Of a stretch of 64,000 bases of DNA, positions 1 to 64,000 are shown one piece after another. The notes beneath the pieces are model-generated. The model was not told the origin of the DNA and made no database searches. It worked only from the letters and a program-made list of their open reading frames with translations. Source of the stretch: an uncultured Chloroflexia bacterium (lineage in GTDB: Bacteria; Chloroflexota; Limnocylindria; Limnocylindrales; CSP1-4). Within the stretch, counting starts at the first letter, position 1, and each line of letters begins with the position of its first letter. Location: the NCBI GenBank assembly GCA_963763775.1, contig CAVXPZ010000004.1, positions 656,467 through 720,466 of the forward strand. Reading direction: 5' to 3'. The translations under genes were made by a program, and so were the position numbers.

Positions 1-254
1 GCCAGGCTATGGCCGCCGCTCCGGACCGCGAGATCCATGCCGGTCTCGCTCGCGAACCGGACGGCCCGCGCGACGTCGGGGGCGCCGGCAGCGCGGACGA
101 TGATGGCCGGGCGCTTGTCGTCGTAGGCGGCGTTCCGGATCTGGCGGATCTCGTCGTAGGCGGCGTCGCCGGGTCGGATGACCTCGCCCTGGAGACCGGC
201 TGCGAAGGCTTCGACGTCGGCGTCGTCGTGGGGGTTCGGACGGAAGGCTTGCAT
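1..254 (-). CDS. FAD-binding oxidoreductase (BBE/6-hydroxy-D-nicotine oxidase-like), N-terminal part, runs off window
   Basis: Manual translation MQAFRPNPHDDADVEAFAAGLQGEVIRPGDAAYDEIR...RPAIIVRAAGAPDVARAVRFA...LAVRSGGHS; RSGGHS covalent-FAD motif; GAGGAG RBS upstream. Confidence 0.85.
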   Translation of the reverse strand, partial: MQAFRPNPHDDADVEAFAAGLQGEVIRPGDAAYDEIRQIRNAAYDDKRPAIIVRAAGAPDVARAVRFASETGMDLAVRSGGHSL

Positions 255-341
255 CGGGCGGCTCCTCGGTGGGGTGCACGGATGGTTGAGGTGACCCGAT
301 CCTCGGCGCGGCGCGGCCGCCCGTCAGCCGACGTGCGTCGG

Positions 342-365
342 TCGTCGGACATGGACATCCGACGA
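342..365. promoter_or_regulatory. Inverted repeat TCGTCGGA-N8-TCCGACGA in divergent intergenic region, possible operator
   Basis: Perfect 8-bp arms between divergent oxidoreductase and AhcY-like genes. Confidence 0.35.
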
Positions 366-449
366 TGGCGTGTGGGCGCCCGAGCCGTCACCGCGGGCCG
401 CCATGTGCCACGCTACTGGCCCGCCATCGACCGCACGAAAGGAGCGCCC

Positions 450-1607
450 GTGTCTCGATTCGAATGGGTCAGCGAGAGCTGCCGGCTCCTCAAGCAGACG
501 GGCGCCGAGTTCGACCGGACGCAGCCGTTCCGCGGCCTCCGCATCGGCACCGGCATCCACCTCGAGCCCAAGACGGCCGCCCTGCTGATGGTGCTCAAAC
601 GCGGCGGTGCCGACGTCGTGTCGACGGGCAACCTGAACTCGACGCAGGCCGAGACCGTGACGTACCTGCGGGAGCATGGCGTCACGGTCGTCGGCGGCCC
701 GACGGCGGATCCCGAGGTCCACGACCGCGACCTCCGGGAGGTCCTGGAGGCCGAGCCGGACCTCATCCTCGACAACGGCGGCGACCTGTTCGCGCGCTAC
801 CTCGAGGCGCCGTGGCCCGGCCTCCTCGGCGGCACCGAGGAGACGACGTCGGGTCGCGACCGCCTGCTTCCCCTTCGCGACCGGATCGCGAAACCGCTCC
901 TCGTCATCAATGACAGCCCGATCAAGCAGTTCGCGGAGAACACGCACGCCGTCGGCCCCGGCACGGTCGAGGCCTTCATGCGCATCACGAACCGGATCAC
1001 GAACGGCCGTCGCGTGACGGTGTTCGGTTACGGCTCGGTGGGCCGCGGGGTGGCGGCGTACTTCCGCAACTTCTACGCCGTCGTGTCGGTCGTGGAGCCG
1101 CAGCCCGTGCTCCAGCTCCGGGCGGTCCTCGACGGCGTGGAGGTCCCGGGCCGCGCGGCCGCCCTGGCCAGCGCCGACATCATCGTCACCGTGACGGGCG
1201 CCCCCGGGATCGTCACCGCCGCCGACCTGCCGCACCTCCGCGACGGCGCGATCCTGATGAACTCCGGACATCTCCCGTGGGAGATCGACGTCGCCGGCAT
1301 GACCGCGGACCCGTCCGTCGTGTCGGTCGACGAGGTCGTCGACGGGATCACGGCGCTCCACCTCGCCGATGGGCGCGTGGTCAACATCCTGACCGCGGGC
1401 CACATGGTCAACCTGGCCGGCCCACGCCCGCTCGGGAATTCCATCGAGTCGATGGACCTCGGGTTCACGCTGCAGGCTCGCTGCCTCGAGGCCGTCGCCA
1501 CGGGCGCGGTGCCGGCGACGTCGTGCGTCGTGCCGGTCCCGGCCGCGATCGACGACGCGGTCGCCTCGGCCTACGTGACGCTCGTCAACGAGGGTCGGTC
1601 GACCTAG
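450..1607 (+). CDS. Adenosylhomocysteinase-family protein (divergent AhcY-like)
   Basis: [33 protein letters not shown] Rossmann motif, NSGH, VNLAG; GTG start after AAAGGAG. Confidence 0.85.
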
Positions 1608-3288
1608 CCCGTGCCCCGGTCGACCTGGCCGGCCGGCTGGTGCCGATAGAACGGGCGTCGTCTGGGGCGCGAGCGGCGTGTTGCCGATGATCAGGTCCGC
1701 GGCCTTCTCCGCGAGCATCATCACCGGCGCGTAGATGTTGCCGTTGGTGACGTACGGCATCGCGGACGCGTCGACCACCCGCAGCCCGTCCAGGCCGTGG
1801 ACCCGCATCGTCAACGGGTCGAGGACCGAGGCGTCGTCCACCCCCATCCGGGCGGTGCACGACGGGTGCAGCGCGGTCTCCGCGTCGCGAGCCACCCAGT
1901 CGCGGATCTCGTCGTCGCTGGTGACGACCGGGCCGGGCGACGTCTCGCCGCCGTTGTACGGGTCCATCGCCGGCTGGTCGAGGATCCGTCGCGAGACGTT
2001 CACCGCCTCGACCCACTCGCGTCGGTCCTGCTCGGTCGAGAGGTAGTTGAAGCGCAGCGCGGGGTGCACCCGCGGGTCCGTGCTCGTGAGCGACACGGTG
2101 CCGCGCGCGTCGGAGTACATCGGCCCGACGTGGACCTGGTAGCCGTGCCCAGCGGCTCCGGCGCTCCCGTCGTAGCGGATCGCCAGCGGGAGGAAGTGGA
2201 ACATCAGGTTCGGGTACGCGACGTCGTCGTTGCTGCGGGCGAACCCGCCCCCCTCGAAGTGATTCGTCGCGCCGGGACCGCTGCGCAGGAACAGCCACTG
2301 CGCCCCGATGAACGGCCGTCGCCACTTCTGCGTCGCGGACGGCTGCATCGAGACGGGCTGCAGGCTCTTGTACTGGATGTAGACCTCGAGGTGGTCCTGC
2401 AGGTGGTCGCCGACGCCCGGCAGGTCTGCGACCATCGGGATCCCGAGCGCCTCGAGGTCCGCGGCCCGGCCCACACCGGAGAGTTGCAGCAGTTGCGGCG
2501 AGTTGATGGCGCCGCCGCACAGGAGGATCTCGCCGCCGCGGATCACCTCGCGACCGTCGCCCTTGGCGACCTCGACGCCCGACGGCGCGACGGCCCTCGA
2601 ACACGATCCGGGTGACGAACGTGCGCGTCCGCACGGTGAGGTTCTTCCGACCCATCACCGGATGGAGGTACGCGCGCGCCGCACTCAGCCGCCGGCCCTT
2701 GTGGATGTTCCGGTCGAACGGGGCGAAGCCCTCCTGCCGGTAGCCGTTGACGTCCTCGGTCAGGTGGTAGCCGGCCTGCTGGCACGCTTCGAAGAACGCC
2801 GTGAAGAGTGGGTTGGTGGCTGGGCCGCGCTCGAGGACGAGCGGGCCGTCGTGGCCGCGCCACGGGTCGTCGGCCGCGGCGGCCAGGCAGGTCTCCATCC
2901 GCTTGAAGTACGGGAGGCAGTGCGCGTAGTCCCACGTCGCCATGCCCGGGTCGGCCGCCCAGCGCTCGTAGTCGAGCGGGTTGCCGCGCTGGAAGATCTG
3001 GCCGTTGATGCTCGACGAGCCGCCGAGGACCTTGCCTCGCGCGTGGTAGATCCGCCGGCCGCCCATGAAGGGCTCCGGCTCGGACTCGTACTTCCAGTCG
3101 TAGAAGCGACTGCCGATCGGGAAGGTCAGCGCGGCCGGCATGTGGATGAACGGGTCGATGCGCCAGTCCGACCGGCCGGCCTCCAGGACGAGCACGCTCG
3201 TGGCCGGATCGGCGCTCACGCGGTTGGCGAGCGCGCTCCCGGCCGAGCCGCCGCCGATGATGATGACGTCGAAGTGACCCTTGGGCAT
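1604..3288 (-). CDS. betA: Choline dehydrogenase (GMC oxidoreductase), frameshifts near 2580 and 1650
   Basis: [62 protein letters not shown] split over frames. Confidence 0.9.
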
Positions 3289-3371
3289 CGTCCGGCGATG
3301 CTAGCAGCGCCGCCGGGCGGTGGAGGGCGGTCCCGGCTCGCGGGCCGACGCGTCGTTCGGTGGGGTCAGGG

Positions 3372-5010
3372 CTTGACGCGGAAGGTCGCTGCGGGGCTGC
3401 GCAGGGAGAGCAGTCGCTTGCCGCCGACGCTGTAGACGCGGATCGGCGACCTTGTACGTGCCGGTGTGCCGCGTCGCCGAGACGTAGAACGTCGGCTTGA
3501 ACGTGCGGACCACGCCCGCCTTGAACGCCTGGGCGTCGTAGACCTTGCGCAGCAGCCGCGTGCCCCTCGAGTCGTAGATCCGAACGTCCACCATCGCCTT
3601 GGTCGCCTTCGAGGCGCGGACGTTCACGGTCACGGTGACCGTGTGCTTGCGCGTGAGGCTGGCAGGCTTCACCGAGGCGCTCCGCGCCCATGTCAGCGCG
3701 GGCGGACCGGGCGGTGGCGGGACATACGGGGGCGGCGGCACGCCGTCGCCGAGCTCGAGCCCGCCCGAGCTGTAGTACGCGGCAGCACGCTCCCGGAAGT
3801 AGCCGCCATCGTCGTCCGCCGAGAGCGATGTGCGGCTGTTGCCGTTGATCGCCGGTGGGTCCGTGGTGCCGTCGTTCACGGCGTCGCAGGCGCATGTGGT
3901 CCCGCCGGCGCCCCCACCGAACAGGAGGGCGATCACGCCGGCGTCGCGCCACAACGCCAGGTGCGTGCCACCCGGGTCGTCGAGGAACCACTGGACGCGG
4001 TTGTCCTGGTAGTGGCCCCAGCTGTCGTCCTGGGCGCGCATCTTGGTGTTGCCGAGCGGGATCTGCCAGACGACCACGCGATGGCCCGTCCCGGCGACAT
4101 AGCCCTTGATGAAGCGCGCGTACCGCACGAAGTCGGCGTCGTCCCACCACGACGCGCCGCCGTCGCCGTACTGCGCCTCTTTGAAGGCGGCGTCGCGGTC
4201 GGCGATGTCGGTGAACGTGAGGTCGAAGTGCGCGCCGAGCGATGTGTAGAAGGCCGCGGCCCTGGCCGCCAGGGCGTCCACCTGCGGATCCGAGCTGTTC
4301 GAGTACGCGATGTCCGTGTTCGTGCCCCACACCGACAGGTGATAGGCGAGGAGGACGTTGGGCGCGAGCTGATCCCGAAGCCGGACGATCGCCCGCGCGA
4401 ACCCGGCGGCGGTGTTCGGCAGGTCCGCGAGCGCCGCGTCCCCGGAGCTCGCGACGGACGCTGGGATGGCGCTGGCATCGTCGGCCGTGCCGGTCGCCTG
4501 CTCGATGTAGCCCCACAGATCGGGCTCGACATGGAGGACCACGGTCGTAGTCGCCCGCCGCGCGCTGGAAGAAGAGCCGCAGGTCCGCGTACCAGGCCGC
4601 CATCGTGGCGGTGTTCCGGAGGTTGGACAGGTCCTTCGCCTGCTCTGTGCTGCCCGTCGCCGGGTTCGACTGCAGGAGCATGTAGTACGGGAAGACCGGC
4701 GTGACCCCGTGGGCCGCCGAGTCCTGCACGTAGTAGCTGACGAACTGCCCGTTCGTGTTCCAGGTGGCCCAGCCATTCCCCGTGTTCACGCCGCCGGCGA
4801 GGTACTGGTAGCGGAGCCCGAACGGGGCCGAACCGCGGAGCGCTGCGGCGCCGCCCGGCGCGTCGGCGAGCCCGATCTCGACGTGGTCGAACGGCCACGC
4901 GGCCGGAGGGTTCGGGCAACGGGTCGGCGGCGCGGACCGGCAGCGCTGGGGCCATGAGCAGGCCGGTGGCGACGAGGGCAGCGAGCAGGCGATGGACGAA
5001 GGGGCGGATC
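3372..5010 (-). CDS. Secreted glycoside-hydrolase-like protein with C-terminal beta-sandwich domain, several frameshifts; boundaries approximate
   Basis: Signal-like RLLAALVATGLLMAPALPVRA; RYQYLAGGVNTGNGWATWN; VVLHVEPDLWGY; FTDIADRDA; VVWQIPLGN; Pro-rich linker. Confidence 0.55.
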
Positions 5011-5157
5011 GTCAGGTCCTCAGCGTTCGCGCATCGTCGGGCCGTTCCGGGTCGATGTCACTCCCACACTCGTCCCGGATGCGACCGTACGATGGGCTCG
5101 AGGCCCGAGACGGTCGCGCGCTCGCCTGCGACCCGGACATCGCCGCGCGGCGCCTGG

Positions 5158-5186
5158 TGGACACAGTTCACGTCGGTGTGTACTAT
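5158..5186 (+). promoter_or_regulatory. Sigma70-like leaderless promoter with overlapping MarR-type inverted repeat
   Basis: TGGACA(5158)-17 bp-TACTAT(5181), ATG 6 nt later; AGTTCAC-N6-GTGTACT at 5165-5184. Confidence 0.6.
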
Positions 5187-5192
5187 CCGCGC

Positions 5193-5651
5193 ATGACTGA
5201 ACCATCACCGACGACCGCGGCACCCGATCCCGTGCTCGCGGTCGCTCGTGACCTGGCCATCGCGTTCCACGTCGGCACACCTCGCCATCAGGCGGCAGCA
5301 CTCATCCGGGACCTGACCTTCGGCCAGGCCCGCCTGCTCTTCCTCCTGGACCGCGAAGGCCCGCAGCCGATGGGCCGCGTGGCCCACATCTTCGACCTCA
5401 GCAGTACGGCCTCCACCGGGTTCGTCGAGCGCGTCGAGCGCCACGGCCTCGTCGAGCGCCGACATCGGTCGGACGACCGGCGCGTCGTCGAATGCGCGCT
5501 CACCGACGCTGGCCGACGGACCGTCGAGGAGCTGTCGGGCGTGCGGATCGACGCGATGCGGCAGGCGCTCTCGGTCCTCGAGCCGGACGAGCTCGAGGCC
5601 TTCCATCGACTGATCCGCCAGGTCCTCGCCCGTCGGGTGCGGGCCGCATGA
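5193..5651 (+). CDS. MarR family transcriptional regulator
   Basis: LTFGQARLLFLL...STASTGFVERVERHGLVERRHRSDDRRVVECALTDAG. Confidence 0.9.
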   Translation: MTEPSPTTAAPDPVLAVARDLAIAFHVGTPRHQAAALIRDLTFGQARLLFLLDREGPQPMGRVAHIFDLSSTASTGFVERVERHGLVERRHRSDDRRVVECALTDAGRRTVEELSGVRIDAMRQALSVLEPDELEAFHRLIRQVLARRVRAA

Positions 5652-7378
5652 TCGCGCTGCTGCGGACCTACCTCAGCCCGTACAAGCGGCCGCTCCTGCT
5701 CGTCGTCTCCCTGCTGACGGTCCAGGCGCTCGCGACGCTCTACCTGCCGGAGCTCAACGCCGACATCATCAACAACGGCGTGGCCAAGGGCGACACCGGC
5801 TACATCCTCCAGGTCGGCGCGGTGATGCTCGGGATCTCGCTCGTCGTCGTGGTCTGCGCGGTCATCGGGGTCTACTGGGGCTCGAAGACCGGCATGTCGT
5901 TCGGCCGGGATGTCCGCGGGGCGATCTTCCGCAAGGTCGAGAGCTTCTCGCAGGCCGAACTCAACCAGTTCGGCACGCCGTCCCTCATCACCCGGAACAC
6001 CAACGACGTCCAGCAGGTCCAGATGGTGGTCCTGATGGGCCTGAACATGATGATCATCGCGCCGATCCTCGCGGTGGGCGGCGTGATCATGGCGCTCCGC
6101 CAGGACATCCCGTTGTCCGGGATCCTGATCGTGATCCTGCCGATCATGGCGTTGATCGTCGGGACACTCATGACGCGGGCGCTGCCGATGTTCCAGCGGA
6201 TGCAGGTCAAGGTGGACCGCGTCAACCAGGTCACCCGCGAGGCCCTGAGCGGCGTCCGCGTCATCCGGGCGTTCGTGCGGACGCAGCACGAGGAAGTCCG
6301 CTTCGACGTCGCCAACCGCGACCTCACCGCCACGTCCCTGCAGGTCAACCGCCTCTTCGCCCTGATGATCCCGCTGCTGATGGCGGTCTTCAACCTCTCG
6401 ACCGTCGCGATCCTGTGGTTCGGCAGCCTCCGCGTCGCCAGCGGCGAGATGCCGATCGGGAACCTGATCGCGTTCCTGCAGTACGTCATGCAGATCCTGA
6501 TGGCCGTGATGATGGCGGTCTTCATGTTCGTGATGGTCCCGCGGGCCGTCGTGTCGTCCGGCCGGATCCAGGAGGTCCTCCGCACCAAGGCCTCGATCGC
6601 GGACCCCGACGAGCCGGTCTCGGCCCCGGCGGGTGTGGGCTCGATGGCGTTCGAGGACGTGGAGTTCCGCTATCCCGGCGCCGAGGACCCGGTCCTGCGC
6701 GGCATCACGATGCGGATCGAGGCCGGCCAGACGACGGCGATCGTCGGAAGCACGGGCAGCGGCAAGAGCACGCTCATCAACCTCATCCCCCGGTTCTACG
6801 ACGTGACCGGCGGCACCCTCTCGATCGACGGCATCGATGTGCGGTCGATCAACCGCGACGACCTCTGGGCCCGGATCGGCCTGATCCCGCAGAAGGCCTT
6901 CCTGTTCAGCGGGACGATCGCGAGCAACCTGCGATTCGGCAAGGCCGACGCGACCGACGACGAGCTCTGGGCCGCCCTCCGGATCGCCCAGGCCGAGGAT
7001 TTCGTCCGCGACCTCCCCGAGGGCCTCGAGGCCCCCGTGACCCAGGGCGGCATGAACCTGTCGGGCGGCCAGCGTCAACGCCTGGCGATCGCGCGGGCCC
7101 TCGTGAAGCGACCGGAGATCTACGTCTTCGACGACAGCTTCTCCGCCCTCGACTTCAAGACGGACTCGCTCCTGCGCGCCGCCCTGGCCGAGGAGATCGT
7201 GGACGCGACCGTCGTGATCGTCGCCCAGCGTGTCGGCACGATCATGCAGGCCGACCGCATCGTCGTCCTTGACGGCGGCACGATCGCCGGCATCGGCACG
7301 CACGCCGAGCTGATGACCACCTGCGAGACCTATCGCGAGATCGTCTACTCGCAGCTCAGCCAGGAGGAGGCCGCGTGA
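5648..7378 (+). CDS. ABC exporter permease/ATP-binding subunit 1 (heterodimeric multidrug type)
   Basis: TM domain, GSTGSGKS, LSGGQRQR, degenerate Walker B VFDDSFSALD; ATGA overlap with MarR. Confidence 0.92.
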   Translation: MIALLRTYLSPYKRPLLLVVSLLTVQALATLYLPELNADIINNGVAKGDTGYILQVGAVMLGISLVVVVCAVIGVYWGSKTGMSFGRDVRGAIFRKVESFSQAELNQFGTPSLITRNTNDVQQVQMVVLMGLNMMIIAPILAVGGVIMALRQDIPLSGILIVILPIMALIVGTLMTRALPMFQRMQVKVDRVNQVTREALSGVRVIRAFVRTQHEEVRFDVANRDLTATSLQVNRLFALMIPLLMAVFNLSTVAILWFGSLRVASGEMPIGNLIAFLQYVMQILMAVMMAVFMFVMVPRAVVSSGRIQEVLRTKASIADPDEPVSAPAGVGSMAFEDVEFRYPGAEDPVLRGITMRIEAGQTTAIVGSTGSGKSTLINLIPRFYDVTGGTLSIDGIDVRSINRDDLWARIGLIPQKAFLFSGTIASNLRFGKADATDDELWAALRIAQAEDFVRDLPEGLEAPVTQGGMNLSGGQRQRLAIARALVKRPEIYVFDDSFSALDFKTDSLLRAALAEEIVDATVVIVAQRVGTIMQADRIVVLDGGTIAGIGTHAELMTTCETYREIVYSQLSQEEAA

Positions 7379-9360
7379 GCGGGCCGGGTGGCGCGGCCGC
7401 CGGCCAGGGCGCGGCCCGACGGCCGCCGCCTCGCGGATTCGGCGGCGGCGGGCCGTTCGGCGGCCCGGGGCTGCCGGCCGAGAAGGCCAAGGACTTCAAG
7501 GGCTCGTTCCGACGGCTGGCCGGCACGCTCCGACCGGAGGCGCCACGCATCTTCCTGGTCGTGCTGCTGGCGATCGTGAGCGTCACGTTCGCGGTCATCG
7601 GCCCGAAGTTGCTCGGGAACGCGACGGACATCCTCTTCGACGGCGTCGTCAGCCAGCAGATCCCCGCCGGGATGACCCAGCAGCAGGCCATCGACGCGCT
7701 GAATGCCGCCGGCCAGACGCAGCAGGCGGACATGCTCGCGTCCATGACCGTGACCCCGGGCGCCGGCGTCGACCTCACCGCGTTGCGCAACGTCCTGGTC
7801 GTCGTCGCGGTGATCTACATCCTGAGCTCGCTCTTCGCGTGGATGCAGTCCTACGTGATGGCCGGCGTGTCGCAGCGGACCGTCTACCGGATGCGGCAGG
7901 ACGTCGACGAGAAGCTGTCGCGGCTCCCGCTGCGCTACTACGACAGCCACGCCCGCGGCGACATCCTGAGCCGCGTCACCAACGACATCGACAACATCGC
8001 CAACTCGCTCCAGCAGACGCTGACGCAGCTCATCACCGCGGTCTGCACGATCATCGGCGTGCTCGCGATGATGCTCTGGATCAGCCCACTGCTCGCCGTC
8101 ATCTCGCTGCTGACCGTGCCCCTCTCGATCGTCGTGACGGTGTTCGTGGCCAAGCGCTCGCAGATGCAGTTCGCCGCGCAGTGGGCCCAGACCGGGCGGC
8201 TGAACGGCCACGTCGAGGAGTCGCACACCGGGCACGCCATCGTGAAGGCGTTCGGCCGGCAGCACGAGGCGATCGAGCGCTTCGACATCGAGAACGAGCA
8301 GCTCTTCCAGGCGAGCTACCGGGCCCAGTTCCTGTCCGGCACGATCCAGCCGGCGATGCAGTTCATCGCCAACATCAACTACGTCCTGATCTGCGTCATC
8401 GGCGGGATCCAAGTGGCGAACGGCCAGATGAGCCTCGGCGACGTCCAGGCGTTCGTGCAGTACTCGCGCCAGTTCACGATGCCCATCACGCAGACCGCCA
8501 GCATCGCCAACGTCATCCAGTCCGCGGTCGCATCCGCCGAACGCGTCTTCGAGCTCCTCGACGAGCCCGAGGAGGTCCCGGACACGGCGATCGTCGGGAT
8601 CCGGCCGGTGGTCCAGGGTCGCGTCGAGCTCGAGGACGTCTCCTTCCGCTACCTGCCCGACGCGCCACTGATCGACGACCTGAACCTCGTCGTCGAGCCG
8701 GGCCAGACGGTCGCGATCGTCGGTCCGACCGGGGCCGGGAAGACGACCCTCGTGAACCTGCTCATGCGCTTCTACGAGATCGACGGCGGGCACATCCGCG
8801 TCGACGGCATCGACAGCCGCGAGATGTCGCGCGACGAGCTGCGCTCGACGTTCGGGATGGTCCTCCAGGACACGTGGCTGTTCCACGGCACGATCCGCGA
8901 GAACATCGCCTATGGCCGCGACGACGCGACGGACGAGGAGATCGATGCGGCCGCGACGGCCGCGCACGTCGACCACTTCGTGCGGACGCTGCCCGACGGC
9001 TACGACACGATCCTCGACGACGACGCGACGAGCGTGTCCCAGGGCGAGAAGCAGCTCCTGACCATCGCGCGGGCGTTCCTCGCCGATCGACGCATCCTCA
9101 TCCTCGACGAGGCGACGAGCTCGGTCGACACACGGACCGAGGTGCTCATCCAGCGGGCGATGGCCAAGCTGATGCTCGGGCGGACGAGCTTCGTCATCGC
9201 CCATCGGCTCTCGACCATCCGCGACGCCGACACGATCCTGGTCATGGATCACGGGAAGATCGTCGAGCAGGGGACGCACGAGGCGCTCATGGCGCGCGGC
9301 GGCTTCTACTTCGACCTCTACGACAGCCAGTTCGCCGAGCCGTTGCAGGAAGCGGTCTAG
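7375..9360 (+). CDS. ABC exporter permease/ATP-binding subunit 2
   Basis: GPTGAGKT, VSQGEKQ, ILDEATSSVD, AHRLSTI. Confidence 0.92.
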   Translation: MSGPGGAAAGQGAARRPPPRGFGGGGPFGGPGLPAEKAKDFKGSFRRLAGTLRPEAPRIFLVVLLAIVSVTFAVIGPKLLGNATDILFDGVVSQQIPAGMTQQQAIDALNAAGQTQQADMLASMTVTPGAGVDLTALRNVLVVVAVIYILSSLFAWMQSYVMAGVSQRTVYRMRQDVDEKLSRLPLRYYDSHARGDILSRVTNDIDNIANSLQQTLTQLITAVCTIIGVLAMMLWISPLLAVISLLTVPLSIVVTVFVAKRSQMQFAAQWAQTGRLNGHVEESHTGHAIVKAFGRQHEAIERFDIENEQLFQASYRAQFLSGTIQPAMQFIANINYVLICVIGGIQVANGQMSLGDVQAFVQYSRQFTMPITQTASIANVIQSAVASAERVFELLDEPEEVPDTAIVGIRPVVQGRVELEDVSFRYLPDAPLIDDLNLVVEPGQTVAIVGPTGAGKTTLVNLLMRFYEIDGGHIRVDGIDSREMSRDELRSTFGMVLQDTWLFHGTIRENIAYGRDDATDEEIDAAATAAHVDHFVRTLPDGYDTILDDDATSVSQGEKQLLTIARAFLADRRILILDEATSSVDTRTEVLIQRAMAKLMLGRTSFVIAHRLSTIRDADTILVMDHGKIVEQGTHEALMARGGFYFDLYDSQFAEPLQEAV

Positions 9361-9470
9361 CCGGCCGACCGGCGCGGTAAGCCGTCGTGGGGTATGGTCC
9401 CCGAGGCTCACATCCGCGTGACGAGCCCCGTCACGCCGTCGCTGACCAACCACGTTCCAGGAGGTTCCGC

Positions 9471-10242
9471 GTGCGTCGACTCTTCATCGGGCTGGCCATG
9501 GCGGCCATCGCCGTCTCGGCCATGGCCTGCTCCGCATCCGGCGGTTCCGGCGGGACCATCGATGGCACGAGCTGGAAGCTCACGTCGTACAGCGTCTCCG
9601 GGACGTCGACGAACGTGCCGGCCGGCGTCGTGGTCGATGCCCACTTCGCGGGAGATCGCGTGTCCGGCTTCGGTGGTTGCAACGCCTACGGTGGCACGGC
9701 CGCCATCTCGGGCTCCACCATCAAGATCAGCGACGTCTTCAGCACGCAGATGGCGTGCGAGGGCGATGGCTCGACGGTCGAGACGGCCTACCTCGCGAAC
9801 CTCGCGAATGCCGCCACCTTCACCGCGACCGCCGACGCGCTGACGATCTTCGACAGCAGCGGCAAGTCGATCCTGGTGTACGCGGCCGGGGCGGCGAACC
9901 CGATCGAAGGCTTCTGGAACGTCACCGGCTACAACAACGGCAACGAGGCGGTCGATCTCGCCGATCACCGGGACGACCCTGACAGCCAACTTCACCCCGG
10001 GTGACGAGGTCGGCGGATCCGCGGGCTGCAACGACTACAGCGGGACCTACAAGCTCGACGGCACGAGCCTCACCGTGAGCCAGGTCGTCACGACCCGCAA
10101 GGCCTGCGACCAGGCGATCATGGACCAGGAGACCCAGTTCCTGACCGCGCTCCAGACGCCGACCACGGTCGAGACGTCCGGGGCGACGATCACCCTCCGC
10201 GCCGCCGACGGCGCCACCCAGGTGGTCCTCGGTCCGAAGTGA
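9471..10242 (+). CDS. META (HslJ-like) domain lipoprotein with two META domains, frameshift near 9955
   Basis: Lipobox-like AMAC; GTSWKLTSY, SGFGGCNAY, STQMAC; second domain GSAGCNDYSG, TTRKAC in another frame. Confidence 0.8.
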
Positions 10243-10266
10243 TCCCCGGCCGCCCACCAGCGGCCC

Positions 10267-11416
10267 TCAGGCCGCCGACGGGACCGGTCCGAAGCGGGCC
10301 GGGTCGAGCGGCGGCCGGCGGGCTGGCCTGACGGCCGAGGACAAGGTCGGCGATCAGCCGGCCGCTGGCAGGCCCGGTCGAGATGCCCCATGGGCCGTGG
10401 CCCGCGGCGATCCAGAGTCCGTCGATCCCGGGGACGGCCCCGATCAACGGGCGACCGTCCGCACTGAGCGGGCGGGCGCAGACCCGATCCGCCCCGACCG
10501 CCGCGCCGGCCAGGCCCGGGACGAATCCACGGCCTCGTTCGATGAGCGCCGGGACCACCCGTGACGGGTGCGGCTCGGCCAGGAAGAAGGTCGAGCCCAG
10601 CGAGCTGGCGGCCCCAGCCGGGACGAGACTGAACCCGAACTCCGCCGACGGTTCCGGCTCGCCGGCGTCGCCCGGCTCGATCTCGAGCTCGATCTCTTCG
10701 AGGACGTGCGACGGCGCGGCCGCGAGGGTCACCGACACCACCACGCCCCAGGTCCGGGTGATCGGCCGCCAGGCTCCGCTCGGATCCACGAGGCCAGGCG
10801 ACCACGGGCCGGCCGCGACCACGATGTCCGCGGCGGCCAGGGTCGTCCCGTCCGCGAACGTCACGCCGGCGACCCGGCCGTCGACGATCCGAGGGCTGGC
10901 GCCCGCCCCGACCCGGACCTCGACACCGAGGGCCGCCGCCCGGTCGGCGTACGCTCGAGTCGCTGCCTCAGGAGCCACCGGAAACCCGATCGGGAGCCTG
11001 ACCGCCGTGACGTCCGGCGCCACGGATGGTTCGAGCCGGCGGGCCTCCCCACTCGGGAGAAGGACCGGTTCCAGCTCCGGGTGCGCCGCCGCCAGCTCGT
11101 CCGCGAACCGTCGTGCTGCGGCCTCGTCATGCCCGACGCACAGCATCCCGACCGGCTCGGCGGGGAACGCGAAGGCCCCCGACGACTCGGCAGCCAGCGC
11201 CTGATACCGGGCGACCGTCTCGTGGTACAGCCGCGCGAGCACCGGGTCGAACGGATGCTGGACGACGCCCGAGTTGCGGCCCGAGGCGCCCGCCGCCACG
11301 GCGGTCCGCTCCACGAGGACGACCCGTGCGCCCGCCGACGCGAGATGGGCGGCGGCCGAGGTGCCGATGATCCCGCCCCCGATCACGATGACGTCGATCG
11401 GGCGCGTCGAGCTCAT
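10267..11416 (-). CDS. FAD-dependent oxidoreductase, DAO/glycine oxidase family
   Basis: IGGGIIG, GASGRNSG, RPLSADGRPLIG, AAGHGPWGISTGP; C-terminus probably frameshifted near 10310. Confidence 0.85.
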
Positions 11417-11426
11417 CCGAGAGCGC

Positions 11427-12806
11427 TCAACCGGGTGCGGCGGCGGGTGGCGGCGCGGATGCGACGGGCGGCGCGGCCTGGCGCAACGCCTCCGTGGCCG
11501 GCGGCCGCCCGCGGCGCGCGCCGAGCAACTCGGTGACGATGAAGGCCACCACCACCGCGACGATGATGAGCGGCGCCAGGGCCAGCCCGGCCTGGGTCAC
11601 GACCATCGCGAGGATCACCGCCGAGAGCGGCAGGCGAAGCATCGAGACCGTCATCGCGCCCATCCCGATCGCGATCATCACCGTCTCGGACAGCCCGAGC
11701 AGGTTCGCCGCGAGCAGACCGCCGACGAGCCCCAGGAACATCGCCGGGAACGTGGGGCCGCCGCGGAAACTCCCCAGCGAGACACTCCAGGCGAGACCCT
11801 TGAAGACCAGCAGCGCGGCGAGCGTCGCGACCGACAGGGTCGGCCCGAGCTGGACGACCTGCCCCATGGCGTCCTGGCCGGAGAACAGCACGGACTCGGC
11901 CGGCTGTCCGGTGACCTGGGCGAAGGCGATCGCGAGGACCGCGACCACGAGACCCGCGACCGGGATGAGCAGGAGCGGCCGTTTCATGACCACGTCCTCG
12001 GCCTTCCAGGCGAGCTCGAGGATGACCCGGACGAAGATGGCGCACAGGACACCGAGCACGATCGCCAGCACGAACTCGCTGATGCCCAGGTCGGGCGGCG
12101 CCGGCAGCCCGAGCGGTCCCAGCGCGTACGCGGACGTACTGAGCCCGCTGAGGTTGCCCATGCCGATGAAGACCACGGACCCGATCCCGGCGGCGATCAG
12201 CCCGGGGAGCAGCACCAGGGGCAGGGTCGGCCCGCCCAGGCCGGCCGCCTCGATGATGATCACCGCGCCGATGACCGGGTTGCCGAAGATCGTGGAGATC
12301 GCCGCGAAACTCCCCGCGGCGGCCATGACCAGCTTCACCTGGTCGGGTGCGCCCTTCCGGACGAGGTCGACCGTGAGGAGCGCGAGTCCCCCGCCGAGCG
12401 CGATCAGGGGCGCCTCGGGGCCGAGGACCACGCCCAGGCCGATGCCCGCGACGGCCGCGAGCAGGACACCGGGCAGCATCGCCGGGAGCGTCGGCGGTCC
12501 GGCCGAGAGGCCGGCCGCCGGTCGATGCCCGCCGTGCCCGGGCATCCGGACGATGGCGTACGCGATCGGGATGCCGGCGAGGCCGAGGATGGGTAGCGGC
12601 CACCACCCCGGTGTGTCCGCGAACCCGATCGCGGCCGGAAGGTCGACGTAGACCCAGTGCTGCATCCGCACGGTCAGCTCGAGGAAGGCCCAGCCGACCA
12701 GGGACACGACGATCCCGACGATCGCCGCAAGGATGAGGACGGCGATGTAGCCGCGGCTCCGGATGAGGGCGCCGGGGTCGATCGGATGGTCGGCGGCAGC
12801 GGTCAC
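11427..12806 (-). CDS. Voltage-gated chloride channel (ClC) family protein, divergent
   Basis: Multi-TM; GVVLGPEAP and FRGGPTFP motifs; GTG start after AAGGAG. Confidence 0.8.
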   Translation of the reverse strand: MTAAADHPIDPGALIRSRGYIAVLILAAIVGIVVSLVGWAFLELTVRMQHWVYVDLPAAIGFADTPGWWPLPILGLAGIPIAYAIVRMPGHGGHRPAAGLSAGPPTLPAMLPGVLLAAVAGIGLGVVLGPEAPLIALGGGLALLTVDLVRKGAPDQVKLVMAAAGSFAAISTIFGNPVIGAVIIIEAAGLGGPTLPLVLLPGLIAAGIGSVVFIGMGNLSGLSTSAYALGPLGLPAPPDLGISEFVLAIVLGVLCAIFVRVILELAWKAEDVVMKRPLLLIPVAGLVVAVLAIAFAQVTGQPAESVLFSGQDAMGQVVQLGPTLSVATLAALLVFKGLAWSVSLGSFRGGPTFPAMFLGLVGGLLAANLLGLSETVMIAIGMGAMTVSMLRLPLSAVILAMVVTQAGLALAPLIIVAVVVAFIVTELLGARRGRPPATEALRQAAPPVASAPPPAAAPG

Positions 12807-12953
12807 GCGGTCTCCTTCGGGCGGGCACCGAATGCTACTAGACGGCACTGCACCGTCGACGTCCGGGACGACGTCCCAGCAGGGACGCTAGAATGCCGCG
12901 GCGTCCCGCGGGCGGGTCGCACTCCGCTCTGACACCAGCACCTTGGGAGACCC

Positions 12954-14009
12954 ATGCGCAAGCTCGCCTTCATCGTGATCGCCGCCCTCGCCGCGGTGAT
13001 CGTCGCCGCGTGCGGCAGCAGCACGAGCAACCTGACCGGCAAGGATTGGCACCTGACCGCGATCACCGAGAAGGTGCCGGCGTACCAGGGCGTCGTGCCA
13101 GCGGAGAACCAGGGCAAGTACACGATCACGTTCAACACGGATGAGACGTACAACGGCAAGGCCGACTGCAACGTCTTCGCCGGGACGTACAAGACGACCG
13201 GCTCGGGAGGCCTGACGATCAGCGCCGGACCGTCGACGCTGGCCTTCTGCCCGGACGGTTCGTACTCGGACCTCTTCATCCATGCCCTCACCCAGGCCGA
13301 GAGCTACGCCGTCGCGAACGACCAGCTGACGATCACCCTCAAGGACGGCGGGATGCTGGTGTTCGTGGTCGGGACGCCTGGCGCCTCCGCGAGTGCCGAG
13401 GCGGTCGTGACGGCCTCTCCGACGCCGACGGCCTCCCCCACTCCGACGCCGACGCCCACGCCGACGCCGACACCCACCGCGTCCCCGACACCAACGCCCA
13501 CGCCGACGCCCACCGCGTCCCCGACCGCGACGCCGAAGCCGAGTGGCAGCGCCAAGCCGACGGCCACGCCGGCGCCTACGCCCACACCCACCCCGAAGCC
13601 CACGCCGGCCCCGACGCCCAAGCCGACCCCGGCCCCGACGCCGGCTCCGACCCCGTCGCCCGGAGCGGGCCTGGTCGGCCCGACGTGGCGGTTGAGCAGC
13701 ATCACCGAGCGAAACCCGGCCTTCCAGGGCGTCATCCCCGAGGCCGATCGCGACAAGTACACGATCTCGTTCGCGGCGGCCGGCACGTTCAGCGCCCGCG
13801 CCGACTGCAACACGGTCAACGGCACGTGGACGGCCACCGCCTCGGGCGGGCTGACCCTCACGCTCGGACCGTCGACGCTCGTGATCTGCGGTGAGGGCTC
13901 GTTCTCGGACCTCTACATCCTCGGTCTGAGCAACGCGGCGAGCTACACCGTCGCGGGGACGACGCTGACGATCACGCTCCACGACCAGGGCACGCTCGTC
14001 TACCAGTAG
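12954..14009 (+). CDS. META domain lipoprotein, two META domains joined by a Pro/Thr linker
   Basis: Lipobox VAAC; KADCNVFAG...STLAFC and RADCNTVNG...STLVIC. Confidence 0.85.
13410..13660 (+). repeat. Coding low-complexity (PT/PK/PA)n repeat
   Basis: Repeated ACGCCG/ACGCCC hexamers encoding TPTPTPTP...KPTPAPTP. Confidence 0.85.
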
Positions 14010-14045
14010 ACCCGGGGAACCTGTGCCGGGGCTGGGGAGCGGTCC

Positions 14046-15269
14046 TCAGCCCTGCTGGAGGTAGATCTTTCCGCTCGCCTGGTCGACTTTGATGGGGAGC
14101 TCGGTCAACGGCGTGTCCGTCGGCCCGCCGACCACCGCGGCGTGGTGTCCCGGGTCGAAGGCGGCGCCGTGGCACGGGCACAGCAGCAGGCCGGAGGCCC
14201 GGTCGTAGCGAACGGTGCACCCGGCGTGCGTGCAGACGGTGTCGTACGCCGCGACCGAGCCGTCCGGCAGTCGGACGATCACGGCGGGGTCGCCGGTCGA
14301 CTGGACGTGGAACCGTCGCGCCTGACCCACGGGGACCTGATCGAGCGTGCCGAGCAACGTACCGGTCACACCGGCGGCGGGGGCGGACGACGGCGCTGCG
14401 GACCCTCCTTGGGCCCCCGACACTGCCTGGGCCGACGGGGCGTCCGTCGCGCCGCCGGCTGGGGCCGAGCCCGGGTTCCCCTGCGCGGCCGTGGCGTCCG
14501 GGAAGGTGCCGGCGCCCTGGTCTGCCGCGGCGACGACCGGCGCCGACCGTGACAGGAATCGTCCGAACGCCGCCAGGCCGATGCTGGCGAAGGCGAGGAT
14601 CCCGAGCTGCAGCGCCGTCCGACGTCCGGGGTCGGCCGGGTCCTCCCAGCGGGCGGCACCGGCCCAGGCCGAACGCGAGGCCGACGCCGCCTCGCGTCGA
14701 GCGAGCCACGACTCGATCGTCAGCACGCCACCGGAACCGGCCGCGGCCAGCGTGATCCACCCGAGCGCGTACGGGAGGTCCGGCCCGAGGTAGTACGGCC
14801 GCGTCGTCCACGATGCGGTCAGGAAGAACAGGATCGAGAGGCCGGCGCCGGCGATCGCGCTCCAGCGGTAGAGCAACCCGAGGACGGCCCCGAGGCCGAC
14901 GGCGATCTCGAGGAGTGAGATCCCCAGCCCGGTCAGGACCGGGAACGGTTGGGCGAAGATCGTCACGAGCGGCGCGAGCGGCGAGACCCGGACGAATTCC
15001 TGGAGCTGCATGGCGATCGACCCTGGACCGTCCGACCGAAGGAACGCCGGGTCGAGCAGCTTGTCCAGACCGGCGTACACGAACATCGCGCCCAGGAAGA
15101 AGCGGAGGGGCAGCAGCGCCGCGGCCGGGACGGATCCGCGGAGGGTCTCCGGCAGGCCGGGCCCCTCGTCGGCCTCGTCAGCCGTCCCGGGAGGTCGGCG
15201 TGGCTGGGCGAACGGGTCGAATGCCGCCCCGTGCGATCGGCGGGCGGAGCGGGAACGTCGTGAGGACAC
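14046..15269 (-). CDS. DoxX/TQO DoxD-like membrane domain fused to Rieske [2Fe-2S] domain
   Basis: LLPLRFFLGAMFVYAGLDKL, EIAVGLG, YYLGPDLPY; internal GRRTALQ; CTHAGC...CPCHG. Confidence 0.85.
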   Translation of the reverse strand: MSSRRSRSARRSHGAAFDPFAQPRRPPGTADEADEGPGLPETLRGSVPAAALLPLRFFLGAMFVYAGLDKLLDPAFLRSDGPGSIAMQLQEFVRVSPLAPLVTIFAQPFPVLTGLGISLLEIAVGLGAVLGLLYRWSAIAGAGLSILFFLTASWTTRPYYLGPDLPYALGWITLAAAGSGGVLTIESWLARREAASASRSAWAGAARWEDPADPGRRTALQLGILAFASIGLAAFGRFLSRSAPVVAAADQGAGTFPDATAAQGNPGSAPAGGATDAPSAQAVSGAQGGSAAPSSAPAAGVTGTLLGTLDQVPVGQARRFHVQSTGDPAVIVRLPDGSVAAYDTVCTHAGCTVRYDRASGLLLCPCHGAAFDPGHHAAVVGGPTDTPLTELPIKVDQASGKIYLQQG

Positions 15270-15459
15270 GGGCCATCCTTGCGGTCATCGAGAGCGAGCG
15301 GTCAGGGCGCGAGTCTGTCTGCCCGGCGGTTATGTTCGGGCGCACGGTTGGCCAAGATTCCGAAACCTTTGTGAAGTCTCATCTCCGGCACCATGCGGGG
15401 GTCGCCACCGCCCCTCAGACTGTGTCCATCCGCCGATCCGCCCGGAACGAGGTGATCCC

Positions 15460-15849
15460 ATGCTGGCCGATTCGATGATGGTGACGACGGTCGCGGTGAC
15501 CGATCTCGAACGGGCGAAGGCCTTCTTCGCCGATCGACTCGGCCTGCCGGTGCTCGACGAGCAACCGTTCGCGATCCGGTTCGGTGCCGGGCGCGGGACC
15601 CAGATCTCGGTCAGGCGCGGCCAGCCCAATGTCGGACAGACCGTCGGCCATTTCGAGGTCGACGACATCGAGACCGTCGTGCGCGACCTCACGTCGCGCG
15701 GCGTCCCGTTCCAGGAGTACGAGACCCCCAAGACCGTCGACTTCATCGCGCAGGTCGGTCCCGCCCGCGGCGCCTGGTTCACCGATCCCGACGGCAACGT
15801 CTTCGGCGTTCGGGAGGGCCCGGTGCCCTCCGCCGCGGCCGCCGGCTAG
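15460..15849 (+). CDS. VOC/glyoxalase family protein
   Basis: VTDLERAKAFF...LGL, FEVDDIE, AWFTDPDGN. Confidence 0.88.
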   Translation: MLADSMMVTTVAVTDLERAKAFFADRLGLPVLDEQPFAIRFGAGRGTQISVRRGQPNVGQTVGHFEVDDIETVVRDLTSRGVPFQEYETPKTVDFIAQVGPARGAWFTDPDGNVFGVREGPVPSAAAAG

Positions 15850-15852
15850 CGT

Positions 15853-15878
15853 GAGGCCCTCCCGGTCGGGAGGGCCTC
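15853..15878. terminator. GC-rich hairpin between convergent genes
   Basis: GAGGCCCTCCCG-GT-CGGGAGGGCCTC; no U-tract. Confidence 0.65.
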
Positions 15879-15901
15879 GACGGACGGAGCCGGGTCGTTC
15901 C

Positions 15902-18673
15902 TCAGGCTGCCGCGGGGGCCGCGGTTCCCGAGGAGGTGACAGCCGCGGCCTCGTCGACCGTGCTGATCTTGAGCAGCTTCCTGGCCTCTTCGACCACGAT
16001 GATCGCCAGGGCGACGAGGAGGCAGATGGCCCACTGGTCGGGCGACAGGCTCACCGTGCCCAGGAGCCGCTGAAGGACCCCGAGTTCGGTGGCCAGGATG
16101 ATCGTCAGGACCGACAGGCCCGTCCCGATCAGGAGCGGGCGGTTCCCGAGGACGGATCCGCTGAACAGCGACTCGTCCACGTCCGCCGTCTCCAGCGAGG
16201 AGAAGAGTCGGAACAGGGCGAAGGTGGTCATCCCCATCGTGCGGGCGATCGTGTCGTCGTAGTTGGCACTTCCCCAGGCGAGCACGCCGAGCGTGCCGGC
16301 GGCCATCACCAACCCGCAGAACACGAGCCAGGTCAGGAGACGGCGGGGCATGATCTTCTGCGACTTGGGCCGCGGCGGGACCTCCATGAGTCCCTCGCGG
16401 GGCTTCCCGTAGCCGAGACCGAGGCCCTGGAAGACGTTGACCGTGAAGTTGAGCCACAACGTCTGCAGCGGCAGGAACGGGATGCCGCCGACGATGTCGA
16501 AGATGGCCGACCCGAGGAACGTCGCGATGTATCCGAAGAGCCCCGCCATCTGGAACCGGATGAAGCGCAGCATGTTGTCGTAGACGGAGCGCCCGAGGCC
16601 GACCGCCTTCACGATCGTCGCGTAGTTGTCGTCGGTGAGGATCATCACCGCGGCCTGCTTGCTGACCTCCGTTCCGGTGATCCCCATCGCGATGCCGATG
16701 TCGGCCTTCTTGAGCGCCGGGGCGTCGTTCACGCCGTCGCCGGTCATCCCGACGACATGGCCCTTCTTCTTGAGGATGTCCACCAGGTGGACCTTGTCCT
16801 CGGGCGAGACGCGGGCGATGACGCCGATGCCGTCGATCTCGCGCATCGCCTCGTCATCGCTCATCGCCCGGAACTCGGCGCCGGTGATGGCCCGGCCCTC
16901 GATGCCGAGCTGGTGCGCGATCGCCCCGGCGGTGACCGCATGGTCGCCGGTGATCATCCGGACCTGGATGCCGGCAGCGTGAGCACGCGCGATCGCATCC
17001 TTCGCCGCGGGTCGCGGCGGGTCGACGATGCCGATCATGGCGAGGAGCGTGAGTCCGTCGATGGCGGGCAGCAGGTCGGCGTTGGGATCGAACGTCGCCG
17101 GGTCGAAGTCCTTCTGGCCGGTCGCCATGACCCGCAGGCCCTGGGTGCCGAGCCGCTCGTTCTCGGCGAGGAAGCCATCGCGGATCTGATCGAGCGGCAC
17201 GGCTTTGCCGTCCGGGCCGTGGACGTCCTTCGCCCGCGCGAGGAGCTGGTCCGGTGCCCCCTTGATGTACGCGCGGATGACGTCCTTGCCATCCGCGTCC
17301 TTCATGGCGTGGAATGTCGCCATCATCTTGTAAGCGGCGTCGAACGGCAGGGTCGCCACCCGCGGGTACTGCTCCCGGGTCAGCGTGGGATCGACGCCGC
17401 CCTTGGCCGCCAGGACGACCAACGCGCCTTCCGTCGGGTCGCCGACGAGCGCGCCGTCGCGGACCTCGGCGTCGGCGCACAGCGCCATCGGCAGGAGGTA
17501 GGGCTCGAGCGGGAGGTCGGGCTGGCCGCCGGTGTGGGTGATCTGCCCGGTCGTCTGGTATCCGTCGCCGCTGATCGCGTACCGCCGCCCGACGATGGCC
17601 ATCTGGACCGCCGTCATCTGGTTGAGCGTGAGGGTCCCGGTCTTGTCCGAGTTGAGCGCAGAGGTCGACCCCAGCGTCTCGACCGAGCGCAGACGCTTCA
17701 TGATCGCCCCCGCCTCCGCGAGCGCCTGCGAACCCTTCGACAGGATGGCGGTGACGACCGCCGGGAGGGCCGTCGGGATCGCGGCCACGGCGAAGGCGAC
17801 GGCGCTCAGGAACAGCTCCTGGAGCTGGACGCCACGGTACAGGCCGAGCCCGACCGACACCGCGAGCGCAACGCCCGCGATGATCAGGATCTGGTTCGTC
17901 AGCGCGTCGAGCTGCTTGGTCAGCGGGGTCTTCTCGATCGTCGTCGACTGGAGCATCCCGCTGATATGGCCGACCTCGGTGGCCATGCCGGTGGTGACCA
18001 CAAGGACCGTTCCGGCACCCCTCGTGACCTGGCAGTTCATGAACGCCATGTCCACCCGGTCGCCGAGCGCGGCGTCGGCGGCGACCACGTCGACCTGCTT
18101 GGGCGTGGGGACGCTCTCTCCGGTGAGGGCGGACTCGTCGATCTCGAGGGTCGCCGCGGTCAGGATCCGCGCGTCCGCTGGGACGAGGTCGCCCGCCTCG
18201 ATGTTGACGATGTCACCCGGGACGAGCTGGTCCATCGGGATCTCGACGAGGTCGCCGTCGCGCCGCACCTTCGCCTTGACGACCATCATGCCCTGCAGGG
18301 CGGAGGCACTCGCTTCCGCCTTGCCCTCCTGGTTCATCGCCATCCAGGCGTTGAACACCGTCAAGAGGATCAGGAAGACGCCGGTGTAGAACTGGCCCGG
18401 CAGGAAGAGACAGACGGTGCCGGCGATCAGCAGCACGATCTGCATCGGGTCGGCGTACTGCCGCGTGAACATCTGGAGCGGCGACGCCTTCTTGGCCTCG
18501 GCGAACGTGTTCTTGCCATAGGTCGCGCGCCGGGCGTCCGCCTCGGCCGAGGTCAGGCCGCTGGCAGGGTCGACCTTGAGGCGGCTGGCGGCATCCTCCG
18601 GGGACAGCGCGTACCACGCCACATCGGGCGCGGCCTGGACGGCGCCGGTGGACTGACCGGTGGCGGCGGTCAT
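15902..18673 (-). CDS. P-type ATPase, P2-like architecture with non-canonical transport site
   Basis: LTGES, DKTGTLT, KGAPD, MITGDH, TGDGVNDAPALK; M4 IPTALP. Confidence 0.92.
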   Translation of the reverse strand: MTAATGQSTGAVQAAPDVAWYALSPEDAASRLKVDPASGLTSAEADARRATYGKNTFAEAKKASPLQMFTRQYADPMQIVLLIAGTVCLFLPGQFYTGVFLILLTVFNAWMAMNQEGKAEASASALQGMMVVKAKVRRDGDLVEIPMDQLVPGDIVNIEAGDLVPADARILTAATLEIDESALTGESVPTPKQVDVVAADAALGDRVDMAFMNCQVTRGAGTVLVVTTGMATEVGHISGMLQSTTIEKTPLTKQLDALTNQILIIAGVALAVSVGLGLYRGVQLQELFLSAVAFAVAAIPTALPAVVTAILSKGSQALAEAGAIMKRLRSVETLGSTSALNSDKTGTLTLNQMTAVQMAIVGRRYAISGDGYQTTGQITHTGGQPDLPLEPYLLPMALCADAEVRDGALVGDPTEGALVVLAAKGGVDPTLTREQYPRVATLPFDAAYKMMATFHAMKDADGKDVIRAYIKGAPDQLLARAKDVHGPDGKAVPLDQIRDGFLAENERLGTQGLRVMATGQKDFDPATFDPNADLLPAIDGLTLLAMIGIVDPPRPAAKDAIARAHAAGIQVRMITGDHAVTAGAIAHQLGIEGRAITGAEFRAMSDDEAMREIDGIGVIARVSPEDKVHLVDILKKKGHVVGMTGDGVNDAPALKKADIGIAMGITGTEVSKQAAVMILTDDNYATIVKAVGLGRSVYDNMLRFIRFQMAGLFGYIATFLGSAIFDIVGGIPFLPLQTLWLNFTVNVFQGLGLGYGKPREGLMEVPPRPKSQKIMPRRLLTWLVFCGLVMAAGTLGVLAWGSANYDDTIARTMGMTTFALFRLFSSLETADVDESLFSGSVLGNRPLLIGTGLSVLTIILATELGVLQRLLGTVSLSPDQWAICLLVALAIIVVEEARKLLKISTVDEAAAVTSSGTAAPAAA

Positions 18674-19647
18674 GCCTTCTTCCTCTTCTTCGACTTCTTC
18701 GCGGCCTTCTCGGCGAGCTCGGCCTCGATCGGATCCGGCGCGGCGCCGGGAGGCGCCTGGCCTTCGAGCTCGACCTTCGCCGCCCCCAGCGCCTCCTTGG
18801 CCTCCTTGGAGACCTTCGGGAACTTCGGGTCGATCTGGATCAGGGTGTGGGCCAGGACGGCTGCCGCCGCAACGCGAGCGAACGGCTTGTCATCCGCCGG
18901 GATCACGTACCACGGCGCCCACGGCGTGCTCGTATTCGACAGCACCTCGCTGAAGGCCTTCTGGTAGTCGTCCCAGAACATCCGCTCCTTGGCGTCGTTC
19001 GCGCTGAACTTCCAGTTCCGGTCCGCCTCGTCGATCCGGGTCAGGAACCGCCGGCGCTGCTCTTCCTTGCTCACGTTCAGGAACATCTTCGCGAACCGGT
19101 AGCCCTGGTCGGCGAGGTAGTGCTCCCAGTCGTTGATCTCCCGGAACCGGCGCTGCCAGATGCCGCGATCCTTGAGCTTGGGCGGGATCTTCTGCCCGGC
19201 CAGGATCTGCGGGTGCACGCGGACGACGAGGACCTCCTCGTAGTAGGAGCGGTTGAAGATCCCGATGTTGCCGCGCTCGGGGAGCCGCTTCTGGTACCGC
19301 CACAGGTAGTCGTGGTCGAGGTCCTCGCTCGAGGGGATCTTGAAGCTGCTGACCTGGACGCCCTGCGGGTTCACGCCGCTCATGACGTGCCGGATCGTGC
19401 CGTCCTTGCCCGCGGCGTCCATCGCCTGGAGCACCACCAGCACGGCGAAGTCGTCCTGCGCGGCCAGTCGCATCTGGTACTCCGCGAGCATCTCCGTGCC
19501 CTGGGCGAGGATGGCCTTCGCCTCGGCCTTCGTCTGCTGTCGCGTGCCGGACGGGTCGAAGTCCTTGGGCAGCCGGACGCGACGGCCAGGCTCGACGCGG
19601 AATGGCTTGATGAAGTCGGCGATCCGCTTGGGTCCGATGGCAGGCAT
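18670..19647 (-). CDS. ppk2: Polyphosphate kinase 2 family (class III-like) polyP:nucleotide phosphotransferase
   Basis: QAMDAAGKDGTI Walker A, FNRSYYEEVL, lid RIDEADRNWKFS, APWYVIPAD. Confidence 0.9.
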   Translation of the reverse strand: MPAIGPKRIADFIKPFRVEPGRRVRLPKDFDPSGTRQQTKAEAKAILAQGTEMLAEYQMRLAAQDDFAVLVVLQAMDAAGKDGTIRHVMSGVNPQGVQVSSFKIPSSEDLDHDYLWRYQKRLPERGNIGIFNRSYYEEVLVVRVHPQILAGQKIPPKLKDRGIWQRRFREINDWEHYLADQGYRFAKMFLNVSKEEQRRRFLTRIDEADRNWKFSANDAKERMFWDDYQKAFSEVLSNTSTPWAPWYVIPADDKPFARVAAAAVLAHTLIQIDPKFPKVSKEAKEALGAAKVELEGQAPPGAAPDPIEAELAEKAAKKSKKRKKA

Positions 19648-19713
19648 GGGGCAGGTCCTTTCGAACGACCCGCGAGCGCCGGATGTCGGCAGCGCTCCGG
19701 ACGACAAAGGATA

Positions 19714-19730
19714 TCGTCCGCACGGGGCGG
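19714..19730 (-). promoter_or_regulatory. Palindromic box upstream of ppk2
   Basis: Minus strand reads CCGCCC-CGTGC-GGACGA-T, same spacer as the box at 19786. Confidence 0.45.
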
Positions 19731-19785
19731 CCGGCGCGGCAGATGCCGTTCGTCACCATCCGGGCCAGCTCGAACCACGGCCGCT

Positions 19786-19806
19786 TCATCCCGTGCGGGT
19801 GATGCG
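19786..19806 (+). promoter_or_regulatory. Palindromic box upstream of DUF6325 gene
   Basis: TCATCC-CGTGC-GGGTGA-TGCG. Confidence 0.55.
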
Positions 19807-19908
19807 CCGCGACGTCGGGCGTGGTGGACTTGTCCGTGGATGTCGCTCTGAGCGGCTCGCTCGGCGAGCCGGGCCCGCGGCACCAATCACCGAACGGATG
19901 GAGACGCC

Positions 19909-20364
19909 ATGACCGACCGATCCATCGACGAGCTGGGGCCCGTCGACTTCCTGATCGTCGAGTTCCCCGTGGGATCACAGAACTTCACCGGCGAGGGCGC
20001 GGACGAACTCCTGCGGCTCCACGACGCCGGGATCATCCGGATCATGGACATCCTCATCCTCCAGAAGGACGAGGACGGCTCGGTCGAGGCCATGGAGCTG
20101 TCCGACCTTGACGAGCTGGGCGAACTCTCGCGTCTCGAGGCGGAGCTCGCGCAGACGCTCGCCGAAGACGATGTCGAGCACCTGGCGGCCGCCATGGACC
20201 CGGGCAGCATCGCCGGCGTCCTCGTGTACGAGAACCTGTGGGCCGCCCCGTTCGCCTCGGCCATGCGCCGGGCCGGCGGGCAGCTCATCGCCAACGGCCG
20301 GATCCCGATCCAGGCCCTCATCGCCGCCGTCGAGGCGGACGAGCTCGAAGCAGCAGGAGGCTGA
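19909..20364 (+). CDS. DUF6325-like acidic protein
   Basis: LGPVDFLIVEFP...GIIRIMDILILQKDEDG...VLVYENLWAAPFASAMRRAGGQLIANGRIP. Confidence 0.8.
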   Translation: MTDRSIDELGPVDFLIVEFPVGSQNFTGEGADELLRLHDAGIIRIMDILILQKDEDGSVEAMELSDLDELGELSRLEAELAQTLAEDDVEHLAAAMDPGSIAGVLVYENLWAAPFASAMRRAGGQLIANGRIPIQALIAAVEADELEAAGG

Positions 20365-20365
20365 C

Positions 20366-20572
20366 ATGCCACTCGGACCAGGTCGCCGCGGCGTCGGCGT
20401 CGTCGGCGCCCCCGTCGCCAAGACCGCCGCCGTCGTCGCGGTCGCCAAGCCCGGCCCGTCACCGGTCGCCAAGGCCGCCGTCGTCGGCGCGGCCGTGTCG
20501 CCAGGGCCGTCACCCGTCGCCAAGGCGGCCGTCGTCGGCGCCGTGGTCACCCCGGGTCGCCGGCGCTTCTAG
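20366..20572 (+). CDS. 68-aa basic microprotein with three 17-aa repeats
   Basis: Strong RBS AGGAGG; PVAK(T/A)AxVxAxxxPG repeated three times; GC3-rich codons. Confidence 0.7.
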   Translation: MPLGPGRRGVGVVGAPVAKTAAVVAVAKPGPSPVAKAAVVGAAVSPGPSPVAKAAVVGAVVTPGRRRF

Positions 20573-20628
20573 CCGCCATCGCGGAGGCGAGCCGACGCGT
20601 CGGCTCGCGCTCATGGCCCGGAGGGCCT

Positions 20629-20646
20629 ATCGGTCGGTCGACCGAT
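20629..20646. promoter_or_regulatory. Perfect palindrome, likely LuxR-type operator
   Basis: ATCGGTCG-GT-CGACCGAT upstream of TACACT (-10) and leaderless ATG at 20681. Confidence 0.5.
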
Positions 20647-20680
20647 GCCACGAAGACGCGCTTGCGTACACTCGCGGCAT

Positions 20681-23558
20681 ATGGATCCCACGACGCTCCT
20701 CCAGAGTCCCCTGCTGATCGGTCGCGACCAGCTGCTCGTGCTCGCCGACGACCGGCTCGAGAAGGCGGCCGCCGGGCACGGGCAGGTGCTGCTCCTGGCC
20801 GGGGAGGCGGGCATCGGCAAGACCCGCCTGCTCCACGCGCTCCTGCGCAAGGCCGGGGCCGCGGGATTCATCATCAGCAAGGGCGACCTCGCCCCGCAGG
20901 ACTCGCTCGTGCCGTTGGCGTCGATCCTGGACCACGCCCGGACGATGCGCCAGATCCCGGCCTTCGGCACGCTCGGCGACGACCTGCTGGCCCTGCGCCG
21001 GGACCGTGGCGCCGATTCGCTCGCGTCGCGGCGGATCCTCGTCCATGACATCGCGGGGCGGATCGTCAGCGCCGTGGACCGACCGACGTTGCTGGCCTTC
21101 GAGGACCTCCAGTGGGCCGACGAGCTGACCCTCGAGGTCATCGGGGAGCTCGCCCGACTCGCCCCGGAACGACCCCTCTTCCTGATCGGGGCGTACCGGC
21201 CGGATGAGCTCCGGGCCGACGCGATGCATCGCGAGTGGCGGGCGCGGCTGCTGAGCCAGCGTTTCGGCGAAGAGGCCGTCCTCGCACCATTGACGTACGA
21301 CGAGACGGCCCTGGCCACGACCCTCATCCTGGGCACGGGACTGCCCGCGTCGCGCGACGTCGTCAGTGCCATCTTCGAACGGTCCGATGGCGTGCCCCTC
21401 TATATCGAGGAACTGCTGGCCGCGCTCCGCGGTGCCACGGCGGACGGCCGGGCGATCCGGGACGCCAAGGTCCCGACCTCGATCGAGGACGCGATCATGG
21501 CGCGGGTCGGACGTCTGTCGGCCGACGCCCAGGTCGTGGGTCGAGCGGCCGCCGTGATCGGCCGGTGCTTCGTGCCGAGCGTCCTGGCCGGCATGCTGGA
21601 TCGTCCCGTCTCCGACCTCGACGAGCCGCTCGACGAGCTCACGCGGAACGCCTTCATCTTCACGTACGGCGAAGGCATCCTCGACTTCCGCCACCAGCTC
21701 ATCCGCGATGCGCTGTACCGCAGCGTCCCGTCGAGCGAGCTGCGTCGCCTCCATGCTCGCGCCGGGGAGTTCGGGGCGCAGCTCGAGGGCGCGTCCGAGA
21801 TCCATGCCTCCGCGCACTTCGAGCGGGCCGGTCTTCGCCCGCAGGCGTACCGTGCGGCCCTCGCGGGCGCCGACGCGGCGAGCGCCGTCTCGAGCCGGCA
21901 TGAGGCGTTCGAGCTGTACGCCCGCGCTGTGGCCAACATCCCGGACGAGCTTTCCGCCCTCGATCGAGCCGCCTTGTACGACGCGTACTGCACCTCCGCG
22001 TTCGCCGTCGACGACGTCGAGATCGGGGTGACCTCGGCAAAGGAGGCCCGGCGCTACTACCTCGAGGCCGGGCGGCCGATCGAGGCCGCGATGGCGCTGG
22101 TGAGCCTGGCCGGGATGGGCCGCCGCGATGTCTGGCCACACGAGGAGCGCGTGCGACTCCTCGCCGAGGCGGAACACGACCTCGAGGACCTGCCCGAATC
22201 TCCCGAACGCATGGCCCTCCTGTCCGACATCCGCCTGTTCCAGGGGATCATCGAGCTCGAATTCGACCGCCCTCGAACCCGCCGCGGTGCTCTTCGGGGA
22301 AGCGCGCCGACTCTGGCTCGCGGCCGGCGAGACGGACACGACCGACTTCGAGTGGACCGCCGCCCAGGTCGACGTGCTGTCGGGGCGCATCGATGCCGGG
22401 CTCGAGACGATGCTGCGGCTGGCCCGGGAGTCCCGCGACGCGCGGCTCGAGAGCAGCGGCGTGACCGCGTACCGGACCGCGGCCGCGATCGCCGTGCGGG
22501 TCATGGCGTACCCAGCCGCGGAGATCGGCCTGCGCGAGGGACTTCGCTATGCCGACGAGATCGAGCAGTCCTACTGCCGACACGTGATGGCCGCGACGTC
22601 GGCCCACGTCGCGTGGGCGTCCGGCCGATGGGACGAGGCAGTCCTGGCGGCTGAGCTCGAGCTTGTGGAGCGGGGCAGCCGGCGCGGGACGCTCGGGTCG
22701 CGCGACGCGCTCGGGTTCGTGGCGTTCGGCCGCGGTGAGGTCGACCGTGCCCGCGACCTGCTCGACGGGTCGCTCGCCGTCGCGCGCGACAGCGCCGAGG
22801 TGGAACTCGTGATGCCCGCCATGTGGGGCCTCGCCGAGACGGCGCTGATCGCCGGCGAGCCCGGCGTCGCGATCGAGCACGTCGAGGCAGCGGATGCCCT
22901 CGCCACGCGCACGGGCGAGCGGGCACTGCTCGTCCCGTTCGTCGTGACCGGCGTCCGGGCCTACCTCGCAGCGCGCCGCCCGGCGGACGCGGAACGTTGG
23001 GTCCAGAGCGTCGCCACGCACCTGACCGGCTGGGAGCGGGCCCGCCCCGCGCTCGACCATGCGGACGGGCTTCTCCGCCTGACGACGGGGTCGACGGTCT
23101 CGGCGCGCACCAGCCTCGAGGCGGCGGTCAGCGGCTGGGACGCGCTCGGGCGCACCTGGGAGAGCACCAACGCCCGGCTCGACCTCGCGTCATGCCTGAT
23201 CCGCGGCAATCGCCACATGCATGCGATGCCGATCCTGACCGAGGTCCGTGCGATCGCCGAGGGCCTGCGGAGCCGCCCACTGCTCGAGCGGGTCGAGGAG
23301 TTGTCGAGCCTCGCCCGTCGACGCGGGGTCACCGAGGAGCCGTGGCACCCGCTGAGCGCCCGAGAGTTCGAGGTCGCGAGCCTCGTCGCCCAGGGCCAGA
23401 CCAATGGCGAGATCGCCGAGGTCCTCGGGCTGTCGCCGAAGACCGTCAGCGCCCACCTCGAACACATCCTGGCGAAGCTCGGCGCCCTCCGGCGGGCCGA
23501 GGTGGCGGCGTGGGTGGCAACGGTGCGGACACCCGAAGGGGTCGGCGCCGGTCGCTGA
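20681..23558 (+). CDS. AAA-ATPase/TPR/LuxR-HTH (LAL/STAND-like) transcriptional regulator, frameshift near 22268
   Basis: GEAGIGKTRL, FEDLQWAD, GVPLYIEEL, FRHQLIRDA; C-terminal LSAREFEVA...LSPKTVSAHLEHILAKLG. Confidence 0.88.
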
Positions 23559-23579
23559 GCAGACCGATCCCGGCCCCGG

Positions 23580-24032
23580 CTACCTAGGTGCTGGGCCGTC
23601 GCGCTTGATCTTGCGCCAGCCGCCCGCGCGGTTGTTCGCGATGATCTGCCGGAACATCTCGGTCAGGGCACGCTCGTTGACGGTATCGTCGCGGCGGAAG
23701 GCCACCGTGCGGGCCGTCTGGTTGTCGTGGCCCGCGGTGATGATCCCCTCCGGGTCGGGCACGATCGCGCCGTCGTAGAGGAACACGTTGACGTGGTCCT
23801 TGGCAGCGAGCAGCGCGCAGACGTTCCCCTCGAGGACGAAGTACGGCTGGACGCTCCGCTTGATGGTCTCGACGACGTCGGGGTCTGCTTCGTGCACCAG
23901 GTCGCGGACGCGCTGGCCGATCGCCCGCTGCCACGCGGGGAGCGCATCAAGGTAGGTGTCGACGCGGGCGTCCTTCGCGTACGGGACGGGCGCGCCCACG
24001 GTCAGGTCGCGACGCTCAGCAACCCGCGCCAC
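23580..24032 (-). CDS. DUF1801 (YdhG-like) domain protein
   Basis: VDTYLDALPAWQ...VRDLVHEADPDVVETIK...PYF. Confidence 0.8.
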   Translation of the reverse strand: MARVAERRDLTVGAPVPYAKDARVDTYLDALPAWQRAIGQRVRDLVHEADPDVVETIKRSVQPYFVLEGNVCALLAAKDHVNVFLYDGAIVPDPEGIITAGHDNQTARTVAFRRDDTVNERALTEMFRQIIANNRAGGWRKIKRDGPAPR

Positions 24033-24540
24033 TCATGGCGCCGGCGATGGCGCTCTGGTGGCCGAGGAAGTCGGCGACCGTGCCGATCTTCTGGTCGTAG
24101 GTGTCGATCGCGGCCTGGGTCACGGGCTCGGTGGCGAACAGCACCTGCGCGGCCTTGCCCGCCTCCTCGTAGAAGTCGATCGCGGCCTTCGGGTCCCCGA
24201 GCGGGGACGAGTAGCCGTCGAGCGCGTGCAGGTCGTGCATGCCGGCGAGGAACCGGTCCAGGTCCAGGTCGCCGATCTGCTTGGTCTTGATCGGTTCGAC
24301 GGTCTCCGGGCTCCGGAGCTGGGCCAGAAGCTGCACGGCCAGCAACTGGATGGCGGCGGTCTTGATCTTGGCGCAGTCGACCGAGCCGACGGCCGCGGGC
24401 GCGGAGGTGGCATCGGTGGCCGCCGACGCCTGGCCACCGGCCGGTGACGCCGCCGAGCCGGGACTCGCGTTGGCGCTGCCGCCTCCGCACGCCGCGAGGA
24501 GGAGGACCATCAGGAGCGGAAGGACGAGTCGGTTGCGCAT
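24016..24540 (-). CDS. Hypothetical lipoprotein
   Basis: Lipobox LAAC; TACGAT 6 nt upstream of ATG. Confidence 0.7.
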   Translation of the reverse strand: MRNRLVLPLLMVLLLAACGGGSANASPGSAASPAGGQASAATDATSAPAAVGSVDCAKIKTAAIQLLAVQLLAQLRSPETVEPIKTKQIGDLDLDRFLAGMHDLHALDGYSSPLGDPKAAIDFYEEAGKAAQVLFATEPVTQAAIDTYDQKIGTVADFLGHQSAIAGAMSGAGC

Positions 24541-24600
24541 AGCCGCATCGTATCGTCGGCGGGAGCGGCACGCGAGTCGGCGGACGGGCAGCCCAGACCG

Positions 24601-25665
24601 TCAGCGCGGACCGTCAGCCCGGACCGCGGCTGGCCCGGTCGAACCGCGGACGATCAGCCGCGTTTCGAGCCGGATCGGCCTGGTGGGTGGATCCCGTCCT
24701 TCGACGACGGACAGGAGCAGGCGCACGGCGCTCTCGCCTTTGAGGCGGATCGGCTGGTGCACCGTGGTCAGGGGCGGGTTCGTGTGCTGGGCGATGTCGA
24801 TGTCGTCGAACCCGACGACCGACAGGTCGTCCGGGACGCCCAGCCCGAGCTCGCGCGCCGCCCGAAGCACCCCGATCGCGATGGCATCGGACATCGCGAT
24901 CACGGCGGTCGGGCGACGGCCGTCCGCCCACGCTCGGCGAAATGCGGCGATGCCGCCGTCGATCGTGATCGGCGAGACGACGATCGCATCGTCCGGCATC
25001 TCGAGTCCGTGCGCGGCGAGCGCGGCGACGTGACCACGCAGGCGACGGGGTACGACGCCATCGTCATGCGTCGGACTCCCGGTCGTCGACGGCTCGAAGG
25101 CGACGATGAGGATGTCGCGGTGGCCAAGGCCGATCAGGTGCTCGGTCGCGGCCCGCGCGCCGCCCTCGTCGTCGACGACCACACTCGGCTGGTTCTCGAG
25201 ACCGGTCGAGTCCACCATGACCAGCGGCACGGCTGCGGCGCGGATCTCCTCGATCTCCGGATGGTCGGCCGACAGCCCGATCGCCACGACCCCATCCACC
25301 GTCGCCCGATGCATGGCGCGGGCGAGCGACCCGTGGAGCGGGGAGATGAAGTGCAGGGCATACCCTTCGCGCTCGGCGGCGAGGGCGACGCCCTCCGAGA
25401 AGGCCCCGAAGAACGGGTTGGAGAAGATCACCGAGAGCGCCTGCGGCGTCAGGATGCCGAGGGAGTAGGTGCGTCGCTGGGTGAGCATCCGGGCGACCGG
25501 GTGCGGCCGATACCCCAGGGACTCGGCGACGATCCGGACCCGGTCGGCCGTCGCCGGCGCCAGGCGATCCGGACGGTTGAAGGCGAACGACACCGTCGTC
25601 TTGGAGACGCCGGCCTCGCGGGCGACGTCAGCGATCCGGGGCCGTTGCGGGATCCGCTCCTCCAC
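24601..25665 (-). CDS. LacI family transcriptional regulator
   Basis: IADVAREAGVSKTTVSFAFN, LGYRP, DLSVVGFDDI, LTTVHQP. Confidence 0.92.
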   Translation of the reverse strand: MEERIPQRPRIADVAREAGVSKTTVSFAFNRPDRLAPATADRVRIVAESLGYRPHPVARMLTQRRTYSLGILTPQALSVIFSNPFFGAFSEGVALAAEREGYALHFISPLHGSLARAMHRATVDGVVAIGLSADHPEIEEIRAAAVPLVMVDSTGLENQPSVVVDDEGGARAATEHLIGLGHRDILIVAFEPSTTGSPTHDDGVVPRRLRGHVAALAAHGLEMPDDAIVVSPITIDGGIAAFRRAWADGRRPTAVIAMSDAIAIGVLRAARELGLGVPDDLSVVGFDDIDIAQHTNPPLTTVHQPIRLKGESAVRLLLSVVEGRDPPTRPIRLETRLIVRGSTGPAAVRADGPR

Positions 25666-25696
25666 GGTCTCCTCGATTCCGGGCCAGGGTCCTAGG

Positions 25697-25713
25697 CGCA
25701 AACCGGTTTACCA
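25697..25713. promoter_or_regulatory. LacI-type operator
   Basis: Core palindrome AAACCGGTTT at 25700-25709, just upstream of the lacI-family gene. Confidence 0.65.
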
Positions 25714-25802
25714 AGCGTCGGTGGCGGTGTCAATAGGGTTGTGCCGTCGTGCACCCTCGCACCGATTTCGGGTATCGGGATGCCGCCGCCATGCCATCGC
25801 CG

Positions 25803-26625
25803 TCAGCGGCGGACCGCCCCGTCGGTCAACCCCCGGATGAACCGCCGCTGGAGCACGAGGAAGAGCAGCAGCGGCGGAAGGATCACGATCGCCATGCCAG
25901 CGAAGGTCAGCCCCTGGTCCGTCGAGTACACGGTCGAGAAGCGGCTGAGCGCCAGTGGCGCCGTGAACGTGTCGGGCTTCTGGAGCAGCACGAGGGCTCC
26001 CCCGAAATCGTTCCAGGTGAAGATCGCGACCAGGACGGCGACGGCGAGGATCCCCGGCCGTGCGAGCGGGATCACGATCCGAAGCAGGATGTCATCCGTC
26101 CGGCGCCATCGATCCGTCCGGCGTCGATGACGTCCCGGGGGATCGTCCGGAGATAGCCGACGAGCAGCACGGTGGCGAACGAGACGCTCGTCACGACATC
26201 GGTCAGCGCGAGCCCGGTCAGGTTGTTGATCAGGCCGAGCGAGCGGAACATCGAGAACAGGGGACGATCAGCACGTCCGTCGGGATGATCAACGGCGCCA
26301 GGATCACGATGAACAGCACCGCGCGACCGGCCGGCCGCAGGAGGGTGAGGGCGTAGGCGGCCGAGACCGCGAGGGCCAGAACGACCGTCACGGTCACGAC
26401 GGTGACGTAGACGGAGTTCGCCAGGGCGAGGCCAAGCTGCGCGCGGCTCCACGCTTCGCCGATGTTCTCGATCGCCGGCGGCCATGGCACATCCCACGGC
26501 GCGCGATAGATGTCGGCACTCGACCGGACCGCGTTCGCCAGCGTCCAGGCCAGCGGGTAGAGCCATACGAGTGCGAGGACCGTGAGTAGCACGGTGGTCC
26601 AGTGCCGGCGAGGCAGGCCGATCAC
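25803..26625 (-). CDS. Carbohydrate ABC transporter permease (MalG-like), frameshifted
   Basis: LANSVYVT, IDAGRIDGA EAA-loop, FTWNDF, FIRGLTDGAV; shifts near 26262 and 26095. Confidence 0.8.
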
Positions 26626-27543
26626 GACCTCACCGCCTCGGCGCGTCGGTCAAGGACCCGGTACTCGACGACCGCGAACACGAGGATGAGGGCGAGGAGG
26701 ATCATCGCTTTCGCCTGCGCGGGACCGACCTCCAGGAACCGGAAGGCGGTCGTGTAGATGTCGGTCGCGACGGTCTCCGTGGCGTGGGACGGACCGCCCT
26801 CGGTCATGACCCAGACCATGTCGAAGGTCCGCAGGGTCCCGATCGTGGTCAACAGGACGACCGCGAACGTCTGCGGCCACAACAACGGCCACGTGACCCG
26901 CCGGAATTGCTGGAGACCGACCGGCGCCCTCCAGGACCGCGTGCTCGTAGTAGGCCCGCGGGAGCGCCTCGATCGCCGCGAGGTAGATGACCATGACCAG
27001 CCCAGAGAACCGCCACAGGAAGACGACGAGGATCGCCCAGAGAGCCGTGTCCGCACCCGACAGCGGCGCAACGGTCTCGGTATCGAGACCGAGGGCGTGA
27101 CCGACCGTGGCGGCGATCCCGAAGTACGGGGCGTAGAGGAACTTCCAGACCGCGCCGACCGCGACAGGGGCGAGGACGAACGGCGCGAAGAACGCGATCG
27201 TGAAGAAGGTCCTCCCCCGGTGCACGTCGACCATGAGGACCGCAAGCGCGAGGCCGAGTCCGGTCTGGAGCACCACGGCCACGCTCGTGAAGAGGACCGT
27301 ATCGAGGAGGCTCCGCTGGAAGACGGCGTCGCCAAGGATCGCGTGGGCATAGTGGTCGAGCCCCACGAATGTCGTGGGCTCGAAGGCCTTGGTGTCGTGC
27401 AGGCTGAGCACGAGACCGTCGGCGAGCGGGTACAGGAGGAAGCCAGCGAGGATCGCCAGCAGCGGGAGGATGAACAGCGTGTCGATCGCGCGTTCGCGAC
27501 GGGCGCGGCCGCGAAACGCGGCGCCATCCAAGGTCTTGGTCAC
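26622..27543 (-). CDS. Carbohydrate ABC transporter permease (MalF-like), frameshift near 26920
   Basis: FVGLDHY, YEHAVLEGA, LRTFDMVWVMTEGGP. Confidence 0.8.
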
Positions 27544-27721
27544 GTCCCGGGCGGGCGGGCATGGCGCGGCCCGACGGTCGGCGACGGGTGCAATTCCCTC
27601 AGGACCATCACGTCTCGCGAGCGGGATCCGACCGCTCGAACCATACTCGCTCAGCGAGCCTCGAACGAGAGCAGGCGGCTCTCCGGGCCCGCGAGCGAAC
27701 CTGGTCTCGACGGAGGGCCCG

Positions 27722-29125
27722 CTGCACCCAGCTCGATCGACCCCGGACCTCGCCTGGTCGCGATCGCGCGCCCGCCGCGATGTCCTCAAGCTCGGCGCCG
27801 TGATGGCTGCCGGTGGCGTCGTGGCCCCGCTCCTGGCCGCATGCGGCGCGGCGGCGGGACCACGTGAGACACCCGCGACGGCGACCGGCGTCGACAGTGT
27901 GTCGGGACGGATCACGGTCCTCACGGAGGGCGGCGACCCCAGTGCGGACCCGGCGCTGCAACGGGTCTACGACGACTTCAAGCGGCAGCATCCCGCCGTC
28001 GAGTGGGACATCCGGGCGATCACGGGGCTCGGGCCGGAGTGGGATCGACTTGCACGTGCCACGCTCGCGTCCGGCGAGCCGGTCGGGCTGATCCTGGTCG
28101 ATGGCCTGTTCGTCCGCGCGTGGACACGGGACGGCCTCCTGGCCGACCTCGGCGCCGATCCCAGGCTGTCCGCCGTACTCGCCCGGGTCCCAGCCTCCTT
28201 CCACCTCGGAGGGATCCGCGAAACCACCACGCGAGCCTTTCCGCTCGCCCTGAGCCGGGGTGTGCAGACCACGGGCTTGTACTACAACAAGGCGCTCCTC
28301 GACAAGGCAGGCCTGCAGCCTCCCAGGACCATCGCGGACCTGCGCGCGATGGTCGGGCCGCTGGCGGCCCTCGGCGCGGCGCCGCTCGTCCACCCGTCGG
28401 GTGATGCCCCGTTCAACCCGTTGCTCGTGATGTGGCTCCTGCCGATGATCGCGGAACGCGGCGGCGACCCGGTCGACTTCGTCGAGCGAACGATCAAGGG
28501 CGAGATCCGGTACGACAGCCCCGAATGGACCGAGGCGTTCCAGACGATCGCCGACCTCCGGAGCTCCGGCGTCCTGCTGGACGGGTCTGGCGCGACGGAC
28601 TACGCCACGATGCAACTCCTCTTCCTCCAGGGCAAGGCGGCCATGACGTACAACGGCACCTGGATGCTGGACCAGCTGCTGACAGGGACGCCGACCGTCG
28701 ACTTCGACCTGCACGTGGCGCCGCTGCCGCTCGTGGGTGGAGCCTCGAAGGCACGATCCATCCTCGCCTGGGCCGGTTTCGCGATGCCGGCCTCGCCCGC
28801 GGCAAGCGGCGACAGCGTCGCAGCGTTCCTGGAGTACGCGAGTCGCCCCGACGTCGACCGCGCCGTCGTCCAGGGCCTGCAGTGCTACTCGCCGATCGCG
28901 GACTCGAATGTCGCGATCGAGAACGAGGTGGCCCAGGAGTTCCTCCCGATGCTCGACGACGCCATCACCTCGCTCAATTGGCTCTGGGAGCCGGAGATCG
29001 ATGCCGAGATCGGCGACCAGGTCCAAGCCCTCGTGAAGGGCGATACGGACCCAGCCGCTGTCGGGGCGGCGATCCAGGCCGTCGCCGACCAACTCCGTTC
29101 GGCCGGTCGAAGCTACTACCCTTGA
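27722..29125 (+). CDS. Sugar ABC extracellular solute-binding lipoprotein with Tat-like signal; start uncertain (possible CTG after GGAGG)
   Basis: ARRDVLK plus LAAC; GLYYNKALLDKAG; FLQGKAAMTYNGTW. Confidence 0.8.
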   Translation: MHPARSTPDLAWSRSRARRDVLKLGAVMAAGGVVAPLLAACGAAAGPRETPATATGVDSVSGRITVLTEGGDPSADPALQRVYDDFKRQHPAVEWDIRAITGLGPEWDRLARATLASGEPVGLILVDGLFVRAWTRDGLLADLGADPRLSAVLARVPASFHLGGIRETTTRAFPLALSRGVQTTGLYYNKALLDKAGLQPPRTIADLRAMVGPLAALGAAPLVHPSGDAPFNPLLVMWLLPMIAERGGDPVDFVERTIKGEIRYDSPEWTEAFQTIADLRSSGVLLDGSGATDYATMQLLFLQGKAAMTYNGTWMLDQLLTGTPTVDFDLHVAPLPLVGGASKARSILAWAGFAMPASPAASGDSVAAFLEYASRPDVDRAVVQGLQCYSPIADSNVAIENEVAQEFLPMLDDAITSLNWLWEPEIDAEIGDQVQALVKGDTDPAAVGAAIQAVADQLRSAGRSYYP

Positions 29126-29130
29126 GGGGC

Positions 29131-31874
29131 GTGACCGACTCGCTGCTCGATACCAAGTTCTATGCGCCGAGGCGCCGGCAGGACCTCGTGCCCCGACCGC
29201 AGCTCACGGATCGCGTGCGGCGCGGGACGCGATCGAAGCTGACGCTCGTCTCGGCCCCGGCCGGGTTCGGCAAGTCGACCCTGTTGGCCGAGTGGCTGGC
29301 CGCCGCGCCGGCCGATGGATCGGTCACCGCGTGGCTGTCGCTCGATCCGGGCGATGACGACCCGATGGTGTTCTGGACGCAGGTGGTCGCCGCGCTACGG
29401 ACGGTGGCGGACGTGGGCGCGAGCACGCTGACGCTGCTCGAATCGCCTGACCGGGCGATCGACACCGTGTTGGCGCCCTTGCTCAACGACCTCAACGCCT
29501 TGCCGCATGACGTCGTCCTGGTCTTCGACGACTTCCACGTGATCGGATCGGCCGCGATCCAGGTCGGGATGGCCTTCCTGCTCGAGCATCTCCCGGCGCA
29601 CGTGCACCTGGTGATCGCGACGCGCGCCGACCCGGCCTTGCCGCTCGCCCGTCTCCGCGCGCGCGGCGAGCTGGTCGAGATCCGGCCGGAGACCTTCGCT
29701 TCACCACCGACGAGGCGGATGCGTTCCTCAACGAGGTGATGGCACTCGATGTGACGGCCGACGATGTCGCGATGCTCGAGGGCAGGACCGAGGGCTGGAT
29801 CGCCGCCATCCAACTCGCGGGGATCTCGATGCAGGGGCGCGCGGACGTCGCCGGTTTCATCGCCCGGTTCGCCGGCGACGACCGGTACATCGTCGACTAC
29901 CTCGTCGAGGAGGTCCTCCAACGGCAGTCGGAGCAGGTCCGCACTTTCCTGCTGGAGACGTCGATCCTGAGCCGTCTGAATGGCGCGTTGTCCGATGCCG
30001 TGACCGGCCAGGTCGGCGGCAGGGCGATGCTGGAGGCTCTGGAGCGACAGAACCTGTTCCTCATCCCGCTGGACGACCGGCGAGCGTGGTATCGCTACCA
30101 CCACCTGTTCGCCGATGTGCTCCAGGCGCGACTTCGGGACGAACGCCCCGAGCGCGTGCCCGAGCTTCACGGCCGCGCCGCCGAGTGGCACGAGCATGAC
30201 GGCGAGCGAGCGGACGCGATCCGCCACGCGATGGCCGGGAGGGACTTCGAGCGAGCCGCGGATCTCGTCGAGCTCGCGATCCCGGCGACGAGCCGGGGCC
30301 GACAGGAGGCGACGTTGCGCCGGTGGCTGGAGGCCCTCCCCGACGAGGTGATCCGGGTGCGACCAGTGCTGAGCGACGGCTATGCCGGGACCCTGCTGGT
30401 CCGGGGCGAGACGGCGGGCGTCGAGGCGCGGCTCGAGGATGCCGAGCGTTGGCTGGAGGCGACCGACGTCGTGCCTTCGGCGGACGGGTCCGGGCCCAAG
30501 ATGGTCGTGGCGGACCAGGAGGCCTTCCGAACCCTGCCCGCCAGGATCGCGATGCACCGCGCGGGCCTGGCGCGACTGCGCGGCGATGTCCCCGGCACCA
30601 TCGAGCACGCTCACCGGACGCTCGAGCTCGTGGACGAGGACGATGACCTCGGCCAGGGAGCGGCGTCGACCCTTCTTGGTCTCGCCCACTGGGCCAATGG
30701 GGATCTCGAGGCAGCGACCGACCTGTACGCCGGGGCGATGACGCGCTTCGAACGAGCGGACTACCTGTCCGACGCGATCGGGCTCGCCATCGCCATGGCC
30801 GACATGCGGCTCGCCCAGGGCCGGCTTGCCGAGGCGATGTCGACGTACGAACGGGGACTGGCGCTGGCGACGCGCGGGCGCTCCGTGACCCTGCGGGGGG
30901 CCGCGGACATGCACGTGGGCATCGGCGAGATCATGCGTCAGCGCGGTGACATCGCGGGTGCCGCGCAACAGCTGCGCCAGGCCGGCGACCTGGGCGAAGA
31001 GAACGGCCTCCCGCAGAACCCATACCGGTCGCGGGTGGCTGGCGCTCTGCTCCTGGCCTCGCAAGGGGACTTGGCCAACGCCGTCGGGCTGCTCGACGAG
31101 GCGGAGCGCGTCTTCTTCAGTGACTTCTCCCCGAACGTCCGACCCATCCCGGCCTTGCGGGCCCGGCTGTGGCTACGCCAGGGGCGCTTGCCGGAGGCGC
31201 TCGGGTGGGCGCGCGCCCGGAACCTGTCGGCGACTGACTTGACGTATGAGCACGAGTTCGAGCACGCGACCCTGGCCCGAGTCCTGTTAGCGCAAGGGGT
31301 GCAGGAGCGGGCCGACGACCACATCCGCGCGGCCATCGATCTCACCGAGCGCCTCCTCGTCGCGGCCGAGGCAGGTGGGCGCCACGGGAGCGCCATCGAC
31401 ATCCTCATCGCGCAGGCGCTCGCCCGTCAGGCAGATCACGACGAGGCGGGCGCGACGGCGGCCCTGGGTCGCGCGCTCGCGATCGCGGAGCCTGAAGGCT
31501 ATGTCCGCGCCTTCCTCGACGAGGGACCGCCGATGAGCATGCTGCTGAAGCTGGCGGCCAAGGACCGTCGCGCGCCGAGCTACGTCCGCCGACTCCTGGC
31601 GACCGCGAGCGTCGCCGACCGGATCGAGGCAGCCGTCCCGCAGCCACTCATCGAACCGCTCAGCGAGCGGGAACTCGGGGTCCTCCGCTTCCTAGCGACC
31701 GATCTCGACGGCCCCGATATCGCGCGTGCGCTTTCCATCTCGGTCGCCACCGTGCGGACGCACACCCGCACCATCTACTCGAAGCTCGGCGTGAACAACC
31801 GGCGGGCGGCGGTCCGCCGCGCCGACGAGCTCGGCCTCCTCTCGCGAACGCAAGAGCGTCGCCCCAGCGAGTGA
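29131..31874 (+). CDS. MalT-like LuxR-family STAND regulator, frameshift near 29688
   Basis: LLDTKFYAP, APAGFGKSTLLAEW, FDDFHVI, TEGWIAAIQL, YRYHHLFAD, LSERELGVL...TVRTHTRTIYSKLG. Confidence 0.9.
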
Positions 31875-31946
31875 CGCCTCGCGGCGAACGCCGCGACGAC
31901 CATGCGCGTGCAGCGCGCAAGAGCCTCGATGGCGCTTGCCGAAGTT

Positions 31947-31987
31947 TCATCACCCCGCTCATCAGGTGTGGTGATGCGCGCTCATCA
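31947..31987 (+). promoter_or_regulatory. Clustered TCATCA/TGGTGA half-sites, probable binding site of the adjacent MalT-like regulator
   Basis: TCATCA at 31947, 31959 and 31982; TCATCA-GGTG-TGGTGA-TGCG at 31959-31978. Confidence 0.55.
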
Positions 31988-32068
31988 CATCCGCTTCCAC
32001 CTTGTGCGAGTGACTCAGGTCGGTGTCGCCGGCCGGAGATCCAGTTGGCAACACGCACAAGGAGCGGG

Positions 32069-32347
32069 ATGACCGAACGACACGCCAGGACGACAGACGC
32101 CGATGAAGCCGGGCGCTACGAGATCCGGCTCGCCGGCCGGCTCGACGCACGCTGGGCCGCGTGGTTCGACGGACTGACCGTCGACGACACGGTCGACGGG
32201 ACCACCGTCATCGCTGGCGATGTGCCCGACCAGGCGGCCCTCCATGGGCTGCTCCAGCGAGTCCGTGATCTCGGCTTGCCGCTGATCTCGGTCACGAGGA
32301 TCGAGCCGGACGAGCCCGACCTCCCACCTTCCGACCAACCGCGATGA
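32069..32347 (+). CDS. Small conserved hypothetical protein (ferredoxin/ACT-like fold predicted)
   Basis: YEIRLAGRLDARWAAWFDGL...DQAALHGLLQRVRDLGLPLISV; AAGGAG RBS. Confidence 0.8.
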   Translation: MTERHARTTDADEAGRYEIRLAGRLDARWAAWFDGLTVDDTVDGTTVIAGDVPDQAALHGLLQRVRDLGLPLISVTRIEPDEPDLPPSDQPR

Positions 32348-32370
32348 CGCGTAACGACAAGGAGACCGAC

Positions 32371-33177
32371 ATGACCCAGACATCACGAGCCACCGCCAGC
32401 AAGCCAGCCCCGATGGACCCGGAGCGGAAGACCGCCCTCGTCGTCGGTGTGCTCTTCATCCTCACCTTCATCACGTCGATCGCGGCCGTGTTCGCCTACG
32501 GCACGGTCCTCACCGATCCCGACTACGTGACTGGTCCCGGCGCCGACACCGGCGTGTTCGTCGGGGCGTTCCTGGAGCTGTTCCTGATCATCACCAACAT
32601 CGGCTGCGCCGTCGTGCTGTACCCGATCCTGAAGTGGCAGAGCGAGGCGATCTCGCTCGGCTACGTTGCCGCCCGGATCATGGAGTGCACGTTCATCCTG
32701 GTCGGCATCATCGCCGTCCTCGCGGTCGTCTCGTTGCGGCAGGTCGCCGCCAGCGCCGACGCGGGTTCGGTCACCACGCTCGGTACCTCCCTGGTCGACA
32801 TCAAGGACTGGACGTTCCTGCTCGGCCCCGGCTTCGCCGACGGGATCGGGACGGGCCTGCTCCTCGGGTGGCTGATGTACCGGTCGGGCCTCGTGCACCG
32901 TCGCATGGCCCTCTTCGGGGTCATCGGTGGTCCGCTGCTCGCGATCTCCGGCGCCGCCGTGCTGCTGGGCGTGATCCCGCAGGGTTCGTCGGTCCAGGGT
33001 CTGATGACCATCCCGGAGATCATCTGGGAGGCATACCTCGGCCTGTGGCTCACCTTCAAGGGCTTCAACGCGGCGGCCCCGATCCTCGGCCTCGTCCGCC
33101 GCGAACGCGGGATGCGCGAGCAGGCCATCGCTCAGGAGGCGATCGCACCGGCGTACGTGGCCCCCGCCGCGGCCTGA
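32371..33177 (+). CDS. DUF4386 family membrane protein
   Basis: TALVVGVLFILTFITSI, GAFLELFLIITNIG, LGYVAARIME, YRSGLV, WEAYLGLWLTFKGF. Confidence 0.8.
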   Translation: MTQTSRATASKPAPMDPERKTALVVGVLFILTFITSIAAVFAYGTVLTDPDYVTGPGADTGVFVGAFLELFLIITNIGCAVVLYPILKWQSEAISLGYVAARIMECTFILVGIIAVLAVVSLRQVAASADAGSVTTLGTSLVDIKDWTFLLGPGFADGIGTGLLLGWLMYRSGLVHRRMALFGVIGGPLLAISGAAVLLGVIPQGSSVQGLMTIPEIIWEAYLGLWLTFKGFNAAAPILGLVRRERGMREQAIAQEAIAPAYVAPAAA

Positions 33178-33193
33178 AACGTCACAAGAAGGA

Positions 33194-33228
33194 ACGACGG
33201 CCCCGGTGCTCGGCGCCGGGGCCGTCGT
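33194..33228 (+). terminator. Stem-loop after DUF4386 gene
   Basis: ACGACGGCCCCGG...CCGGGGCCGTCGT. Confidence 0.6.
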
Positions 33229-33291
33229 CACGTCCGGATCTCCGACCGCCGAGCCTAGGGCTCATGACGATCAAGCGAAAGGAACGTCTCC

Positions 33292-34267
33292 ATGTCTGAC
33301 CAGGACGACCCGACCGACGCGTACGACGTCGTGATCGTCGGGGGCGGGGCCGCCGGCCTGAATGCCGCCCTCGTCCTCGGCCGCGCACGGCGTCGGGTCG
33401 CCGTCGTCGACGCGGGCGCGCCGCGCAACGCACCAGCCGCCCACATGCAGGGCTTCCTGTCCCGCGACGGGATGCCGCCGACCGAGTTGCTCGCGACGGG
33501 CCGGGTCGAAGTCGGCGGCTACGGCGTCGAGCTGATCGAGGACAACGTCGTCGCGATCGAGGCCGGATTCACCGTGCGGCTCGCCGGCGACCGGGCCCTG
33601 GATGCAAGACGGATCCTGATCGCCACGGGTGTCCGCGATGTCCTGCCGGATATCCCCGGAGTCCGGGAACGATGGGGCCGCGATCTCCTCCACTGTCCGT
33701 ACTGCCACGGGTGGGAGGTCCGCGATCAGCCGCTCGGGGTGCTCGGGACCCGGCCGGACGCCGTCGATCATGCGCTGCTGATCCGCCAGTGGTCCGAGGA
33801 CGTGATCCTCTTCGCCCACACGCTGGATCTCGGCGCCGACGACCTCGGCCGGCTGGACGCGAGGGGCGTGCGGGTCGTGCCGTGGGACCGTCGCCCGCCT
33901 GCTCGTCGAGGACGACCGGTTGACCGGCGTGGGACTCGACGACGGTCGCGTGATCCCGCGTGCGGCCGTGTTCATCCGGCCGACCAACGTCCCACATGCC
34001 GATGGCCTGCTGGCGGGGCTCGGGTGCGATCTCGATGTCGCCGGCTTCCCCGTCGTCGACGGGGCCGGGCGGACCAGCTGCCCGGGGGTCTGGGCAGCCG
34101 GGAACGTGGTCGATCCCCGGTCCCAGGTGATCACGTCCGCCGGCGCTGGCTCAGCGGCGGCGATCGCGATCAACGCGGACCTGGTCCAGGACGACGTCGA
34201 TCGTGCGGTCGAGCTCGGTCGGGCGACATCGGCACCCGACCGCCTACATGACGGGGAACGTCTCTGA
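33292..34267 (+). CDS. Thioredoxin reductase-like NAD(P)/FAD oxidoreductase, frameshift near 33885
   Basis: VGGGAAGL, LIATG, HCPYCHG, TSCPGVWAAGN. Confidence 0.85.
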
Positions 34268-34555
34268 CACGAGGACCGCGGCTCCGCCCGCCAGGACCGG
34301 GCACCCCTTCGCGAGCGAGACTGCTGCGTCCAGGTCGTCGGCCTTGATGATCGAGTAGCCGCTCGGCGCCGACGTCGCGTCCATCACGGACCCGTCCGGC
34401 GAGATGGCCTTCGATCGTGAGATGGGATTGCCGCCGTCGACCAGGGCGTCGCCCAGGGCGCCGAACCAGCTCGTCCAGGCGGCCATGACCTGGTCCTGCT
34501 CCTCCTTGGTCTCGGGCATGCTGCCGCCATGGAACGTGAGCAAGAAGTTCGCCAT
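34244..34555 (-). CDS. YCII-related protein
   Basis: FLLTFHGG...AWTSWFGALGDALVDGGNP...SGYSIIKADDLDAAVSLAKGCP. Confidence 0.75.
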   Translation of the reverse strand: MANFLLTFHGGSMPETKEEQDQVMAAWTSWFGALGDALVDGGNPISRSKAISPDGSVMDATSAPSGYSIIKADDLDAAVSLAKGCPVLAGGAAVLVSETFPVM

Positions 34556-34689
34556 ATCGATCCACCTCCGTGGCCGCGACGCCTTCGCGGCGCAGCCGAC
34601 CTGCCTCCGGCGACCGGATGTCGCCAGTCTTCCGGGAGAACGACGAACGGGCCGCCGCGAATCGACAGCCCTCGCCGAGGATCCCACGC

Positions 34690-34980
34690 TCACATCGCGA
34701 TCGACTCGTAGAGCCGCACGCTCGAGGCATACGGACAGTCGACAAGGAGTGCCTCGGCATCTTCCCGACTCGCGGCGGAGATGATCGCGTAGCCGGTCGC
34801 CGCGACGTCCGTCGACACCAGCTCGCGCGAGCCCGACCGCGTGACCTCGACGCCCGTCCCAAGCGGTGTCCCGCTATCGATGAACCGGTCGCCGACACGG
34901 GCGAACCATGCTTGCCATGCCTCCATGATCTCCGCCTTCGGGTCCCACTGATCGTGGAACAGGACCAGGTACTTCTTCAC
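34690..34980 (-). CDS. YCII-related protein (paralogue)
   Basis: YLVLFH...AWQAWFARVGDRFIDSGTP...TGYAIISAASREDAEALLVDCP. Confidence 0.72.
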   Translation of the reverse strand: MKKYLVLFHDQWDPKAEIMEAWQAWFARVGDRFIDSGTPLGTGVEVTRSGSRELVSTDVAATGYAIISAASREDAEALLVDCPYASSVRLYESIAM

Positions 34981-35333
34981 GGGTCCTCCTGGGTGCTGGG
35001 TGCCGCTCCGGATAGATAGCGGAGCTGGTTCTCGAGGGTTTCCCGCTCGGTCCCCCAGTAGGCGTGGAACTGGCCGAGCCAACCCTGGACATCACGGATC
35101 GCCGCACGGTCGAGTGTCAGGAATGTGGTCCGGCCGAGCTTCCGGCGATCGACAAGACCGGCGGCCTCGAGGACGCCGACGTGCTTGTTCATCGCCGGCA
35201 GCGACAGGCCGACGTCCCGGGCGAGCCGGCTGATCGACGTCGGGTTGTGACCGAGCTGCTGCACCATCGTGCGCCGGTTCCGATTGGCCAGCGCCGCGAA
35301 CCGGCGATCCAGGTCGTCCGGCTCGTCCGGCAC
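34977..35333 (-). CDS. ArsR/SmtB family regulator
   Basis: LDRRFAALANRNRR, SLPAMNKHVGVLEAAGLV. Confidence 0.88.
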   Translation of the reverse strand: MPDEPDDLDRRFAALANRNRRTMVQQLGHNPTSISRLARDVGLSLPAMNKHVGVLEAAGLVDRRKLGRTTFLTLDRAAIRDVQGWLGQFHAYWGTERETLENQLRYLSGAAPSTQEDP

Positions 35334-35349
35334 GTCGTCCTCGCTAACA

Positions 35350-35367
35350 GTTCACCGACCGGTGAAC
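35350..35367. promoter_or_regulatory. ArsR-type operator
   Basis: GTTCACC-GACC-GGTGAAC directly upstream of the ArsR start. Confidence 0.65.
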
Positions 35368-35467
35368 CTTAGTCCGGCGGTGCGTCCAGGTCAAGTCGAT
35401 GGACATGAAGACGGGCGCCTCATGGCGCCCGTCTGAACCGCATCGGTGGCGCGCCGCGGCGCCGAGG

Positions 35468-35737
35468 TCAGGAACGCGTCGTGAACCAGATCGTCGGGGC
35501 CCCTTCGACGCCGGCGTCGTGCATCGCCGCGCGCAGCTCGGGGCTGGCACCGAAGGCCTGGGCCGCCTCGAGCGTCGCGAACTCGTGGCGCACGGTGACG
35601 TCGTTCGGGTTGTCGATGGCCTGGTACACGGCCTGGTCCTGGACGCCGAGCGTCTTCTGGGTCGGCGTGAACCCGTCGTAGACCCGGCGCCAAGCCGCGT
35701 AGTCGGCGACCTCGTGACGAACGAAGAGCGTGGTCAT
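35468..35737 (-). CDS. Small dimeric alpha/beta-barrel (ABM/cyclase-like) protein
   Basis: LFVRHEVADYAAWRRVYD...NPNDVTVRHEFATLEAAQAF...AMHDAGV. Confidence 0.75.
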   Translation of the reverse strand: MTTLFVRHEVADYAAWRRVYDGFTPTQKTLGVQDQAVYQAIDNPNDVTVRHEFATLEAAQAFGASPELRAAMHDAGVEGAPTIWFTTRS

Positions 35738-35815
35738 CGTGATGCCTCCGGCCGGTCAGCGGCGAAGCGCGGACGTCGCACCTCGGCTGTCGCGTCGATC
35801 CTGCTCCTCCAGTCT

Positions 35816-35857
35816 CTGTCATGTCAAGTACTGTCATGTGAGAAGTTGCAAAGACAG
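35816..35857. promoter_or_regulatory. Repeated MarR-type operator sites in divergent promoter
   Basis: CTGTCATGT at 35816 and 35831 (15-bp period) plus inverted TTGCAAAGACAG at 35846. Confidence 0.5.
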
Positions 35858-35880
35858 CCGTCCGTTGCTATGGTGCCCGC

Positions 35881-36354
35881 ATGAGCGACGAGGATGATCC
35901 CGCCCGGCCTGCGGCGCTCTGGAATGACGCCTGGCGCGGCGTGCTCTTCGCCACGTCGAGGACGCTCCAGGTCGCCGAGCCGGAACTCATCGAGCGCGCG
36001 GGTTTCCCGCTGACCTGGCTCGACGTCCTGGCGCAGCTGTATGACGCCCCAGAGAGCGGTCTGCGGATGCAGGAGCTCGAGCAACGCTCGCTCTTCACGA
36101 GGAGCGGGCTGACCCGACTGGTCGATCGGATCGAGGCGGCGGGCCTCGTGCGCCGCGAAGCGGTGCCGGGGGATCGGCGCGGCGTCCGGGTCGTCCTGAC
36201 GCCCGAGGGTCGCCGCCGGCACGACGCGGCATTCGCGGACCACCTCCAGGTCATCGAGCGGGAATTCGGCCGCCGGCTGACCGTCGACCAGCAGCGAGCG
36301 GTCGCCGAGGCCCTGGCGACCTTCTGGCACGACGAACCGCCGACCGGAAGCTGA
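35881..36354 (+). CDS. MarR family regulator
   Basis: LRMQELEQRSLFTRSGLTRLVDRIEAAGLVRR...DRRG. Confidence 0.9.
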   Translation: MSDEDDPARPAALWNDAWRGVLFATSRTLQVAEPELIERAGFPLTWLDVLAQLYDAPESGLRMQELEQRSLFTRSGLTRLVDRIEAAGLVRREAVPGDRRGVRVVLTPEGRRRHDAAFADHLQVIEREFGRRLTVDQQRAVAEALATFWHDEPPTGS

Positions 36355-36413
36355 CCGAAGGACATGGTGTCGATCGCGGAGCCTGGCCGTCCCGGCACGT
36401 CCCAGGGCAGGCC

Positions 36414-37079
36414 GTGACGACCGTCCGCTTGGCCGCGGTCAACGTGGGAACGCCGACCCTGCTCGGCGAGCTCCAGGGCGAGCGTGTCTGGAGCGGGATC
36501 CGCAAGCAGCCGCTGGCTCCGGGCGATCGGACGTGGCTCTCGTGGCTCAACCTCGCGGGCGATGGGCAGGCCGATCTCGACGTCCATGGTGGAACTGACA
36601 AGGCGGTGTACGCGTATCCGTCGGAGCATCTCGCGACCTGGGCCAAGGAGCTGCACGAGGAGCTCGGCGCCGCCCCGTTCGGCGAGAACCTCAGCACGAT
36701 CGGCGCCACGGAGGGCGACGTGCGGATCGGCGACGTCTGGCGATGGGGCGCCGCGACCCTCCAGGTGACCCAGCCGCGCTGGCCGTGCTTCAAGCTCGAC
36801 CTGTTCCGGAGCCGCACCGACGTCGGGCTTCGGTTGCGCTCGACCGGGCGGACCGGCTGGTACCTGCGCGTCCTCGAGCCGGGCGATGTCCCGGTGGCGG
36901 GCCCGATCGAACGGATCGAGCAGGATCCGGCCGGGATCACCGTCCTCGATGCCCACATGGCGATGCTCGATCGGCGGATGTCCCCGGACCGCCTCCGCGA
37001 GGTGGCCGGGCACCCGGCGCTGGCCGAGCAGTGGAAGACCCCGCTTGAGCGTCGCCTGGCATATCTCGGGGCGCGCTGA
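36414..37079 (+). CDS. MOSC domain protein (YiiM-like)
   Basis: SGIRKQP, GDGQADLDVHGGTDKAVYAY, FGENL, QPRWPCFKL, TGWYLRVLEPG. Confidence 0.9.
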   Translation: MTTVRLAAVNVGTPTLLGELQGERVWSGIRKQPLAPGDRTWLSWLNLAGDGQADLDVHGGTDKAVYAYPSEHLATWAKELHEELGAAPFGENLSTIGATEGDVRIGDVWRWGAATLQVTQPRWPCFKLDLFRSRTDVGLRLRSTGRTGWYLRVLEPGDVPVAGPIERIEQDPAGITVLDAHMAMLDRRMSPDRLREVAGHPALAEQWKTPLERRLAYLGAR

Positions 37080-37092
37080 CGGCTGGATTGGG

Positions 37093-37497
37093 TCACGCCG
37101 CACGATCGAGAGCGACCCTCGCCGACTTCGTGTCACCGCTCAACGCGAACCCTGAGCCGATCAGGGACCCGAAGACGATGACCGCGAAGGCGAAGATGCC
37201 CGACATGGATCCGGCGTCCACGCCCCTTCCCAGGACCACGCCGAAACCGACGACGTCGAGGATGATCGGGAGGAGGCCCAGGACGGCCGCCGCCGCGATC
37301 GCGTGGAGATACGTGCCGCCGACACCGATGGCTCGATAGCCGACCCAAGCACCGTAGGACAGCAGGATCGGGGCCAGAACGGCCGGGATGAACGTCGCCC
37401 GCAGATCCGGCCAGATGGCTTCGAGCGCGAAGTGCGTGGCTCCGGTGAGGAGCAGGCTGATGACGGGCCACTTCAGGGTCCGATAGAAGATGTCCAT
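37093..37497 (-). CDS. Hypothetical 4-TM membrane protein
   Basis: Hydrophobic ORF with AAGGAG RBS, divergent from HxlR regulator. Confidence 0.7.
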   Translation of the reverse strand: MDIFYRTLKWPVISLLLTGATHFALEAIWPDLRATFIPAVLAPILLSYGAWVGYRAIGVGGTYLHAIAAAAVLGLLPIILDVVGFGVVLGRGVDAGSMSGIFAFAVIVFGSLIGSGFALSGDTKSARVALDRAA

Positions 37498-37599
37498 GCG
37501 CCGAGGCTCCTTGGGCTTGCCGGTCGCGAGCATCGCGAACCTGCGGCCAGCCTCGACCTCGCAGGACCGTCACCGCTAGTGCGATCGCTGGAGTTGCTG

Positions 37600-37614
37600 G
37601 TGCAAGATCTGCAC
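37600..37614. promoter_or_regulatory. HxlR-type operator
   Basis: GTGCA-AGATC-TGCAC in the divergent intergenic region. Confidence 0.5.
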
Positions 37615-37649
37615 TTGGAACCTCGGCCCGTGCGGAGGACACTGACGTC

Positions 37650-38369
37650 ATGAGATACCAGCAGATCTGCCCGGTGTCCCTCGCCAGCGAGGTCATCGCC
37701 GAGCGCTGGACCCCCCTCATCCTTCGGGAGATCGTCCTGTTCGACCGGCATCACTTCACCGAGATCCAGCACGGGGTCGGGCGGATCTCGCAGAGCCTCC
37801 TGTCGGCGAGACTCCGCACGCTGGAGAGCGCCGGTGTCATCGAGCGGCGACCGAATCCGCTGGGTCGCGGCTGGGAATACCACCCGACCCGCGCCGGACG
37901 GGAGCTCGAGACGGTCCTGAACGAGCTCGGCATCTGGGCGCAGCACTGGCTCGAGCTGCGGCAGGAAGACTGCGATCCGGCCTACCTGATGCAGACGGTC
38001 CACGCCGTCCTCCGGCTGGATCGGTTGCCACGCACCCCACTGACCGTGCGCTTCGAGTTCACCGAGCATCCGAAGATCTACTGGCTGGTCCTCGGTGGCG
38101 AGCAGCCGGAACTCTGCTACTTCGATCCAGGCCGGGAGGCGGAGCTCGTCGTCACCGCCGACGAGCGGGCGCTCGGTGGCGTGCTCCTGGGACGCATCCC
38201 CTTCGCCCAGGCCGTCGGGTCTGGCGACATCCGGCTGGAGGGACCGCCGGCGCTGGTCCGGGCCTTCCCGACGTGGCTCGGCCTGACCCGGTTCGCGAGG
38301 TACGCGCAGCCCCGGCCAGCGAACGCGCCGAGGCCATCGGAACAGGCGGCGACCGTCAGCGTCGCATGA
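37650..38369 (+). CDS. HxlR family winged-helix regulator with SCP2-like C-terminal domain
   Basis: YQQICPVSLASEVIAERWTPLILRE, ISQSLLSARL, WLGL. Confidence 0.88.
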   Translation: MRYQQICPVSLASEVIAERWTPLILREIVLFDRHHFTEIQHGVGRISQSLLSARLRTLESAGVIERRPNPLGRGWEYHPTRAGRELETVLNELGIWAQHWLELRQEDCDPAYLMQTVHAVLRLDRLPRTPLTVRFEFTEHPKIYWLVLGGEQPELCYFDPGREAELVVTADERALGGVLLGRIPFAQAVGSGDIRLEGPPALVRAFPTWLGLTRFARYAQPRPANAPRPSEQAATVSVA

Positions 38370-38387
38370 CCGTTCGCTCGGGGTCGG

Positions 38388-38829
38388 TCACGCGTCGCTT
38401 GACCCTTCGAGGATGAGCTTGAGGCGTTCCGTCGCCTGCACCTCCGCGTCCATGGTCTTCTGGACGGCCCCGCCCATCAGCAGCTTCTTGACGCCGTGCA
38501 GCTCCGCCTCCAGGGCGAAGGTCAGACGTGTCGCTCCGTCGAGCGCCTCGAGGGTGTAGGAGCCGGTCGGCCGGACCGGTCCGGCTGTCGCCTCGAACGC
38601 GAGCCGCGTATCGGGCTCGTAGGCCGTGATCACGTAGTCGGCGTCGATGCGGCGACCACCGGGACCCTTGACGCCCTGCTTGTATCTGGCGCCGACGCCA
38701 CTGCCGGAGACCTGATCGATGTCGAGGATCCCGGACCGCCACTGCGGCCCATTGCGCCCGTCGGCGATGAACGCGAAGACATCACCGATCGGTCGTCTGG
38801 ATCGTGACCTGGTGTCGCGCCTGTGGCAT
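38388..38829 (-). CDS. SRPBCC/polyketide cyclase family protein, frameshift near 38800
   Basis: RPIGDVFAFIADGRNGPQW...GVGARYKQ...ITAYEPDTRLAF. Confidence 0.78.
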
Positions 38830-39018
38830 CACGCACCCCTGTCGGTGCCGCCCGGCCGGCGGTTTGGACGGCACGATACGCCGATGGATCGGCGACCGCC
38901 ATCGCCAGCCGGATCCTGTCCGCGGGTGATCCGAACCTTCAAGGTGACCGAACGCGTGGTCGAGGGCCGGGTCCGAGCGTATCCTCGCGCCGAGCCGCCT
39001 CCACGCATGGTGATCGCG

Positions 39019-40194
39019 ATGCCAGATCGTCCAGAGCCAGCCTGCCTCGTCCTCGCCGACATCAGCGGGTACACGAGCTACCTCGCCGGCGTCGAACTCG
39101 ACCACGCGCAGGACATCCTCGCCGACCTCACCGACGTCGTCGTGAGGACGCTCCGACCCACGTTCCGCCTCGCCAAGCTCGAAGGCGATGCCGCCTTCGT
39201 CTACGTCGTGACGGAGGCCGTCGACGGCTCGATGCTCCAGGACACGATCGAGGGCTGCTACATCGCGTTCCGCCGACGGCTACGGGACATCGCCCAGGCC
39301 TCCCAGTGCGAATGCGACGCTTGCACGTACACCCCCCGGCTCGACCTCAAGTTCGTGGTCCATCACGGCCTGATCGCGCGGCAGCGGATGGCCGGCCGCG
39401 AGGAGCTCGTCGGGCGAGACGTGATCGTCGTCCACCGGTTGCTCAAGAACGACATCCAGGCCACCCTCGGCCTGGGCGCGTATGCCCTGTACACCGACGA
39501 GTGCGTCCGGATGATGGGTCTCGCGGATCCGGCCGCGGCCGGGCTCGTCGAGCATCGCGAGTCCTACGAATTCGTGGGGGACGTGCCCGGGTGGGTCCGC
39601 GACCTCGAGTCCGTGTGGCAGGACGCCGAGGCGAAGGCGACGCGCGCGGTCGCGGCGGCCGATTCCGCGTGGTCGACGTCGTTCGCCTTCGACGGCCCGG
39701 TGGCGGTGGTCTGGGAGTGGGTGACGTCGCCCGCACGCCGCCTGCAGTGGCAGATCGGCGTGGACGAGGTGAACGAGGAGGTAACCGGCGGGCGGCGTGG
39801 CGTCGGGACGACCAACCACTGCGTCCACGGCCGCGACGCGATCGTCGAGGAGATCCTCGCCTGGCGTCCGCCCGAGGTCCTCACCACGCGCTTCCAGATG
39901 CCGATCCCCGGGTTCCCGAAGCTGACGCGGACCGAGATGTTCGAGGCGTCGGCTGACGGCACGACCACATCAGTGACCGTCCGCGTGCAACGACCCACGT
40001 CGGCGAGGGACCGGGCGAAGCTCGAAGAGATCGGGCCGATGCTCACCCATGCCTACGGCGACGGCCTCGCGCTGCTGGCCGAGAAGATCCGCGAAGACCT
40101 CGCTGCACGAGCGGCCGCGGTCGCGGAGGACGGACCCGAACCGGACGTTCCGAGATCCGCGGGGCGGCATCTCACGGCGCCGATCAGTGCGTAG
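39019..40194 (+). CDS. DUF2652 (class III cyclase-like) domain fused to SRPBCC domain
   Basis: LADISGYT, KLEGDA, CECDAC, LKFVVHHG, GRDVIVVHRLLKN; C-terminal VWEWVTSP...GVGTTNHCVHG. Confidence 0.82.
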   Translation: MPDRPEPACLVLADISGYTSYLAGVELDHAQDILADLTDVVVRTLRPTFRLAKLEGDAAFVYVVTEAVDGSMLQDTIEGCYIAFRRRLRDIAQASQCECDACTYTPRLDLKFVVHHGLIARQRMAGREELVGRDVIVVHRLLKNDIQATLGLGAYALYTDECVRMMGLADPAAAGLVEHRESYEFVGDVPGWVRDLESVWQDAEAKATRAVAAADSAWSTSFAFDGPVAVVWEWVTSPARRLQWQIGVDEVNEEVTGGRRGVGTTNHCVHGRDAIVEEILAWRPPEVLTTRFQMPIPGFPKLTRTEMFEASADGTTTSVTVRVQRPTSARDRAKLEEIGPMLTHAYGDGLALLAEKIREDLAARAAAVAEDGPEPDVPRSAGRHLTAPISA

Positions 40195-40245
40195 CCGGCA
40201 GGGGCCACCACGACGCGCGCCAGTCACGGCGAGCGCCGGCGTCGA

Positions 40246-41196
40246 TCACTCGAGGAGGTAGCGCTCGACCACGTTCTCCAGCGGCTCGCCGGCCGCGAAT
40301 CGTCGGACCTGGGCGCCCGCGAGCGCGAAGGCCCGACGGGTGGCACCGGGCGAATTGCCCGCGATGTGCGGGCTCACGAGGACGTTGGGCAGCGACCAGA
40401 GCGCATGCCCCGCGGGCAGCGGCTCCGGGTCGGTCACGTCGAGCACGGCTCGGAGCCGCCCGCGCTCCAGCTCGGCGACCAGCGCCGTCGTGTCGATGGT
40501 CGTACCTCGGCCGGCGTTGACGACCAACGCGCCGTCAGGCAGCAGGCCGAGACGGCGCGCATCGAGCAACCCCGCCGTGTCGGCCGTCGACGGCAGCAGG
40601 TCCACGAGGATCCCTGCGCCGGCGAGCGCGGCGTCGAGGTCGGCCATCGCGACGACGCCGTCCCGCGCCGACCTGGCCACGCCGACGACCTCCACATCGA
40701 ATGGGCGGAGGCGGTCCGCGACGGCCGCGCCGATGGAGCCGTACCCGACGATCACGACCCGCTGACCGGCGAGCTCGTCGGGCTCGAACTCGGTCCAGGT
40801 CGCCTGGGCCTGGGCGTCGCGCGCACGGACGAGGCCGCGCTGCATGGCCAGGATGGCCCCGACGACCCACTCCGCGAGTGGCCCGTCGTAGACCCCGCGG
40901 GCGTTGCAGACCGTCACGTGCGCCGGGACCCGGCCCGCGAGGAAGTCGACGCCGGCGCTCAGCGTCTGGATGACGCGGAGGCGTCCAGAGCTGCCCAGCA
41001 CTCCGAACAGCGGCGCCCGCATCCGCCCCATGGGGATCACGAGGTCGGCGCGCGCGAAGTCCGGGATCGGCCCGTCTTCGAGCGAGACCGGCACCAGCTC
41101 GACGTTCGCCGGCAGGTCGCCCAGCAACGAGCGCTCGGGGACATCCGGCGCGAAGACGACGACGGGTTCGGCGGCGGGTGGCGGCGAACCAGGCAT
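40246..41196 (-). CDS. D-isomer-specific 2-hydroxyacid dehydrogenase
   Basis: QTLSAGVD, VGYGSIG, VNAGRG, LDVTDPEPLP, SPHIAG. Confidence 0.9.
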   Translation of the reverse strand: MPGSPPPAAEPVVVFAPDVPERSLLGDLPANVELVPVSLEDGPIPDFARADLVIPMGRMRAPLFGVLGSSGRLRVIQTLSAGVDFLAGRVPAHVTVCNARGVYDGPLAEWVVGAILAMQRGLVRARDAQAQATWTEFEPDELAGQRVVIVGYGSIGAAVADRLRPFDVEVVGVARSARDGVVAMADLDAALAGAGILVDLLPSTADTAGLLDARRLGLLPDGALVVNAGRGTTIDTTALVAELERGRLRAVLDVTDPEPLPAGHALWSLPNVLVSPHIAGNSPGATRRAFALAGAQVRRFAAGEPLENVVERYLLE

Positions 41197-41251
41197 GCTC
41201 GTGAGTCTAGTGGACGGGCGGGCGCCACCCATGCGGTCCAGAATGGCGCCG

Positions 41252-42115
41252 ATGCCCCGCCTCCGATCGCGTCGCTTCGCGACACCCGACGAGCTTCGAA
41301 CGTTCGTGCACGGCCGCGGCGAGGTCGTGCACCTCGATGAGACAACGGTCGGCCGGGCGACCTACGAGCCCGGCTGGCGATGGTCCGTCGACATGCCGGG
41401 CATCGCCGGCACGGCGACCTGCCAGCTGCACCACCTCGGGTACTCGATCTCCGGGCTCATGCACGTCGTGACCGATGACGGGCAGGAACTCGACATCCAC
41501 CCGGAGTCGGTCTACGAGATCCCGACCGGTCATGACGCGTGGGTCGTCGGCGACGAACCGTGGGTGACGGTGGAGTGGACGAGCGCCAAGTCGTTCGGCG
41601 TGGCGTCCGAAGGACCCGGCGAACGCGTCGTCGCGACCGTCCTGTTCACCGACATCGTGGATTCCACGGCGACCATGGAGCGGATGGGCGATGCGGCGTG
41701 GCGGGATGTGCTGTCCATGCATAACCGCCTGCTGCGCCAGGAGCTCAACGTCTTCCGTGGACGCGAGGTCGCGACCACCGGCGATGGGTTCCTCGCCGTG
41801 TTCGACGGCGCGACCCGGGCCGTTCGATGCGGCGTCGCGATGGCCCGCTCCGCGGAGACGCTGGGGATCGCGATCCGGGTCGGCATCCACACGGGCGAAG
41901 TCGAGTTCGTCGGGCCCGATGCCCGTGGCCTCGCCGTGCATGCCGCGGCGCGCGTCATGTCGGTCGCCGGCGCGGGCGAGGTGCTCGTCTCATCGACGAC
42001 GAGGGACCTGCTGGAGGGCTCGGGGCTCGCGCTCGACGACGCCGGCACCCACGAACTGAAGGGGCTCCAGGGGCCGCGCCATCTGTTCCGGGTCGCCGCC
42101 GCGGCGGAGGGATGA
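41252..42115 (+). CDS. Cupin domain fused to class III adenylate/guanylate cyclase domain
   Basis: EPGWRWS, CQLHHLG, GHDAWVVGDEP; LFTDIVDST, TGDGF, GIHTGEVE, AVHAAARV, HELKG. Confidence 0.85.
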   Translation: MPRLRSRRFATPDELRTFVHGRGEVVHLDETTVGRATYEPGWRWSVDMPGIAGTATCQLHHLGYSISGLMHVVTDDGQELDIHPESVYEIPTGHDAWVVGDEPWVTVEWTSAKSFGVASEGPGERVVATVLFTDIVDSTATMERMGDAAWRDVLSMHNRLLRQELNVFRGREVATTGDGFLAVFDGATRAVRCGVAMARSAETLGIAIRVGIHTGEVEFVGPDARGLAVHAAARVMSVAGAGEVLVSSTTRDLLEGSGLALDDAGTHELKGLQGPRHLFRVAAAAEG

Positions 42116-43443
42116 GCCGACCCGACGCCCTGCCGAGCCCGCCAGCAGCCGCCGCGGCGAGCAGCGTTCGGAGCTTCGCCAGGTGGTTCTGGCGGCCGCC
42201 CCGAGCGCACGGCGAGATCGAGGTCGAACGACGGGTCAGCTTCCTCGAGCTCTTCTCCGACCTCGTCTACGTGGTGGTGATCTCGCAAGCGGCTCGGGTG
42301 CTGGCGAGCGCCGTCTCGGTCCGCGGCTACCTCGAGTTCCTCGTCGTCTTCGGCGTCATCTGGGTCGCCTGGGCGAACGGGACGCTCTACTACGAGCTCC
42401 ACGGCCGGGAGGACGGCCGAACGCGGACGTTCGTCTTCCTCCAGATGGCGATCCTGGCCCTGCTCGCCGTGTTCACCGGCGAGGCCGCCGGCGCCACGGG
42501 CACGGCGTTCGCGGTCGTCTACCTGGCGTTCCTCGGCGTGATGACGTGGCTCTGGTATGCGGTGCGCCGACAGGACCGCGCGGAGTACATGGCCACGACG
42601 GCGCGCTACATCGCCGCGATGGTCGTCTCGATGGTCGTCATCGCGGCGAGCGCCGTCCTGCCGACGGATGCCCGGCTCGTCGTGTGGGCCGGGTTCACGC
42701 TGGGGTGGCTCGCGTTGATGCTCCTCTTCGGCCGGAACTCGCGGCGCAGCTCGGTGACCGGCATCGTCCCCACCGACGCCATGGTCGAGCGGTTCGACCT
42801 GCTCGTGATCATCGTGCTCGGCGAGGTCGTGGTGGGCGTGGTGAACGGGCTGTCCGGCGCGGACCACGACCCCATGACGCTGGCGACGGGGTTCCTCGCG
42901 CTGATGGTGGGGTTCGGCCTCTGGTGGATCTTCTTCGACGTGGGCGGGCGGCGGCTGCCTCGGTTCGACGGGCTCGCCGTCAATGCGTGGATGGCGGCAC
43001 ACCTGCCGATCGCCATCGCGATCATCGGCGCCGGCGCCGCGATGGTCAGTCTCATCGCGCATGCACACGATCCGCAGACGCCGGCGCCGACCGCGTGGCT
43101 GCTCGCGGGCTCGGTCGCGCTGGGCACTCATCGCGCTCGGCCTGATGACTCGCACGCTCGCCGACTACGGGCGTCACGTGGCGATCTACCGACCCCTGGC
43201 GTTCGTGATGGTCGGGCGCTGCGGGCGTGGCGCTCCTGCTCGGGTGGTGCACGGCCGACGCCATGGCTCCTCGCGCTGCTCCTGGCGGCGATCCTCGCGG
43301 CGATCTGGCTCTTCGCCGTCGTCCGACTCTTCAAGACCGGGACGTGGACCGCGTCCGGCGCGGTCGGGGACGGGGGCCGAGCCGCCAGCGGCGGTCTGAC
43401 GCGGGGCGAGGTACGTCCGAACCCGCCGAAAGGACGGGTCTAG
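42112..43443 (+). CDS. Low temperature requirement protein A (LtrA) family membrane protein, frameshifts near 43125 and 43225
   Basis: SFLELFSDLVYVV, ERFDLLVIIVLGE, GLWWIFFD, HLPI. Confidence 0.82.
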   Translation: MSRPDALPSPPAAAAASSVRSFARWFWRPPRAHGEIEVERRVSFLELFSDLVYVVVISQAARVLASAVSVRGYLEFLVVFGVIWVAWANGTLYYELHGREDGRTRTFVFLQMAILALLAVFTGEAAGATGTAFAVVYLAFLGVMTWLWYAVRRQDRAEYMATTARYIAAMVVSMVVIAASAVLPTDARLVVWAGFTLGWLALMLLFGRNSRRSSVTGIVPTDAMVERFDLLVIIVLGEVVVGVVNGLSGADHDPMTLATGFLALMVGFGLWWIFFDVGGRRLPRFDGLAVNAWMAAHLPIAIAIIGAGAAMVSLIAHAHDPQTPAPTAWLLAGSVALGTHRARPDDSHARRLRASRGDLPTPGVRDGRALRAWRSCSGGARPTPWLLALLLAAILAAIWLFAVVRLFKTGTWTASGAVGDGGRAASGGLTRGEVRPNPPKGRV

Positions 43444-43817
43444 CCGTCTACCCCCCGGCGGATCCGCTCGAGCTCGCGCCGGAGACGCTTGCTGGGTCGG
43501 CCCTCCCCGCGCGTGGGCGTGATGTTCGGTCCGACCACCGGCACCACCGGCGGACTGTGGTCCACGTAGCAGGTCTCGGCGACGGCGGCCCCGACCCGCG
43601 ACTCGATCGGCCGCACGACCTCGACGATCCGCTGGCGGTCCGCGATGAACGCCTCCACCCGATCGCCCGCCCGCACCTTCGTCGACGGCTTCGCCGGCGA
43701 TCCATTCACGAGGACGTGGCCGCCCTCGCACGTCCGGGTCGCCAGCGGACGCGTCTTCACGAGGCGCACAGCGCACAACCAGCGATCGATGCGCGTTGCG
43801 ATCCCGTCGGACGTCAC
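43440..43817 (-). CDS. S4-domain RNA-binding protein (Hsp15/HslR-like)
   Basis: RIDRWLCAVRLVKTR, KPSTKVRAGD, GRPSKRLRR. Confidence 0.88.
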   Translation of the reverse strand: MTSDGIATRIDRWLCAVRLVKTRPLATRTCEGGHVLVNGSPAKPSTKVRAGDRVEAFIADRQRIVEVVRPIESRVGAAVAETCYVDHSPPVVPVVGPNITPTRGEGRPSKRLRRELERIRRGVDG

Positions 43818-44477
43818 CGCTCGAACAGCCGCCAGTGTCCTTCGGAGACGACCTCCACCGTGCCGTCGACGACCTTGATCGCGGTCTCGTCATCGATCGC
43901 GTAGCCGGCCCTGGTCAAGCCCGCCGCCCATCGCTCGGCGTCGGCCGTGGTGTTCTCGGGCAGCTCCGGGTTGTCCAGGTGCGGAAAGATCTCGAAGTCG
44001 ACCAGGCCGAGGCCTTCGCCACCCGCCGGCCGGGTCCATGACGCGAACTCGTCCGCGACCGCGGGCGACATCACCAGGCTCCCGGCGCTGAGCCCCACGT
44101 ACACCAGGTCGAGGGACGGGAAGAGCTCCGCCAGCCCGGACTCGCGCATCCACCGGTCCAGGTAGATCGTGTCGCCGCCGTTGACCAGCAGGACGTCGGC
44201 TTCCTTGACCGCCGCCTGCCACCTCGCTGGATCGAGGCTGGGCAGCGCGGTGAGCTCGAGGACGCCGACCGACTTCCAGCCGAGTTCGGCCATCGGGGTC
44301 TCGGGCTCCTCGCCGGCGATGAAGTTCCACGCCAGTTCGGGACCGCCGCGCAGCGGGTAGCTCGCGGTGGAATTGACGAGAGCGCGGCACTCGGCGATGG
44401 GCTTGCCGAGCAACTCGAGGAGTGCGGCGCGGATGCTCGGCGTTCTTGATGCCCGCGGACGTGAGTAGCAGCTTCAT
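43814..44477 (-). CDS. Peptidase S51 (peptidase E)/type 1 glutamine amidotransferase-like, frameshift near 44438
   Basis: MKLLLTSAG, VNGGD, YVGLSAGS, IFPHLD, YAIDDETAI. Confidence 0.85.
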
Positions 44478-44604
44478 CGAAACTCCATGCAGTGATCGGA
44501 CAAGCCTACGCTGGAAGGTCCGTGCCTCGAGATACCGAACTGCTACCAGGCGCCGCAGACGGCGACAGTCCTCGTTGCCGTCACTAGCTGTAGGCTCCCG
44601 AGGG

Positions 44605-45811
44605 ATGAGCACACTCCTGCGGCGATACCTCGCGATCGGCACCGAGACGACCGACGACGACGACACCCGCCTTCGCAAGTTCCTGCTTCTGGCGGCGGCC
44701 CTGGCGATCACGCCACTGGCGGCGCTGTGGGGAGCGATCTACTGGACCGTCGGAGCGCCCGATGCGGCGGCGATCCCGTGGCTGTACGTGGTCATCTCCG
44801 TCGCGAGCCTGGTCGCGTTCCGCGTCACCCGGAGCTACCGCTGGTTCGCGATCGGCCAGTTCGCGCCCTACATCAGCCTGCCGTTCGTCCTGATGTGGGC
44901 GCTGGGAGGGTTCGTCTCGGGCAGTGCCGTGGCCGTCTGGGCTGGCCTCGCACCGATCACCGCGCTGCTCCTCGGACACCGTCGCGCGGCGCTCTGGCTC
45001 GCCGTCGGGCTATGCCGTTCTGATGGCCGCTTCGGCGATCGTGCCGACCCCGTCTCCGGCGGCCCTGCCCGGATGGTTCCAGGACGGCATGTTCGTGCTC
45101 AACCTGGGCGCCGTCCCGTTGGTCGGCTTCCTCTTCGTCCGAGTCTTCGCCGGCGATCGGGCTGTGACGCTGGCCACCATGCGCCGGGTCGTCCAGCACT
45201 ACTTCTCGCCCGACCTGGCCGAGGTACTCCTGGCAGATCCAGGTCGCGCCGAGCTCGGTGGCGAGATCGCGGAGGTGACGGTGCTCTTCGCCGACCTCGG
45301 GAGCTACTCGACGTACGCCGAGAAGCGGGCGCCGGCCGAGGTCGTGACCATGCTCAACACGTCCTTCGGGATCGCCCTCCCCGCGATCCTCGAGCAGGGC
45401 GGCTTGCCGGTCCAGTTGGCGGGTGACGCGATCATGGCCGTCTTCGGGGCACCGAAGCCCCAGGCGGATCACGCCATCCGAGCCTGCCGGGCAGCGCTGG
45501 CGATCCTCGAGCAAACGAATGACCTGGCCACCGGTCGCCTACCGGGTCCGCGCTTCCACATCGGCGTGAACACCGGCCCGGCCCTCGTCGGGAACATCGG
45601 CAGCGAGGAGTATCGGAACTTCACCGCGATCGGCGACACGACGAACCTTGCCGCCCGCCTCCAGGACGTGGCCAAACCCGGTCAGGTCGTCATCGGGCCC
45701 GTGACGGCTGCCCAGCTCGACGGCGCCTTCGAGGTATCGTCACTTGGATCGGTGACCGTCAAGGGACGGACCGAACCCACGGAGGTCTTCGACCTGCGCT
45801 CGATCGGATAG
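44605..45811 (+). CDS. Membrane-bound class III nucleotidyl cyclase, frameshift near 45010
   Basis: About 6 TM helices; VLFADL, AGDAIMAVFGAP, GVNTGPALVGNIGS, FTAIGDTTNLAARLQ, VKGR. Confidence 0.85.
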
Positions 45812-45843
45812 CGCGTCACAGCGGCCGGGCGCGGTGCCACGAC

Positions 45844-46644
45844 TCACAGCTCGATGTCGAGCGTGTCGATGACGCTCCGCGCGAGATCGAGGTCGGCCGG
45901 TGGCGTCCCCTCGTACGAGAGGATCGCGGCGATGAGCCGGGTGCCCTCGACATCGAGGATGTACAGGTGCCAGCGGTTGGCCGGGCCCTGGGCGTAGAGG
46001 CCTGGCCCGGAGAACACGAACGCATGGCCACCCGCGTCCGCAGGATCATCCTTGTGACAGGTCGTGAACGAGTCGTCCGGCAGCTGGAGCTCCAGCTCCT
46101 GGCCGGCGTAGCCGTCGATGGTGATCGGCGTCGCGACTGACGACGTGTAGAACGTGTTGGCGCGGAGCGCGGTCACGAGGTCGTCGACGGACGGACCGAC
46201 CGCCACGTCGCCCGGCATACCCGCCTCACCCGTGCCGTGCACGTCCCAGTGGCACGGGTCGCTGTACAGGCCGTTCGCCGAGAAGAACGCGATCCCGATC
46301 CCAGTCGGCGCGTCGGCGCGCACGGGTTCGGGCGCGTCCATCGCCCAGCTCGGGTACCCGACCCAGCCGTTCGGTCCCGTGGCCGCGACCGTCAGCGATG
46401 GCTTGTCCCCGATCGGCCGGAACAGGTACCGCCCACCGGTCAGGACGTCGGTCACGGGGCCTGGGCCTGACGTAGCCGGCGCCTTGGGTGCGGACGTGGC
46501 GGCGACGGGGGCCGACGTCGCCGGCGGCGTGCTTACCCGTGCGCTCGACCCCGGCTGCGGATCGACCACGCCGCCGCCGACGCAGCCCGCCAGCGCGACG
46601 ACGGCCACACCGAGGACCATCCCGACAGGCACGAACTTCTTCAT
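45844..46644 (-). CDS. Hypothetical lipoprotein
   Basis: Lipobox LAGC, S/T/P linker, YSDPC, ITIDGYAG, ILDVEGTRL. Confidence 0.75.
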   Translation of the reverse strand: MKKFVPVGMVLGVAVVALAGCVGGGVVDPQPGSSARVSTPPATSAPVAATSAPKAPATSGPGPVTDVLTGGRYLFRPIGDKPSLTVAATGPNGWVGYPSWAMDAPEPVRADAPTGIGIAFFSANGLYSDPCHWDVHGTGEAGMPGDVAVGPSVDDLVTALRANTFYTSSVATPITIDGYAGQELELQLPDDSFTTCHKDDPADAGGHAFVFSGPGLYAQGPANRWHLYILDVEGTRLIAAILSYEGTPPADLDLARSVIDTLDIEL

Positions 46645-46686
46645 GGCGTCCTCCTCATCGCGATCGCTTCAGGCGACCGGCTACGG

Positions 46687-48018
46687 CTATCCATCGGGAA
46701 GCCTTCCCCAGGAACGGTTCTCGCCGCCAGCGTCGAGGCCGTCGTACAGCACGACGGGGTCTGCGCCCGGGTCGAGCGGACGGGCGATCAGCGCCCTGCC
46801 CGGCCGCCCGCTGACCCATGCCGTGTACAGGAGCTCCTTGCCGTCAGGCGACCACGTGACACTGTCTGGGCGCCAGGAGACCGACGCGTCCGACCCCGGC
46901 ACGGGCAGATCGGGCAGGACGACCTCGGTCCCGTCATCAGGCGTCACGAGCACCACCACATGGGCTTCCGTCCCTGGCCCCCACATCCGCTGGTAGACGA
47001 TGCGATCTCCGGTCGGAGACCACACAGGACCGACTCCGTAGATGGCGCCGAACGGCCGACGGGTGATCTGATGACGCTCGCTGCCGTCGACCATGACCAC
47101 CCAGACCTCCTGGTCCATCGCGGCGCCGTCGCTGTTGCCGCGCTGGTAGGCGATCCGGCGGCCGTCCGGCGACCACGCCAGCAAATCGACGCCCGACGGG
47201 CCGACAAGCGTCCGCAGGCTGCCCGTATCGGCGTCGTACAGGCGAATGGATCCGTCGCGAAGCGACTGCCCGCCGACCAGATCGGCCTGGCCACTTGCGA
47301 TGGCGAGTTGCTCCCCGTCAGGCGACCACTCAAGGTCGGTAGCCAGCAGGTCAGTCAGGATGTCGACGTGGCCGTCAGCGACGGTTGCGACCCAGACCGC
47401 ACTTCCGGCTGCCGATCGATCGGGGTTGGCCGGCGACGTCAGCGGGACGCCGAAGGCGACCCGGCGACCATCCGCCGACCAGACGGCGCACGGCGGCGGG
47501 AACGAGCCGCCAACGTCGATCCGCAGAGACTCCGACGCGTTCCCGACGGCATCGAGGTCAGAGATGACGAGCGCGGCGTCGTGATAGACGGCATCGGCGG
47601 TCCCCGCGGCCTCGCCATGGGCGATTCGCTTGCCGTCGGGCGAGAACGCGGGACAGACCTGGTCCAGGCCGTCGGCGTCAGACCCGACGATCCGATGCGC
47701 GGCCTGACCCTCCCGAACGAGGTAGATGTCGCGCTCGACCCACCCGTTGGGACCTGCCGGGCCCGAGCCGGAGCGGGCGAACGCGAGCCACCCGTTGGTG
47801 GCGGGGCGAACGCCATCGTGGCGTCCGAGTGCCACCAATCCCGCCAGCAGGCCGATCAGCAACAGCGCCGTCACGGCGATGACCAGCACCAGCCGGCCGA
47901 CGGTCATGGGGGCGCGCACGAATGGTCGTTCTTCGAGGGCCAGCGTCGAAGGGACATACCCGGTCGTGAAGGGCGGGCCCTGGCGCAGGGCGCGCTCGAG
48001 GCGCTGCTCGTCCATCAC
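46687..48018 (-). CDS. Single-TM protein with extracellular TolB/PD40-like beta-propeller (putative anti-sigma/sensor)
   Basis: N-terminal EQRLERAL, one TM, repeats FSPDGKRIA/WSADGRRVA/WSPDGEQLA/WSPDGRRIA/WSPTGDRI/WSPDGKEL. Confidence 0.78.
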   Translation of the reverse strand: MMDEQRLERALRQGPPFTTGYVPSTLALEERPFVRAPMTVGRLVLVIAVTALLLIGLLAGLVALGRHDGVRPATNGWLAFARSGSGPAGPNGWVERDIYLVREGQAAHRIVGSDADGLDQVCPAFSPDGKRIAHGEAAGTADAVYHDAALVISDLDAVGNASESLRIDVGGSFPPPCAVWSADGRRVAFGVPLTSPANPDRSAAGSAVWVATVADGHVDILTDLLATDLEWSPDGEQLAIASGQADLVGGQSLRDGSIRLYDADTGSLRTLVGPSGVDLLAWSPDGRRIAYQRGNSDGAAMDQEVWVVMVDGSERHQITRRPFGAIYGVGPVWSPTGDRIVYQRMWGPGTEAHVVVLVTPDDGTEVVLPDLPVPGSDASVSWRPDSVTWSPDGKELLYTAWVSGRPGRALIARPLDPGADPVVLYDGLDAGGENRSWGRLPDG

Positions 48019-48557
48019 CAGCCGTCCTCGTTGCCGAGGCGTTCACGCAGCGTGGCGATCCCACGACTGGCATGGGTCCGGGTGGCGCTCGGGGAGATGC
48101 CGACGACGCCGGCGATCTGCTCGAAGGTCAGGTCGGCTACGTAGTGGAGATAGAGCACATGGCGCTGCCGAGGAGGCAGGCGATCGACGGCGGCCCAGAC
48201 GGCCACACGGTCAGATCTCTCCGGCCCGGCGTAATCGATGCGGTGCGGTGCGAGTCGGGGAAGCAGCAGCGAGAGTCGATCGCGCCAGCGATGCTGCTCC
48301 ATCGCCAGTCGGTACACCGTGCGATAGAGCCAGGCCAGCGGGCGCTCGATGATGGTGCCGCGCTGAAGCTCGCGCCAGAGCCGCAGGATCGCCTCCTGGA
48401 GCGCATCGGCCGCCTGCTCGTCGCTCAAGCCCAGGTGGCGCGCGAAGTCGTACAGGGCCGCTCCATGAGCGTCGTGGAGCTCGGTCACCATCGCGGCGTC
48501 CGCGGCGATCGGACTCGCTTGGCGACCGCTGGCCAGAACGGGCTGCAATCTCGTCAC
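48015..48557 (-). CDS. ECF RNA polymerase sigma factor
   Basis: AADALQEAILRLW, AWLYRTVYR, LPPRQRHVLYLHY, EQIAGVVGISPSATRTHASRG. Confidence 0.88.
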   Translation of the reverse strand: MTRLQPVLASGRQASPIAADAAMVTELHDAHGAALYDFARHLGLSDEQAADALQEAILRLWRELQRGTIIERPLAWLYRTVYRLAMEQHRWRDRLSLLLPRLAPHRIDYAGPERSDRVAVWAAVDRLPPRQRHVLYLHYVADLTFEQIAGVVGISPSATRTHASRGIATLRERLGNEDGW

Positions 48558-48559
48558 AC

Positions 48560-48590
48560 CCTATAGATGCAGGAACGGGGCAAACTGCCT
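48560..48590 (-). promoter_or_regulatory. Possible autoregulatory ECF promoter (leaderless)
   Basis: Minus strand GGCAGTTT...GCATCTATA immediately before the GTG start. Confidence 0.3.
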
Positions 48591-48669
48591 AGTCGATCCA
48601 GCGACGAAATCCTGCGCCACGCGAAACCTGGCGTCGATGGCCGCCGTCAGCCCTGACGCGTCGAGCCCA

Positions 48670-49005
48670 ATGACGACAGCAGCCAAGCCAGTAGCACTCG
48701 TGACCGGGGCGTCCTCGGGCATCGGGAGGGCAGCCGCGGCCGCCCTCGTCGTGGCCGGTTTCGAGGTGATCGGCACGGGCCGCAAGACGTCGGGTATCGC
48801 CCCGCTCGACAGCGTCAGGTTCCTCGACCTCGACATCACGAGTGACGAGTCGGTCAGCACGGCCGTCGGGCGCGTGATCGAGCAGTTCGGGCGGCTCGAC
48901 GTCCTGGTCAACAACGCGGGCACCGGCGCCGCCGGGGCGGCCGAGGAGAGCTCCGTCGCCCAGGACCAGCGCGTGTTCGATATCAACTTCTTCGGGCTCG
49001 TCCGA
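48670..49005 (+). pseudogene. Truncated short-chain dehydrogenase (N-terminal half only)
   Basis: TGASSGIG, LDIT, LVNNAG, NFFG, then homology stops; no YxxxK. Confidence 0.8.
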
Positions 49006-49135
49006 CCAGCTGCCCGAGTTCGCATCCGCGGTCCACGCCTACGAGGTCACCGAAGCGCTGACTTTCGTCAAGGATGGCCAGGTCCTCCCGCACTATCGGA
49101 CGTAACGGCCGTGCGGCCGCCGCCGATCGACGTCG

Positions 49136-49618
49136 TCAGGACCGCCCTTCGCTCGAGCCCAGGGTGACGAGAAGCTCGTCCAGCTGGTCGAACGACTCCC
49201 CCATCGCCTCCGCCGCCCCGGTGCCGGCGGCGTCGAGCGCTTCCTTCGAGGCATACAGCTCATGCATGACCAGCAACGTCTTGCCGCCTTCTTCCGCGAA
49301 GGTCACCGTCGTGACGGAACCCTCGTCGCTCTCCTCATTGGTCCAGACGAGGCGCGAGTGCGGTGTGACTTCCTGGTATGTGCCGAAGAACGCCGCCTGT
49401 GCGTCCCCGAGGGCGAACTCCAGACGGTAGCTGCCCCCGACACGGACATCCATCTCGCAGGAAAGCAGGGACATCCCCAACGACTTCGGCACCCACCACT
49501 GCCTGAACAGCTCGGGCTTGGTCCACGCCTCGAACACGAGGCGCGTCGGGCCGTCGATCGTTCGCGTGACGACGAGCTCACGATCGGACGTCCGCTCGAC
49601 CGTCGTACGGTTCTTCAT
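49136..49618 (-). CDS. SRPBCC/Aha1-like domain protein
   Basis: ELVVTRTIDGPTRLVFEAWTKPEL, MDVRVGGSY. Confidence 0.88.
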   Translation of the reverse strand: MKNRTTVERTSDRELVVTRTIDGPTRLVFEAWTKPELFRQWWVPKSLGMSLLSCEMDVRVGGSYRLEFALGDAQAAFFGTYQEVTPHSRLVWTNEESDEGSVTTVTFAEEGGKTLLVMHELYASKEALDAAGTGAAEAMGESFDQLDELLVTLGSSEGRS

Positions 49619-49628
49619 CTGGGCGACC

Positions 49629-49994
49629 TCACCCTCTGTCGTTGCGTGCATCGGTCTTCTCCTTCCGTTGCAGTTCGTCGACGACCTTGTCCAGTGCATC
49701 GAATCGTGCGTCCCAGAGCTGGCGGTGCTGCTCGATCCATGCCGTCTCGTCTTCGAGTCGGCGCGGGCCGAGCCGGCACGTCCGCACGCGCCCGGCCTTC
49801 TCCGTGGTGACGAGCTCGGCCCGCTCCAGGACGCCGACGTGCTTCCGCATCCCCGTGAGGGTCATGTGGAACGTCTGGGCCAGATCCGAGATCGATGCGT
49901 CGGCACGTCCGAGCTGCTCCAGGACGCCGCGTCGGGTGGCGTCCGAGAGCGCCGCGAAGGAAGCGTCGAGCTGGCCGCTCACATACTGAACCAT
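49629..49994 (-). CDS. ArsR family regulator
   Basis: LDASFAALSDATRR, KHVGVLERAELV, GRVRTC. Confidence 0.88.
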   Translation of the reverse strand: MVQYVSGQLDASFAALSDATRRGVLEQLGRADASISDLAQTFHMTLTGMRKHVGVLERAELVTTEKAGRVRTCRLGPRRLEDETAWIEQHRQLWDARFDALDKVVDELQRKEKTDARNDRG

Positions 49995-50002
49995 ACGGTT
50001 CA
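49987..50002. promoter_or_regulatory. ArsR-type operator overlapping the start codon
   Basis: TGAACC-ATAC-GGTTCA. Confidence 0.65.
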
Positions 50003-50171
50003 CTATACGTGGATGGATCGGCGAACGCAAGCAGGACTGCCGGGTGGACGCCTGACGGGCAGCCGCACTCGTTTCTATGCTCAGCGCCATGGTCGCCGCC
50101 TCGTTCGTCTCGCTCCACCTCGCCCGGTTCGATCACCTGCGGGAGGCCGGGCCGGCGGACGGACTGGCAAT

Positions 50172-50192
50172 ACACATGATGTCTGATGTATG
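50172..50192. promoter_or_regulatory. FadR/GntR-type operator
   Basis: ACACATGATGTCTGATGTATG upstream of enolase-family gene; related sites at about 52428 and 56822. Confidence 0.5.
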
Positions 50193-50237
50193 CTGAATCT
50201 GCCTGGGCGATCTCCGCACGAACGAAGCAAGGCGACG

Positions 50238-51395
50238 ATGAAGATCACGGGCTATCGCACGCTGCAAACGATCCATCGCTGGGGTCGCCCCGTTGGCGAC
50301 GTCAACGGGCACATCGAATCTGGTATCACCGAGGTTCCCTTGGTGATCGTGGACACAGATGAAGGTGTCAGCGGCGTGGGTATGGGTTCGCACCAAGACC
50401 TCGCGCGCATCTTCCCGGCCATCGAGGGCGAGGATCCGCGCGCGGTGACGGCGCTGTACGACCGCATGCTGGCGCGCGTGTTCAAGGCGAGCCATGCCGG
50501 AGCGACGTTCGGCGGCATCGGCACATTCGACATGGCGCTGTGGGACATCAAGGCAAAGCTTGCTGGTGAGCCACTGTGGCGTCTGCTTGGAGGCCGTGAT
50601 CGGTTCGTCGCGGGGTACGCGTCAGGGCTGGACATCGCCCTCGACGACGCCGAGCTCGCGCTCTTCTACTCCGACATGGCAGGCAGGGGCTTTACGGGCG
50701 GCAAGCTGAAGGGCGGCAGGGACCTTGCCACGGACCTTCGACGTTTGACGATCATCGGTGACGCGCTGCGAGTCAACACCCCGGAGCCGAGCCTCATGCT
50801 CGACGTGAACGAGTCATGGAACCTCAAGCAGGCGGTTCGCTACGTGTCCAAGGTCGAGGAGGTCCTCGACCTTGCGTGGATCGAGGAGCCGATCCGCCGC
50901 TGGGACGCGGAGGGCCATGCGCGGTTGAGTGCGTCGGTGAAGGCCGCGGTCGCCACCGGCGAGAACCTCACTGGCCTCGAACAGTACCGCCCGCTGTTCA
51001 AAGCCGGCGGCATCGACATCGTGCAGGCCTCGGCGACGTGGGGAGTGACGCACTTCCTGCGCGTCGCGATCGCGGCCCACAGTAGGGACCTGCCCGTGAG
51101 CCCCGTGGGCCTGACCGCGAATGCCGCCGTCGCGCATGCCGCGGCCGCCGTGCCCAATCATCTGACCGCCGAGGTGCAGGACGTGGGTTCGCCGTTCGGC
51201 GTCGCCATCGACCAGGAGTATGCCGACGGCGGGATCGTGCTTGGAGATCGGCCCGGGGTCGGAGTGGATGTCGACGAGGCGGCGATCGCGGCACTGAAGC
51301 ACAACGAGGCGGGATGGCACGCAGAGGCGGGTCCGCACGTGAGGCCCACTCGTGCCGGCTTGCGGCTGTCGAGCACCGAAGAGTCCGACGCGTAG
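50238..51395 (+). CDS. Mandelate racemase/muconate lactonizing enzyme family (enolase superfamily)
   Basis: DMALWDIKAK, PLWRLLGG, KLKGG, LDVNE, WIEEP, ATGEN, PGVG. Confidence 0.88.
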   Translation: MKITGYRTLQTIHRWGRPVGDVNGHIESGITEVPLVIVDTDEGVSGVGMGSHQDLARIFPAIEGEDPRAVTALYDRMLARVFKASHAGATFGGIGTFDMALWDIKAKLAGEPLWRLLGGRDRFVAGYASGLDIALDDAELALFYSDMAGRGFTGGKLKGGRDLATDLRRLTIIGDALRVNTPEPSLMLDVNESWNLKQAVRYVSKVEEVLDLAWIEEPIRRWDAEGHARLSASVKAAVATGENLTGLEQYRPLFKAGGIDIVQASATWGVTHFLRVAIAAHSRDLPVSPVGLTANAAVAHAAAAVPNHLTAEVQDVGSPFGVAIDQEYADGGIVLGDRPGVGVDVDEAAIAALKHNEAGWHAEAGPHVRPTRAGLRLSSTEESDA

Positions 51396-51428
51396 TCTCT
51401 GGTAGCGGACGACGCAGTCGCGGTCGCC

Positions 51429-52422
51429 TTAGTTCCCCGTCACGACCGCGTCGATATCGCTCCACAGCTGTGGCGGTATCGGGCGCGATACCCGCGCGAG
51501 CGACTGTTCGACTTGCGCCCGGTCTCTCGCGCCGATGACGACGCTCGCCACCGCAGGGTGACGGATCGGGAACTGGATCGCGGCCTCGGGAAGCTCCACG
51601 CCACACGACGCACAGAGCCCCGCCACCGTGTGGGCGAGCGCCAGGACGTCAGCGGGCACGGCGTCGTACTCGAATCGCGCGTCCGGAGCGATCTCCTGTC
51701 GGCTCAAGAGACCGGAGTTGTACACGCCGGCAGCCACCACCGCGACTCCGCGTTCGATGGCCAGCGGGAGGAGGTCCTCCTGGGCGTGGCGGTCGATCAA
51801 CGTATAGCGGCCGGCGAGCATGACCACATCGACGTCGCACCTGGCAACGAATGCCGCGAGCATGGCCGACTGGTTCATCCCGGCGCCGATGGCGCGCACC
51901 AAGCCCTGGTCGCGTAGTTCGATGAGCGCGCCGATCCCCGTTGTCGACGCCGCCTCCCAGTGATCGTCGGGGTCATGGAGGTAGGCGATGTCGAGCGAGT
52001 CAAGCCCCAAGCGCTCCAGACTGCCTTCCACCGAGCGCAGGATCCCGTCGCGCGTGAAATCCCATTCGCGCCGGTGCGTGGCGGGCACCGCGAAGTCCGC
52101 CGTCATCTCGTTGCCCTGCGCGTTCCGGCGTGGGCACCAACATCCTTCCCACCTTGGTAGAGAGGGTGTACTCCTGCCGCGGGTAGGCGCTCAGGAGGGC
52201 CCCGAGCCGGCGTTCCGAAAGGCCCAATCCATAGTGAGGTGCGGTGTCGAAATAGCGCACGCCGCCTCGCCACGCGGCGTCGACCGCCGCGGCGCACTGC
52301 TCATCGGTGGAGACGCGGCTGAGGTTACCGAGTTGGGCGCCTCCGAGGCCCACAGTGGTGAGGGAGACGCCGCGTCCGATCGCCACACTTCCAATGCGAA
52401 CTCCCACCGTATCGCGTATCAT
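51429..52422 (-). CDS. Aldo/keto reductase (L-fucose/D-threo-aldose dehydrogenase-like), frameshift near 52105
   Basis: GLGGAQLGNL, YFDTAPHYGLGLSE, STKVGR, YLHDPD, GAGMN, AGRYTL. Confidence 0.85.
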
Positions 52423-52529
52423 TGATATACATCATACAAGTGCGGGTGCGTGAGGCTCCGAGGCGTCTTCGCGGTAGTTCACCGCACGAAGTAGGATGAC
52501 GACATGGCGCAGAACAGCACGGGGATCTG

Positions 52530-53282
52530 GTGACGACCGCCGCACCACAGGGGTCACGCATCTTCGGCGACAGCGTCGTCAGGGTTCGCGCGGCCCATCT
52601 GGGAGTGGCCGTGGTGCGGGACTTGGTGCAGGCGATCGTCACCGGCAGCGTCGCTCCCGGTGAGATCCTCCCTCCAGAGGCCACGCTCAGCCAGCAATTC
52701 GCCGTGAGTCGCACCGTGATCCGCGAGTCAGTGAAGCGCGTACAAGAAAAGGGACTGGTCACGGTCAGCCAGGGGCGCGGCACCATCGTGAACGAGCCGA
52801 CCCAGTGGAACGTGCTCGATCCCGATGTGCTTTCCGCTCTCGTCGACCACGACGAGACGCTCGTGGTGCTTGACGAGCTTGCCATCGTGCGCGGAAGCCT
52901 CGAGGCGACCATGGCCCGCGCCGCGTCGGCCAGGCAGACCCCAGAGCGCTCCGCCGAATTGCGAGAGGCGTTCGAGCGTGCCGAGGCCAACCTCGGCAAC
53001 ATCTCTGCCTACAACGACGCCGACGCCGCGTTCCACGACCTCGTCATGGAACAGTCGGGCATTCGGCTGGCGGCGAATATCACCCGCATCATGTTCGCGC
53101 GTGCTCGCGAGAGCAGCCGCTTCACGGGTATCACGACGGACGACGCTGCGCAGTTGACGCTCGAGGAGCACCGTGCGGTCCTCGAGGCGATCGTGGCCGG
53201 CGAAGGTGACACCGCCGCGACGGCCATGCGCGAGCACATCGCCAAGGCTTGGGCACGCAGGCGCGCGCCTGGCATCTCCTGA
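52530..53282 (+). CDS. FadR/GntR family regulator (FCD domain)
   Basis: LPPEATLSQQFAVSRTVIRE, GRGT, DAAFH, EEHRAVLEAI, MREHI. Confidence 0.9.
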   Translation: MTTAAPQGSRIFGDSVVRVRAAHLGVAVVRDLVQAIVTGSVAPGEILPPEATLSQQFAVSRTVIRESVKRVQEKGLVTVSQGRGTIVNEPTQWNVLDPDVLSALVDHDETLVVLDELAIVRGSLEATMARAASARQTPERSAELREAFERAEANLGNISAYNDADAAFHDLVMEQSGIRLAANITRIMFARARESSRFTGITTDDAAQLTLEEHRAVLEAIVAGEGDTAATAMREHIAKAWARRRAPGIS

Positions 53283-53412
53283 CCGGCGGTATCGCCTGAT
53301 CGACTGACCGCGTCAGTCGAGGTGCCACACCTCGTCGAACTGTGCCACGTTGCGCCCGCTGGGAGCGGTACGCCATTCCGAATCTTCGCGTCCCTCTCAA
53401 ACGATGGCGGAC

Positions 53413-54330
53413 CTACTCCTTGGTCGCCCCGGCGGTGAGGCCCGCCCTGAGGAATCGCTGTGAAAACATGAAGACGATCAGCACCGGTGCGACGGAGATG
53501 AGCGTCGCGAGCGCCAGCTGTGGAAACGGGATCGAGTCGGAGGCGACGGTGGTCGGATTGAACTCCCGGACATTCGCGAGCAATTCCACCAGACCCACTT
53601 GAATGGGCTGTGTCTTCGACCCAGGAAGCATCACGAAGGGCAGGAAATAGTTGTTCCAGTTGGTGACGAAGTTGAAGAAGCCAACGAGCGCGACGACAGG
53701 GATCGCGAGCGGCAGCGCGATCCGCCGGAAGACCGCGAACTCGCCCGCGCCATCGACGCGGGCCGCGTCGAGAAGCTCGCGCGAAACGCTGGTGGAGAAG
53801 TAGATATAGGCCAGATAGACGCCGAACGGGAAGAACGCGAATGGCAGGATGACCGCCAACGGCGACCCCACGAGGTGCACGGCGCTGACTTCAAGGAAGA
53901 TCGGCAGCACGAGCGCCGTGTTCGGGATGAGCATCACCATGAGGGTCGAGATGAGGATCACGCGGCGAAACCTGAACTTGGTCTTAGCCAGCGCGTAGCC
54001 GGCCGGGATCGACACGAGGAGCGTGAGCACCAACGCGACCCCGGCGTAGAACACCGAATTCCCGAGCCACGTCCAGATGCGGCCATCCTGGAACCCGACC
54101 AGCTCCTTCCAGTTTGCGACGAGTTGGTCGAAGGAGCCGAAACTCAGGGGAGCCTCGCCGTGAAAACCGTTGAGTTGGGAGGTGTCCTTCGTCGGCGCGA
54201 GCAGGAGCCAAACCAGGGGAAGGACGAAGAACACCGCGAAGAATCCGGCGATCAGGAAAGCTGTCACGCGACCGATCCAGCGGCCCGGCGCGAAGTCAGA
54301 CCGCACGACCGGTGTTCTAGTCGCGGTCAA
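53413..54330 (-). CDS. Carbohydrate ABC permease (MalG-like)
   Basis: LDAARVDGAGE, NWNNYFLP, FLRAGLTAGATKE; TTG start after GAGGAGG. Confidence 0.88.
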   Translation of the reverse strand: MTATRTPVVRSDFAPGRWIGRVTAFLIAGFFAVFFVLPLVWLLLAPTKDTSQLNGFHGEAPLSFGSFDQLVANWKELVGFQDGRIWTWLGNSVFYAGVALVLTLLVSIPAGYALAKTKFRFRRVILISTLMVMLIPNTALVLPIFLEVSAVHLVGSPLAVILPFAFFPFGVYLAYIYFSTSVSRELLDAARVDGAGEFAVFRRIALPLAIPVVALVGFFNFVTNWNNYFLPFVMLPGSKTQPIQVGLVELLANVREFNPTTVASDSIPFPQLALATLISVAPVLIVFMFSQRFLRAGLTAGATKE

Positions 54331-55214
54331 AGAGTCCTCCTCGGAAGACGAAGAACGCGGCAAGCCCCGCCGCCACGACGAGCAACAGGATCGAGATCGC
54401 GGCAGAGCCGTTGAAGTCCGCTTGCGGGCCGAAGGCGGTGACGTAGGCGAGTTCATTGAGGGAGTAGTGCTTCGGGATCTGGTTCCTGCTCGCCTGGGCG
54501 AGGATCTTTGGTTCCGCGAACAGCTGGGTCCCGACGGCGACCGAGATGACGGCCATGTACGCGATCCACTTCCGAAATCAGCGGGAGCTGGATGTACCAA
54601 GCGGTCTTGATGGCGCCGGCGCCGTCACAGCGGGCAGCCTCCATGATCTCGTCGGAGATGTTGTTCAACGCGGCGTACATGATGATGATCCATGCACCGG
54701 CGCCGGTCCAGAACGCAATGACGGTGAAGATCAGGGGCAGGTTGTTCAGGTCGATGGCTTGAACGAAGTTCGTGTACCCGAACCCCTTCAGGACGAAGGC
54801 CACCGGGCTGACCGAGGGATTGAGCATGAAGAGCCAGAGCATGACGCTGGCCGCACCCGCGAATGCGCCGGGGATGAAGAACAGGAAGAGCACGGTAGAG
54901 GCAAGCCGCCGCCTGACGCGCAGGGCGTGGACGATGAGCGCCAGCAGGGTGACGAGCACGGTCAGGGTCACGACCCAGATCACCAGGTAGGCCGCGACGT
55001 GCTGCACTGCCGGCAAGAACCGGAAGTCCCCGACGGCCTTCACGTAGTTGTCGAGCCCGACGAATCGCCCGCTCCTGGTGAATGAGAGATACAGGGCATA
55101 GACCATGGGCAGAACGCCGAAGACCAGTAGCAGCAGCACGTAGCCGCTGCAGAACACGTAGGCGGCGAATGCCTGCGCGCTAGCTCCGGTTTGCGGCCGC
55201 CTTCGCGGGCGCAA
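54317..55214 (-). CDS. Carbohydrate ABC permease (MalF-like), frameshift near 54575
   Basis: FVGLDNY, EAARCDGAG, TQLFAEP. Confidence 0.82.
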
Positions 55215-55217
55215 AGA

Positions 55218-55255
55218 GGCCCACTGCCGCCCCTTTGTGGGGGCGGCAGTGGGCC
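55218..55255 (-). terminator. Stem-loop between solute-binding protein and permease genes (mRNA stabiliser/attenuator)
   Basis: GGCCCACTGCCGCCCC...GGGGCGGCAGTGGGCC. Confidence 0.65.
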
Positions 55256-55292
55256 CGATGGCGTCAGTACGAGAGATGGTGCGTTCCTTCGC

Positions 55293-56759
55293 CTACTTGG
55301 TCACGGGGGTGAAGCCGTTCACCTGGGCGTCGTTCACCATTCTCTGCTGCCAAGCACTGACCTGCGAGGCAATGGTCTTTCCGGCAGCAAGAGCCGGATT
55401 CACGATCTCCGCCCACGGAGGCTCGGAACTGAAGGGGAGCGTGGCACCCCAGCCCTTCCAGATGTTGTTGGCTGCCTCACTGACGACGTCCTTGAACGTG
55501 TCCGAGTTGGCCCAGAAGCCACTAGTGGTCTGCGCGTCCAACCACGCACTTGCGGTCGAGGCGTAGGCCGGGAGGCCCGTGATGAGCTTGACCGACTGGG
55601 GTCCGCTCGTCACGTACTGCAGGTACGTACCCACGCAGGCGAGGTTCGCCGAGTGGCTCGACCCGTACCAGAAGCCGCCACCCACGTTGCCGGTGCCGAT
55701 CGGCTCGCCAGCCCAGTGGAGGGCGTGGCCGGCACCCCACTCGCCTGGCTGCCCGCCGATGTTGTCCTTGTTCTGGAAGAGGGCTCCCGTGAACCACGTT
55801 GGGCCAGGGATCGCCAGGACCTTGTCCTTCCAATTCTTGACCCAGTCGGGGGTGAACAGTCCATCGATCGTCAGGGTCTTGTTCGCGAACATGTGGTCCA
55901 GCAGGGCGATCATGCGGGTCGTGTGGTTGTCCGAGAAGTCGCTGGTGAAGGTGGTGCCGTCGACCGTGTAGATCGGCGCCTGGGCGGCCCACATGTCGGT
56001 CAGCACGGCGGTGAAGGGATCGCCGATCGAGCCGAGGATGTAGCCGGGGTGCTCAGCCGCCACCTTGTCGCCGAGGGCCTGGTATTCCTCCCATGTGGTC
56101 GGGACGGTGTACCCGAACTTGTCGAACAGGGTCTTGTTGTACCAGAGCACCACGGGCGCCAGGTTGTCGCGGGCGCCGTAGACATGGCCGTCGACCGTGA
56201 CAGGGTCGAGCGCGCCCGGCGTGTAGCCGTCGAGCCAACTCTTGGGAACGACGCCCTGGTCGAGCGGCGCGGCAAAGGCCTGAACGCCGTTCTGCTCGTG
56301 GGCCGCCCAGCTGGCGTCGTTCACCTGTCCCGACCACGCAACGTCGGGCCAGCCCGAGCCGGCCTGGTCGAGCAGCGAGACCTTTTGGTGGAACGTGTCG
56401 CTACCCCCGGCGCTGGCGTCGTAGGTCTCGATGGTGAGCGGGCACTCGGGGTGGTCCTTCTCGAAGGCCTCGGCGATGGCCGAGCGGTCGGCGTCGACCC
56501 AGACGGTGATCTTGGCGGTCGGGTCCTGCGCAACGGTGGGGAAGCCGTACTGGCCGCCGGTCGATGCGCCAGCGGATTCAGTCGAAGAGCCAGCGGATCC
56601 AGTCGGACCGCTCGTGGGCGCTCCAGAGGCAGCAGCGGTTCCAGGTGGACTGCTGGTGGACGGACTGTTCGAGCAGCCCGCTGCCACAAGGGCGACGCAG
56701 GCTGCGGCTGCGAACACTCCCATCAACCTGCGGGGCGCACTTCGTTGATCCAAAGACAT
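55293..56759 (-). CDS. Sugar ABC extracellular solute-binding lipoprotein
   Basis: Lipobox AAGC; LWYNKTLFDKFGYTVPTTWEE; GNVGGG. Confidence 0.88.
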   Translation of the reverse strand: MSLDQRSAPRRLMGVFAAAACVALVAAGCSNSPSTSSPPGTAAASGAPTSGPTGSAGSSTESAGASTGGQYGFPTVAQDPTAKITVWVDADRSAIAEAFEKDHPECPLTIETYDASAGGSDTFHQKVSLLDQAGSGWPDVAWSGQVNDASWAAHEQNGVQAFAAPLDQGVVPKSWLDGYTPGALDPVTVDGHVYGARDNLAPVVLWYNKTLFDKFGYTVPTTWEEYQALGDKVAAEHPGYILGSIGDPFTAVLTDMWAAQAPIYTVDGTTFTSDFSDNHTTRMIALLDHMFANKTLTIDGLFTPDWVKNWKDKVLAIPGPTWFTGALFQNKDNIGGQPGEWGAGHALHWAGEPIGTGNVGGGFWYGSSHSANLACVGTYLQYVTSGPQSVKLITGLPAYASTASAWLDAQTTSGFWANSDTFKDVVSEAANNIWKGWGATLPFSSEPPWAEIVNPALAAGKTIASQVSAWQQRMVNDAQVNGFTPVTK

Positions 56760-57018
56760 GTCGTTGCTCCCGTTCAGATTCGTGTCGACCTCTTTGACCA
56801 CTCCCGGCGACAATTCGCAGTAAATCATACATGTGATGTCTTAGCAATAGGAAGCGCCATGGATCCCGACGGCAGCCGACGCCCGCGCCTAGCCCGAGGA
56901 GCTGCTGGCGGTGTGGACGAAGCCCTCGGACCCGGGGCACGCGACCGCCGAGACCTTGTTCGAACGGATCGATGTCTTCGGGCCTGAGGACGATCGGTGA
57001 CAGCGCTCGCAGAGAGAC

Positions 57019-57711
57019 CTAGTGCCGGCGCCGGCGAAGGTGGATCAACGGCAGGGCGAGCGCAAGGAACGTCATGACGAGGTACACCCCGACGGCAACC
57101 GCCGGCGCGACCACGGCTAGGGCGATGGCAGCGATATTCAGACCGATCAGGATCCACCGCTGTCGAACCTTCGCATCCAGGGTCTCGTCGGCGACCCCGT
57201 CGACCACCAGCGATCGCTCACTTGCGATATAGAACATCAACAGGCTCAGGGCGAGCGACGCGAGGAGCACGTTGACCCCGTAGATGATGACCGCGGCCTC
57301 CACGTCCGGACCGGACAGGTGGGTGACCATCAGGTTGGTCGAGAAGGGAAGGACACCCACGAACAGGAGCATCAGCAGGTCGATCCCGTATGCCAGCGTG
57401 TCGGCGTGCCGCATCAGCTTGGTCATGCCGGCGTGACTGACCCAGATCCCTCCGATGAACACGAAGCTGATCAGGTACCCGAGGAACTCTTGCCACTGCT
57501 CGCCGAGCGCTGGCAGGAGGCGACTGCCAACAGCCGGGACCGACAGCTCGAGGACAAGGAGCGTGATCGCGATCGCGAAGACGCCGTCGGTGAACGCGTT
57601 GAACCGGTCAAGCGGCAGCACATCGGCGGCTCGGGAAGTGCGACGGTCCTTGACTGATCGTCGAGCGGGCTGGTCGGTCACCGCCTCATCGACACCTCGA
57701 TCAGACGCCAT
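57019..57711 (-). CDS. TMEM175 (DUF1211) family potassium channel; true start may be GTG at 57681
   Basis: RFNAFTDGVFAIAITLLVLEL, YLISFVFIGGIWVSH, LPFST. Confidence 0.88.
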   Translation of the reverse strand: MASDRGVDEAVTDQPARRSVKDRRTSRAADVLPLDRFNAFTDGVFAIAITLLVLELSVPAVGSRLLPALGEQWQEFLGYLISFVFIGGIWVSHAGMTKLMRHADTLAYGIDLLMLLFVGVLPFSTNLMVTHLSGPDVEAAVIIYGVNVLLASLALSLLMFYIASERSLVVDGVADETLDAKVRQRWILIGLNIAAIALAVVAPAVAVGVYLVMTFLALALPLIHLRRRRH

Positions 57712-57990
57712 CGATCGGACTCGTCACGCGGGCGTCGTTACCGACGGGTTCCGCCGGAGCCGCCATCGAAGCGGCGTCGACCTCGGCGACGGCGCTGTCG
57801 TCGGGGCCGAGCTTCTCGGTCTTGAGCTTGCCGCTCTCGTCGAGGACGAGGACGACCCATCGCCTGGATCCTGATGCGTATCGAGCATCCTGGCGGCGGC
57901 TTCCTGTCCCGCCCATCGGTCGAGACCATCCGCCGCCGCATCTGCGGACGCCTCGTCGGCGAAGATCGCGAGGACCAAGTGCCTGAGGAT
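57701..57990 (-). pseudogene. Degraded DUF1269-like gene
   Basis: LVLAIFADEASADAAADGL..W and VLVLDESGKLKTEKLGP in different frames; no clear ATG after AAGGAG; central Gly-rich segment absent. Confidence 0.55.
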
Positions 57991-58083
57991 GATCGTCTCC
58001 TTGCGCCGTTGGGTGACCGTATCGCTCTCTGCTGGCGACCCAGTTCGGACTCACGCCAGCTTAGGCTCGTCGACGACGCCTCG

Positions 58084-58104
58084 CGCATCGTCCTTGACGG
58101 ATGA
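58084..58104 (-). promoter_or_regulatory. Palindromic box upstream of DUF1269-like/TMEM175 genes
   Basis: Minus strand TCATCC-GTCAA-GGACGA-TGCG followed by TAAGCT (-10-like); matches the box at 19786. Confidence 0.55.
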
Positions 58105-58150
58105 GGCGACCGACTCGAGAACGCGACATGACACAGGTCTTCGAGCCCTG

Positions 58151-59785
58151 CTACGCCGTCGCTCGCGTGGCTCCGTCGGGAGCGACAGCAGTGTCGTCGG
58201 GCTCGGGCGTGGCGACCGATACCTTGCCTGGCAGGCCACCGGTGAAGGCGAGCGACACGAGGGCGAGGAGCGCCGCCACTAGCAAGCCGGCCTTCAGCGC
58301 TCGGAGCTGGGCCTGTTCGTAGTCGTCCACGATCGCGGCGGTCGTGGCGACGTCGCGCCCAGCCTCCTGGGCAGCCGCCCCGATGGCCTCCGACGAGACG
58401 AAGTCGAGCCCCGAGCCGACGGCGGTCCCGACCTGTGCGGCGACCTCCTGGCTGATGCGCGGGTCCGCCTGGATGGTCGATACGAATGTCGTCGTCAGGC
58501 CTGTCAGGACGATCGCGCCGATAAGAGCGACCCCGAGAGACGAGCCCAGCTGCTGCCCGGTGAACTGCAGCCCGCCGGCCTCGCCGCGGCCGGAGGCGTC
58601 GACCGACGACTGGACCACCAGGCCGAGCTGCGACGCCATCAGGCCCATGCCGGCGCCGAGCACCGCCATCGATGCGGCGAAGGCGAAGTCCGCCAGGTCG
58701 GGCCTGATCGTCGCCAGGAGCATGACGCACGCGATGCCCGAGAGGATGAGTCCCGTCCTTGTGATGGAACGCACGGAGTAGCGCGTCGACAGGCGCGACC
58801 CTGCGGCGGATGCGGCGAACATCGCGATCGAGACCGGCAGCATCTTGAGGCCTGTCTGGAGCGCGTCGAGGCCCAGGACGAGCTGGAGATAGAGGGGGAC
58901 GGTGAAGAAGACGCCCATCAGCAGGAGGTTCTGGGTGAAGAGACCGACGAGACCCGAACGGAGAGGCAGGATCTTGAGCAGGTCGAGGTGGACGAGCGGG
59001 TCGCTCCCGATCGCCTCGCGGTGCCTCTGCCAGCCCACGAATGCCCACAACATGATCCCGCCGGCGGCGATCACGAAGAGGGTCGGAGCAAGGCCGAAGG
59101 GCTCGACCGGCGCGTCCTTCGGCTGGATCAGGCCCCAGACACTGGATTGGAGGGTCCCCAGGACGATCAGCCCGAGACCCGCGGCAGCCAGCACGGCACC
59201 GACGACGTCGAGCCGGGGCTTCGGGCCGCTCCGGAGGGCGTCCGCAACGAACCGAGTCATGATGAAGATCCCGATCACGAGAACGACTTCGCCCGCGAAG
59301 ACCACCCGCCAGCTGAGCTCGGTGGTGGCCCAGCCACCGACGATCGGCCCGACAGCGATGCCGGCCCCCGCGACGCCACCGATCACCGCGTAGGCGACCT
59401 TGCGGTCCTTGCCCTCGAAGTTGCCGGCGATCAATGCCACCATCGCCGGGAGCACGAGGGATGCACCGATGCCCTCAAGGATCGACCAGCCGAGGGTGAG
59501 GATGGCCACGGTCGGGGCGAGCGCCGTCATGGCCGACCCGCAACCGTAGATGACCAGGCCGATCTTGAAGGCGCGGCGACGCCCGATGATGTCGCCGATC
59601 TTGCCCCCGGCGAGCATCAGCATGGCCATCACGAGGCAGTACAGGGTGATGATCGCCTGGATGGTCGTGACGGTCGTGTCGAAGTCGGCCACCAGCTGAC
59701 TGATCGAGACTCCCATGACCGTCTGGTCGAGCACCATCACGAACTGCGCGCCAGCGAGTGCGATCAGGGCTGACCTGTTCTTCAC
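58151..59785 (-). CDS. MFS transporter, DHA2 (14-TM) type
   Basis: QFVMVLDQTVM, GGKIGDIIGRRR, GPIVGG, SWRVVF. Confidence 0.88.
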   Translation of the reverse strand: MKNRSALIALAGAQFVMVLDQTVMGVSISQLVADFDTTVTTIQAIITLYCLVMAMLMLAGGKIGDIIGRRRAFKIGLVIYGCGSAMTALAPTVAILTLGWSILEGIGASLVLPAMVALIAGNFEGKDRKVAYAVIGGVAGAGIAVGPIVGGWATTELSWRVVFAGEVVLVIGIFIMTRFVADALRSGPKPRLDVVGAVLAAAGLGLIVLGTLQSSVWGLIQPKDAPVEPFGLAPTLFVIAAGGIMLWAFVGWQRHREAIGSDPLVHLDLLKILPLRSGLVGLFTQNLLLMGVFFTVPLYLQLVLGLDALQTGLKMLPVSIAMFAASAAGSRLSTRYSVRSITRTGLILSGIACVMLLATIRPDLADFAFAASMAVLGAGMGLMASQLGLVVQSSVDASGRGEAGGLQFTGQQLGSSLGVALIGAIVLTGLTTTFVSTIQADPRISQEVAAQVGTAVGSGLDFVSSEAIGAAAQEAGRDVATTAAIVDDYEQAQLRALKAGLLVAALLALVSLAFTGGLPGKVSVATPEPDDTAVAPDGATRATA

Positions 59786-59788
59786 CGA

Positions 59789-61927
59789 TCACGCCTCATG
59801 CTGGCTCCGGGCCGTCGTCGCGACCACCTCCGCTGGCACAGGGCCATCGCCCAGGACCAGGAGTGCGGTCCGCCACGTCGTCGCGAACACGCCGATGAAC
59901 GGCACGACCAGGAACATCCCGGCGATCCCCGCCAGCGCCGCGCCCGCCGGGATCGCGAGCAGGATGATGGCCGGATGGATGTTGACCGCGCGGCCGTAGA
60001 CGATGGGCGCCACGAAGTTGCCCTGCACCACGTTGAAGACGATGGTGTAGACGCCCATGATCGCGGCGTCCTGCGGAGTCCCGAGGGCCAGCGTCACGAA
60101 GAACGCCAGCAGCGTGGTGAGGATGCTGCCGATGTATGGGATGAATCCGCCGAAGAAGGACAGCACCGCGAGGGGCAGCGCGAGCGGGATCCCGAGGATC
60201 GTCATGATCGCGAACTGCGTGACCGCCCCGAAGAGGGAGATCGCTCCGGTCCCGATCATGTAACCGCCCAGGACCCCGACCGCTCGACCCCCAGCAGCCT
60301 CCACCTCGCTCCGGCGCCACAGGGCGAGCCGGGACGTCGCGAACGACCAGAACCTCGGGCCGTCACGCATGAAGTCGAACATCAGCAGGACGCCGATGAC
60401 GCACACGACCGCCAGCCCGACGGATCCCGCCACGACCGCCCGGGCAGCCTGCCCGAGGAAGTCGGAAGAGCTGGACACGAGCGGCTGCAGCCAGGCCAGG
60501 ACCTGGGGGTTCGAGGCGACCACCTGCCCGGCGCCGGCGCTGGCGGCCTGGACGATCGGGCTCATCTGGGTCGCCAGGCTCACGACGGTGAGGACGACGA
60601 CGACCGTGGTGATGACGATCGACGCGACGGTCACCGTTCCGGCCGCGCTCGTCGGGCTCCAGCCCCTGGCCCGGAGCAGACGGTAGATCGGCAAGAGCGT
60701 GGCCGCGAGGATGATCGCGAGGGTGACCGGGATGAGGACGATCGGGACCTGGACCGCGAGAAGGACCAGCACGCCCAGGAACGCGAGCCCGATCAGGCAT
60801 CTCCAGCTCCATTGCGCGAGGCGGTCCAGCCACAAAGGCACGATCGAGTTCGACTCTCCGCCAACACCCGTCACGTCCATGCCGATGACGTCGATGAGGG
60901 AACCAGCGACGGCGTACCCGAAGGCGACGACCGGGACGGCCAGGAACAGGCCCACGAACCCGGCCATCGCCGCCCCGATCGGGAGGGCGATGAGCACCGC
61001 GGGCCGCGGCATCCGGACCGCTCCCCGGAAGACCTTCGGGGCGATGACGGAGGTCTGGAGGACATGGACCAGGATGACCCCGACGAAGATGACGCCGGCG
61101 GCGGCGAGGCCGCCTGAGGCGTAGGTCACGACGAGCAGGACGGTCATCAGCAAGAGGCCGCCGAGATACGGGATGAAGCCCGTGATGAACGCCAGGATCG
61201 AAAGGGCGAGGGCAGCGGGAACGCCCAGCGCCGACAGGAAGATGAAGACGGTCACAGCATCGATGGCCGCCTGCGTCGCGGTCCCACGAAGCCAGACCCC
61301 GACTCCGTTCAGTGCCTTGTCACCGCTCGACATGATCACTTCACGCCGGCGATCGCCCGTCGCCTGGAGCGCCCAGACCCAGGCCTTGTCGCCGTCCTGG
61401 AGGAGGAAGAAGGTCAGGATGCTCCCGAGGATCGTCACGGTCACGGCGGTCGCCAGCCAGGACGCGACACTCGCGAGCTGGCCGCCGATCCACGCCTCCG
61501 CGTTCGATCGAGCCTGGCCGAGGGCGTCGCCCAGCTGACCGCTTTGGCCGCTTGCATTCGCGTCCGCCTGGAGTCTGACCAACCCTGATTGGATCGCCTG
61601 GACGATCCCTGGAACGAGCGGTACGACCGCGACCGCGAGGAGGATGACCATCAGGCCGATCGCGAGGATCGCAAGGAGGGTCACGGCGCCCGCCGTCTTT
61701 GTTCGGGACCAGCCACGGCTCCGCAAGCGCGTCGCAACCGGCGCGAACACGACGGCGACGATCAGTGCGAAAACGATCGAGGCGACCACTGTTCCAAGGA
61801 TCACGGCAAGTCCGGCGAGGACGGCGATCAATGCGAACACGGCCAGGACGCGCCAGCCGATCGCGGCCGCATTGCTGAGCCAGGTCGGGATGAAAGGCGC
61901 AGGAGTCTTCGGTACGGTGTCGATCAT
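59789..61927 (-). CDS. AI-2E (UPF0118) family transporter, internally duplicated
   Basis: Two repeats each with P-W, RGW, FFL/FM-DG, FIPY(L/I)G, G-FL-VP. Confidence 0.85.
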   Translation of the reverse strand: MIDTVPKTPAPFIPTWLSNAAAIGWRVLAVFALIAVLAGLAVILGTVVASIVFALIVAVVFAPVATRLRSRGWSRTKTAGAVTLLAILAIGLMVILLAVAVVPLVPGIVQAIQSGLVRLQADANASGQSGQLGDALGQARSNAEAWIGGQLASVASWLATAVTVTILGSILTFFLLQDGDKAWVWALQATGDRRREVIMSSGDKALNGVGVWLRGTATQAAIDAVTVFIFLSALGVPAALALSILAFITGFIPYLGGLLLMTVLLVVTYASGGLAAAGVIFVGVILVHVLQTSVIAPKVFRGAVRMPRPAVLIALPIGAAMAGFVGLFLAVPVVAFGYAVAGSLIDVIGMDVTGVGGESNSIVPLWLDRLAQWSWRCLIGLAFLGVLVLLAVQVPIVLIPVTLAIILAATLLPIYRLLRARGWSPTSAAGTVTVASIVITTVVVVLTVVSLATQMSPIVQAASAGAGQVVASNPQVLAWLQPLVSSSSDFLGQAARAVVAGSVGLAVVCVIGVLLMFDFMRDGPRFWSFATSRLALWRRSEVEAAGGRAVGVLGGYMIGTGAISLFGAVTQFAIMTILGIPLALPLAVLSFFGGFIPYIGSILTTLLAFFVTLALGTPQDAAIMGVYTIVFNVVQGNFVAPIVYGRAVNIHPAIILLAIPAGAALAGIAGMFLVVPFIGVFATTWRTALLVLGDGPVPAEVVATTARSQHEA

Positions 61928-62048
61928 TCGCCGATGGTCCGTTTCGATCTCGCCGTCGTCGGCCCGTGGAGGATGGCCTCCGGGAAGGCAGGGATCCGCG
62001 CGCCCGTCGACATCTCGGCCTCGATCGGCTGGGTCGTTGTGGCGCCCA

Positions 62049-63179
62049 TCAGTGGGCGGCCGCCTTGAGCTCTGCGGTGGTCGGCAGCATCGACTTGCCC
62101 CGCCGGGCCAGCTTGAGCAGGATCCAGGCGAGCGGGATCGGCAGGAACCAGTAGTACAGCCGATACAGGAAGACGCCGGCCGTGATCGCGGCGGTGTATT
62201 GCTCGCCCGCGATGGCCGTGAAGGCTGAGATGAAGAGCAGTTCCGGCACCCCGGCGCCACCGGGCGAGAGCGGGATGATCGTGATGGCCATCACGAGGGC
62301 ATAGACGCCGAAGATGATGCCCGGGCTCAGGACGTCGGCTGGCACCCCGCACATCCGGAGCGCGACGATGAGGACGATCGTCCACACGAACTGGGAGGCG
62401 ACCGACGTGCCGAGCGCCACCAGACCGCGCTGGCGGATGACGACACCCAGCTGGTCGCGGAACCGATGGATCGCACCGTCGACGTCGGGTGCGCCCTTGC
62501 GCCCGAGCCGCGCCATCAGCCAGGACACCATGCGCTGTCCCGTCCGACCCAGCCAGGCGGCGATCCGTTCCGAACGGACGACGGCGATGATCAGGCCGAC
62601 GGCGACGATGAATACGACGGCGCTGATGATCGCGATCGTCCACGCCGTGCCCGCGTTGGCACTTCCGGCCAGGTCGCCGGTGATCGCGAGGGTGATGATC
62701 GCGAAGAGGGGCAGGAACAGGCGGCTCAATTCGTGGACCACGCCATACAGGGCGATGCCCGAGGTGGCCGGGATGTTCGGGATGCCCCAGCCGCGCAGGA
62801 CCACCCAGAGGACGCCCATGTTCCACGGGCCGAACGGGACGCTCGCGCCGATCCCCGAGAGGATCAGCCACGACGTGGGTCCACGGGGCACGGATAACCC
62901 GGGGATCAACGCGCAGATGACGAGACCACTGACGAGCCAACCAGCCGCGCCCAGAGCTGTGATGACCACCATCTGCTGCGCCGACAGGGCCTTGAACGCC
63001 GCGAAGACCTCGCTGTAGTTCACACCGGTCGCCGGCAGGATGATCACGAAGACGATGAAGAGGACGGCGACGATCAGGCCGGAGCGCATGAGCGCCGCAC
63101 GGCGACTCGGCGGCGCAGCGGCAGATGCCGGGTCCGTCCCCGGGGTCGCATCGGGCGCGGGCGTGTCGGGACCGCTCAT
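62049..63179 (-). CDS. Lysylphosphatidylglycerol synthase TM-domain (YbhN/flippase-like) protein
   Basis: Multi-TM; IPLSPGGAGVPE, AGVFLYRLYYWFLPIPL. Confidence 0.8.
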   Translation of the reverse strand: MSGPDTPAPDATPGTDPASAAAPPSRRAALMRSGLIVAVLFIVFVIILPATGVNYSEVFAAFKALSAQQMVVITALGAAGWLVSGLVICALIPGLSVPRGPTSWLILSGIGASVPFGPWNMGVLWVVLRGWGIPNIPATSGIALYGVVHELSRLFLPLFAIITLAITGDLAGSANAGTAWTIAIISAVVFIVAVGLIIAVVRSERIAAWLGRTGQRMVSWLMARLGRKGAPDVDGAIHRFRDQLGVVIRQRGLVALGTSVASQFVWTIVLIVALRMCGVPADVLSPGIIFGVYALVMAITIIPLSPGGAGVPELLFISAFTAIAGEQYTAAITAGVFLYRLYYWFLPIPLAWILLKLARRGKSMLPTTAELKAAAH

Positions 63180-63250
63180 CGGCTCCGCTCCGGCGTCGTC
63201 ACCGTCGCCATCTCCGCCTGCGGATCGAGATCGCTGGTCCACACGGTCAT
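63176..63250 (-). CDS. Possible 24-aa small ORF
   Basis: GAGGAG RBS, MTVWTSDLDPQAEMATVTTPERSR, stop overlaps next ATG (ATGA). Confidence 0.35.
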   Translation of the reverse strand: MTVWTSDLDPQAEMATVTTPERSR

Positions 63251-63332
63251 ACGACTCCTCGCACCGACGCGATCATTCGCTGGGCAGGCCCGGGAGGTCA
63301 CGGACGCGACGTCTCTTCGGCCAACTGCTGCC

Positions 63333-64000
63333 CTAGGCAGCGGCTGGCGCGACGGCGACGAGCGCCGGCTCGCTGCTCGTGCCGACCTTGAGAAGCTTCT
63401 TCCCCTCCTCGACCACGATCAGCGTCAGTGCAACGCCGATGCAGACGAGCCACTGCTCGCCGGTGAGGTTGGTCATCTGGAGCACGTTCTGGAGGATGTG
63501 GAGCTCGGTCGCCAGGATGATCGTGAGGATCGAGAGCCCCGTCGCCTTGAGCAGCGCCGCGTTGCCGAGGATGTAGCCCGTGAAGACCGACCGGGTCTCG
63601 TCGGCCGTCTCTAGGGATGACGCGATGCGGAAGAGCGAGAAGGTGGTGACGCCCATGGTGCGCGCGACGACGTCGCCGTACGTGCCGCTCGCCCAGGCGA
63701 TGACGCCGAGCGTGCCGATGCCCATCACAAGCCCGACGACCACGAGCCAGATGGTGAGCCGGCGCGGCAGGATCGGCTGATCCTTCGGCCGCGGCCGCTC
63801 GTTCATGAGGCCATCTCTCGGCTTCCCGAAGCCGAGACCCATCGCCTGGAAGACGTTGACCGTGAAGTTGAGCCACATGGTCTGGAGCGGCAGGAACGGC
63901 ACGCCGCCCAGGATGTTGAGGAGCGACGAGCCCAGGAACACCGTGATGTAGCCGTAGCAGGCCGCCATCTGGAAGCGGATGAAGCGCACGAGGTTGTCAT
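63333..64000 (-). CDS. P-type ATPase paralogue, C-terminal membrane domain (5' part beyond window)
   Basis: DNLVRFIRFQMA, PFLPLQTMWLNFTVNVFQ, LMNERPR, ARTMGVTTFSLFRI; closely resembles 15902-18673. Confidence 0.9.
   Translation of the reverse strand, partial: DNLVRFIRFQMAACYGYITVFLGSSLLNILGGVPFLPLQTMWLNFTVNVFQAMGLGFGKPRDGLMNERPRPKDQPILPRRLTIWLVVVGLVMGIGTLGVIAWASGTYGDVVARTMGVTTFSLFRIASSLETADETRSVFTGYILGNAALLKATGLSILTIILATELHILQNVLQMTNLTGEQWLVCIGVALTLIVVEEGKKLLKVGTSSEPALVAVAPAAA

Follow-up and report, generated by a model that had tools for sequence, protein, structure and literature searches.

The substrate of a P-type ATPase is normally read from a few ligand residues in its membrane domain. 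The locus described here raises the question of what is moved, and from which energy source, by a pump whose clade breaks this rule. The gene lies within a window of 64,000 nucleotides, taken from contig CAVXPZ010000004.1 of an uncultured Chloroflexia bacterium. Its product is referred to as P0001, and the features discussed are collected in Table 1.

The pump gene is a real, intact and strongly conserved P-type ATPase gene, and its reading frame contains no internal stop. As claimed by an earlier reading made from the sequence only, the cytoplasmic motifs TGES at residue 184, DKTGT at 343, KGAP at 471 and TGDGVND at 644 (GDGVND at 645) are all present; TGD is at 575. These place P0001 in the P-type superfamily, and the P2 type is supported by Pfam, alignment to PDB sequences and Foldseek. 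The Pfam families E1-E2_ATPase (156 bits), Cation_ATPase_N, Cation_ATPase_C and Hydrolase all exceed their cut-offs. The best solved relative in a phmmer search of the PDB is LMCA1, the Listeria monocytogenes Ca2+-ATPase 1 (6zhf, E 2e-139, residues 37-901). An AlphaFold model (mean pLDDT 80.8) has SPCA1, LMCA1 and SERCA as its top Foldseek matches, with an E value of 5e-58 to 8iwt and a TM-score of 0.85 to SERCA E2(TG), 5zmv. Phmmer, Foldseek and the tree described below point to a ten-helix P2 fold whose nearest kin are Ca2+ pumps. Across its 923 residues the protein has lost none of the ten helices and none of the catalytic motifs, and its membrane domain is conserved to the same degree as the remainder. 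A promoter and terminator scan of positions 15400-20400 found no element.

Table 1. Coordinates in the window of the pump gene, its membrane site, the adjoining kinase gene and the paralogue
Feature	Position	Strand	Basis or remark
P-type ATPase gene, 923 aa (P0001)	15902..18673	(-)	ORF and translation, Pfam, PDB match
DKTGT phosphorylation motif, Asp343	17633..17647	(-)	Sequence; present in all but 3 of 150 representatives
M4 motif IPTALP, residues 299-304; Thr301 at the gating/ligand Glu position (SERCA Glu309, LMCA1 Glu292)	17762..17779	(-)	Alignment, conservation
M5 stretch, residues 707-716; Leu712 for Asn, Tyr715 at the SERCA Glu771 position	16526..16555	(-)	Alignment
M6 stretch, residues 740-749; Asn742 retained; Thr, the near-universal Asp and Pro replaced by Val745, Asn746 and Gln749	16427..16456	(-)	Alignment
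M8 stretch, residues 818-824, with Arg822; aligns with LMCA1 Arg795	16202..16222	(-)	Alignment
PPK2 gene ('PPK2a', polyphosphate kinase 2)	18670..19647	(-)	Pfam, NCBIfam
ATGA overlap, 4 nt: PPK2 stop TGA/ATPase start ATG	18670..18673	(-)	Sequence
Paralogous pump, C-terminal 221 aa, 62% identical to P0001	63333..63998	(-)	Truncated by contig end

The membrane site was read by residue-by-residue alignment to LMCA1 (P2A; PDB 6zhf, 6zhh, 9euq), against its published ligand-site residues Glu292, Asn716, Asp720, Arg795 and Ala691 (PMC11468904). LMCA1 is the pump closest to P0001, and the ten-helix fold and single-site architecture are common to both. Also common are the M6 Asn (Asn716/Asn742) and the M8 Arg (Arg795/Arg822), which occupies the place of SERCA site I. 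Ala691, which gives this Arg its room in LMCA1, is Tyr715 in P0001 and Tyr or Phe in its lineage. Of the three side-chain Ca2+ ligands of LMCA1, P0001 lacks two, Glu292 being replaced by Thr301 and Asp720 by Asn746, so that only Asn742 is left of the P2A site-II set (M4 Glu, M6 Asn, M6 Asp). P0001 further differs from LMCA1 in having Leu712 for the M5 Asn, in the loss of the M6 Pro and in the position of its gene in a PPK2 operon. The equivalents of SERCA Glu309, Asn768 and Asp800 are all replaced. The alignment thereby bears out the claim that the Ca2+ ligands had been substituted, and the M4 motif lies where it had been placed. No carboxylate is found at any classic ligand position in the lineage of P0001 (Thr301, Leu712, Asn742, Asn746). 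On sequence comparison, P0001 is a derived P2A-like pump with Thr301, Leu712, Asn742, Asn746 and Arg822 as its site residues. In the model, the M4 helix is broken at 299-301 and M6 is an unbroken helix (735-755).

Conservation was counted in 181 non-identical close homologues. Thr301 is found in 181/181, Arg822 in 175 and Leu712 in 172. Asn742 is present in 177, the remaining four being gaps, and Asn746 in 167, with 7 Thr, 4 Asp, 1 Pro and 2 gaps in the others. As the site residues are near-invariant, neither sequencing error nor decay accounts for them, which agrees with the earlier reading, and the paralogue at the contig end carries the same M6 and M8 residues. The site type of this paralogue is given as 'TCYNVNQR'; M5 to M8 were read directly, and the M4 'T', beyond the contig end, is supplied by full-length members and is probable. 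Full-length members of this type elsewhere have PPK2a immediately upstream (L038, L041, L044, L073 and L074). The canonical reference set consisted of 114 relatives, taken as 50%-cluster representatives, in which the M4 Glu is present in 113/114, the M5 Asn in 102/114, the M6 Asp in 94/114 and the M6 Pro in 89/114.

Compensating Asp or Glu residues were looked for in the transmembrane core, using the sequence and the modelled secondary structure, and none was found in the helix cores. Arg822 is the sole charged residue in any helix core, and all Asp and Glu of the transmembrane stretches sit at or near helix ends. Glu863, at the outer M9 end, reaches deepest; it is conserved in the lineage of P0001 and might be of functional importance, which would count against the explanation preferred below. 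Acids are also lost outside the site. Thr97 replaces Asp/Glu at the outer end of M2 across the whole clade, and Gly756 replaces Glu/Asp almost clade-wide (mostly Gly, some Ser, with Asp in three early-branching tips and Glu in one). Arg759 replaces Glu in the lineage of P0001. Compared to canonical pumps, aromatic residues are gained around the site (Phe57, Tyr73, Phe294, Phe733 and Phe743).

The best-scoring NCBIfam models for P0001 are PMR1-type (TIGR01522, 548.2 against a cut-off of 798.3) and SERCA-type (TIGR01116, 497.9 against 703.4). P0001 also stays below a third Ca2+ equivalog cut-off (399 against 507) and, more generally, below the curated threshold of each named cation-pump equivalog. 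The relatives are automatically labelled 'Ca2+-transporting ATPase', a label which is therefore unearned; the suspicion that a cation-ATPase annotation misleads was justified. The scores for KdpB (133 against 528), P4 flippases (TIGR01652, 58.5 against 431.25) and P5 ATPases (TIGR01657, 202.9 against 618.25) are far below their cut-offs. These three groups hold precedents for an M4 without Glu (PISL in P4 flippases, PPALP in P5B polyamine pumps, IPTT in KdpB), and their substrates either are carried in the dephosphorylation half of the cycle or are something other than a simple metal ion.

The P3A H+-ATPases, such as AHA2 and Pma1, also have an M4 without Glu (IPIAMP-type). They use a single M6 Asp as proton carrier, with a nearby Arg as counter-charge, and energise the membrane electrogenically. 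This layout is copied by sister subfamilies of P0001 which have Thr in M4, Asp746 and Arg or His at position 822. P0001 itself scores 377.1 against 615.5 for TIGR01647 and has Asn at position 746 (167/181), a replacement of the M6 Asp that is reported to abolish proton pumping in AHA2. The clade is placed inside P2A by the tree and so is not of the P3A family. A bacterial ten-helix pump with the M6 Asp replaced is CtpE of mycobacteria, proposed as P6 (family 23), which has Ile for the TM6 Asp and VPEGL in TM4 and was long functionally uncharacterised (PMC10654040). CtpE has about 790 residues and was shown to import Ca2+ (PMC10654040, PMC5615198). P0001 is set apart by these features, with IPTAL, Asn746, 923 residues and a Cation_ATPase_N domain. 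As Ca2+ is taken up by CtpE without the M6 Asp, loss of a single ligand alone does not exclude cations.

The homologues were also placed on a tree, as the earlier reading had suggested. With 141 representatives, a single clade of ten tips, nine lacking the M4 Glu, is embedded among single-site pumps of the IPEGLP type. The same clade is recovered in a tree of 148 sequences with an SH-like support of 0.87. As judged by these trees, the clade is derived, and its ancestors were LMCA1/PMR1-like single-site P2A Ca2+ pumps. The classic ligand positions differ by subfamily, with T, E or V in M4 and N, D, Q, L, I, G, T, V or E at position 746. Sister subfamilies at 57-75% identity, likewise in PPK or arginine deiminase (ADI) contexts, have Glu301 or Asp746, and the E-type relatives combine the M4 Glu with Ile or Leu at position 746. 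One representative (P0128) has VPMAMP in M4, and two (P0148 and P0203) lack DKTGT. No orthologues of the E-type P0124 above 60% identity were found among 401 Chloroflexota genomes (400 sampled and the window's own), a count in which absences are not reliable, as two candidates were scored per genome. The ligand positions vary freely between subfamilies, yet each subfamily tightly conserves its own set.

The strongest clue to the role of the pump is the overlap with the PPK2 gene, which the earlier reading had not seen. The PPK2 gene exceeds the cut-offs of PF03976 (210.4 bits against 22.3) and TIGR03709 (355.7 against 247.2), and misses that of the ADP-polyphosphate phosphotransferase equivalog NF042973 (364 against 450). 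Its likely start, from the consensus of aligned orthologues and the sequence, is the ATG at 19647; the longest possible frame begins with TTG at 19707. The protein has a Lys-rich C-terminal tail. Through the ATGA overlap, the pump is predicted to be translationally coupled to PPK2. Where PPK2a lies upstream (38 loci examined), 20 of 30 genome loci share the 4-nt overlap and 8/8 metagenome loci have a gap of 2-7 nt, the spacing being -4 to +7 nt in 28/38.

PPK2 adjoins the pump on the same strand in 69 of 80 related genome loci, a figure which overstates independence as kin share gene order. The independent part of this linkage lies in the varied arrangements and in a second family. PPK2a is upstream in 27 loci (and 2 split hits), PPK2b downstream in 32 (and 2 split hits) and PPK2b upstream in 3, while both classes occur in 3, including ATPase-PPK2b-PPK2a-ATPase. 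In the second family, G361, PPK2b follows a pump of 59% identity. A gene for the polyphosphate-binding CHAD domain is found at 16/80 genome loci, and three metagenome loci have the order PPK1-PPK2a-ATPase followed by CHAD (CYTH-CHAD in L148). A complex prediction of the P and N domains of the pump (330-702) with PPK2 (25-320), both given as alignments, scored 0.00 and is uninformative either way.

In relatives, the pump is flanked or enclosed by genes for carbamate kinase, catabolic OTCase, arginine deiminase and basic-amino-acid antiporters, in variable order. ADI genes or the antiporter are present at 35 of 80 metagenome loci, PPK genes at 11 and either at 44. Three Limnocylindrales-type loci without PPK2, together with G285, have ADI genes in its place. 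The PPK and ADI contexts are interleaved over the tree, and both are present at two loci. Other P2-type pumps of the same phylum served as a control, and 0/25 of their loci contained PPK or ADI genes within 5-6 kb on each side. The V-type relatives (13/80 metagenome loci) have neither as neighbours, which counts against the explanation preferred below. No arginine genes occur in the neighbourhood of P0001, and its genome gave only an anabolic-looking OTCase with the queries used. No third recurrent ATP source was found among neighbours comprising an HtrA-like protease, a DAGK-type kinase, VIT1, MIP, an ABC exporter, PAP2 and DUF7144. A LuxR/STAND regulator was considered as a conserved partner; it lies near relatives of the pump at 9/80 metagenome loci, but at only 1/80 genome loci, and as the metagenome regulator is dissimilar to the LuxR-type genes of the window (20645-23558) the idea was dropped. 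The literature searches returned nothing relevant on linkage to PPK2 or arginine deiminase, or on this bacterial group with polyphosphate.

The preferred explanation, given about an even chance, is that the pump runs on reserve ATP, from polyphosphate here and from arginine in relatives, and sustains membrane and ion balance by moving a small ion, most probably neither Ca2+ nor any other divalent metal. In such a reserve-ATP module the pump would be the consumer, and the ADP that it releases would be re-phosphorylated from polyphosphate by PPK2 and, in relatives, by the second PPK2 class, by PPK1 or by the carbamate kinase of the arginine deiminase pathway. This ATP would be spent on primary transport, so that membrane potential and ion or pH balance could be maintained when respiration cannot do so. 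The same physiological logic is found in lactic acid bacteria, where substrate-level ATP from the arginine deiminase pathway feeds the proton-extruding F1Fo ATPase for pH and membrane homeostasis. That consumer is not encoded in the operon, whereas the P-type pump described here is a dedicated one, its gene standing with that of the kinase that makes the ATP. The idea that polyphosphate buffers energy is found in PMC12995831 and in a preprint (bioRxiv 10.1101/2024.08.28.610084). In the lineage of P0001 a monovalent ion is favoured, with backbone carbonyls and the uncharged side chains of Thr301, Asn742, Asn746 and Gln749 to hold it and Arg822 as a built-in counter-charge, as proposed for LMCA1. 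It may be a cation (H+, Na+ or K+) or an anion; Ca2+ is unlikely. The gene neighbourhood indicates co-expression, not energy coupling, and any ATPase gains from ATP. A carboxylate-free site with an uncompensated Arg is poorly suited to cations, and as we know of no characterised P2 or P3 cation pump lacking all carboxylates, the cation version is weakened. The hypervariable ligand positions could also mean that the substrate is bound elsewhere than at the canonical site.

The earlier reading proposed an anion or a lipid as substrate, which is considered unlikely; the anion would be chloride, phosphate or bicarbonate. In one conceivable mechanism, Arg822 and the amide side chains would capture an anion on the outside in E2P and let it go on the inside, building membrane potential; K+ in the Na,K-ATPase and lipid in P4 flippases are handled likewise. 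The carboxylate-free ligand positions around one uncompensated buried Arg point this way, as do the missing acids of the outer M2 end and the M6-M7 loop, the gain of Arg759, and the loss of the M6 Pro from a helix modelled as unbroken. SulP anion transporter genes within 5 kb of the pump in 23/80 genome loci, and a ClC gene about 3 kb away in the window, are consistent with it. The SulP linkage is, however, restricted to one close-kin group (1/80 metagenome loci), and the flippase score is far too low. The M8 Arg, offered as part of an anion or lipid signature, loses that meaning, since it is shared with LMCA1, a proven Ca2+ pump. Glu301 or Asp746 in sister subfamilies of the same clade and the same contexts argues against one common anionic or lipid substrate. 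At the loci surveyed, no neighbour gene consistently indicates lipid handling or anion pumping and no Cdc50-like or KdpA-like partner gene was seen, so this part of the proposal went unsupported. We know of no gene that has been identified as encoding an anion-pumping P-type ATPase. It is decidedly unlikely that the lineage of P0001 is the first, taking up chloride, for example, next to Arg822 in the E2P-to-E1 half-cycle and so building membrane potential from polyphosphate-derived ATP. The clade would then switch substrates like the microbial rhodopsins, in which one or two site-residue swaps switch the pump among proton, sodium and chloride.

Distinctly improbable as substrate is an organic or nitrogen cation linked to arginine catabolism and polyphosphate counter-ions (ornithine, arginine, a polyamine or ammonium), which aromatic and amide groups would hold. 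The aromatics gained around the site would suit it, the M4 motif resembles the Glu-less PPALP of polyamine-pumping P5B ATPases, and a basic amino acid/polyamine antiporter is the commonest direct neighbour of E-type relatives (22/30; matches to TIGR00905 and YfcC-type families, below cut-offs). Such antiporters are ordinary members of arc operons, however, and their adjacency may reflect only that; arginine genes are missing beside P0001, the P5 score is low, and spending one ATP per product against a gain of one ATP per arginine makes little sense. For an ordinary exporter of Ca2+ or another divalent ion, in which the lost carboxylates would be made good by water, backbone carbonyls and Asn side chains, the chances are slim. 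Polyphosphate binds Ca2+ and Mg2+, the best sequence and fold matches are Ca2+ pumps, and the Asn742 and Arg retained as in LMCA1 and the Ca2+ uptake by CtpE add to this. Against it stand the loss of two of the three LMCA1 site-II ligands and of the M5 Asn, the widely missed equivalog cut-offs, a site net charge of +1 before metal binding, and the near-invariance of Glu and Asp in canonical pumps. Least probable of those weighed is that transport has been lost, leaving a membrane-anchored ATPase as a sensor, a regulator or a drain for ATP or polyphosphate. Ligand drift between subfamilies and the two representatives without DKTGT would fit such a loss, but the site residues are near-invariant inside each subfamily, the helices, catalytic motifs and membrane domain are conserved throughout, and drift is incompatible with Thr301 in every close homologue.

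Public annotation thus calls the members of this clade calcium pumps although the lineage of P0001 has lost all acids of the site. The clade is encoded with ATP makers which are independent of respiration, PPK2 using polyphosphate and carbamate kinase using arginine. The pump run on reserve ATP offers a testable answer to how slow-growing bacteria of soils and wetlands might energise their membranes from stored reserves, and the protein, one polypeptide of 923 residues whose partner enzyme is obvious, is easily tested. If the ion were an anion, the old question of whether anion-pumping P-type ATPases exist would be settled; if it were a proton or an alkali cation, a new way to build such a site would be revealed.

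The pump encoded at 15902-18673, the query, is a member of a P2A-derived clade in which the ligand positions have been rewritten and are hypervariable, and it is genetically tied to reserve-ATP pathways. The window, 64 kb in length, forms the end of contig C4 in a 3.3 Mb genome of four contigs, and its nearest protein relatives are labelled Candidatus Limnocylindrales or Chloroflexota. The complete P-type ATPase domain set was found above cut-off (Pfam), and the catalytic motifs lie where the sequence-only reading had located them, with IPTALP confirmed at 17762-17779. None of the named-subfamily cut-offs of NCBIfam was reached, the top models being PMR1-type (548 bits vs cut-off 798) and SERCA-type (498 vs 703). 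The best solved relative is LMCA1, a Listeria Ca2+ pump (6zhf, E 2e-139); human SPCA1 and SERCA come next. The AlphaFold model, made with a 30-row alignment as input, has a mean pLDDT of 80.8. In Foldseek it matches SPCA1, LMCA1 and SERCA best, with a TM-score of up to 0.85 to SERCA in E2(TG).

Features of the window, with coordinates
Feature	Position	Strand	Remarks
ClC-family channel gene	11427-12848	-	
META-domain lipoprotein	12954-14009	+	two META repeats, joined by a long Pro/Thr-rich linker
DoxX/DoxD-Rieske fusion protein	14046-15269	-	
Pump ORF (query)	15902-18673	-	923 residues, uninterrupted by stop
PPK2 gene	18670-19647	-	upstream of the pump; likely start at 19647
Lys-rich tail of PPK2	18670-18730	-	about 8 Lys/Arg in final 14 residues
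DUF6325 gene	19909-20364	+	divergent from the PPK2-pump operon
Two long overlapping ORFs, different frames	20645-23558	+	AAA_16 NTPase, 669 aa; TPR with LuxR-type HTH, 476 aa
Membrane protein and 823-aa protein	59789-63242	-	downstream of the truncated paralogue; 823-aa protein has two AI-2E transporter domains
Paralogue fragment	63333-63998		M6 and M8 residues as in the query; truncated by contig end

The site residues were read off an alignment to LMCA1 and compared with its published ligands, namely Glu292, Asn716 and Asp720 for site II and Arg795 and Ala691 for the former site I (PMC11468904). Asn716 and Arg795 are shared (Asn742 and Arg822 of the query), whereas Glu292 is replaced by Thr301, Asp720 by Asn746 and Ala691 by Tyr715. 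Further replacements are Leu712 for the M5 Asn, Val745 for the M6 Thr and Gln749 for the M6 Pro. The earlier claim that the Ca2+ ligands of M4, M5 and M6 had been exchanged is thus borne out at Thr301, Leu712 and Asn746. Of 114 full-length 50%-cluster representatives of canonical type, 113 have the M4 Glu, 102 the M5 Asn, 90 the M6 Thr, 94 the M6 Asp and 89 the M6 Pro; at position 822, Gln or Glu is found in 107 of them and Arg in two.

All 181 non-identical close homologues carry Thr301. Asn742 is present in 177 (the remainder are gaps) and Asn746 in 167 (exceptions include seven Thr and four Asp); 175 have Arg822 and 172 have Leu712. Such conservation means that the site is strongly constrained. 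The truncated paralogue has identical M6 and M8 residues, as the sequence-only reading had pointed out, and from these comparisons the replacements are judged to be neither error nor decay. According to the sequence and modelled secondary structure, Arg822 is the sole charged residue within a helix core. The Asp and Glu residues all lie at or near helix ends, the deepest being Glu863 at the outer end of M9, a residue specific to the query's lineage. M4 is broken at 299-301 in the model, as in other P-type pumps, and M6 is a single unbroken helix, in agreement with the lost Pro.

About 95,000 relatives were obtained when 1.84 billion representatives were searched exhaustively, and among the best 150 of these, which were inspected, the M4 Glu is missing in just a small group. 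In a tree of 141 of the 150, ten tips group as a single clade within the IPEGLP-type pumps. The latter carry an M5 Asn, Ala where SERCA has Glu771, and an M6 Asn..Asp, the single-site layout of LMCA1 and PMR1. The SH-like support of the clade is 0.87 in a second tree of 148 sequences, where the subfamilies with Thr in M4 (Thr-type) enclose those with Glu (Glu-type). Leu712 and Gln749 are almost constant throughout the clade, and the classic ligand positions vary by subfamily: M4 has Thr, Glu or Val; position 746 has Asn, Asp, Gln, Leu, Ile, Gly, Thr, Val or Glu; and position 822 has Arg, His, Asn, Ala, Val, Ser and others. Every member has Thr97 at the outer end of M2, where canonical pumps have Asp or Glu. 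Most have Gly756 in place of the canonical Glu or Asp, with Ser in some subfamilies, Asp in three early-branching tips and Glu in one. The query's lineage has in addition exchanged a Glu for Arg759 and lost two Glu at the start of M5. No site carboxylate is left in this lineage or in the Thr/Gln/Asn type (residues 301, 746 and 822), and the Glu-type subfamilies keep one protonatable Glu. DKTGT has been lost in some clade members (50%-cluster representatives P0148, P0203 and P0180, with DESGC, GASGL and D-AGC), which are probably catalytically dead pump relatives.

The pump's ATG and the TGA of the gene before it coincide in an ATGA at 18670-18673. This preceding gene encodes a polyphosphate kinase 2 (PF03976; TIGR03709, 355.7 bits vs cut-off 247.2) whose Lys-rich tail might attach to polyphosphate or to an acidic membrane surface. 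A PPK2 gene adjoins the pump on the same strand in 69 of 80 related loci of species-representative genomes, although such counts are not independent events because kin share gene order. The query's class, PPK2a, lies directly upstream in 27 of these loci, plus two with split hits. A second class, PPK2b (TIGR03707, 349.8 bits vs cut-off 301.8), lies directly downstream in 32, plus two with split hits, and upstream in three. Both occur together in three loci, for example as ATPase-PPK2b-PPK2a-ATPase. PPK2a and pump overlap by 4 nt in 20 of 30 genome loci examined and are 2-7 nt apart in all eight metagenome loci. One Chloroflexota genome has the order pump-PPK2a-pump, and a 59%-identical pump from a different family of the phylum has PPK2b directly downstream. 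CHAD, a domain that binds polyphosphate (PMC6537752), is encoded within 5 kb of the pump in 16 of the 80 genome loci; by the neighbour table, 23 of these loci have SulP and seven have an RCK-gated K+ channel. In other genomes, DUF6325 and DUF1269 genes are further recurrent neighbours of the pump.

In the window's own genome, a CHAD-DUF1269-SulP-RCK K+ channel cluster is found on a separate contig (C3, 712781-720003). As these genes flank the pump-PPK2 pair elsewhere, the island seems to have come apart here. Contig C1 (1225130-1233238) carries another P2-like pump, different from the query, whose site is rich in acids (M4 IPEEPP; Glu and Asp in M6). It has a divergent PPK1 gene at 1.3 kb, with a CHAD gene next, forming a second pump-polyphosphate neighbourhood. 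The reading frame of this pump is divided between two frames in the assembly, suggesting a frameshift or an assembly error. Within the window, the two overlapping ORFs downstream of the DUF6325 gene resemble a single MalT/LuxR-type STAND regulator that a frameshift or programmed overlap has divided. With 30.1 bits against a cut-off of 33.4, the membrane protein downstream of the paralogue fragment weakly resembles the TM (flippase) region of lysyl-phosphatidylglycerol synthase.

Metagenome contigs were scanned with a Glu-type representative, giving 80 loci, many on short contigs, with pumps 56-72% identical to the query. The most frequent neighbours are carbamate kinase (NF009008, 474 bits vs cut-off 361), catabolic ornithine carbamoyltransferase (NF003286, 520 vs 515), arginine deiminase (NF002381, 525 vs 414) and basic-amino-acid antiporters of two kinds, scoring below cut-off. 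Gene orders are diverse and include kinase-pump-antiporter, a divergent arc operon and deiminase-antiporter-pump. Of the 80 loci, 23 have arginine-pathway enzymes, 35 have these enzymes or an antiporter, 11 have PPK genes, and 44 have a PPK or arginine context. Either context accompanies 24 of 30 Glu-type pumps (all arginine) and 20 of 35 Thr-type pumps (11 arginine, 11 PPK, two both); neither was found at the 13 loci with Val in M4. PPK1-PPK2a-pump order is seen in three metagenome loci with CHAD downstream (CYTH-CHAD in L148). Arginine-pathway genes are also present in three of the 11 genome loci lacking PPK2 and in a further Chloroflexota genome (G285), the pumps having Thr, Asp and His at 301, 746 and 822. 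The two contexts are interleaved over the tree. A separate string, DUF1269-PAP2 (lipid phosphate phosphatase)-pump with no adjacent PPK or arginine genes, is seen with Val-type and some Glu-type relatives (L188, L189, L142, L146). At 25 loci of other P2-type pumps of the same phylum, with 5-6 kb flank per side, there was no PPK2, PPK1, CHAD, SulP, arginine enzyme or antiporter. The linkage is convincing because the arrangements vary, and two PPK2 classes and two unrelated ATP-making pathways are involved. In full-text searches, no paper was found that connects PPK2, CHAD or arc operons to P-type ATPases, and none on polyphosphate in this bacterial group.

As to the substrate, the earlier view that this is no standard cation pump stands; its further proposal, transport of an anion or lipid, is unlikely. 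The M8 Arg had been taken as a sign of an unusual substrate, but it is not novel, because LMCA1 has it and pumps Ca2+. An anion beside Arg822 is the boldest reading, chemically reasonable and slightly less likely than an anion or lipid pump in general. A pump for an organic or nitrogen cation, linked to arginine and polyphosphate, is likewise a shade less probable than one for an anion or lipid.

Public labels for clade proteins are Ca2+-transporting ATPase or no name at all. CtpE has Ile for the M6 Asp, retains PEGL and imports Ca2+ (PMC10654040; PMC5615198), so a single lost ligand is not proof of a non-cation substrate. The query has lost every site carboxylate together, and this simultaneous absence is its unusual feature. 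An ordinary divalent-metal pump is very unlikely. A non-transporting ATPase is the least probable reading, weighed between the variable ligand positions of the clade and the constraint on the query's own site. A monovalent ion is favoured for the query; it would be held by carbonyls and Thr301, Asn742, Asn746 and Gln749, while Arg822 would supply a counter-charge from within the protein. The sister subfamilies with M4 Thr, one M6 Asp and a neighbouring Arg or His reproduce the layout of the proton pumps of plants and fungi.

PPK2 and carbamate kinase both turn ADP into ATP without respiration, from polyphosphate or carbamoyl phosphate, and a P-type pump returns ATP to ADP. The joint encoding of an ATP-making kinase and an ATP-using pump, often with overlapping codons, fits a module in which ATP drawn from reserves goes into pumping. 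In lactic acid bacteria, the F1Fo ATPase spends arginine-derived ATP on a comparable job. From gene order, we infer a similar role for the pump under energy limitation, in which membrane potential and ion or pH balance would be maintained.
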